In this document: piece by piece, positions 1 through 26,237 of the stretch | Layout: each line of letters begins with the position of its first letter | Position numbering within the stretch: the stretch's first letter is position 1 | IMG/VR virus record: IMGVR_UViG_3300011768_000001 | Location: 62,001 to 88,237 of that record | Reading direction: 5' to 3' (one strand) | Length of the DNA stretch: 26,237 bases | Source: an uncultured virus (IMG/VR IMGVR_UViG_3300011768_000001) | Taxonomy: Duplodnaviria; Heunggongvirae; Uroviricota; Caudoviricetes | Notes under the pieces: model-generated | Databases searched by the model: none | The model's input: only the letters and a program-made list of their open reading frames with translations | Told to the model about the DNA's origin: nothing | Program-made: the position numbers and the translations under genes

Positions 1-2
1 AT

Positions 3-218
3 GAAATCTGAAGCCTTCTTAAAATCGAACGGAGCTTGTACATCAGAAACTTTGAATGTAAAAGGTTGGGAGCTTACGTTATTATGATCAGGGGTCTCTT
101 TATCAAAGACAAGCTTCAAATGATCCTTGATCACCAACCACTGCTTTTCTGAAATTACATCAGAATCTTGCAGTTCAACAAAACCTTGCAGCCAATAACA
201 GAAATCTTTCTCATTCAT
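3..218 (-). CDS. hypothetical phage protein, 3' end outside the window (MNEKDFCYWLQGFVEL...)
   Basis: Hand translation; ATG at 218 lies downstream of the promoter at 243-271; frame is open to the window edge. Confidence 0.75.
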   Translation of the reverse strand, partial: MNEKDFCYWLQGFVELQDSDVISEKQWLVIKDHLKLVFDKETPDHNNVSSQPFTFKVSDVQAPFDFKKASDF

Positions 219-242
219 AATACTTTCCCTTATTCATATAAT

Positions 243-271
243 AGTTTATAGATTAATATTCATATTGTCAA
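243..271 (-). promoter_or_regulatory. sigma70-type promoter
   Basis: TTGACA-17bp-TAAACT on the minus strand. Confidence 0.75.
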
Positions 272-275
272 GCAT

Positions 276-455
276 TTATTCATACTCAGGCCAAATATCT
301 TTATATTGTGTAGGATGAAGGCTAATCTTTTCCATCGCATATTCAAAGCGAAAGCTTTTACCACCCTCTTCAAGAATAACAACGTCTGGAAATTCTTGAT
401 CTTCTATGATTTCTTGCAACTGGCTCCCAAACAGAGAGCTTTGATTCTCTTCCAT
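276..455 (-). CDS. hypothetical protein, 59 aa (MEENQSSLFG...)
   Basis: Hand translation; GAGG RBS; lies between two promoters. Confidence 0.7.
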   Translation of the reverse strand: MEENQSSLFGSQLQEIIEDQEFPDVVILEEGGKSFRFEYAMEKISLHPTQYKDIWPEYE

Positions 456-485
456 TTAAAGAGCCTCTTGGTGTATTGAAAATAG

Positions 486-514
486 AGAATAACAAATAGT
501 TTATCAGATGTCAA
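486..514 (-). promoter_or_regulatory. sigma70-type promoter
   Basis: TTGACA-17bp-TATTCT on the minus strand. Confidence 0.7.
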
Positions 515-527
515 TAGTTAATAGAAT

Positions 528-647
528 TTAATTATGTTTCTTCAAAGAATATTCCTCAATTGGTGTTAGTGGCTGAACAGGTCGTAAGATTAAACCTACG
601 GTTAGGAATATGCCAAGGATTGCTGTTAGGATGATTAGGGATTTCAT
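528..647 (-). CDS. small membrane protein, 39 aa (MKSLIILTAILG...)
   Basis: Internal ATG of ORF 528-761, immediately after the upstream stop; one hydrophobic helix. Confidence 0.6.
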   Translation of the reverse strand: MKSLIILTAILGIFLTVGLILRPVQPLTPIEEYSLKKHN

Positions 648-648
648 T

Positions 649-1089
649 TTAAATATTCCTATCAAATACATAATACCTGTCAGTTGCCACCAACGGTGTA
701 ACTTGTTTTGCAGAACTGTTATAGTAAGTTCTGAACATATTCTTAGCTCGGGTCTTATCAAACCTTGATTTGAGAAATCGTTTAGAATATTTCCAAGCCA
801 TATATTCTTCTTTCAAAATACAACTAGTATTCTGATCAAACATTAACCTTCGAGTATCATCCGTACCAAGTGTTGCTTGGTGTATCTTTTCCCACCTACG
901 TAAATGACCTATCTCGTGCACAAAACTATCTATAAATTTTGGATAGAAAGGATTTATAATCACTACACTTATACCACGACCAAACCGATATAAACACTCA
1001 GCATTATTTAAGTGATGAAAGGGGTTCCACTTTATATTGTACTTTTTGCATATTGCAATGGCCATTAGCCAATCGTTTATTAATTTCAT
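649..1089 (-). CDS. putative zincin metallopeptidase-like protein (HExxH)
   Basis: FVHEIGH motif plus downstream EEYMAW, as in ImmA/IrrE-like peptidases; ATGA overlap with the upstream gene. Confidence 0.6.
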   Translation of the reverse strand: MKLINDWLMAIAICKKYNIKWNPFHHLNNAECLYRFGRGISVVIINPFYPKFIDSFVHEIGHLRRWEKIHQATLGTDDTRRLMFDQNTSCILKEEYMAWKYSKRFLKSRFDKTRAKNMFRTYYNSSAKQVTPLVATDRYYVFDRNI

Positions 1090-2451
1090 TTCTTATCTAC
1101 CTTACAAAATGTTTTGTCTCCAAGAACAGCTTCCCAAGCTGAATACATAGCTTCCCACAAATCTTTCTCAGCGCTTGCTTTAACAAGGCAGCTATCGTGA
1201 TAAGCTAGAACAGAATGACCTTTAGCCCCCATTGCGCCAACGATACGCATCATGATCTTGCTATCAATACTTTGCAACATGATCCCTGCATCAGAAAAGA
1301 AGCTATCACTAATGAAATCGTTATGTTGCTGTACAGCAATCAATACACTAGAATAATCTGTCTGCCCAACCAAAGCATAAAATTCCTGATCTTCAATTGG
1401 TTTACTTCGATCAAGCTTCACCTTGTTACCAAGTGTCCATGCTGCGCTATTCACGTCATTCGAATTCATACCAATCAAAATAGCCAGTTTGGCTAATTGC
1501 CGCACAGGGTTATGTGTTTTACCTGTCCTCTTTTCCCATTCTCTTTTAAGCTTACCGTCTACTTTCAAAAATGACAAATCAGCATCATAAGGAGAGAAGT
1601 CTTTGCCCATCACATCATATATGCTAAATCCATCTGTGTTGTACATAAGTTGGTAGCAGATGTTGGGGTGAATGCACGAGTAATCAAGCTCAATTACAGG
1701 CTCGCCATCAATCTTAAGGGAAGATGCTCGAATGTTCTGAGGAAGCAACTGAACCCCACCGCCTAGAGTATACAACCGTCCACCACTTTNNNNNNNNNNG
1801 ATCACCACTAAAAATACGACGGTACGCTACATCTGCAATTGGTTTGCCATCAAATGTAATCTCACACCCCGATAGTAATTCATTCATACTTTTAACCTCA
1901 CTTTTGATGCTCTTAAATCCTTTGTGCCCACGACTAGGCAGCAATTCTTTTGTTTCTCTGTTTCGAATAATGGCTAGATCATTATCCTCAAGATCTTTCC
2001 ATAGGTTATAAGAAGTATTAACTCCTTTCCACATTTCTTTAGTTCTGTCTCTAAATATCATGCAGGAGGGTACAATATCATCTGCTACAAGTTTACCCTT
2101 CTCCATCTTATAGGATTTTACATACCCTTTATAGATATCAATATAGCCTTTTGACTCAAGAAAATCAACAAGAGATTTTACTTTCCTGTAACCAATACCT
2201 TGTTTTGATTTAGAATATGACTCAGCCCTTAAACTAAATACAAATCCATTAGCTCTTTTGGTTACGCAACGAGCAGAGTTAGAAACCCACCACCTAACGG
2301 CTTCAACCCATTTATTATTTGTATGCTCAAGCATCTGATCTACAAGCTTCTTGTAATATTTAGATTCATGATAGTAAATATAGCTTCTTACACACTGAAG
2401 GTTGATGGAGTACATTTGTTGTTCTGTCATATCTCTTAACTCGTATATCAA
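1086..2451 (-). CDS. small family-A / T7-RNAP-like polymerase (TV-Pol-like); one gene spanning an assembly gap
   Basis: ORFs 1714-2451 and 1086-1808 join across the Ns (RRIFSGD..SGGRLY). Motifs GGRLY, ELDYS (A), RQLAK (B), LQSIDS and YHDS (C). AGGAG RBS with TTG start. Confidence 0.7.
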
Positions 2452-2613
2452 TCAATTAATACTCCTATTAGTTGTTATGTTATTGGTTATAGATAGGCGT
2501 TAGTAGGTAGGCTGTATTGGGAAACATAAAACCTCTACAAGCCCCGGTTTATAAGGGTTTAGGTCTATTCTACTCGGTACTTTCTCTATTTTGTAGCTGA
2601 TTTACATCCGACA

Positions 2614-2642
2614 AGACTACACCCCAAGTCATACCCTGTCAA
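2614..2642 (-). promoter_or_regulatory. sigma70-type promoter for the polymerase operon
   Basis: TTGACA-17bp-TAGTCT on the minus strand. Confidence 0.7.
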
Positions 2643-2686
2643 CCACATCCATCAAAAATCTTTCTACATTTATTTTCAAACACCCC

Positions 2687-2715
2687 TTGACTCACACCAT
2701 CCTACCCAGTAGACT
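2687..2715 (+). promoter_or_regulatory. sigma70-type promoter, divergent from 2614-2642
   Basis: CCCC-TTGACT-17bp-TAGACT with an AT-rich upstream tract. Confidence 0.75.
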
Positions 2716-2751
2716 TATCCCAACGAAACGAAATACACATAGGAGAGTGAA

Positions 2752-2940
2752 ATGAAATATATTATCGCAATTGCTGTTCTTGCTTTGCTATCTGGCTGTG
2801 GCCCTCAAGGTGCAAAACAAGTTGATGGAAATTCAGATACAGCCTTGATCAGTTACCGAGATGAGGCTAATAAGGTAACATGTTATCGTGTGCTTGCTCG
2901 GGAGGGTTTGTCCTGCCTTCGTGATGGAGAATACAAATGA
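2752..2940 (+). CDS. putative lipoprotein
   Basis: Signal peptide with lipobox LSGC; AGGAGA RBS. Confidence 0.7.
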   Translation: MKYIIAIAVLALLSGCGPQGAKQVDGNSDTALISYRDEANKVTCYRVLAREGLSCLRDGEYK

Positions 2941-3173
2941 CATTCCAAGAATGGTTCAACGATTACATCAAAGATAAACCCTTCGGCAGTGATGTAGGTC
3001 TTGATCACATCTATGAGTCCAAAAAAGAAGTGTGGGACGCTGCAATGGGAAATAAAGTAGTTGACTTCTCAGCCCTAAACGTGCAGCATTCAAGCTATAA
3101 CAACGTAGACTGCTACGCTATTCGTGACGTAGTGGCTATTCTTGCTGAAATGGGATTTGAGGTGAAAGTATGA
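2937..3173 (+). CDS. hypothetical protein
   Basis: ORF with ATGA coupling and GGAG RBS. Confidence 0.75.
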   Translation: MTFQEWFNDYIKDKPFGSDVGLDHIYESKKEVWDAAMGNKVVDFSALNVQHSSYNNVDCYAIRDVVAILAEMGFEVKV

Positions 3174-3559
3174 ACATTGTGAGTATTGGCTTAGTTTTTG
3201 AGAATTGTGAAAGCTGTATTATTCCTATTGAATGTGTATCTTCGTTCTATTTAGGGAACATCTCTGATACAATTAGCTACTACTCCCTGAACTCCTATAT
3301 TAATCGTTCAAAAAGTGTAGGTGAATTATTGATTTCTTTTAGTGAAAGATTTTACATATACGATAATAAAACTACCTGCGATGAGCCCGTTTTAGATAGA
3401 ATTAAGAAGTATAACGATATTTGTAATATCACTGTCTATTTTGAAGATGGTTTTCAGGAGTCTTATAATATTATATGGAGAGAAGGTAGCACTGACTATG
3501 AAAATCTAGGTCAGAGTTTTGATGAAGAAGGCGGTGTACTTTTCTTGGGGATTAAATGA
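3170..3559 (+). CDS. hypothetical protein (FENCE motif)
   Basis: ORF with ATGA coupling and GAGGTG RBS. Confidence 0.75.
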   Translation: MNIVSIGLVFENCESCIIPIECVSSFYLGNISDTISYYSLNSYINRSKSVGELLISFSERFYIYDNKTTCDEPVLDRIKKYNDICNITVYFEDGFQESYNIIWREGSTDYENLGQSFDEEGGVLFLGIK

Positions 3560-3744
3560 TGAGCGGGTTTGCCCACGTAATCCACCTAATACTCACCATA
3601 TGCTTCTTTCCTTGGATTGTTGTTTGGATTATCTATGCATTGTGTGCAGGCAGTTCAAACCGAAAGAAATCTGAACGTAAGAAGGATGAAGAGATTTCTT
3701 TACTCAAAGAGTTGGTTGAAAATTCTAAAAGGAATCAGAAATGA
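3556..3744 (+). CDS. small membrane protein
   Basis: Hydrophobic N-terminus (HLILTICFFPWIVVWII) and basic tail. Confidence 0.7.
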   Translation: MMSGFAHVIHLILTICFFPWIVVWIIYALCAGSSNRKKSERKKDEEISLLKELVENSKRNQK

Positions 3745-3908
3745 AACATCATCTGATAACCCTTGGCTTTGTTATTTTAATAATCACCCTTATTGTGCTA
3801 TTGTTTAAATACACATTGTTCTTCACAATAGGAATATTGATAGCAGCAGCATTGGCCACACTCTACGTATTTATACACGATTGGGTGAAGGAAGCTTGGG
3901 AGAAATAA
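3741..3908 (+). CDS. small two-helix membrane protein, 55 aa (MKHHLITLGF...)
   Basis: Hand translation; ATGA coupling. Confidence 0.65.
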   Translation: MKHHLITLGFVILIITLIVLLFKYTLFFTIGILIAAALATLYVFIHDWVKEAWEK

Positions 3909-4060
3909 TGTTCAACTTAAACGATTTCACTGCTTGGAAGCTTGGTGATGGATCTTTGGAAGGGAAAGATGTATTGTGCTGGAGTAGAAAAGATGGATAT
4001 TATTTCCTGAAAGCACAGTATGCATTTTATGATAATGTTGTGGGAGTGAGAAATGATTAA
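3908..4060 (+). CDS. hypothetical protein, 50 aa (MFNLNDFTAW...)
   Basis: Hand translation; TAATG coupling; GGAG RBS. Confidence 0.6.
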   Translation: MFNLNDFTAWKLGDGSLEGKDVLCWSRKDGYYFLKAQYAFYDNVVGVRND

Positions 4061-4376
4061 ATTAACCTTCACATACAGCACACTATTTTCACAAGACTTA
4101 ATCGATGTGATTAATGTGTTTGACAGCTTCAAAAATGAAGATAATTCTTGTGAGTTTGAGACAGAGTTTGTAAGGTGGGCATATACACCCTATTCTGAGC
4201 ATCGTTACTATAGGAAAATGCTATGTATTGAGCGATTTGAAGGTAAGGTAGGGCTACCGCACAGGCTAATTGAATTTGACTCAAAAGATGCCCTAGAAGA
4301 GATTATAAGCAGTGTTCTGTATGAACAAGAATATGGTCATTTGGATGAATTAGTAAAAGAGAAATTTTATGACTGA
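4053..4376 (+). CDS. hypothetical protein
   Basis: ORF with GGAG RBS. Confidence 0.75.
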   Translation: MIKLTFTYSTLFSQDLIDVINVFDSFKNEDNSCEFETEFVRWAYTPYSEHRYYRKMLCIERFEGKVGLPHRLIEFDSKDALEEIISSVLYEQEYGHLDELVKEKFYD

Positions 4377-4449
4377 GGGGTTGTAATTTCGATTGAAATG
4401 TGGGATAGTGGTTTTGCTGGTTAAATTAATTGGAAAAGGATATTAATAA

Positions 4450-5250
4450 ATGAGTGGAAGAAATCGTGCATTTCTGGCTGTAGTGGATGGGCAGGAAGTA
4501 GAGATTCCTCGTAAGAAAACACGCTCCACTCGTAATGGTGGGGTGAAACCTGAAATTAAAGAAAAGTTTTTAGAAGAACGTAATAATCCACCGCCGGTTG
4601 TTGCTAAAACCGCAAAACAAAAAGAGTACTTTCGACTTCTTGAAGATCCTGAAGTAAAAGCAATCGTGTGCCTCGGGCTCCATGGTACTGGTAAGACCTT
4701 CTGTGCTGCTGTAGTAGCTGCTGACAAGTTCCGCAAAAACGAGATTAAACAGATCATTGTAGCTCGTGCATATGTGCAGACAGGTAAGACTTCAGGATAT
4801 AAACCGGGTAGTTCCTTGATGAAATTATACCCGTATGTGCGTAACGTACTAGACACTATTAAATCTCGTATTGGAGCCGGTGCATACGAAATTGCACTGA
4901 AAGATGGGGAATCAGGTGAAATTCAGGTGCAAGAGGTCGAGTCCATTCGTGGTCGATCATTTGATCTTCCCTCATATTTGATCATTGACGAAAGCCAACA
5001 AACAACAAAAGAAGAAATGCAAAGTATCGTAACCCGAGTTTCTGACAACTGCAAATTGGTACTCTGCGGCGATATTTTGCAAAAAGATATTCAAGGTGAA
5101 TCCGGTCTTGAATGGTTTATGTCGTTTTCCAAACGGCACAATTTAAAGGGTGTTGCGGTTATTGACTTTAACTCACCAGATGAAATTGTTCGGGGTGGCT
5201 TGGTTCGGGATATCGCAATTGGTTTGGCGAAGGACCGGGAGAATGAATGA
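4450..5250 (+). CDS. phoH: PhoH-family ATPase
   Basis: Walker A GLHGTGKT, IRGRSF, IIDESQ and CGDILQKD motifs. Confidence 0.93.
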   Translation: MSGRNRAFLAVVDGQEVEIPRKKTRSTRNGGVKPEIKEKFLEERNNPPPVVAKTAKQKEYFRLLEDPEVKAIVCLGLHGTGKTFCAAVVAADKFRKNEIKQIIVARAYVQTGKTSGYKPGSSLMKLYPYVRNVLDTIKSRIGAGAYEIALKDGESGEIQVQEVESIRGRSFDLPSYLIIDESQQTTKEEMQSIVTRVSDNCKLVLCGDILQKDIQGESGLEWFMSFSKRHNLKGVAVIDFNSPDEIVRGGLVRDIAIGLAKDRENE

Positions 5251-5956
5251 TATAAACGCAGATTTTAAGTGGGAAGGTGCGGTATTTAATAGGCTGACCG
5301 TCATATCAAGATCGGAGGATAAAGTCTTCGCCAATGGAGGGCGAAAGATCCGAGTTGTTGCTGAGTGCAGTTGTGGTGTAATAAAAACTTACTATTTATC
5401 TGCGCTAAAGACAGGCAACACTAAGTCTTGTGGATGTTATAATCTTGAACGAATCAGTAGTCATGGTATGTACGGGACACGCCAGTATCAAATATGGGCT
5501 GATATGAAGAATCGATGTAATGATAAAAGTCACGAAGGTTATGGTGAAAAAGGTGTAACATATCAAGAGAGTTGGGGAGATTTTCAATCTTTTTGGTCAG
5601 ACATGGAAGAAGGTTACTCAGAAGAGTTAACCATTGAGCGAATTGACCCCAGTGGTAATTACACAAAAGAAAATTGTAAATGGGCTACCAAAAAAGAACA
5701 AACGAGGAATAGAGGTAAATATTCTAATAATAAAACTGGGACTACTGGGGTAGTCGCCCTAAAGTCAAAAAACGGAGATATATTTAGCTACAGAGGTACT
5801 GCACAAGGGTTGGATGGTAAGTCCATTAGTAAGCAGTTTTCTATAAACAAATTTGGGAAGGATGGGGCCTATGAGCTTGCTTGTAAATATAGTGAATCTG
5901 TGATGGAAGAATTGAACAAGTTAGGCGCTAATTATTCAGAAACCCATGGGCAGTGA
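5243..5956 (+). CDS. free-standing HNH homing endonuclease with AP2-like C-terminus
   Basis: CSCG..SCGC, WADMKNRC, TIERIDPSGNYTKENCKWAT, NNKTGTTGV; start reassigned to ATG 5243 (GGAG RBS), which overlaps the phoH stop. Confidence 0.88.
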   Translation: MNDINADFKWEGAVFNRLTVISRSEDKVFANGGRKIRVVAECSCGVIKTYYLSALKTGNTKSCGCYNLERISSHGMYGTRQYQIWADMKNRCNDKSHEGYGEKGVTYQESWGDFQSFWSDMEEGYSEELTIERIDPSGNYTKENCKWATKKEQTRNRGKYSNNKTGTTGVVALKSKNGDIFSYRGTAQGLDGKSISKQFSINKFGKDGAYELACKYSESVMEELNKLGANYSETHGQ

Positions 5957-5965
5957 GGAAAAAAT

Positions 5966-6730
5966 ATGAACGAAGAAAATCTAATCCCTATGTTTAAGGA
6001 TCAGTGCGAAGTCAGTCAGTCAACATCTGTCTACAACGCCTATGACATTTATTTGGACGAGGAAATTAAAGATCCAACCTACTACCGGCAAGCATTCCAA
6101 GTGCTGCGTAGCGCCCAGCAAGGGGATTTGGTTCGGATCTACATTTCCTCGGTAGGCGGCAATATGAACTCAGCTGCGATGTTCAAAAACTGCATCCAGC
6201 AATGCCAGGCAGATGTAATTGCAGTTATTGAAGCTGAGGCTTATTCAGCGGCATCATTGATTGCACTTTGCTGTTCGGGGATTGAAGTAAAGCCATATGC
6301 CACTATGATGTGTCATTCGGCGGCGTTCGGATCTGGCGGGATTGTGCAGAATGTTCGTGATCATGTGGAGTTCATCGGCCGGAATGCTGAAGCTTTGATG
6401 GAAGAAATCTATCAGGATTTCCTTACCCCAGAGGAATTTACGGATTTGAAGCGAGGCCGAGAAATTTGGTTGGATCATGTTCAGATTGGCGAGCGTTTGG
6501 ATAAGATGTTTGAGGCACGTAACGCAAAAGGTTGTAATGACCCAAATTGCACAGAATGCGGTGGTGCACAAGATGATTTTGAAGAGGAGGAGTTTGATCT
6601 GGAAGCTTTGATTGAGGCTAAGGTACAAGAAGCCCTTGACGCGTATCAAAAGAAGCTTGATACTGCTGCAAAGAAAGCAGCCACAGCCGCTAAAAAGAAA
6701 CCTGTAAAAGTTATTGAGGAGAAAGAGTGA
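5966..6730 (+). CDS. ClpP-like serine protease
   Basis: YISSVGG, AYSAASLI (catalytic Ser) and MMCH (His). Confidence 0.85.
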   Translation: MNEENLIPMFKDQCEVSQSTSVYNAYDIYLDEEIKDPTYYRQAFQVLRSAQQGDLVRIYISSVGGNMNSAAMFKNCIQQCQADVIAVIEAEAYSAASLIALCCSGIEVKPYATMMCHSAAFGSGGIVQNVRDHVEFIGRNAEALMEEIYQDFLTPEEFTDLKRGREIWLDHVQIGERLDKMFEARNAKGCNDPNCTECGGAQDDFEEEEFDLEALIEAKVQEALDAYQKKLDTAAKKAATAAKKKPVKVIEEKE

Positions 6731-7014
6731 TGATCACAACAAGCTCACTAATCTTTTGGTATCTTTGTATTGGTTGCATCATAGCTGTAAGGGCTTGGTT
6801 TAGGATCAAACCATACCTTCCCGATATAATCAAGAAATGTGAAGAGGATAGACCTAACGATTCTGATCTTACTTCTGAAACCTTGGTTTTGTTGGCAGTA
6901 AGTTTCGGTTCAGTTTTCACTTGGCCGCTATTGGTGTTTAAACTGATCCCATTCTGTCGGCTAATGTTCACAAACAAGTACCCTTTCAAAAAAGGTGTTT
7001 TTGACGTAAAATAA
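6727..7014 (+). CDS. membrane protein
   Basis: Two hydrophobic segments; coupled to the upstream stop. Confidence 0.7.
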   Translation: MMITTSSLIFWYLCIGCIIAVRAWFRIKPYLPDIIKKCEEDRPNDSDLTSETLVLLAVSFGSVFTWPLLVFKLIPFCRLMFTNKYPFKKGVFDVK

Positions 7015-7017
7015 CCC

Positions 7018-7046
7018 TTGACCCAATACGATAGTCCGCTTATGAT
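7018..7046 (+). promoter_or_regulatory. sigma70-type promoter
   Basis: CCC-TTGACC-17bp-TATGAT. Confidence 0.75.
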
Positions 7047-7081
7047 AGGGACTATCAAACACACAGAAGGAGAGAAATAAA

Positions 7082-7264
7082 ATGACCAGGTTTATTCAAC
7101 TGTTCATAATGTGTCTCATTAGTTTTGCAGTGGGGTGCGGTATTATGGATATGATGATACAGTTATGGTTTGGAATAACATTCCTGAGCTTATTTCCATT
7201 TATTTTGTGCCTTAGCTTGGCTGCAATTTGCTTCTGTTTCGAATACTATGTAAAAGGTAAATAA
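7082..7264 (+). CDS. small membrane protein
   Basis: Two hydrophobic helices; AGGAG RBS. Confidence 0.7.
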   Translation: MTRFIQLFIMCLISFAVGCGIMDMMIQLWFGITFLSLFPFILCLSLAAICFCFEYYVKGK

Positions 7265-7267
7265 AGA

Positions 7268-7387
7268 ATGTACAAGGGAGAGCTTGTAGATTTAGAATAT
7301 GAACCAGATAACATCAACGAGCCAAGCTTTGATGTTGAGCGTGATTGGTACTTGGAACTAGATTTGTTGTCAATGGCTTTGGATTGA
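7268..7387 (+). CDS. acidic hypothetical protein, 39 aa (MYKGELVDLEY...)
   Basis: Hand translation; fills the gap between flanking genes. Confidence 0.5.
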   Translation: MYKGELVDLEYEPDNINEPSFDVERDWYLELDLLSMALD

Positions 7388-7400
7388 TTAGGAGAATGGG

Positions 7401-7598
7401 ATGAAAATTATAATTACAGCAGTAGCCTTTATAGTGATTATGGGTTGTTCAAAGGAACCAGAGTATACAAATGGTAAGACTTTGTATGATAAAGATGGTT
7501 GTGCATTTATCGCAATTAAGAATGTAGGAGATACCATCTTTCTTAGATACAATTTTGACTTATCTAAAGGTACTTGTAAATATAAGGAAAATAAATAA
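7401..7598 (+). CDS. putative lipoprotein
   Basis: Signal peptide ending IMGC; AGGAG RBS. Confidence 0.65.
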   Translation: MKIIITAVAFIVIMGCSKEPEYTNGKTLYDKDGCAFIAIKNVGDTIFLRYNFDLSKGTCKYKENK

Positions 7599-7599
7599 A

Positions 7600-7737
7600 A
7601 TGAATTTAGATGATTTTGATGTGAATGAACTTGAAAGTTCTGCTGAAACATGGCTTCTTGGAGATGAGCAAGATTTTGAGAGTACATTTGGTCAAGACTT
7701 GACGGAAGCTGTGAAAGAGGAGTTGGGGTATGAATGA
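7600..7737 (+). CDS. acidic hypothetical protein
   Basis: Internal ATG of ORF 7555-7737. Confidence 0.6.
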   Translation: MNLDDFDVNELESSAETWLLGDEQDFESTFGQDLTEAVKEELGYE

Positions 7738-8020
7738 AGCCAAGAAGAAAGAGATTACAGCAGTTACAGTTTCTTATGAGGAATTCATTAGCTACGATCA
7801 TATTCCAATTGGTAATTTTTACTTTAAGAATGCACTTGGTGAAATAATTTATTTGAAAACTTCAATTAGGGAGTTGGCTCAGGAGTGGATAGATAATTAT
7901 GCTGGAATTAAGGGCAAGTATGTAGCGATCCCATCAAAGGTATTTAAAACCAAGTCCCGCCAAGAAAGTGGTTTGAGTACGGCCACGGGAACGAGTACCA
8001 GACGCGGACAACAGAGATGA
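7730..8020 (+). CDS. hypothetical protein
   Basis: ORF with GAGGAG RBS. Confidence 0.75.
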   Translation: MNEAKKKEITAVTVSYEEFISYDHIPIGNFYFKNALGEIIYLKTSIRELAQEWIDNYAGIKGKYVAIPSKVFKTKSRQESGLSTATGTSTRRGQQR

Positions 8021-8424
8021 AACAGAAGTATGCATTAGCCTTAATGGATATGACCTGTAGGTTCGGAGAAACCTCAGAGGCTAAAAGACTTCAAGTTGGT
8101 GCAATGATTTATAAGAATGACTCTTGTATTTCGATGGGAGTAAACGGCCAACCACCGGGCTGGATTACAGAAGTCTGTGAAGATGAACATGGACAGACAC
8201 TTTCAACGGTACGTCACGCTGAGGCTGCCTGTTTGGAGAAACTGTACCTTAGCACAGAAACATCTGAAGGTGCTGATATGTTCATATCTCACGCACCATG
8301 CTTAAGCTGTAGCCTTAAAATAGTTGCTGCTAAGATCAAGCAAGTATGGTATCGTAATGAATACAGGTCTTTAGAAGGTTTGAAGTATTTACAGTCTAAA
8401 GGTATAAAAGTAATTAAAATTTAA
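8017..8424 (+). CDS. dCMP deaminase
   Basis: RLQVGA, GVNGQPPG, HAE and PCLSC zinc motifs. Confidence 0.9.
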   Translation: MKQKYALALMDMTCRFGETSEAKRLQVGAMIYKNDSCISMGVNGQPPGWITEVCEDEHGQTLSTVRHAEAACLEKLYLSTETSEGADMFISHAPCLSCSLKIVAAKIKQVWYRNEYRSLEGLKYLQSKGIKVIKI

Positions 8425-8435
8425 AGGAGAACAAA

Positions 8436-8861
8436 ATGACTAAAGAAATGCTAAGTCCTGAAGAAATCAAGCCAACAAAGGATCTTCAATTTTATAGCTT
8501 GAAAGAATACATGCGAATGCTTGGCTATGAATGGGGTAAAGAGATTGCTCTATTTGATGAGCCTAATTATTTCATCAGCTACGACTACAAGAATAAACAT
8601 CGTCGCTGTATCTCCTTCGGAAGCTCCGTAGACTTGTACAATGGGCGTTATGTAGATTCACATGGTAAAGGCTATAATTGCCCCTTTGACTTTGATCCAT
8701 ATAGTATTCGACGTGCTGAAGCTGCTAAGGTTGTAAAGGGGCTTAAACTGCAACTGTGCAAGAAAACTGGCTACGTTAAAACCCAGAATGATATCGTTGA
8801 GTTTGTAAAACCTGAGTATTACCAAATGTTCATCAACAGTCCAAAATATTTCCCATTTTAG
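8436..8861 (+). CDS. hypothetical protein
   Basis: ORF with AGGAG RBS. Confidence 0.8.
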   Translation: MTKEMLSPEEIKPTKDLQFYSLKEYMRMLGYEWGKEIALFDEPNYFISYDYKNKHRRCISFGSSVDLYNGRYVDSHGKGYNCPFDFDPYSIRRAEAAKVVKGLKLQLCKKTGYVKTQNDIVEFVKPEYYQMFINSPKYFPF

Positions 8862-8870
8862 GAGATAGAT

Positions 8871-9062
8871 ATGAGCAACAAGATTGTATTATTCCAAAAT
8901 GGGAGTTGGCTGTGGGAGTCTGAGGCAAAGCCTGAATGGCTGGAAGATAAGCACATCCTCATCACTGTAGGAGATGGATTCACAGATCGGGATATTAGTC
9001 AAATGATTAATTCCTATTACATAGAAAATCTTGATTATATTTTTGAAAAAGAAATTGCATAA
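8871..9062 (+). CDS. hypothetical protein
   Basis: ORF with AGGAG RBS. Confidence 0.75.
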   Translation: MSNKIVLFQNGSWLWESEAKPEWLEDKHILITVGDGFTDRDISQMINSYYIENLDYIFEKEIA

Positions 9063-9066
9063 TTTT

Positions 9067-9102
9067 GGCCAGATGCTCTTTACAGGGTGTCTGGCCTTTG
9101 TT
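9067..9102 (+). terminator. intrinsic terminator
   Basis: 12-bp stem GGCCAGATGCTC/GGGTGTCTGGCC followed by TTTGTT, just after a stop codon. Confidence 0.75.
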
Positions 9103-9107
9103 ATTAT
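9079..9107 (+). promoter_or_regulatory. sigma70-type promoter with its -35 in the terminator loop
   Basis: TTTACA-17bp-TATTAT. Confidence 0.7.
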
Positions 9108-9138
9108 TGGTCCTAGGAAAATTAACAGGAGAAACTAA

Positions 9139-9350
9139 TTGACGCCAAAGCAATTATTAAAACAACTTGAGCTAGCCAACAAACAGCTTGTGTTGGTATC
9201 GAATCGTCTACACAAAATATCTCAGAAGCTTGGTATTGAAGACCGCACTTTAACTGCCGGAACGAATNNNNNNNNNNAGAGAATCAGGATATCAAGAAAG
9301 TGATTAGGGATGTAGAGGGTCTGCTTGAGAATGGAAATAAGGCTGTTTAA
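9139..9350 (+). CDS. hypothetical coiled-coil protein spanning an assembly gap
   Basis: AGGAG RBS with TTG start (MTPKQLLKQLE...); a compatible frame after the Ns ends at 9350. Confidence 0.55.
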
Positions 9351-9465
9351 CGCACGATAGTGTATAAGACGTGGGGTAGCCTAGGTCAGATATAGAAAAC
9401 GCCTAATAAGTGGCTTACAGAGCGTTTAAGGGGTATTTAAGAAGGTATTATGAGGAGTATGTTTA

Positions 9466-10128
9466 ATGCTTAAGCATTTTGATATAAATTTAGAAGGTCG
9501 TGACTTCGTATGTGGTGACATACACGGATGTTTTAATAAACTTCAGAAAGAACTGGATGCAATCGGGTTTGACGAAAATAAAGACCGGCTGTTCTCTGTA
9601 GGAGACTTGGTTGATCGTGGTCCTGAATCAATTGACTTTTCAGACTGGCTTCGTAAACCATGGTTTCATGCTGTAAAAGGTAATCATGAGGTGCTGACAA
9701 TTGAAGCTGTAAAGAATGGACCAGATAGCAACGAGTCAGGCTTGCACTACATCAACGGTGGTGTGTGGCTATGTGGACTGCCTACAGTTGAAAAACAGTG
9801 TATTGCTATTGAGATGGAAGAATTACCACTAGCCATTGAAGTTGATACCAAATATGGTCTTGTAGGGATCATCCATGCAGAAAGTCCACACAATAATTGG
9901 TATATTGCACGAAAGATGCTCTCAGATCCATCAGAGCACACCAAAGCTGTTGCGTTGTGGGCACGAACCAAGATTAGCAGTGGAGATGAGACAGAAATCA
10001 AAGGCTTGCACAAACTTTTCGTTGGACACACGCCTGATAATGAGGTAAGGTGTCTGGGAAATGTGTTTTATACGGACACTGGTGCATGTTTCAAAGGTGG
10101 TAAGTTGACTATTTTGCAGATTAATTAA
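9466..10128 (+). CDS. Ser/Thr protein phosphatase (lambda NinI/PrpA-like metallophosphoesterase)
   Basis: GDIHG, GDLVDRG, GNHE, GHT and DTGA motifs. Confidence 0.93.
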   Translation: MLKHFDINLEGRDFVCGDIHGCFNKLQKELDAIGFDENKDRLFSVGDLVDRGPESIDFSDWLRKPWFHAVKGNHEVLTIEAVKNGPDSNESGLHYINGGVWLCGLPTVEKQCIAIEMEELPLAIEVDTKYGLVGIIHAESPHNNWYIARKMLSDPSEHTKAVALWARTKISSGDETEIKGLHKLFVGHTPDNEVRCLGNVFYTDTGACFKGGKLTILQIN

Positions 10129-10141
10129 GGAGAATGAGAAA

Positions 10142-10573
10142 ATGTTTAAGCGGATAAAAGAGTTTCTAAACCCAGCACCAAAATACACATGCCCGCCTGA
10201 AGAAAGGTACTATGCTGAGCGGGGAATTTCAGAACCTGTAATTGCAATTCTTAAATCAATGCACCAAAGAAGTAAAGATTGGAAAATACGTCAAACCAAA
10301 CTAGACAGTAATTTAGATCTTATTTATGAAATTGTTGATAAGAAGAGTGGACTCCGCTTTGAGATAACGAGTAGTATCTACGACACCTTGGATATTTCTA
10401 TTAAATATCAAACCTTGGAGTGGATGACATGGAAAGAACAAGTAGCTATAGTCAATAGTTGCCGGAATCTTTACCTTAAAAGAATTTCAAGACTACAAGC
10501 AATTCAATCGGTAACAGAGAAAAAGAAAACTGATAAAGTACGAAACTACTGGAAGGAGAAATACCAATGTTGA
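10142..10573 (+). CDS. hypothetical protein
   Basis: ORF with AGGAG RBS. Confidence 0.8.
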   Translation: MFKRIKEFLNPAPKYTCPPEERYYAERGISEPVIAILKSMHQRSKDWKIRQTKLDSNLDLIYEIVDKKSGLRFEITSSIYDTLDISIKYQTLEWMTWKEQVAIVNSCRNLYLKRISRLQAIQSVTEKKKTDKVRNYWKEKYQC

Positions 10574-10800
10574 AGACCCGGATTATTTCAGGTAAACAAA
10601 GCTTCTACGATTCAGTGACAGGGCAGACGCTTACGAATATTAGAAGCGTAAGCTTCGATTCAAAACCCGGAATTATTTCCACTGTAATAACTAAAGAGGG
10701 AGTGTATTATGCGTATTTTCCAGATAAAAATGGAAAAGTAAAATTAACCAACCTTGAATCTTTGATTAATTCAGGGGAATCCATTCAAGTGGTAAACTGA
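10567..10800 (+). CDS. hypothetical protein
   Basis: ORF with AGGAG RBS. Confidence 0.7.
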   Translation: MLKTRIISGKQSFYDSVTGQTLTNIRSVSFDSKPGIISTVITKEGVYYAYFPDKNGKVKLTNLESLINSGESIQVVN

Positions 10801-11792
10801 TGTTAATGGGAAGAGGAAGACTTGATAAAAATGCTTTAGTAGGTACTTTTTACGGCAATAATAACCAAATAGAAATTCTGGAGTTTATTACTGTTACTGC
10901 AATGGGGAGTATATACAAAATTGTTTGCCATGAGTGTGAAAAGGATAAAGAATTACACGGTGATGCAATTTATGATGTACCCTTAGCAAGGCTTAAGAGG
11001 AATTCTCTGCCTTGTGGTTGTGCCCCAACTCCTCATTGGAGCAAAAAACAAAGGACAACTCTGGCGGAACGTGTAGCTAAAAATTTAGGTTATATCTTTC
11101 ATGGCTGGAAGAGTTATGGCAAAAACTCTAAAAATAGGGTGGTAGTAATTGAATGTCTAAAACACAATTTACAAGAAACACCGACGTGGTCAGACTTTAT
11201 GAGAAGAAGAGCCGCAGGTGGTTGTTATGAATGTCGAAGGGAGAATTTAGGTAAAAGGGCAAGCAAACCTGATGAAGTGATGATAGAATCATTTGAGAAT
11301 AAAGGCTCGTATCCCGAAGGTACGGTATTTGAGAGAAGTGAACGAAAAAATACAGATGGTAGTGGTGGATTCTGGTTTATATATTGCTCTGGTTGTGGAG
11401 AAAAGACAGAAGCTTGTTCTGTAGTTATAAACTCCGGTGTCTCATCTTGCAGTTGTAATAGACAACAACCTAACCAAGCATATATACTAGCTATCTCAGA
11501 TAATAACGATAATTATATTAGTTTGAAGTACGGAATAACCAAGAATATTAAGTTTAGAAAGAAGGATATTCAGAAAAGAACGCCTCTTGAAGTAGATTTA
11601 ATAGGGTGTTGGAGTTTTGATGGTATACATTCATGTCGGGCTGCTGAAAACTTTTGTAAACAAGAATTTGGACAGGGTATTATGAGTAGAGCAGATTTAC
11701 CCGATGGGCACACGGAAACTACATATTGTTATAATCTTGATAGGATTATACAAATCTATGAAAATTTTGGAGGGATTAGGATCTATGAATAA
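10800..11792 (+). CDS. putative homing endonuclease: multiple Zn-finger motifs and a C-terminal GIY-YIG-like domain
   Basis: Several CxxC/CxC pairs; AYIL..LKYGIT..R..AAE..GHTET. Confidence 0.65.
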   Translation: MLMGRGRLDKNALVGTFYGNNNQIEILEFITVTAMGSIYKIVCHECEKDKELHGDAIYDVPLARLKRNSLPCGCAPTPHWSKKQRTTLAERVAKNLGYIFHGWKSYGKNSKNRVVVIECLKHNLQETPTWSDFMRRRAAGGCYECRRENLGKRASKPDEVMIESFENKGSYPEGTVFERSERKNTDGSGGFWFIYCSGCGEKTEACSVVINSGVSSCSCNRQQPNQAYILAISDNNDNYISLKYGITKNIKFRKKDIQKRTPLEVDLIGCWSFDGIHSCRAAENFCKQEFGQGIMSRADLPDGHTETTYCYNLDRIIQIYENFGGIRIYE

Positions 11793-11958
11793 GCCAGAGC
11801 CACCTAAACCACCCCTGATGCGCTTAGGCTGTAACGGAAACCCTTGCCCTCTGTGTGGCAGCGGGATGAAGCCTAAAGGACTATTCGGCAAGCTATTTGG
11901 TGTATTTAAAGGTTGTTACCAAGAGAAATGCGAGAATTATTGGGGGAATAGTAAATGA
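11785..11958 (+). CDS. small Cys-rich protein
   Basis: Internal ATG with AGGA RBS; CPLC...C..C. Confidence 0.65.
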   Translation: MNKPEPPKPPLMRLGCNGNPCPLCGSGMKPKGLFGKLFGVFKGCYQEKCENYWGNSK

Positions 11959-12137
11959 ACGATAAAGTAAAACAGATTACGCAAGACCTTGCAAATGCTA
12001 TCATACGAGGTGATACTATGGTTCCTGTGGGAAATTTAGGACCATTGCTTGAGTATATTGAGGAGCTTGAGATGAATTTGGTTGACTTAAAGAAATATAT
12101 TGATGATACTTACTATGACAATGATTGGGAGGAATGA
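11955..12137 (+). CDS. hypothetical protein
   Basis: ORF with ATGA coupling. Confidence 0.7.
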   Translation: MNDKVKQITQDLANAIIRGDTMVPVGNLGPLLEYIEELEMNLVDLKKYIDDTYYDNDWEE

Positions 12138-12139
12138 AA

Positions 12140-12394
12140 ATGAATAAAGTGACTAATGGTGATCCTAGTAAATTCTTAAGTGGTGGAATTGGTGATAACG
12201 GTAAAGACTGCCGAGTAATTTTCCACCCTAGCGAAGATATTACTAATGATCCTTTTAATGAAGGTATTATTGAAGGGTTGAAAATATCTTTAGTGCTTAT
12301 TAAAGAACAACTAGAGATTAATCCTAATAGTAAAAAGCTACAAAAGCTAGCTAAGAAATTGGTTCAGACTCTCGATTCTTATAAGAGAATTTAA
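12140..12394 (+). CDS. hypothetical protein
   Basis: ORF with GGAGG RBS. Confidence 0.7.
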   Translation: MNKVTNGDPSKFLSGGIGDNGKDCRVIFHPSEDITNDPFNEGIIEGLKISLVLIKEQLEINPNSKKLQKLAKKLVQTLDSYKRI

Positions 12395-12396
12395 TT

Positions 12397-12597
12397 ATGG
12401 AAGATAAGTGGGAGCAGTATAAGAAAGATAATTGTTCAGATTTTGATGGTGTAATTGAACAATTACACAAAGACCATCCAGAGCAAATGGAGGAGGCAAG
12501 GATTTGGGTAAAGCAGTTTATGGATGAACAAGAAAGTCTTGGTTATGAATTTAATAAATTAATTGAAGATAATTATTGGGAGCTTTTGTTAGAATGA
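12397..12597 (+). CDS. hypothetical protein
   Basis: ORF in a tightly packed operon. Confidence 0.7.
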   Translation: MEDKWEQYKKDNCSDFDGVIEQLHKDHPEQMEEARIWVKQFMDEQESLGYEFNKLIEDNYWELLLE

Positions 12598-12743
12598 TTC
12601 TACAATTCAAAAGACCTTGCACAATATCTCAAATCACAATACAAGTACATTATCAAACAGATGTTCTTGAGGATGGTAGTGTTTGGTATAGGATGGTGGA
12701 TATTAAAAATGGAGAGTGGATGGAGTGGGAGATGTTAGGATGA
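12594..12743 (+). CDS. hypothetical protein, 49 aa (MILQFKRPC...)
   Basis: Hand translation; ATGA coupling at both ends. Confidence 0.6.
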   Translation: MILQFKRPCTISQITIQVHYQTDVLEDGSVWYRMVDIKNGEWMEWEMLG

Positions 12744-12937
12744 GCGTATTAAAACGCTGTCAAGACTATTATGAAAGGCGCCTATCTCAATTTGGCTATA
12801 CACCTACAAAGATTATGATGTACCAAAGTGATTTGGATCAGTTAATTGAAGAATTGAAATATGTGCCTAAAGCTTCTTGTGGTGAAGGTGGGTACGAGAT
12901 TATGGGAATGGAAATTATTGTGTTGGAGGGAGAATAG
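12740..12937 (+). CDS. hypothetical protein
   Basis: Internal ATG (MSVLKRC) with GGAG RBS. Confidence 0.7.
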   Translation: MSVLKRCQDYYERRLSQFGYTPTKIMMYQSDLDQLIEELKYVPKASCGEGGYEIMGMEIIVLEGE

Positions 12938-13111
12938 ATGAACATTGAATATACTGTTACTCACTGCTATCGTAAAGACTACGACGATGAGCGTTGGGAT
13001 GTTTTAGCGCGTTTTGATAGACTAGAAGACGCCATTGAATATGATGATGAACACTCGTCTATGGTTGAGGATGGATTTTTGTTTATTACTGTAGAGTGGT
13101 GTACGGAATGA
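12938..13111 (+). CDS. hypothetical protein, 57 aa (MNIEYTVTHC...)
   Basis: Hand translation; GGAGGGAG RBS. Confidence 0.65.
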   Translation: MNIEYTVTHCYRKDYDDERWDVLARFDRLEDAIEYDDEHSSMVEDGFLFITVEWCTE

Positions 13112-13335
13112 AATTAGCTAGTATCGAAGAGTGGGGAGAACATGAACCTTGTCTTGGATTTGATGAACTTAGAACTCCTTTTGAAGATTACATGAGATCT
13201 GAGTATGCAAGTCCCGATTTAGACTGGAATGATTACGGATTTTATCAAGATGTAAAAGTTAATCTAAGGTATATTGGGTTTTGTGAAGGAGCCTTCTTTA
13301 TGTGCCATCACAAGGATAATTTAATTGAAATCTAA
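13108..13335 (+). CDS. hypothetical protein
   Basis: ATGA coupling (MKLASIEEW). Confidence 0.7.
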   Translation: MKLASIEEWGEHEPCLGFDELRTPFEDYMRSEYASPDLDWNDYGFYQDVKVNLRYIGFCEGAFFMCHHKDNLIEI

Positions 13336-13540
13336 CGGCTGCAACGAAGACGGTTGGGATTTGTTTGAAGAGTCTACACACAAAGAGTTCGAGGAGTATG
13401 CTTGTAGACAAGGCTATGATCTGTATCGTCATCCAGAAGATACGTGGATTTACTTTAACCAGCGTACAGAGGATGCTTGGAGAATGTTTCATGTAGGGCA
13501 TGTTAAGGGGAGGAATTGGAATGAAACCGCATATTCGTAA
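13325..13540 (+). CDS. hypothetical protein
   Basis: ORF with TTG start and AGGA RBS. Confidence 0.65.
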   Translation: MKSNGCNEDGWDLFEESTHKEFEEYACRQGYDLYRHPEDTWIYFNQRTEDAWRMFHVGHVKGRNWNETAYS

Positions 13541-13754
13541 AGGAGATCAAGGGAAGTATTGGTGCAATGCCCCTCAAGATTATATTCCAAATGATGACGC
13601 CGATTGCCAAGAGTGGTATTCCTACTCTGCCTGTGGCTGCGGAAATACCGTGGACGAGGCATATCGGGATTGGGTAAAGGACTGTATAATGCCAGATGAG
13701 GGTAGTGATGATTGGGATGACTTTAAAAAGTGGATGGAGGGTAAAGATGAATAA
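13521..13754 (+). CDS. hypothetical protein
   Basis: Internal ATG (MKPHIRK) with GGAGG RBS. Confidence 0.7.
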   Translation: MKPHIRKGDQGKYWCNAPQDYIPNDDADCQEWYSYSACGCGNTVDEAYRDWVKDCIMPDEGSDDWDDFKKWMEGKDE

Positions 13755-13956
13755 ATCTATTTGGTGCGTAATGCAAGAAGATGCTGAAAATTCAGTAACT
13801 GTGTGTTTAGGTTGCTATGAGTCTGAAAAAGAAGCTGATAAAGCTTGGGAGTATTGGGATTCAAATTCAAAATATAGCCCTTGGACCACACACTGGATTA
13901 TGCAGACAGAATTATTTGGTAATTTTGAAGGTCAAATGAAGGGTTTGAAGGAATGA
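13747..13956 (+). CDS. hypothetical protein
   Basis: Internal ATG (MNKSIW) with GGAGG RBS. Confidence 0.7.
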   Translation: MNKSIWCVMQEDAENSVTVCLGCYESEKEADKAWEYWDSNSKYSPWTTHWIMQTELFGNFEGQMKGLKE

Positions 13957-14255
13957 AGACATTCGAAGAACTTACATGGCTGCAAAAGATTAGGATGGTA
14001 CAAGACTTTATTGACGACGACGCTGAAAACTATACACTGTCTATGGATATATTACTACAATGCGATTTTATAAAAGAGGAGTTGGACAAGTACCCACCAA
14101 TGATAAAAGCTGTTCAAGATTGTAAAGATGGAAAAGACCCGTACATGTGGAAGCTAGATATGCAACAGGCTGAAATGGAGATTTGTTCTAAATGGGTTTA
14201 CAGGATTTATAGGAGTGTTCAGAGGGTACTCGATAGGGGAGATAAATTAGTGTGA
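13953..14255 (+). CDS. hypothetical protein
   Basis: ORF with ATGA coupling. Confidence 0.75.
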   Translation: MKTFEELTWLQKIRMVQDFIDDDAENYTLSMDILLQCDFIKEELDKYPPMIKAVQDCKDGKDPYMWKLDMQQAEMEICSKWVYRIYRSVQRVLDRGDKLV

Positions 14256-14818
14256 CAGATATTAAAGAACAAGCTGAAAGTCTTAGAAAGCAAGGGATGA
14301 CATATGCACAGATATCAAGCACCTTAGATGGTGCTGTAAGTGTTGATTGGTGTAAACGACAGCTTAAGGGTGTTGAATACAAGAAGATAGAAGATCCTAT
14401 ACTTTCTGAAATCTTAATCCTTGCTCTAAGGCCAGAAGGCTGCACTAACTACGAACTGACTGGAGTGGTTATGAAATATAGCCCAGACTTGATTGATAAG
14501 AAAGGAGCCTACATGAGTGCATATAAGCGTAAAGCCCGAGATAAGAATAGGAACTCTTTGTTTCGTCCTTCATGGATTAGCCCTACAAAGGCATTTGAAA
14601 GCTCTCAGGCTATGTACCAGATTGCTGATAGCATGTATGAGAGGCTACAAGAAGCTGTTGCTGACTACTCTGCTATGTTCCCTGAAGTGCAGGATAAGAA
14701 GGCCATCCTTGATGAGATAGTCAAAATATCCAACGCTCATTTAGTCAAAGAGGGGCTTAGTACAAGGCTTTCAAGGCATGAGATGGTGGTAGAGAAGTTA
14801 ATTGAAAGACACCAGTAG
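14252..14818 (+). CDS. putative HTH DNA-binding protein
   Basis: N-terminal KEQAESLRKQGMTYAQISSTL..VSVDWCKR fits a helix-turn-helix pattern. Confidence 0.65.
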   Translation: MTDIKEQAESLRKQGMTYAQISSTLDGAVSVDWCKRQLKGVEYKKIEDPILSEILILALRPEGCTNYELTGVVMKYSPDLIDKKGAYMSAYKRKARDKNRNSLFRPSWISPTKAFESSQAMYQIADSMYERLQEAVADYSAMFPEVQDKKAILDEIVKISNAHLVKEGLSTRLSRHEMVVEKLIERHQ

Positions 14819-14822
14819 AGGG

Positions 14823-14916
14823 CTGCACTTTGTTGTCCTATTAACTCATAAGTGCAGTGCACACCAAAGTTGTATAGGGTGCACTTGATTTCTGATAATA
14901 TTATATAAGTGCAGTG
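14823..14916. repeat. two tandem inverted-repeat units TGCACTT-N19/20-AAGTGCA
   Basis: Half-sites at 14824-30, 14850-56, 14880-86 and 14907-13; extra GTGCAC at 14857. Confidence 0.75.
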
Positions 14917-14929
14917 GAGTGTGGTAGTA

Positions 14930-15109
14930 ATGAGACATAATGGCCTTAGTGAGCATGTACAAGGTGACGATTTGGAGTATGTTCAAAACTTTATAAATAC
15001 ATCCAATAAAGGACTTAGTAATAATTTTATTGGGTATGAGGTAGTGGTAGATTTGATACTAGCTTTAAGGGACACTAATGAAAGATTAAAAGAGTTAGAA
15101 AGTAAATAA
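14930..15109 (+). CDS. hypothetical protein
   Basis: ATG with upstream GGAG; last rightward gene. Confidence 0.6.
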   Translation: MRHNGLSEHVQGDDLEYVQNFINTSNKGLSNNFIGYEVVVDLILALRDTNERLKELESK

Positions 15110-15124
15110 CAAAACCCCCTGGAA

Positions 15125-15160
15125 AGACACTTACTAATACAAGCTAAGTGTCTGTTTTTA
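15125..15160 (+). terminator. intrinsic terminator ending the rightward block
   Basis: AGACACTTA/TAAGTGTCT stem followed by GTTTTT. Confidence 0.6.
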
Positions 15161-15509
15161 TATGTCCAAAATATTTATAAGCCTTATTCTGCAAGGGCTG
15201 TAGGAAGATTCATACTTTCAAAATACTTGTCGCGGTAGCTGAAGAGTGCATCTGTTCTGTAAAATCTTGGATATCTATCTGAGGTGTTTAACGCGTCTAC
15301 CCACCACAAGCAATACCCATGCCATAATTCCAAAATATGCTGATAAATTATTCCCTATCAAACTTCCTCTCCCAATAGATGTTCATCACAGATATTATCC
15401 AATACCCTTAAGCTAACCCTGGCATGATATTAGGCTTGCATAGATGATGCCAAGATGCTTACTAAATAAAACACTTGACATTACGAGAATAATACTCCAC
15501 AGGATACCA

Positions 15510-15537
15510 ATTTAACATAATGGGTGTTATGCGAACT
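15510..15537 (-). other. XerC/XerD dif-like recombination site
   Basis: Minus strand AGTTCGCATAA-CACCCA-TTATGTTAAAT; the XerD arm is identical to the proteobacterial consensus. Confidence 0.85.
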
Positions 15538-15830
15538 GTGTAGAAGGTATCGAGCATACTATACCTATCCTGTCAAGCTATCTATTTCACACTGTCTACA
15601 CACACCTTCCCTAACACATTATAGGGCCATATGTAAAGACTAAGATGATTGTTATAGAATACTTTGATTAATTGTAATTGGCTGGTAGATTGTAGCTATA
15701 TAGGTTGACAAAGGGATTGGTTTGTGTATTTGGGAGGGATTATTAGGTGGAATGAAATCGTTACAGGAGGGAAATGTGTACCGGCTTAACTACCTTTGGT
15801 AGTCTCGCCTACTGATAGTATCCTCATATA

Positions 15831-15937
15831 GTGACTAAAACACTCTTTCCAGTCACATTGTAGACTGTATACTTCAAGGTTTAAAGACAGATTACTCAAT
15901 CTGTACATGTTGTGACTATAATAGTCTTTTTAGTCAT
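15831..15937. repeat. pair of palindromic 26-bp sites GTGACT-N14-AGTCAY
   Basis: 15831-15856 and 15912-15937, 20/26 identical. Confidence 0.7.
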
Positions 15938-15947
15938 TTTACAGACG

Positions 15948-15973
15948 TAATAAAGGGGACTACATAGTCCCCT
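15948..15973 (-). terminator. intrinsic terminator ending the leftward block
   Basis: AGGGGACT-ATGT-AGTCCCCT followed by TTATTA. Confidence 0.75.
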
Positions 15974-15996
15974 GAAGTTCCCTGCTAGAATTACTT

Positions 15997-16263
15997 TTAG
16001 AAACGTACACCATTTGCACGATACCACTCACAAGCTTCATCAGTTACGAAATCACAGCAAGCTAAGATAGTCTCAATACTGCACAACCAAGCTGCATAGA
16101 AGTCTTCTGTATAACGACCATTCTCAGCGTACACTGTTACACCATCGGTGTGTTCAGCATTGTCTAAGGCTTCACAGTGAACACGTTGAACTATGTCTAG
16201 ACTGGACCCAAACTTAGCGATAGGCATGTCGTCCAGTTTTTGCATCAGTTCACGTTTGTTCAT
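15997..16263 (-). CDS. hypothetical protein
   Basis: Start reassigned to MNKREL (AGGAG RBS), downstream of its own promoter. Confidence 0.75.
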   Translation of the reverse strand: MNKRELMQKLDDMPIAKFGSSLDIVQRVHCEALDNAEHTDGVTVYAENGRYTEDFYAAWLCSIETILACCDFVTDEACEWYRANGVRF

Positions 16264-16302
16264 TTCTATACTCCTTTGAGGGTTTGTCTCTCTGTGGTCT
16301 TC

Positions 16303-16331
16303 ATTATCTCTAAAAGATGCTCGTCTGTAAA
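16303..16331 (-). promoter_or_regulatory. sigma70-type promoter
   Basis: TTTACA-17bp-GATAAT with an A-rich upstream tract. Confidence 0.7.
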
Positions 16332-16360
16332 GCTTTATTTTCATCTAAATCGCTGTATAT

Positions 16361-16516
16361 TCACAACACCCTCTGACAACCTTCCACACCAACAATCTCA
16401 GGAAGAAGCTTGTAAGCCTTCTCGATAGCCTGTAGCTCATTTTTAGCATGGATGAGTACAAGAAGATGATTGGAAACATTCGTCTTGTAGTGGAGGATGT
16501 AGAGGATCGAGGTCAT
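16361..16516 (-). CDS. hypothetical protein, 51 aa (MTSILYILHY...)
   Basis: Hand translation; AAGGT RBS. Confidence 0.55.
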   Translation of the reverse strand: MTSILYILHYKTNVSNHLLVLIHAKNELQAIEKAYKLLPEIVGVEGCQRVL

Positions 16517-16527
16517 GATAATTTACC

Positions 16528-16815
16528 TTAAAAGTAAACAAACATTGGGGTGATAGTACTACAAGCTTTAACTTGTACGTGTATCATAGCAGATTGAACA
16601 GAAGATATAACCTTTTGAAAGAATGATTTAGGTTTTACATACACTTCATAAGGGCAAGCATTCAATACCATCTCTGTAACATCTTTACCAATTCCACCTT
16701 CACTGTCAACCAAGTAGAATGTTGGATCTTGGAACTCGTGGAAAGCACCATGCTGCACGCATACCATAATCACTTTACCTTTAGCATTGTAAAGATTACC
16801 AATTAAACCCATCAT
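16528..16815 (-). CDS. hypothetical protein
   Basis: ORF in the operon; start uncertain. Confidence 0.6.
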   Translation of the reverse strand: MMGLIGNLYNAKGKVIMVCVQHGAFHEFQDPTFYLVDSEGGIGKDVTEMVLNACPYEVYVKPKSFFQKVISSVQSAMIHVQVKACSTITPMFVYF

Positions 16816-16818
16816 TGC

Positions 16819-16884
16819 TTATGTGCGGCAAGATTTGATCTTGATTTGCATGCTTGGATGTTTGAGGCTGCTGGAAGTGATCAT
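16819..16884 (-). CDS. 21-aa peptide (MITSSSLKHPSMQIKIKSCRT)
   Basis: AGGA RBS directly after a strong promoter. Confidence 0.45.
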   Translation of the reverse strand: MITSSSLKHPSMQIKIKSCRT

Positions 16885-16920
16885 GGTGGCTATCCTGTGT
16901 GTTTCGTTGTCTGTGAGGTG

Positions 16921-16949
16921 ATTCTAAGGCAAACAAAAGCCCCAGTCAA
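16921..16949 (-). promoter_or_regulatory. sigma70-type promoter with its -35 in a hairpin loop
   Basis: TTGACT-17bp-TAGAAT; upstream AAAATAATTTGAAA. Confidence 0.8.
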
Positions 16950-16954
16950 GGGGC
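16931..16954 (-). terminator. intrinsic terminator overlapping the promoter
   Basis: GCCCC-TTGACT-GGGGC-TTTTGTTT. Confidence 0.65.
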
Positions 16955-16998
16955 ATAGGAAGAAATTTCAAATTATTTTACCTTCAATTCTGTGAGGG

Positions 16999-17205
16999 TT
17001 AGCTGTTTCTTACAAGGTATTCCAAAAGTTCCTTGACTAGACGCTCTGTCTTACGATCAGTAAAAGATAGTTCACGAACCTTAAGCATCATTTCAGATCG
17101 TTCCTGAGAGCGATACCTGTCTATAAGAATCTTCTTACAAGCCACCAAGCCTTCACCTGTCTCGTGTTGCAAAGCTTTTACTTCTTCTATCGTTATACCT
17201 TTCAT
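16999..17205 (-). CDS. small protein with an EF-Ts N-terminal (UBA-like) domain
   Basis: ITIEEVKALQHETGEGLVACKKIL resembles EF-Ts ITxxLVKELRERTGxGMMDCKKAL. Confidence 0.65.
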   Translation of the reverse strand: MKGITIEEVKALQHETGEGLVACKKILIDRYRSQERSEMMLKVRELSFTDRKTERLVKELLEYLVRNS

Positions 17206-17393
17206 AGAAATTCCACCTCGTCCTCATAAAGATTAATCGAAGTAAAGCCCAGCACTGGCGTATCAAAAACAACAATAAATCCCTGATACCTATCTTTTGG
17301 ACTCAGAATCTTTGAAATAGTTCCTGTGGAACCACTTAAGCAGGCCCAGTGTTTATTGGTATTGCAAACCCTCACCCTGTCACCAATTTGCAT
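17202..17393 (-). CDS. small SH3/KOW-like protein
   Basis: IGDRVRV...G.TGTI...VVFD...EDEVE. Confidence 0.65.
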   Translation of the reverse strand: MQIGDRVRVCNTNKHWACLSGSTGTISKILSPKDRYQGFIVVFDTPVLGFTSINLYEDEVEFL

Positions 17394-17422
17394 AAATGCT
17401 CCGGTTAAAAAGTATCATAAAC

Positions 17423-17725
17423 CTACATAATAGGACGTATCACCCAGTCATCTACACACAGCACATAGTCACCAGATGTCGTAAGCCTCACCATACAGTC
17501 TTCACAGATGTTCTTCCATTCATCGTCAAGCTCAAGTGTGTATTCTTGATGGCTTGAGCAGAAGTATTTATCACATGAATGTTCATCTTCTCCATGCATT
17601 CCACCACAAACATAACTTAAGCCACGATCAATCTCGTTACTGCAATCTTTATGATCACAGATAGCATCAATTGCATAGCCAATAGGACGACCTTCTTTGT
17701 CCTCACCACAGCGTGACCAACTCAT
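17423..17725 (-). CDS. Cys/His-rich zinc-binding phage protein
   Basis: GRPIGY..CDHKDC..IDRGLSYVCGG.HG..CDKYFC..H..CEDC. Confidence 0.75.
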   Translation of the reverse strand: MSWSRCGEDKEGRPIGYAIDAICDHKDCSNEIDRGLSYVCGGMHGEDEHSCDKYFCSSHQEYTLELDDEWKNICEDCMVRLTTSGDYVLCVDDWVIRPIM

Positions 17726-17898
17726 TTATCTTCACCTTCAAAAGTTTCTGTCAGATATACTTCAATAGCTTCTTTCAAACAACCTTTTAAATTGTTGAAT
17801 AAAGGGGCCTCTACTTGCTGATGCTCCTGAATCTTGTCCAACAATTTCCATGCAGCATTGTTAAGGGCATCGCCTGTCATGTTAATTTCAATAGTCAT
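17722..17898 (-). CDS. hypothetical protein
   Basis: ATG (MTIEIN) with AGGAG RBS. Confidence 0.7.
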   Translation of the reverse strand: MTIEINMTGDALNNAAWKLLDKIQEHQQVEAPLFNNLKGCLKEAIEVYLTETFEGEDK

Positions 17899-18044
17899 TG
17901 ATATTCTCCTAACCACTGCTTTAATGATTTTATGGTGTTAAATTTGTGTACTTCACCTTTCTCATCTTTAGTCCATATTGACCTAGAGTCACTACAATGA
18001 AACCAAGAGTGCTGTCTCGCCCATTCTCGTTGTTTAGAAGTCAC
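17895..18044 (-). CDS. hypothetical protein, 49 aa (MTSKQREWARQHSWF...)
   Basis: Hand translation; GTG start with GAGGG RBS. Confidence 0.55.
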   Translation of the reverse strand: MTSKQREWARQHSWFHCSDSRSIWTKDEKGEVHKFNTIKSLKQWLGEYQ

Positions 18045-18174
18045 TGATAACAACCCTCTTCCCTTCTCTGATAACCTTCCTATTCACCCTAAGCGCTTTG
18101 TCATGAGTCTTTGATTGCTTGTAACTGTCAAAGTGCTCTGTGTCATTGTGCATATGCTTTTTGTTAGGTTTCAT
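18034..18174 (-). CDS. basic hypothetical protein, 46 aa (MKPNKKHMH...)
   Basis: Hand translation; ATGA coupling. Confidence 0.55.
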   Translation of the reverse strand: MKPNKKHMHNDTEHFDSYKQSKTHDKALRVNRKVIREGKRVVISDF

Positions 18175-18296
18175 ACCTTAGCCTCGACATACCAGAAAGA
18201 ATTTTGTTTGTAGCACTTAAAGCTTTGGAAGCCTTCTTTACTCAACATTTCAATCTCTGCCACTGCATCCTGGATTGAATCAAATTCAGTTTTCAT
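18171..18296 (-). CDS. hypothetical protein, 41 aa (MKTEFDSIQ...)
   Basis: Hand translation; GGGGTG RBS. Confidence 0.55.
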   Translation of the reverse strand: MKTEFDSIQDAVAEIEMLSKEGFQSFKCYKQNSFWYVEAKV

Positions 18297-18297
18297 C

Positions 18298-18507
18298 TCA
18301 CCCCACCTTAATAATGTTGGGTTCTACATTGAAGTTATCACGAACATATTGTGCACCACCACCTTTTCGGATATCCATAACAAAGCTGCCTAGTTGGTCG
18401 TAGGGGTATACAGTCGGAGCAAGGTTATGGGTGTGAACAATCACTCTGTCAGTACCATGTTCACGTTCAATCACATCCACTTGTTTTATATTGATTTCAA
18501 CGATCAT
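18298..18507 (-). CDS. hypothetical protein
   Basis: ORF with GGAG RBS. Confidence 0.75.
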   Translation of the reverse strand: MIVEINIKQVDVIEREHGTDRVIVHTHNLAPTVYPYDQLGSFVMDIRKGGGAQYVRDNFNVEPNIIKVG

Positions 18508-18755
18508 TTAGATTGCTCCAATTTATTAAGATAGTCTTTGAATGGTATATGTTTCCATAAAGTGAAGTCAAGAAATGTTTTCTGATAGGTTATACTATTG
18601 AATTTGCAAAGCATAGCGTTATGGTTCGAGTCAGAGAAAATTTCATCAATCCAGCGCATCCTAATTGTGAAATTAATATGACTTTTTATTAACGCTATAA
18701 TGCACAAAACACAAGAACCGGCACTTACAAAAAGGATAAATAAGGTTAACGACAT
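18504..18755 (-). CDS. membrane-anchored hypothetical protein
   Basis: N-terminal hydrophobic helix. Confidence 0.7.
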   Translation of the reverse strand: MSLTLFILFVSAGSCVLCIIALIKSHINFTIRMRWIDEIFSDSNHNAMLCKFNSITYQKTFLDFTLWKHIPFKDYLNKLEQSK

Positions 18756-18756
18756 C

Positions 18757-18903
18757 TCAAACCACCTTCACAATTGTGTACATAGCCTCACCACACTGAT
18801 AATTAAGCTTATCAGCATATTCATAAGCATCAGACAGAGAGCATAAGTCTTCACTGCATTGCTCGCCAGTGTTCTTGTTGATTACAGCGTAATTATAGTT
18901 CAT
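18757..18903 (-). CDS. hypothetical protein, 48 aa (MNYNYAVINK...)
   Basis: Hand translation; ATGA coupling. Confidence 0.6.
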   Translation of the reverse strand: MNYNYAVINKNTGEQCSEDLCSLSDAYEYADKLNYQCGEAMYTIVKVV

Positions 18904-19076
18904 TTGATTAGTTCCAGTTCATCTTCTGCAAAGAAAGTATAGTCCTCTGCATCATCAAACATAACAGTGTATGGTAAGGAACTGGCTGAAACAATCTCTG
19001 TAACCCACCCTACGTTGTTATAGAATCCACTGTACTCAGCAAGAATCTTTACTTTATCTCCAACTTGAATATTCAT
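18900..19076 (-). CDS. small SH3/KOW-like protein, 58 aa (MNIQVGDKVKI...)
   Basis: Hand translation; resembles 17202-17393. Confidence 0.65.
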   Translation of the reverse strand: MNIQVGDKVKILAEYSGFYNNVGWVTEIVSASSLPYTVMFDDAEDYTFFAEDELELIK

Positions 19077-19165
19077 TTCACTACCACTCCAGAATTCTTA
19101 ATAGAGCGCCCAACAACAGGCGCTATGATGAATGATGCAAGGATGTAGGCTAGGAAGTATGTCAT
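19073..19165 (-). CDS. 30-aa membrane peptide (MTYFLAYILASFII...)
   Basis: Hand translation; ATGA coupling at both ends. Confidence 0.55.
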   Translation of the reverse strand: MTYFLAYILASFIIAPVVGRSIKNSGVVVK

Positions 19166-19308
19166 GCTTCAACCCAACTTTGAAGTTCACAAAGGTAAGC
19201 TGCATTATAACCATCTATAAATTCCCTTCCCTCTTTACCACTAAGAAAATTGCCCTCTTTGTAGTGTTGGAAACCTGCTTCAAAAGAGTTTAGATATTCA
19301 GTATTCAT
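19162..19308 (-). CDS. hypothetical protein, 48 aa (MNTEYLNSFEAG...)
   Basis: Hand translation; AGGAG RBS. Confidence 0.65.
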   Translation of the reverse strand: MNTEYLNSFEAGFQHYKEGNFLSGKEGREFIDGYNAAYLCELQSWVEA

Positions 19309-19340
19309 CAATATATCTCCTAGTTTGTCTGTAAGAATAA

Positions 19341-19505
19341 TCAGCGAGTGTAGTGAACGCTGAGCATGCCATTCAATGGGTTGACACGGTTTTGAGTGTC
19401 AGCATAGGCGAATGCCTTCTTTTCATTCTCTGCATTGAAAGCCAAGGTTTGTACCACTTTGCCGTAAGTGACGTTGGTGATTACGATGGTTTTAAAAGTG
19501 TTCAT
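19341..19505 (-). CDS. hypothetical protein, 54 aa (MNTFKTIVIT...)
   Basis: Hand translation; first ORF after the promoter. Confidence 0.65.
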   Translation of the reverse strand: MNTFKTIVITNVTYGKVVQTLAFNAENEKKAFAYADTQNRVNPLNGMLSVHYTR

Positions 19506-19552
19506 GGTTGTATTCTCTGTTTGGTGGAAGCTTTCTGCTTCCTTCTGTGTTA

Positions 19553-19581
19553 ATCTTAGCCCTGTCTGAAGGGTAGGTCAA
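19553..19581 (-). promoter_or_regulatory. sigma70-type promoter
   Basis: TTGACC-17bp-TAAGAT; upstream AAAATAATTTGAAA. Confidence 0.75.
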
Positions 19582-19602
19582 GCATTATTTTCAAATTATT
19601 TT

Positions 19603-20142
19603 TCAGTTAGCCAGCCACATTAGCCCAGCACATGCTGCAACAGATCCTACAAGAAACATTCTAGCCTCTGTCCACACTTGGTAAGCCTTTTGCTTTATGT
19701 CAGAGGATACAGCGGGTGTGGTAGGATCAGGCTTTACAGATGCTTTGGAAGGCTCTGCATCATCCTCTACATCTTCGAATGGAGCTTTCACTGATATAGC
19801 CTTGTTCAGCAACTCTACAGCCCTGGTGCGCTTAGCTGAAACCACTGCAAGCAACATGCTGTACTCTTCGATAGGCATGTTGCCAGCTTTGTAATCTGCG
19901 ACTAATTCCTGCATTTGAGCTGTGAGTGTGTTGATTCGACGACGCTGTGGTAGAATGCGGTGGGCAACAGGGATGACTTTAGCCTTCTTCGGGGCATCCT
20001 CATCACCCTCATACAGCTTGGTGTTAGCCATGCCATTTTTAAGAAAATGGTGCCCCTCAGACTTGGACAAGCGGTCCCCAATCATTTCTCCCGACCATGT
20101 GGCGGAATTCGACCAGTCTTGTATCACGTAATGTCTTGCCAT
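19603..20142 (-). CDS. hypothetical protein with a C-terminal membrane anchor
   Basis: Start reassigned to MARHYV (AGGAAGG RBS); C-terminal hydrophobic helix. Confidence 0.75.
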   Translation of the reverse strand: MARHYVIQDWSNSATWSGEMIGDRLSKSEGHHFLKNGMANTKLYEGDEDAPKKAKVIPVAHRILPQRRRINTLTAQMQELVADYKAGNMPIEEYSMLLAVVSAKRTRAVELLNKAISVKAPFEDVEDDAEPSKASVKPDPTTPAVSSDIKQKAYQVWTEARMFLVGSVAACAGLMWLAN

Positions 20143-20164
20143 TGGACACCTTCCTAAAGCTTTA

Positions 20165-21049
20165 TCAGTTGACTTGCCATGAGTATAGGGCATCATAGAC
20201 GCGACTGTCAAGCACATTTTTGTACTCATCTGCCACTTCTTTTACGTAAGCCTCCTTAGCTTGTTTGTACCATGCATGTCCTTCTTGTTGTGTTTTAAAA
20301 CGCATAGTAATTTTCTCATTTAGCTTACATAATGCAAAACTCCAATTACCCCACTTGTCCACACTACCTCCAAGATAACCACTAGTAGTAAGGTTATTAA
20401 TTCTTGCTGGAACAAAACAGCAGGTATCAGGACCATACTCTTTGTTGCCTTGTACTAAGATATCTTTGTCGAGTTCGCAATCGTCCGAGTTAAATCCGAC
20501 TTGCTGTTCTGCCCATTCCGCAAAATTCTGAAAAGACCTCCAGTCTTCGTGTACTGTTGTGTTATGATAACAGGCATCAAGCTCTTTATTAGACCTAGAC
20601 CGCAAAAGCATATGAATCCATTTATCATATGCTTTTGTATTAGACTTGCTTGAGTAAATGCCTGTACCTATATAGCCTGCGCCAAATGCAATATTTCTTG
20701 CCAGTGGATCCCAAACTAATCCCTTTTCTATCCTCTGGGCTGTCGTCCAAACCTCCGTTTTAGTCACGTCAAAAATTACTCTTACGTTTCGAAAATTTAC
20801 ATATTCCACAACCGTGAACAAACCACTGTTCGTGGAGGGAAATGATTGACCAAGTTTTTCCTTGATTGAATTCCCCCAATTCTTTACTTGGCCCTTCCTT
20901 ATAGCCCCTATTTGAGTAGTACCTTTATAGCCAGTATCCAGAAATCTAAAGTCAACATGGTAATAGTCATGGACGGCTAAAACTTCAAGCTTTCCTCCTT
21001 GAAGCGTTTCATAAATCCCACCAACCTCTACACCTTCATATTTACTCAT
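20165..21049 (-). CDS. free-standing HNH homing endonuclease
   Basis: YDKWIHML.R, W..FQNFAEW, LDKDIL..GNKEYGPDTCCFVP..IN; start MSKYEG with GGAG RBS. Confidence 0.85.
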   Translation of the reverse strand: MSKYEGVEVGGIYETLQGGKLEVLAVHDYYHVDFRFLDTGYKGTTQIGAIRKGQVKNWGNSIKEKLGQSFPSTNSGLFTVVEYVNFRNVRVIFDVTKTEVWTTAQRIEKGLVWDPLARNIAFGAGYIGTGIYSSKSNTKAYDKWIHMLLRSRSNKELDACYHNTTVHEDWRSFQNFAEWAEQQVGFNSDDCELDKDILVQGNKEYGPDTCCFVPARINNLTTSGYLGGSVDKWGNWSFALCKLNEKITMRFKTQQEGHAWYKQAKEAYVKEVADEYKNVLDSRVYDALYSWQVN

Positions 21050-21068
21050 ATTAGCATTCTCCCCAAAT

Positions 21069-21092
21069 AGAAAAACTCCCAATTAAGGGAGT
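21069..21092 (-). terminator. intrinsic terminator just upstream of the HNH gene
   Basis: ACTCCC-TTAATT-GGGAGT-TTTTCT. Confidence 0.65.
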
Positions 21093-21113
21093 AAATTAAT
21101 AATAACCACTGGC

Positions 21114-21305
21114 CTAAACAACCTCATTCTCCTTATCAATTACACTCTGAAACATCTTAAGTAATTCTTCTGTAAACTCATATTCACAAACACTATCATC
21201 AATAGCTTTGATCAACTTAATCAAGTTGTCATTAGACACTTCACGAGCCAATGTGAATGCAAGCTGATCGAGGTCAAGTTCTACGGGTAGGGTGATTGTG
21301 TTCAT
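21114..21305 (-). CDS. hypothetical protein
   Basis: ORF with ATGA coupling. Confidence 0.75.
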   Translation of the reverse strand: MNTITLPVELDLDQLAFTLAREVSNDNLIKLIKAIDDSVCEYEFTEELLKMFQSVIDKENEVV

Positions 21306-21511
21306 ACAGGCTCCAAAACAGTGATGTATCGTGCAAAAATCAGGTCAACAGCTTTGGTTTTGTCATCACAATAAAACAGTTGTGAATCAACTACGTCTGT
21401 GCCTGTATAAAATTTATTCAAGAATGCTTGTCCAAACCTTTCATGAGGATAACTACCACTCATGTAGTCCACCGCAAACTCTGTGTAGTCACCAATCCAC
21501 ACTTGTTTCAT
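21302..21511 (-). CDS. hypothetical phage protein (RFGQAFLN motif)
   Basis: ORF with GGAG RBS, first after the promoter. Confidence 0.75.
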   Translation of the reverse strand: MKQVWIGDYTEFAVDYMSGSYPHERFGQAFLNKFYTGTDVVDSQLFYCDDKTKAVDLIFARYITVLEPV

Positions 21512-21563
21512 CTCATCTCTCCAATTTCATATTAAGAAAACCTTCTGTCTTCTCTTGAGCTAA

Positions 21564-21592
21564 AGCATATTGCCTGTGAATGGTTGTGTCAA
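21564..21592 (-). promoter_or_regulatory. sigma70-type promoter
   Basis: CCCC-TTGACA-17bp-TATGCT. Confidence 0.8.
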
Positions 21593-21632
21593 GGGGTTTT
21601 TGTAGGGATTATTCTGACTTCTCCCCATCCGT

Positions 21633-22175
21633 TTAGCAGTAGTAGCTTTCCAGGATTTCACAAGCGTCCCAGAGATCCTGCGATGTGATGTTTGCACCGC
21701 GTCTCCCATGCTCGATCCGGTCGAGGGACGTGCGTATAGTCTTCTCCGCATCGCCCAGGCGCTGATGGAGGGCCGTGAATTGCGCCCTATCAATCAGCTC
21801 AATCCCGTCACAAGAGCTGCGCCCAGCTTGCGTAAGGTTTACAGCCATGCCCGCCCTGGTCTTATCTATTACACCCAGCGTTTCTGCTTCACCGCTGAGC
21901 ATCGGTAAAGGCTTAGGGTTCATTTTCCGCACAACAGCCAATGCTTCGTTCCAACCCTGAGCGTAATCCATCCCTCGCCTTGTTCTCGTATTTTCTTCGC
22001 AATCCATAGGGAGGACTACTGCTGCGCCTTTGCTGCGCAACTCCGCCTCCCGCGCCAACCCTTCATCGCGCTGGGCGGCGAGGGCGTCGTAGTCGGAGGC
22101 TTTAACCCACAAGCCATCCGAATCTTCTACTTCGCATCCGGTTTGATCCATGTCATAGCGTTTCACTTCACTCAT
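21633..22175 (-). CDS. GC-rich mosaic protein resembling lambdoid Ead/Ea22-type accessory proteins
   Basis: MSEVKRY..G.WV.ASDYDAL..RDEGLAREAELR; GAGG RBS; visibly higher GC than the flanks. Confidence 0.65.
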   Translation of the reverse strand: MSEVKRYDMDQTGCEVEDSDGLWVKASDYDALAAQRDEGLAREAELRSKGAAVVLPMDCEENTRTRRGMDYAQGWNEALAVVRKMNPKPLPMLSGEAETLGVIDKTRAGMAVNLTQAGRSSCDGIELIDRAQFTALHQRLGDAEKTIRTSLDRIEHGRRGANITSQDLWDACEILESYYC

Positions 22176-22211
22176 TTTCCTTCCTCTCTTGTGCATACCG
22201 CTGCTATCGGA

Positions 22212-22367
22212 TTAGTCGCCCCAGTAACTCAACTCTTCTTCAATCGCTTCTTCTGGCGACCAATCACCGAATGTTTCGTGGCAGGCTGAAACTATCTCCC
22301 AGCTAGACCAGCCGACACGTTTTGACATGTACCAGTAAGCTTTCAACTTCCACACAAAAGCTTTCAT
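22212..22367 (-). CDS. hypothetical protein, 51 aa (MKAFVWKLKAYW...EELSYWGD)
   Basis: Hand translation; GAGGA RBS; ATGA coupling. Confidence 0.65.
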   Translation of the reverse strand: MKAFVWKLKAYWYMSKRVGWSSWEIVSACHETFGDWSPEEAIEEELSYWGD

Positions 22368-22657
22368 AACCTTTCCTCCTCCTCAATCAGTTTATAAATC
22401 TCATTCATGCGATCATAATAACCCTTATCGCCCTCATCTTTGAGGTCAATTAGAGTGGCAGCTCGCAAAAATTGGCAATCATTAGGATTAACCCAATAGG
22501 TTATAGTATTCAGCACTGCGTGCTCTGATCCAAGCCCAATACCATAGATCAAATCTTCACCAGCTTCTAGCCACCCATCTATGTATTTAGCACCGTTCAA
22601 GACTGATGTATATTCAGTCTGTGCAATAGCCTTCTGAACCTTCAACAAGTATTCCAT
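22364..22657 (-). CDS. hypothetical protein
   Basis: ORF with GGAG RBS. Confidence 0.75.
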   Translation of the reverse strand: MEYLLKVQKAIAQTEYTSVLNGAKYIDGWLEAGEDLIYGIGLGSEHAVLNTITYWVNPNDCQFLRAATLIDLKDEGDKGYYDRMNEIYKLIEEEERL

Positions 22658-22659
22658 AA

Positions 22660-23031
22660 CTACTCTCCAATACCAAATTCAATTGATGTTATAAATCCTG
22701 AATCCTTGATCTGCATCATACACGAGATGCATGGGTAGCTGTCAAGTATTTTTCCTTGTCGGTTGACACGGGCCGTAATCAGCTTGCAACCCCTTGGGTT
22801 ATGTTTAGCGGCCTGGATAATACACCTGCACTCGCTATGCAAATAAATCCTAGACTCACTCATTCCAGCCTTGACAGAATAAGCTTTTTGTGTAGGGTGG
22901 CTACGAGAATATTCGTTAGGTCCATGTGCGATCAACTTGCCTTTATGATTGAGTATGGCGCTGTACACTCTCTCGTATCCTTTGACATAAGGGATTTGCA
23001 AGGCACGTTGGGCACACCACTGAATGTTCAT
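22660..23031 (-). CDS. zinc-dependent cytidine-deaminase-fold protein
   Basis: LHSE (HxE) and PCISC (PCxxC) motifs; SAIL..G.N strand. Confidence 0.8.
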   Translation of the reverse strand: MNIQWCAQRALQIPYVKGYERVYSAILNHKGKLIAHGPNEYSRSHPTQKAYSVKAGMSESRIYLHSECRCIIQAAKHNPRGCKLITARVNRQGKILDSYPCISCMMQIKDSGFITSIEFGIGE

Positions 23032-23240
23032 CTCTCTACACCAAGGGTAAGAGAATAGTCAGTAGTTTTAGACTGTTTAATAGGATCATCAAAACAAACA
23101 GCTTGGGTAGATATAACATTTATACCAATTTCCCCCTCCTCACCATACACCCAATCGTGGTATTCTCCATACTCAACAACATTCACTTCGAGTTCTTGAT
23201 CTTGCTTCTCAAGCCATTTAATAAATTCTTTGACTTTCAT
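23028..23240 (-). CDS. hypothetical protein, paralog A (70 aa)
   Basis: Start MKVKEF; 48/70 identical to 23476-23688. Confidence 0.8.
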   Translation of the reverse strand: MKVKEFIKWLEKQDQELEVNVVEYGEYHDWVYGEEGEIGINVISTQAVCFDDPIKQSKTTDYSLTLGVER

Positions 23241-23479
23241 ACCACAATCTCCAATCCTACATCTTTCATATTCAACCAATCTTCTTCACATTGCTGTGCT
23301 GCAATACACTCTTCCACGAAGTCCATCGCAGCCTCTGAATAGGCGTAACGAGCCTCTTTAAGCGCTTGTTTAGCGACTACCGTTGCTGTGCCATTGCCCT
23401 CATCTAAACTGCTGTTAGCTGTGCGATATGAGGACTCACAGACTCTTAGGGTTTCTCTTAGTGCGAGTAGGGTTTTCAT
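23237..23479 (-). CDS. hypothetical protein
   Basis: ORF with ATGA coupling. Confidence 0.75.
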   Translation of the reverse strand: MKTLLALRETLRVCESSYRTANSSLDEGNGTATVVAKQALKEARYAYSEAAMDFVEECIAAQQCEEDWLNMKDVGLEIVV

Positions 23480-23688
23480 TTCTCAACTCCAAGAATTAAA
23501 GAGTAATCAGTTGTACGGGACTGTATAGGTGGGTCGTCGAAGCACACAGCTTGGGTTGTAGCTATACTCCTCAAAACTTCATCTTCGCCATTGTAGCACC
23601 AATCCTCATACTCGCAGTATTCTACAATTGAAACTTCCAGCTCTTGATTCTGTTTCTCAAGCCACTTAATAAAGTCTTTAACTTTCAT
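23476..23688 (-). CDS. hypothetical protein, paralog B (70 aa)
   Basis: ORF with GGAGG RBS. Confidence 0.8.
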   Translation of the reverse strand: MKVKDFIKWLEKQNQELEVSIVEYCEYEDWCYNGEDEVLRSIATTQAVCFDDPPIQSRTTDYSLILGVEK

Positions 23689-23903
23689 ACAACCTCCCCG
23701 ACAGCTTTCTTAGCTAATTCTTCAAGCCTATCCTTGGCAGTTTCAATGTACCCTTGCGCTTGAAAGAAGTCCTTCCACTCCTCACTAAGCTCACCCCACG
23801 GAATAGAGCTTGCGACTAGAAATTCTCGCCAAAGGTGTGCTTGGAGCTTGTCTGTGCTCGTTGTGCGTTTTGATACTGTTGACTTGACCTTAGTCTTCAT
23901 CAC
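23685..23903 (-). CDS. hypothetical protein
   Basis: ORF with GAGGAGG RBS. Confidence 0.7.
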   Translation of the reverse strand: MMKTKVKSTVSKRTTSTDKLQAHLWREFLVASSIPWGELSEEWKDFFQAQGYIETAKDRLEELAKKAVGEVV

Positions 23904-24027
23904 TATCCTCCTCTTCGAACATGCAAACTAACTCATCAAGGCAAGGAACATGATCATCAAGGAAATCTAAAAGCTCCTCGTAATAATCAATCTTATCTTG
24001 CTGTGTTTCAACGTCGGACCATTTCAT
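23890..24027 (-). CDS. acidic hypothetical protein, 45 aa (MKWSDVETQQ...)
   Basis: Hand translation; GGAG RBS. Confidence 0.6.
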   Translation of the reverse strand: MKWSDVETQQDKIDYYEELLDFLDDHVPCLDELVCMFEEEDSDED

Positions 24028-24204
24028 ATTATTTACTCTCCCATTTAGCTTGATCAATAATAGCTTTATCCCATACTCTGAGTTGCTCTTCTTCAGACAT
24101 CTTTTTAAAAGCTATATCAAGTTCTTTTTGATAATTCCCTGTATAAACTTCACCGTCCCATTGTTCATAATCATTATCTTCCATATCATTTACTCTCCCA
24201 TTTA
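24025..24204. repeat. 23-bp direct repeats flanking one small gene
   Basis: 24025-24047 and 24182-24204, 22/23 identical. Confidence 0.85.
24029..24184 (-). CDS. hypothetical protein, 51 aa
   Basis: Start MEDNDY with GGAG RBS. Confidence 0.65.
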   Translation of the reverse strand: MEDNDYEQWDGEVYTGNYQKELDIAFKKMSEEEQLRVWDKAIIDQAKWESK

Positions 24205-24377
24205 TCCAATCCAAATTCTTTGGCCGCGCGATTCATCAAGACACCTAAAGAACTATTGTACATGATTACTTTACCGCTCTCAACAATCTCCCAAGATTTC
24301 TCTTGTATGTTCTTGGAGACTGTGTAGCCTGGGGCTATGATTTCTCGTTTGATGTGGCTTGCTAAGGTGTTTTTCAC
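24186..24377 (-). CDS. hypothetical protein
   Basis: ORF with GAGGA RBS. Confidence 0.7.
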   Translation of the reverse strand: MKNTLASHIKREIIAPGYTVSKNIQEKSWEIVESGKVIMYNSSLGVLMNRAAKEFGLDKWESK

Positions 24378-24865
24378 AATTTTAATTCCTCGATCTGTTT
24401 ATCCAACCGTTCAATCTTGCGTTCAAGATAATTTTTCTCATCTTGTGCATCACCACGTTGTTTCAATAGTTTCTTCAAGACAGCAGCTTTACTGATTTCT
24501 GAACCTTTTGGTTTAGCCCACTGCTTTGTGCATTGATAGCTTACGTTGACAACACCCTCATAATCATCTTTAGCGTATTCATGCACAAATTCATAGTCAT
24601 TGAGATTACAGATAAACTTTAAATCAAAGCTTTCTGTGTTAACGTAGTTTGAGTAGTCACGAGCAAGACCTGTATAGGTGAAAACCTCTGTCTCATATTC
24701 CTTGTTCTTGAAAGGCCAATAGTTGAACGTGTCAACAAGGACAATATCTCCAAACTTGTCGGCACGAGCTACACAGCGACCATCACGGAACCAGTAAGGG
24801 TCAGTGGAAGGACCAAGCCCTGCTTTCCAAGTGTAAGTGAAATAATCCCCATCTCTTATGCTCAT
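24374..24865 (-). CDS. hypothetical protein with a C-terminal coiled coil
   Basis: ORF with AGGAG RBS. Confidence 0.8.
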   Translation of the reverse strand: MSIRDGDYFTYTWKAGLGPSTDPYWFRDGRCVARADKFGDIVLVDTFNYWPFKNKEYETEVFTYTGLARDYSNYVNTESFDLKFICNLNDYEFVHEYAKDDYEGVVNVSYQCTKQWAKPKGSEISKAAVLKKLLKQRGDAQDEKNYLERKIERLDKQIEELKL

Positions 24866-24870
24866 TTGGT

Positions 24871-25041
24871 TTACTCCTGTTTAATCCATCCACCGCCATG
24901 GATTGTGCTGTAGTGAGCCAAATCTTCTTTTGTCACAGCGTATCGGTGCGTTCCATTACTCTCAATAAATGCTTCTGGAAATTTTTCCTTAATTAAGGCT
25001 GTCCATTCTTCCAAAGTACCTTCAAATTCAACAGTTTTCAC
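24871..25041 (-). CDS. hypothetical protein, 56 aa (MKTVEFEGTLEEW...)
   Basis: Hand translation; GTG start with GGAG RBS. Confidence 0.65.
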   Translation of the reverse strand: MKTVEFEGTLEEWTALIKEKFPEAFIESNGTHRYAVTKEDLAHYSTIHGGGWIKQE

Positions 25042-25085
25042 ATTATCTCTCCAATTACATTTGTGTGTTTTGTTTCGATGGAATG

Positions 25086-25144
25086 ATTATGCCAAAGAAA
25101 AAGCCCACAGCATAGACAATAATTTATATTGAATACTGTGGGCT
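25086..25144 (-). terminator. intrinsic terminator overlapping a probable extended -10 promoter
   Basis: AGCCCACAG/CTGTGGGCT stem, then TTTTCTT, then TGG-CATAAT. Confidence 0.65.
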
Positions 25145-25159
25145 GATAGATTTTGTTAA

Positions 25160-25429
25160 TTATTTCTTGAGTGTGTACACATTCTTTGTTGTCACGATTG
25201 TTTTCTTTTCAAATCCCTCTTGAACTGTAATATCCATCCAACCCCATTGATCAGAAACCACAACAGATACATGGGCGAAGCTTCCATCTATAGAATTTTC
25301 AAGATAAAAACATTGAAGCATATCTCGCTTATGTGGCTCTGTGGACAAATCTAGTGAGTCTTCTGGATCATATCCATTACTTCTACACCATTCGTCGAAG
25401 TCACTATAGTTTTCAAATTCATGTATCAC
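25160..25429 (-). CDS. hypothetical protein
   Basis: ORF with AGGAG RBS. Confidence 0.75.
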   Translation of the reverse strand: MIHEFENYSDFDEWCRSNGYDPEDSLDLSTEPHKRDMLQCFYLENSIDGSFAHVSVVVSDQWGWMDITVQEGFEKKTIVTTKNVYTLKK

Positions 25430-25596
25430 TTATTCAACTCCTTAATATATTTATCAACACTATCCATTGCATCTTTGATTTCCCACCAGATAGCGGTCAA
25501 TTTCTCATCTTCTGTGTCAATATCTGTCACTTCATTGAGAGCATTTTCAAGCCGCTCATGACATTCAATGAGTGCAACTGTCTTCTCGATGGTCAT
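25426..25596 (-). CDS. hypothetical protein, 56 aa (MTIEKTVALIE...)
   Basis: Hand translation; coupled at both ends. Confidence 0.65.
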   Translation of the reverse strand: MTIEKTVALIECHERLENALNEVTDIDTEDEKLTAIWWEIKDAMDSVDKYIKELNK

Positions 25597-25754
25597 TTGC
25601 CTGCTCCAATAATTGTAGTAATAACACGTTCTTTATCACACTTAACACATTTCTCAACATGTTGAGACTTACAAGGCCAATCATCGTTTAGAGCAAGAAA
25701 CAGATTATGCTTATGTTTCCATTCATGTTTACAGAACCAAGATTTAATGTTCAT
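25593..25754 (-). CDS. small zinc-ribbon protein
   Basis: Start MNIKSW; CKHEW...CVKC. Confidence 0.7.
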   Translation of the reverse strand: MNIKSWFCKHEWKHKHNLFLALNDDWPCKSQHVEKCVKCDKERVITTIIGAGK

Positions 25755-25905
25755 AATTTGTAGTCCTATTTGAGTATGCACTTTTTTGGCACTCATTATA
25801 ATCTCCTACTTCTTGATTATAATATTCCCAGAATTCATCCTCCGTAATTGTTTTGGATTCAAGTTGCACTAGAAGATCTTGCCTAATAGACTCTAAGTAA
25901 TTCAC
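25744..25905 (-). CDS. hypothetical protein, 53 aa (MNYLESIRQD...)
   Basis: Hand translation; GTGA coupling. Confidence 0.55.
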   Translation of the reverse strand: MNYLESIRQDLLVQLESKTITEDEFWEYYNQEVGDYNECQKSAYSNRTTNYEH

Positions 25906-26084
25906 TTTACTTTCCATTTCTTTTCAAGAAATTTGTAGATATCTACTAGCATACGTTCATGAGTATCAAAATCATCCTCGTCACAATCGTTCATAAAATC
26001 GCATACAGACGGAATGTCTGCAAGAACATCCGAAACAACTACACGGTCTTTCTCAAACTGGTCTTGCTCTTTACAGTAGCTCAT
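25902..26084 (-). CDS. hypothetical protein
   Basis: ORF with AGGAG RBS. Confidence 0.7.
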   Translation of the reverse strand: MSYCKEQDQFEKDRVVVSDVLADIPSVCDFMNDCDEDDFDTHERMLVDIYKFLEKKWKVK

Positions 26085-26236
26085 TATTTATTGTCTCCTT
26101 TATATAAAATTCTATAATCCCAGTAACAAGTTAGCTTAGGATCACCAAACTGATCAAACCCATCATCCCAACGCAACGGATGAATTTCTATTACTGGAAT
26201 GTTGTCAAAATAATACGTCTCAACCTTATCATGGTT
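26084..26236 (-). CDS. partial hypothetical protein, 5' end outside the window (...YWDYRILYKGDNK)
   Basis: Open frame from the window edge to a TAA adjoining the next start. Confidence 0.55.
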   Translation of the reverse strand, partial: NHDKVETYYFDNIPVIEIHPLRWDDGFDQFGDPKLTCYWDYRILYKGDNK

Positions 26237-26237
26237 T

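Follow-up and report, generated by a model that had tools for sequence, protein, structure and literature searches.

The window, that is, the whole 26,237-nucleotide stretch of DNA that we analysed, comes from an uncultured caudovirus related to vB_PsaM_M1, a phage classified in the Ounavirinae, and carries on its minus strand a gene for a predicted Pol A-type polymerase, preceded by a ribosome-binding site, a putative promoter and a conserved block in the predicted 5' leader (Table 1). The gene is intact and split only by a scaffolding gap, written as 10 N; four identical 10-N runs occur in the whole record, and they look like scaffolding placeholders. Taken literally, the 10 letters put the two ORF halves one base out of frame. 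The original prediction had joined these halves into a single gene and expected gap closure to restore the frame, and both points were borne out by the relatives, by the DNA of a near-identical contig and by public assemblies. The relative P0003, which is 98% and 99% identical to the N- and C-terminal halves, respectively, spans the junction as ...FSGD-LE-SGGRLY..., and therefore only two codons are hidden by the gap. The near-identical contig (locus L007) has 3 bases in place of the 10 N (GATC-TTG-AAAGT), and contigs from all three of the public runs consulted, which belong to two studies, bridge the gap with 7 letters omitted, one of them being 99% alike across 618 bases. The gene thus repaired runs from a TTG start at 2451, which is kept in 9/9 aligned relatives (MIYEL is the N-terminus of several relatives), to a TAA stop at 1086-1088; an alternative in-frame ATG at 2430 is the start used in the 445-aa records P0003 and P0004.

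Table 1. Features of the polymerase locus in window coordinates; residues are numbered as in P0003, and conservation is counted over 143 relatives of 22-69% identity.
Feature	Position	Strand	Remarks
Predicted divPolA2-family polymerase gene	1086..2451	-	~454 codons, gap taken as 3 bases
N-terminal ORF half (P0001)	1800-2451	-	
C-terminal ORF half (P0002)	1086-1787	-	
10-N run, apparent scaffolding placeholder	1790..1799	.	stands for 3 real bases (C-TTG-AA in nearest relative, completing Leu-Glu)
Predicted N-terminal alpha/beta domain	1800..2451	-	217 residues; stands where Pol I has its exonuclease and thumb
Predicted catalytic core: beta-hairpin, palm, fingers	1086..1789	-	from model and residue conservation
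GGRLY, beta-hairpin preceding motif A	1770-1784	-	Arg R216 in 143/143
ELDYSCIHP, motif A	1665-1691	-	catalytic Asp D247 in 143/143; H252 in 140/143
RQLAKLAILIGMN, motif B / O-helix	1464-1502	-	R308 in 140/143; K312 in 143/143
LQSIDS	1260-1277	-	Q384 in 129/143; D387 in 138/143; S388 in 132/143
YHDS, motif C on beta-hairpin	1191-1202	-	H409 in 142/143; catalytic D410 in 143/143; S411 in 125/143
AGGAG ribosome-binding site	2462..2466	-	10 nt ahead of the TTG start
Conserved ~95-nt block, predicted 5' leader	2501..2596	-	conservation above that of coding sequence
Putative sigma-70-type promoter	2614..2642	-	TTGACA 2642-2637, 17-base spacer, TAGTCT 2619-2614

Both halves match a single PHROG family, phrog_4756, end to end, the N-terminal half over positions 2-226 (E 5e-28) and the C-terminal half over positions 229-437 (E 2e-42). 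A search with the family profile recovered 7461 cluster representatives at E<=1e-3 from a library clustered at 50% identity. Because the halves cover one family and the profile finds so many representatives, the combination of motifs and family match is, at the level of sequence, far above chance. Among the proteins recognized by profiles of the family are the vB_PsaM_M1 homologue (E 1.9e-142), the barbavirus protein Barba21A gp034 (E 5.4e-74) and ORF100 of ICP1 (probability 100%, E 2.8e-49). In a profile-profile comparison with hhalign, the family aligned over 357 columns (probability 97.6%, E 4.6e-12) with AUR84708 of Vibrio phage 1.063.O (MG592441.1 25469-26761), a representative of the divPolA2 family. 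Going by these sequence relationships, the polymerase is a member of the published divPolA2 family and not a new kind of enzyme. This family was first described computationally (Virol J 2024;21:200; PMC11348598), and the part of that paper devoted to it leaves open whether its members are DNA or RNA polymerases; our literature search found divPolA2 named only there and in the accompanying preprint, and found no experiment on the family. General resources were uninformative: the protein has no match in Pfam, NCBIfam or PADLOC, and ESM Atlas returned unnamed clusters only. PF00476 of Pfam matched neither the halves nor P0003 at E<=1 or 0.1, and its search of the whole genome was likewise empty, the regular DNA polymerase included. 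A phmmer search of the PDB by sequence gave no match, searching the PDB with a profile returned no polymerase but only a spurious ribosomal L20 row (E 0.4), and a phage megablast with the window's first 8 kb gave no match.

Translation confirmed all five motifs listed in the original prediction. Six residues, namely R216, R232, D247, Y279, K312 and D410, are invariant across the 143 relatives, so that nothing required for metal-dependent nucleotidyl transfer or for binding of the triphosphate varies, and the motif-B arginine R308 is replaced by Lys in the remaining 3. In the Klenow fragment, E710 is the steric-gate Glu of motif A, and F762 and Y766 lie on the O-helix; in T7 RNAP, the O-helix Tyr Y639 selects the ribose. 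H252, which sits five residues after the motif-A Asp D247, occupies what we take to be the position of the Pol I steric-gate Glu, an equivalence drawn from motif register rather than from a structural alignment. The absence of the motif-B Tyr, already remarked upon in the prediction, extends to the family, with Asn in 129 of the relatives at position 320, Tyr in 9 and Phe in 5, while position 316 is Leu in 100 and Met in 36. Similarly, the motif-C signature HDS is a genuine family trait, as Ser is found in 125/143 and Glu in just 3/143.

The predicted structure matches the right-hand palm and fingers of the Pol A/T7-RNAP superfamily in both Foldseek and VIA searches, in line with the fold that had been expected, and the model has no exonuclease domain, again as foreseen. 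In the structure search, DNA polymerases score 1.3 to 5 Z units above RNA polymerases. Residues ~29-150 of the N-terminal domain show a weak likeness to a winged helix-turn-helix with a long beta wing. Folded alone, this domain gave winged-helix-type matches only, and no exonuclease or thumb, among the 50 matches listed. A single long helix (172-186) precedes the hairpin in the model, with no obvious helical pair.

Upstream of the gene, the prediction of a promoter of its own is plausible, given a TTGACA-17-TAGTCT arrangement whose TTGAC is conserved among relatives, but a consensus scan did not flag it because the -10 element is weak. Between this element and the ribosome-binding site lies the 95-nt block, which is single-copy in the 88-kb genome: the search for repeats found none, the sole extra match being an intragenic one of 19 nt with 1 mismatch (G000 45333-45351). 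The block had no match in Rfam, RNAalifold predicted 0 pairs for 16 sequences and -0.95 kcal/mol for 9 sequences, and its single-sequence fold gave a z of +1.23. By eye only, a short hairpin pairing CCC with GGG and possibly covarying can be discerned, which we left uncounted because the alignment register shifts. No tRNAs were found in the window.

The genome also codes for a regular 727-aa DNA polymerase (G000 7995-10178; phrog_1252, E 4.5e-178), a primase/helicase (phrog_239) and a Gp2.5-like SSB. As the phage thus has a separate full-size replicase and primase-helicase, the divPolA2-family enzyme is accessory. The nearest relative with a name, vB_PsaM_M1, belongs to a subfamily whose type phage, Felix O1, has no homologue. 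The gene stands at the head of a leftward unit facing a PhoH/protease unit, a place that is kept in vB_PsaM_M1. More generally, of nine gene copies inspected, seven are located downstream of a divergent transcription switch at a distance of 0-2.1 kb; for the remaining two, the second paralogue in qdvp001 and that in 2L372X, the nearest strand switch is >4 kb away. Across the 33 loci that we clustered, no conserved partner gene adjoins the polymerase gene, and the neighbours vary even next to a 100%-identical protein. The downstream 146-aa ORF is found near the gene in 2/33 loci, and the best downstream ORF families, a 58-aa one in 12 loci and a 137-aa one in 16, lie 1-3 kb off and have no family match; the sole helicase neighbour is a UvrD-like helicase in qdvp001. 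HNH homing endonucleases are abundant in the genome. The GC skew tracks the coding strand and has two minima, and hence it does not single out the site of the gene as an origin.

Data on timing and location are available for the ICP1 homologue, which is only 28% identical by tblastn. The read counts of ORF100 are already 12,916-33,422 at 4 min and then stay about level, those of the replicase ORF58 rise from 6,349-26,313 at 4 min to 58,704-110,512 at 8 min, and the capsid gene ORF122 is late (PMC7567579). In the ICP1 strain used there, ORF100 occupies 56.0-57.7 kb, and the account of theta replication in PMC7145576 puts the read peak, in 1-kb bins, 'near the 60 kb position', giving an approximate distance of 2-4 kb between the origin and ORF100.

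With moderate confidence, we posit that the gene codes for a catalytically competent accessory divPolA2 polymerase that acts early and at a particular site, most likely in starting or priming DNA synthesis. Such an enzyme would bear a family-A-type beta-hairpin, palm and fingers on a winged-helix-like N-terminal domain instead of a thumb and exonuclease. Its template would be DNA, with the 3'-OH terminus held through minor-groove contacts of the conserved Arg and Gln, and the altered sugar and base pocket (His, Asn, Leu/Met) might confer a relaxed or different nucleotide selection. The N-terminal domain may position the polymerase on DNA, so that it would act early, at a particular DNA site, and not in bulk synthesis. 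This would amount to a primase-polymerase role, as proposed for TV-Pol and as demonstrated for CcPol-MP in PMC10061031. Counting against a priming or origin role, the data on ICP1 are circumstantial and come from a 28%-identical homologue with an origin placed only 'near 60 kb', Felix O1 replicates without the gene, phages with the gene already encode a primase, no helicase or SSB partner is conserved next to it, two of the nine copies lie away from strand switches, and the GC skew does not point to this site. A more specific and rather improbable version would make divPolA2 a third, Pol A-derived replication initiator, expressed early, whose winged-helix N-terminal domain reads a specific site in or next to its own gene, here the 95-nt block, and which lays the first theta primer, of RNA or DNA, for the replicase to extend. 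This version would account for the position at divergent switches, the nearby ICP1 origin and the loss of the residues for deoxyribose and base-pair fidelity.

A role in repair, gap-filling or lesion bypass, with an error-tolerant, exonuclease-free DNA polymerase leaving bulk synthesis to the replicase, is the option that the divPolA2 section of PMC11348598 names first, and we regard it as unlikely though far from negligible. It sits poorly with the strong expression of the ICP1 homologue by 4 min, ahead of replication, and with the lack of repair genes conserved alongside; moreover, it leaves both the conserved upstream block and the DNA-binding-like N-terminal domain unexplained. Somewhat more doubtful is a minimal DNA-dependent RNA polymerase, a T7-RNAP-like enzyme pared down to its palm and fingers, that would recognize promoters through its winged helix and serve either to transcribe a small number of phage genes or to supply an RNA primer at the origin. 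The better structural scores of DNA polymerases speak against it, as do the absence of any promoter-like repeat of the upstream block elsewhere in the 88-kb genome and the Asn found in 129/143 relatives in place of the ribose-selecting O-helix Tyr (Y639 of T7 RNAP); further, the bulky His at the gate position could exclude a 2'-OH.

The variable neighbourhoods, the presence of several paralogues per genome, the abundance of HNH homing endonucleases, the absence from Felix O1 and a distant profile relationship to the Ma-LMM01 protein that is probably a TV-Pol and lies beside transposases would all suit a selfish or mobile TV-Pol-type gene that copies its own small element or homes without benefit to the phage. 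We nevertheless hold this to be very improbable: the window, the genomic surroundings and the 33 clustered loci turned up no D5-like helicase, resolvase, integrase or transposase, no flanking repeats were seen, the genomic place is shared from the present phage to vB_PsaM_M1, and all catalytic residues are under purifying selection in the 143 relatives. Least credible of all is a former polymerase that has lost catalysis and serves as a DNA-binding regulator. The winged-helix likeness of the N-terminal domain would fit such a protein, as would the conserved block ahead of the gene, a possible operator for autoregulation, but 143/143 relatives retain the hairpin Arg, both catalytic Asp residues and the Lys that binds the triphosphate, and motif B has Arg in 140 and Lys in 3, a pattern not to be expected in an inactive enzyme.

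The result for the window is in itself mostly ordinary, an intact gene from a family that has already been published. That family is very large and present in well-studied phages such as ICP1, and it bears no label in Pfam or NCBIfam and no functional PHROG label. Its members come near the smallest natural Pol A-type core and appear to carry a foreign DNA-binding-like domain where the thumb would be. Whether they make DNA or RNA, and whether they can start chains, bears on the evolution of RNA polymerases and primases from DNA polymerases, on how replication starts in these phages and possibly on enzyme engineering.

With the Pol I group (Klenow, Bst, Taq, T7 DNAP and the apicoplast polymerase), the predicted protein shares the fingers-palm fold. 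It differs from them in lacking a PF00476 match, an exonuclease domain and a canonical thumb, and in three pocket positions, where, matched to the Klenow residues, the steric-gate Glu is replaced by His, the Phe by Leu/Met and the O-helix Tyr by Asn. The catalytic-core fold is also common to the T7-like RNA polymerases; compared to these, the mitochondrial RNA polymerases and the N4 vRNAP, the protein is at most half the size, scores structurally below the DNA polymerases, and is devoid of their N-terminal domain, specificity loop and ribose-selecting Tyr.

Of the original suggestion that the protein fits the TV-Pol group, a remote profile link stands, whereas the defining gene context is missing, and membership is unproven at the sequence level. 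The family profile aligned with a 506-aa protein of Microcystis phage Ma-LMM01 at a probability of 49% (E 1.7e-4) in hhalign, rising to 84.2% (E 7.4e-6, 171 columns) against a 7-sequence alignment of that protein; from its transposase neighbours, this protein, BAF36121, is probably the TV-Pol meant by Iyer, Abhiman and Aravind in 2008 (PMC2579912). Like TV-Pol, the present protein has the beta-hairpin Arg, two palm Asp residues and the RxxxK of the fingers (GGR216LY, D247, D410 and R308xxxK312), and is a minimal, nuclease-free Pol A-like core of viral origin found beside a normal replicase (PMC2579912). GGGxQ and a His five positions beyond the Asp of motif A are further common to it and the Ma-LMM01 protein. 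The TV-Pol thumb consists of two antiparallel coiled-coil helices, none of which is evident in the present model; in one TV-Pol, a different globular domain is described as displacing the thumb (PMC2579912).

The CcPol-MP/PolA-SSB primases of SCC elements, which according to PMC10061031 start DNA chains de novo, are by description also small A-family domains of mobile genomes, whose N-terminal region is missing or shortened. CcPol, as portrayed there, needs an adjacent small OB-fold partner and a linked helicase, whereas the present gene has no conserved neighbour. The closest correspondence is with divPolA2 itself as set out in the relevant section of PMC11348598: proteins of ~430-450 aa, a palm with conserved catalytic residues, no exonuclease, a globular domain at the N-terminus where the thumb would be, co-occurrence with a regular replicase in varying neighbourhoods, and 1-3 paralogues in some phages. 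Relative to that account, the present copy comes from an uncultivated 88-kb myovirus and not from a barbavirus, and the points that go beyond it are the winged-helix likeness of the N-terminal domain, the counts for His252 and Asn320, the remote TV-Pol link, the conserved upstream block and, for the ICP1 homologue, the early expression and the nearness of the origin.

The polymerase gene of the window is interrupted only by ten N (1790-1799), which put the reading frame off by one base if taken literally. In P0003, a near-identical 445-aa relative (98% and 99% identity to the two halves), the junction reads FSGD-LE-SGGRLY, which indicates that two codons are hidden under the N run, while in L007, the IMG/VR contig encoding this protein, GATC and AAAGT are separated by just three bases, TTG. 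The run is also bridged, with seven letters left out, in contigs from all three of three public runs (two studies), one of these contigs being 99% alike over 618 bases and the other two about 95% alike. Protein, contig and public assemblies concur that the two ORF halves form one gene, as had been proposed, and closing the gap reveals neither a frameshift nor a stop; the five motifs on which the original prediction was founded all lie at their expected places. The whole record holds four 10-N runs, which look like scaffolding placeholders. The other three (window 9268-9277, equivalent to 71268-71277 of the record, and record positions 29390-29399 and 34367-34376) are probably of the same kind as that in the polymerase gene, so that any gene spanning one of them may likewise have been split artificially.

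Features of the polymerase gene and its immediate surroundings (window coordinates)
Feature	Coordinates	Strand	Basis or remark
Polymerase ORF	TTG 2451 (or ATG 2430) to TAA 1086-1088	-	ORF reading
GGRLY	1770-1784	-	motif confirmed in translation
ELDYSCIHP	1665-1691	-	motif confirmed in translation
RQLAKLAILIGMN	1464-1502	-	motif confirmed in translation
LQSIDS	1260-1277	-	motif confirmed in translation
YHDS	1191-1202	-	motif confirmed in translation
146-aa ORF with HEIGH (HExxH) motif	649-1089	-	overlaps polymerase stop by 4 bases
Conserved TTGACA, 17-base spacer, TAGTCT	2642-2637, 2619-2614	-	alignment of relatives' upstream regions
Conserved block of ~95 nt, predicted 5' leader between putative promoter and start codon	2501-2596	-	upstream alignment

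The polymerase protein has no match in Pfam, NCBIfam or PADLOC, nor in the PDB by sequence search; both halves match phrog_4756, a PHROG of unknown function, from end to end. Full-length relatives were recovered by tblastn in 238 phage records, comprising 114 Rheinheimera barbaviruses, 97 Vibrio phages including ICP1, 14 Aeromonas phages and others, often with two or three copies per genome, and a profile of 66 relatives retrieved 7461 cluster representatives at E<=1e-3, of which 4834 reached E<=1e-10. This is exactly the family named 'divPolA2' in the section 'Two novel phage PolAs' of Virol J 2024;21:200 (PMC11348598), which describes it as first found in 110 barbaviruses, with up to three paralogues in variable neighborhoods, and as having an active palm and, N-terminally, a globular domain of unidentified type, without a homologous thumb or an exonuclease. 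AUR84708, the representative used in that paper (MG592441.1, 25469-26761), matches the family profile in hhalign with a probability of 97.6% and E 4.6e-12 over 357 columns that cover both domains. ICP1 ORF100 (probability 100%, E 2.8e-49), Barba21A gp034 (E 5.4e-74) and the vB_PsaM_M1 protein (E 1.9e-142) also score against profiles of the family. These profile comparisons confirm the window protein as a member of divPolA2, a name found in the searched literature only in that article and its preprint. As the family is already in print, the window protein is not a new kind; the observation behind the original prediction is confirmed and its interpretation was largely right. Relative to the one section of the 2024 paper compared, the possibly new elements are a winged-helix lead, a family-wide signature of His and Asn, the remote link to TV-Pol, the conserved upstream block, and the early expression and origin proximity of the ICP1 homologue.

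P0003 was modeled with AlphaFold2 from an alignment of 66 relatives, with high confidence (pLDDT 91.3, pTM 0.85). Foldseek searches of the PDB with this model gave 123 hits at E<=1e-3, the top rows listed being all family-A DNA polymerases, namely Aquifex Pol I (3e-6) followed by Bst, the apicoplast Pol, T7 DNAP, Klenow and Taq; the Foldseek-independent VIA search recovered among RNA polymerases those of yeast mitochondria (8.6), T7 (7.8), human mitochondria (7.5) and the N4 mini-vRNAP (6.5). Together, these results show a right-hand palm and fingers fold, on which the proposed assignment depended, with DNA polymerases nearer than RNA polymerases among solved structures. In the model, motif A forms the end of a beta strand (241-248) followed by a helix, and motif C the turn of a beta hairpin (406-408/411-415), as in Pol I.

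Across an alignment of 143 diverse relatives (22-69% identity to P0003), R216, R232, D247, Y279, K312 and D410 are invariant, and H409 (142), R308 (140, with Lys in the remaining 3), H252 (140), D387 (138), S388 (132) and Q384 (129) nearly so. By motif register, we take the conserved residues to correspond to Klenow R668, R682, D705, R754, K758, Q849, H881 and D882. On this alignment, three conserved, family-specific positions set divPolA2 apart from every ordinary Pol A. The residue five positions after the motif-A Asp is His (140/143), where Pol I has its steric-gate Glu and T7 RNAP a Gly. At the O-helix site of Klenow F762, Leu is present in 100 relatives and Met in 36, and at that of Klenow Y766 (T7 Y639) Asn occurs in 129 (Tyr, 9; Phe, 5), which bears out the predicted absence of the motif-B Tyr. 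Motif C reads HDS in 125 of the sequences, the last residue being otherwise Gly (9), Ala (4), Glu (3) or Cys (2); the HDS motif is thus real, but its reading as RNA polymerase-like exceeds the evidence. The conserved catalytic residues and the three altered positions argue for an active enzyme whose nucleotide pocket is unusual, the choice between dNTPs and NTPs being beyond what sequence alone can tell.

The window constitutes the terminal 26 kb of a record of 88,237 bp, rated complete, of a contractile-tailed phage encoding sheath, baseplate, terminase and many HNH endonucleases. The same genome codes for a primase/helicase, a 727-aa DNA polymerase, a Gp2.5-like SSB, an exonuclease, ribonucleotide reductase and thymidylate synthase. 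Its HNH endonuclease genes number at least ten, the regular DNA polymerase being flanked by two of these, and four scattered paralogues match phrog_681 'endonuclease' (324-342 aa; record 445-1419, 25076-26068 and 59370-60398, and window 10800-11792). An ORF-poor stretch of ~1.2 kb (window 14819-15996), also singled out originally, lies where rightward and leftward gene blocks converge; a tRNA search of it found none, and the genome's cumulative GC skew peaks there (77-78 kb of the record).

The nearest named relative carrying the polymerase gene is Pseudomonas phage vB_PsaM_M1, classified in Ounavirinae, and in both phages the gene heads a transcription unit facing a divergent one that encodes PhoH and a protease. 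In the window, the divergent unit (4450-6730 and 8017-8424) codes for PhoH, an HNH endonuclease, a ClpP-like protease and dCMP deaminase. Across 33 related loci the neighbors of the gene are not conserved. The HEIGH motif of the adjoining 146-aa ORF suggests a small zinc metalloprotease; this ORF, without matches in Pfam, PHROG or NCBIfam, is near the polymerase gene in only 2 of the 33 loci and is missing beside a 100%-identical polymerase. The commonest nearby families, 1-3 kb downstream, are ORFs of 58 aa (12 loci) and 137 aa (16 loci), neither with a family match. In Vibrio phage qdvp001 (locus L053, 3116-6453), one of two divPolA2 paralogues is directly followed by a UvrD-like SF1 helicase gene (Pfam UvrD-helicase E 2e-14, UvrD_C E 8.5e-16), the only helicase linkage seen.

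A consensus promoter scan of the minus strand over 2452-2751 found none, and promoter-like sites overall were at chance level (12 found versus 11.0 expected). Nevertheless, the TTGACA/TAGTCT pair is conserved among relatives, with TTGACA-N16-TAGAAT at the same place in vB_PsaM_M1, making the proposed promoter of its own plausible, if unproven. In the block downstream of it, conservation exceeds that of the coding sequence: one 14-mer recurs without mismatch in 10 related loci, each time ~140-150 nt ahead of the gene, and more distant relatives keep degenerate forms. The block occurs once in the genome, matches no Rfam family and yielded no structure in RNA structure prediction. By eye, and uncounted, a short CCC/GGG hairpin with possible covariation (AACCC/GGGTT, AGCCC/GGGCT) can be seen.

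In the reading that we prefer, the divPolA2 protein would initiate or prime DNA synthesis at a specific site; CcPol-MP (as described in PMC10061031) offers a precedent, and the TV-Pol prediction lends further help. Of nine gene copies examined, seven are situated 0-2.1 kb downstream of a divergent strand switch, namely those of the window, vB_PsaM_M1, ICP1, phage 1.063.O and Barba21A, together with one from 2L372X and one from qdvp001; in the last two phages the second paralogue is over 4 kb away from every switch. A local minimum of the cumulative GC skew falls at the upstream region of the window's gene, although the skew tracks the coding strand and has a second minimum at 3 kb. ICP1 ORF100 (555 aa; 3996-5663 of L050, from ICP1_2006_E) has ~160 extra N-terminal residues compared with the window protein; a subset of metagenomic relatives is likewise 500-560 aa long. 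According to supplementary file 1 of PMC7567579, ORF100 has 12,916-33,422 RNA-seq reads at 4 min, 20,238-41,302 at 8 min and 10,834-16,752 at 16 min, whereas those of the replicase ORF58 rise from 6,349-26,313 to 58,704-110,512 between 4 and 8 min and the capsid gene ORF122 is late, which marks ORF100 as an early gene. The 8-min read peak of ICP1 'near the 60 kb position', in 1-kb bins, is interpreted in the coverage data of PMC7145576 as a bidirectional theta origin; ORF100 lies at 56,043-57,710 in that strain, and our literature search returned no paper naming an ICP1 theta initiator.

Against initiation or priming, these phages already encode a primase, neither a helicase nor an SSB partner is conserved, the ICP1 link is approximate only and comes from a distant homologue, and Felix O1 has no homologue, which makes the gene accessory. 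The authors who described divPolA2 suggest instead that it is either a DNA polymerase for repair or else an RNA polymerase (PMC11348598). We consider the first of these less likely than initiation or priming, and the second somewhat less likely again.

The original prediction had also seen a fit with TV-Pol, defined in 2008 (PMC2579912) by a bi-helical thumb, a beta-hairpin Arg, two palm Asp, a fingers RxxxK and no nuclease, and by linkage to D5-like helicases or to a resolvase, integrase or transposase. The window protein has the catalytic features, but a bi-helical thumb is not evident and the defining gene context is absent; the label exceeds the evidence. The same paper names Microcystis phage Ma-LMM01 as carrying a TV-Pol element; there, our profile matches one 506-aa ORF (BAF36121), adjoining two transposase genes, which we infer to be the TV-Pol meant. 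The match has a probability of 49% (E 1.7e-4) for BAF36121 alone and of 84.2% (E 7.4e-6) once six relatives are aligned with it, the latter over 171 columns from the hairpin through motif C; common to both groups are GGGxQ, a His at motif-A Asp +5, and HD followed by a small residue. Rather than being an established member, divPolA2 may thus be a branch near TV-Pol.

Follow-up and report, generated by a model that had tools for sequence, protein, structure and literature searches.

Phage P1 carries the lox site of its Cre recombinase in the terminal redundancy of its genome, where recombination yields a circle independently of homologous recombination, and the same system resolves dimers. Recombination of the dif type normally requires FtsK or accessory proteins on supercoiled DNA. 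Plasmid multimers are resolved at psi (pSC101) and cer (ColE1), where the core is flanked by accessory DNA on its XerC side, and the psi spacer is GATCCA. The cer site is described in PMC5357621 as 280 bp of non-coding DNA made up of a 30-bp core and about 180 bp of accessory DNA, and the hijacking of dif by elements that lack an integrase is well documented in the same source. Carnoy & Roten 2009 (PMC2731167) list the chromosomal site as GATTCGCATAA for Pseudomonas aeruginosa and as AGTTCGCATAA-TGTATA-TTATGTTAAAT for Neisseria meningitidis. In the open-access full texts of PMC and bioRxiv, Xer hijacking is reported for filamentous phages, gokushoviruses, non-tailed vibriophages and plasmids. 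Here, we describe a site of this type in a tailed phage that looks virulent.

The window, that is, the whole 26,237-nt stretch of DNA analysed, is the final 26 kb of an 88,237-bp IMG/VR record (G000; GC content 40.4%), which is classed as 'linear' and rated 100% complete by CheckV; no terminal repeat was detected in the record. On the minus strand, positions 15510-15537 of the window read AGTTCGCATAA-CACCCA-TTATGTTAAAT, exactly the dif-like site that a sequence-only reading of this DNA had claimed. The core matches all 20 arm bases specified by the pattern TTCGCATAA-N6-TTATGTTAAAT. With up to three mismatches allowed, this pattern has one match in the window, against a mean of 0.02 matches in shuffled sequences (any match in 2 of 100 shuffles), so that the chance expectation is at most 0.02. 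The XerD 11-mer occurs once in the entire 88,237-bp record, and a mismatch-tolerant scan of the record found no second Xer-type site, the runner-up candidates having 5 of the 20 specified bases wrong. G000 and its relative G001 carry one site each. Given that 20 of 20 arm bases match at the correct 6-bp spacing, the likeness to dif is not incidental, and the central region between the arms, at 6 bp, falls within the 6-8 bp range of Xer core sites. A 31-aa ORF that spans the core (15462-15557, minus strand) is not considered a gene: in an alignment judged by eye, it is reduced to 16 codons followed by a stop in a third relative, L169, and its changes in G001 are mostly non-synonymous. Taken together, the 28-mer is predicted to be a genuine Xer substrate, which we consider probable.

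The record encodes a contractile-tailed phage (myovirus), with genes for the sheath, baseplate, portal, major head protein and TerL, a T7-type replisome (primase-helicase, PolA, a gp2.5-like SSB and an exonuclease), and further genes for nucleotide metabolism, many HNH endonucleases and a RecBCD-inhibitor-like protein. Its TerL is 45-48% identical to those of the cultured phages nearest by this protein, Pseudomonas myoviruses from the Otagovirus and Pakpunavirus groups. We screened 161 ORFs, 159 of them with PHROGs, while a Pfam scan of 20 ORFs included 2 new ones. Among these 161 ORFs, neither an integrase or other recombinase nor a repressor, a partition (ParA/ParB) gene or a plasmid-replication gene was detected. 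The absence of a recombinase, initially proposed for the window, therefore holds genome-wide by PHROGs and Pfam, and the apparently lytic nature ascribed to the phage fits a genome that looks virulent and is devoid of lysogeny genes. As for the host, the tailspike and the endolysin gave no host-specific matches, and no tRNAs were found in the window.

The density of homing-type endonucleases in this genome is very high: at least nine HNH-family and three phrog_681 endonuclease ORFs are scattered through the replication, structural and early regions, and two ORFs with tape-measure matches have an HNH ORF in between. On the minus strand of the window, at 1086-2451, adjacent ORFs of 240 and 245 aa match the C-terminal and N-terminal halves, respectively, of phrog_4756 (440 positions), and this pair may be a split or frameshifted gene.

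The assignment of the XerC and XerD arms made in the sequence-only reading is in line with the chromosomal sites tabulated by Carnoy & Roten 2009 (PMC2731167). The two 11-bp arms do not differ from those of N. meningitidis, and in at least 120 gamma- and betaproteobacterial species the same arms, joined by TGTATA, make up chromosomal dif; species with identical arms include members of Pseudomonas, Halomonas, Neisseria and the Orbaceae. Since the arms are common to many genera, they do not name the host. The likeness to chromosomal dif extends to the 6-bp length of the spacer and to the location at a turning point of GC skew. Nevertheless, CACCCA and TGTATA have only their last base in common and differ at five of six positions, the site is located on an 88-kb phage and there is no KOPS-like polarity: the E. 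coli-type motif GGGNAGGG, which may not be that of the host, is found twice on the plus strand and three times on the minus strand of the 88 kb, with no convergence towards the site.

The spacer had been called non-chromosomal and plasmid-like, and plasmid searches bear this out. A 36-nt query matched 1429 plasmids, 943 of them from Acinetobacter, and many of these sites agree with the phage core at 27 of 28 bases, including the C-rich spacer ending in CCA, as in ...TTCGCATAA-CAGCCA-TTATGTTAAAT and ATTTCGCATAA-CGCCCA-TTATGTTAAAT. With the island around the core as a 291-nt query, the core alone matched, in four plasmids, all from Acinetobacter. One Acinetobacter genome contained 11 such sites, with spacers such as CGTCCA, TGCCCA and CGGCCA, and four genomes of other genera contained one each. 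None of the plasmids or genomes searched contained the exact 28-mer or any of the flanks. Acinetobacter pdif sites differ from the phage site in that they form inverted pairs around modules, whereas the phage has one site and no plasmid flank in common with them. Exchange of pdif modules, one of the roles initially suggested, requires paired sites and is thus hard to reconcile with one site per assembled genome. The spacer likeness to Acinetobacter is suggestive only as regards the host.

Similar cores are also present on other viral contigs. Among the IMG/VR matches listed, 111 sites could be parsed, of which 35 have TGTATA as the spacer and 33 a spacer that ends in CA. Non-chromosomal Xer cores on the viral contigs listed show a strong preference for CA at spacer positions 5-6, beside the XerD arm, and the same preference is seen in Acinetobacter pdif sites. 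In one family of IMG/VR contigs (L053, L057, L065, L075, L080, L094 and L114; up to 59.5 kb), the dif-like cores have a conserved context, ...AATAATTAA.TCG...GATTCG...AGTT-core-...TTTGTTC, with CACACA, CATACA or CCTACA as the spacer. A second family (L025, L047 and L074; 37-39 kb) is characterized by ...TTTG-core-...ATCTTAACAATC.TCTTTCTT.

Arms equal to those of many chromosomal dif sites, in a virus that has no integrase, recall the IMEX elements (CTX, VGJ and TLC phages, gokushoviruses and non-tailed vibriophages), and the phage or a defective derivative could by the same route integrate at the host dif via XerCD. We consider this very improbable. IMEX elements are small, temperate and non-tailed and are found integrated at dif, whereas the phage described here has no lysogeny genes, no integrated form in the genomes sampled and a mismatched spacer. 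Having one of six positions in common with TGTATA, CACCCA lacks the XerC-side homology of VGJ/CTX-type integration as described in PMC5357621. The exact 28-mer had no matches in a set of one genome from each of 185,579 species. Prophages of this lineage were not detected in a sample of 802 genomes from two families, in which capsid matches did not exceed 31% identity (18 of 401 Moraxellaceae and 11 of 401 Pseudomonadaceae genomes), and no integrated copy was found among the genomes sampled. Integration at chromosomal dif, as put forward in the sequence-only reading, is therefore unlikely.

The ORF map confirms that the core lies in the largest ORF-free stretch of the window, where two gene blocks converge (Table 1). 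The last position of the plus-strand block is 15109, or 15416 should a 56-aa GTG ORF prove real, and the minus-strand block ends at 15997. On the scale of the whole record, four transcription blocks are distinguished; two small-gene blocks converge on the site, and one of them diverges from the block with TerL and the structural genes. Cumulative GC skew peaks at this gap, and the switch at the site simply tracks, in our view, convergent transcription. The hairpin with a T-run at the end of the plus-strand block is likely a terminator, which the simple terminator scan missed; in G001, its stem is kept and its loop is changed. Another hairpin, ACTACC TTT GGTAGT, is found at 15789-15803, just downstream of the minus-strand block, and is kept in both G001 and L169.

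Table 1. Features of the convergent gap and its surroundings (positions in the window)
Feature	Position	Strand	Description
Xer-type core, 28 bp	15510..15537	-	20 of 20 specified arm bases matched; single copy
XerC arm AGTTCGCATAA	15537-15527	-	11 bp; plus strand 15527-15537
Spacer CACCCA	15526-15521	-	6 bp; plus strand 15521-15526
XerD arm TTATGTTAAAT	15520-15510	-	11 bp; plus strand 15510-15520
Conserved non-coding island, 251 bp	15463..15713	.	91.2% identity to G001; candidate for (part of) a direct terminal repeat
XerC-side flank, 176 bp	15538..15713	.	150/176 columns invariant, three sequences
XerD-side flank	15463..15509	.	28/47 columns invariant; conserved solely at the outer end (TAAATAAAACACTTGACA)
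Inverted repeat, left arm, imperfect, with TTGACA motif	15464..15480	+	17 nt, 76% complementary to 15571-15587
Inverted repeat, right arm, TTGACA on the minus strand	15571..15587	-	Pairs with 15464-15480
Hairpin and T-run, end of the plus-strand block	15125..15153	+	9-nt perfect arms, 11-nt loop
Last clear ORF of the plus-strand small-gene block	14909..15109	+	No family match
Last ORF of the converging minus-strand small-gene block	15997..16344	-	No family match

Within the gap, the core is embedded in a conserved island, where it lies between the two arms of an inverted repeat with TTGACA motifs, of which the left arm is kept in relatives; a third copy of the TTGACA-containing motif is located at 15697-15710. 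These three motifs, two of them paired around the core, would also suit a palindromic 28-mer that is no Xer substrate but belongs to a phage-specific terminal element such as a packaging signal, an origin or a promoter cluster, the more so as part of the island occurs without the core and the packaging ends of relatives lie in the same region. Such an element would leave the match of 20 of 20 arm bases at the correct 6-bp spacing unaccounted for, and this type of core recurs in unrelated phages that do not have the surrounding island. Moreover, no sigma-70 promoter scoring at least 9/12 was found inside the island. We therefore regard this explanation as improbable. The simple scan detected no terminator in the island either, an Rfam search gave 0 matches at E values up to 1, and the predicted RNA folding of the island was no better than that of shuffled sequences (z-scores of -1.0 and -0.9).

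A scan of IMG/VR with the arm pattern returned at least 112 loci. One of them (L077) belongs to G001, a record of 83,253 bp in which the 28-mer is identical, spacer included. G001 is a collinear mosaic relative, 27.9 kb of which could be aligned to G000 at a mean identity of 85%. The island stands out in this comparison, since its 251 nt (15463-15713) have sharp bounds beyond which the flanks are unalignable, and the small genes around it show no detectable similarity between G000 and G001. Two exact sub-patterns of the island had G001 as their sole match across IMG/VR. Scanning metagenomes with a 20-mer from the island retrieved G001 again and the third relative, L169, a 17,277-nt contig from a metagenome that it has in common with G001. 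The core of L169 is AGTTCGCATAA-CACCCA-TTATGTTCAAT, with one change relative to G000, and the spacer is identical in all three carriers. Across these three sequences, 27 of the 28 core columns (15510-15537) are invariant, compared with 178 of 223 columns in the rest of the island (Fisher p=0.036), and the 30 nt that adjoin the core on the XerD side are scrambled in L169. From this pattern, the core appears to be an Xer-type site under some constraint, and the three carriers are close enough for kinship to explain much of the identity.

The comparison was extended to sequencing runs by means of Logan contigs (shares of at most 0.14). Contigs of relatives from four runs, belonging to four studies, cover the island. 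One contig from run X1 matches 15463-15713 with 13 differing letters and then continues into unlike DNA, and three contigs from run X3 are alike solely from 15545 rightwards. The XerC-side flank can thus exist without the core, which points to a function of the island in its own right.

The site is not shared across the family. We searched 17 records, drawn from 29 TerL-related loci plus L077, with L122 left out; their TerL proteins are 49-97% identical to that of G000 (G001 apart), and 10 of the 17 are at least 90% complete. Neither the island nor any site with up to three mismatches was detected in 16 of them, G001 being the sole exception, and the site is thus dispensable for the family. 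The sequence-only reading had made its case depend on conservation in relatives, and this is borne out for G001 and L169 but not for these 16 records. A 29-nt match to the island in G012 (E 6e-4) was taken as noise. In the phage collection, megablast with 1 kb and blastn with the 291-nt island gave no matches, and blastn with 8 kb gave similarity in the PhoH gene alone.

Given that just three related contigs carry the site, it might be passenger DNA, a pdif-like site gained by illegitimate or Xer-mediated recombination and of no use to the phage. The best matches that include the spacer are indeed Acinetobacter plasmid pdif sites, and the shared ancestry of three close carriers could account for much of their identity. 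A passenger, however, would hardly be expected to remain the best-conserved part of the island next to 30 scrambled nucleotides, and neither its exact 28-mer nor its flanks could be traced to any plasmid or genome searched. Similar cores in the terminal repeats of unrelated virulent phages with other hosts, described below, are also hard to explain by accident. Overall, a passenger origin seems rather unlikely.

The geometry of the locus resembles that of psi and cer, which likewise combine a core with a one-sided stretch of conserved non-coding DNA of roughly 180 bp. Here, a 28-bp core adjoins a conserved XerC-side flank of 176 bp, conservation on the XerD side is weak, and the 6-bp spacer ends in CCA, with the CA beside the XerD arm that psi also favours. 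Accordingly, the locus could be a multimer-resolution site of this type, at which XerCD and host proteins would act on the core and about 176 bp of accessory DNA in a plasmid-like carrier or a pseudolysogenic state. In contrast to psi and cer, some relatives (the three X3 contigs) have the flank but no core, and the replicon is a virulent-looking phage with linear replication. A plasmid-like state is also at odds with the lack of partition, repressor and plasmid-replication genes among the 161 ORFs and with the virulence of the cultured relatives, among which phiPsa374 is reported as virulent, with no lysogeny detected. In addition, the long non-coding side of the comparable site in phage WFH (see below) is the XerD side. 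We consider a psi/cer-type function quite unlikely.

The cultured relatives provide an indication of where the genome ends should lie. They have direct terminal repeats (DTRs), reported as 1165 bp in Adele and 526 bp in phiPsa374. In phiPsa374, the plus-strand small-gene block ends at 97,322 and is followed by the non-coding DTR at 97,762-98,287. The left copy of the DTR occupies 1-526, and the minus-strand small-gene block then extends from 649 to about 24 kb, where it diverges from a block with tRNA, tail-fibre, TerL and structural genes. Adele has the same arrangement, with its DTR in the non-coding gap of converging small-gene blocks. Read in reverse, G000 runs from minus-strand small genes through the gap with the island into a small-gene block with PhoH and dCMP deaminase and, beyond the divergent junction, into tail fibres, TerL and structural genes. 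As this block order is common to G000, phiPsa374 and Adele, the gap that holds the core is the position where synteny predicts a terminal repeat. We infer that the site is in or beside the DTR of the G000 phage, and the sharply bounded island is a candidate for the whole or part of this repeat. In tblastx searches, the terminal small genes of phiPsa374 and Adele showed no similarity to G000, so the synteny argument draws on block order and not on orthologous terminal genes. No dif-like site with up to four mismatches was found in the terminal regions of phiPsa374 and Adele.

The 'DTRs' annotated for relatives in IMG/VR were rejected as real ends. They are assembly overlaps of 101-127 nt in arbitrary genes and are therefore uninformative in this respect. 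With regard to sequence motifs, the 526-bp DTR of phiPsa374 (1-526) contains three copies of TATATAGTGCAACGGTAAT, and one similar motif, CTATATAGCTACAAT, is present near the distal edge of the island. Both the phiPsa374 and the Adele DTR start with AGCGA.

Cores of this type were also detected at the ends of cultured virulent phages. Using the 36-mer as a blastn query against 50,697 phage records, we obtained matches in 44, about two dozen of which are Wifcevirus, a group infecting E. coli and Shigella. In Wifcevirus WFH (vB_EcoM_WFH, MK373776.1), the site reads AGTTCGCATAA-CAGGTA-TTACGTTAAAT; it is located at 3337-3364, between annotated convergent terminators, and is repeated at the right end (L165:5636-5663). 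Both copies are inside a terminal repeat of 3701 bp, about 340 bp within its inner boundary, in keeping with the repeat of 'about 3.7 kb' described for this phage (Korf et al. 2019, PMC6563267). Because the site is inside the DTR, each genome has two copies of it. The T7-like Ralstonia phage RpT1 (OK274245.1, Autographiviridae) contains an AT-rich core, CCTACGCATAA-TAACCA-TTATGTTAAAT, at 82-109 and again near the right end (L171:1073-1100), in both cases inside a GC-rich repeat of roughly 200 bp at the two ends of the record. In the Elizabethkingia phage EKP1 (OM284015.1), GGTGCGGATAA-CGACCA-TTATGTTAAAT is found at 56-83, 56 nt from the start of the record and directly upstream of the terminase gene. 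In the open-access full texts of PMC and bioRxiv, we found no description of dif-like sites in the terminal repeats of virulent tailed phages.

The reading that we favour, tentatively and at a little under an even chance, is that the site lies in the terminal region of the phage and that host XerCD recombines its copies on phage DNA, leading to cyclisation, monomerisation or re-joining of genomes. A small lineage of virulent, DTR-packaging myoviruses would keep the 28-mer in its gene-free terminal region, and XerC and XerD of the host would bind, pair and recombine the copies. Depending on where these copies are, the outcome would differ: a circle would arise from the two copies at the ends of a single incoming linear genome, concatemers from copies on separate molecules, and monomers from copies within concatemers or circular multimers. 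No phage recombinase would be required, and the scheme would be a counterpart of P1 Cre-lox with the enzyme supplied by the host. Its proposed logic is that of P1, and sites inside real DTRs are observed in WFH and RpT1; the two differ in that the recombinase would be that of the host and in that the G000 site is placed within a repeat by synteny alone.

Since the spacers of the phage copies are identical, recombination from copy to copy by XerCD is the most economical mechanism. Both the binding of XerCD to the site and the outcome of recombination are predictions. The invariance of the core, the identity of the island, the absence of a recombinase, the synteny with DTR positions and the parallels in WFH and RpT1 make this XerCD-based recombination of phage copies the most likely of the readings considered. 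Counting against it, there is no obvious reason why a phage with T7-type linear replication should need a circle. The lack of the site in 16 of 17 relatives and in the termini of phiPsa374 and Adele also tells against it, as do the X3 flank without a core and the usual dependence of dif-type recombination on FtsK or accessory proteins, no KOPS bias of the E. coli type having been seen.

A broader version of this proposal is that DTR-packaging virulent phages of several unrelated groups, namely, the G000 lineage, the Wifcevirus of E. coli and a T7-like phage of Ralstonia, place a host Xer site in their terminal repeats, and that XerCD circularises or concatenates their incoming DNA. The resulting circle or concatemer would shield the ends from exonucleases and feed replication. 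At present, we regard this generalization as doubtful.

Hijacking of Xer sites is established for plasmids and small integrative elements, but not for large virulent tailed phages. Should the site be functional, it would mean that a lytic phage relies on a housekeeping recombinase of its host for handling its genome ends or multimers. If true, this would add a new host factor for infection, with a possible route to resistance via xerC, xerD or ftsK, and it would offer a simple account of how genomes with repeated ends may circularise without homologous recombination.
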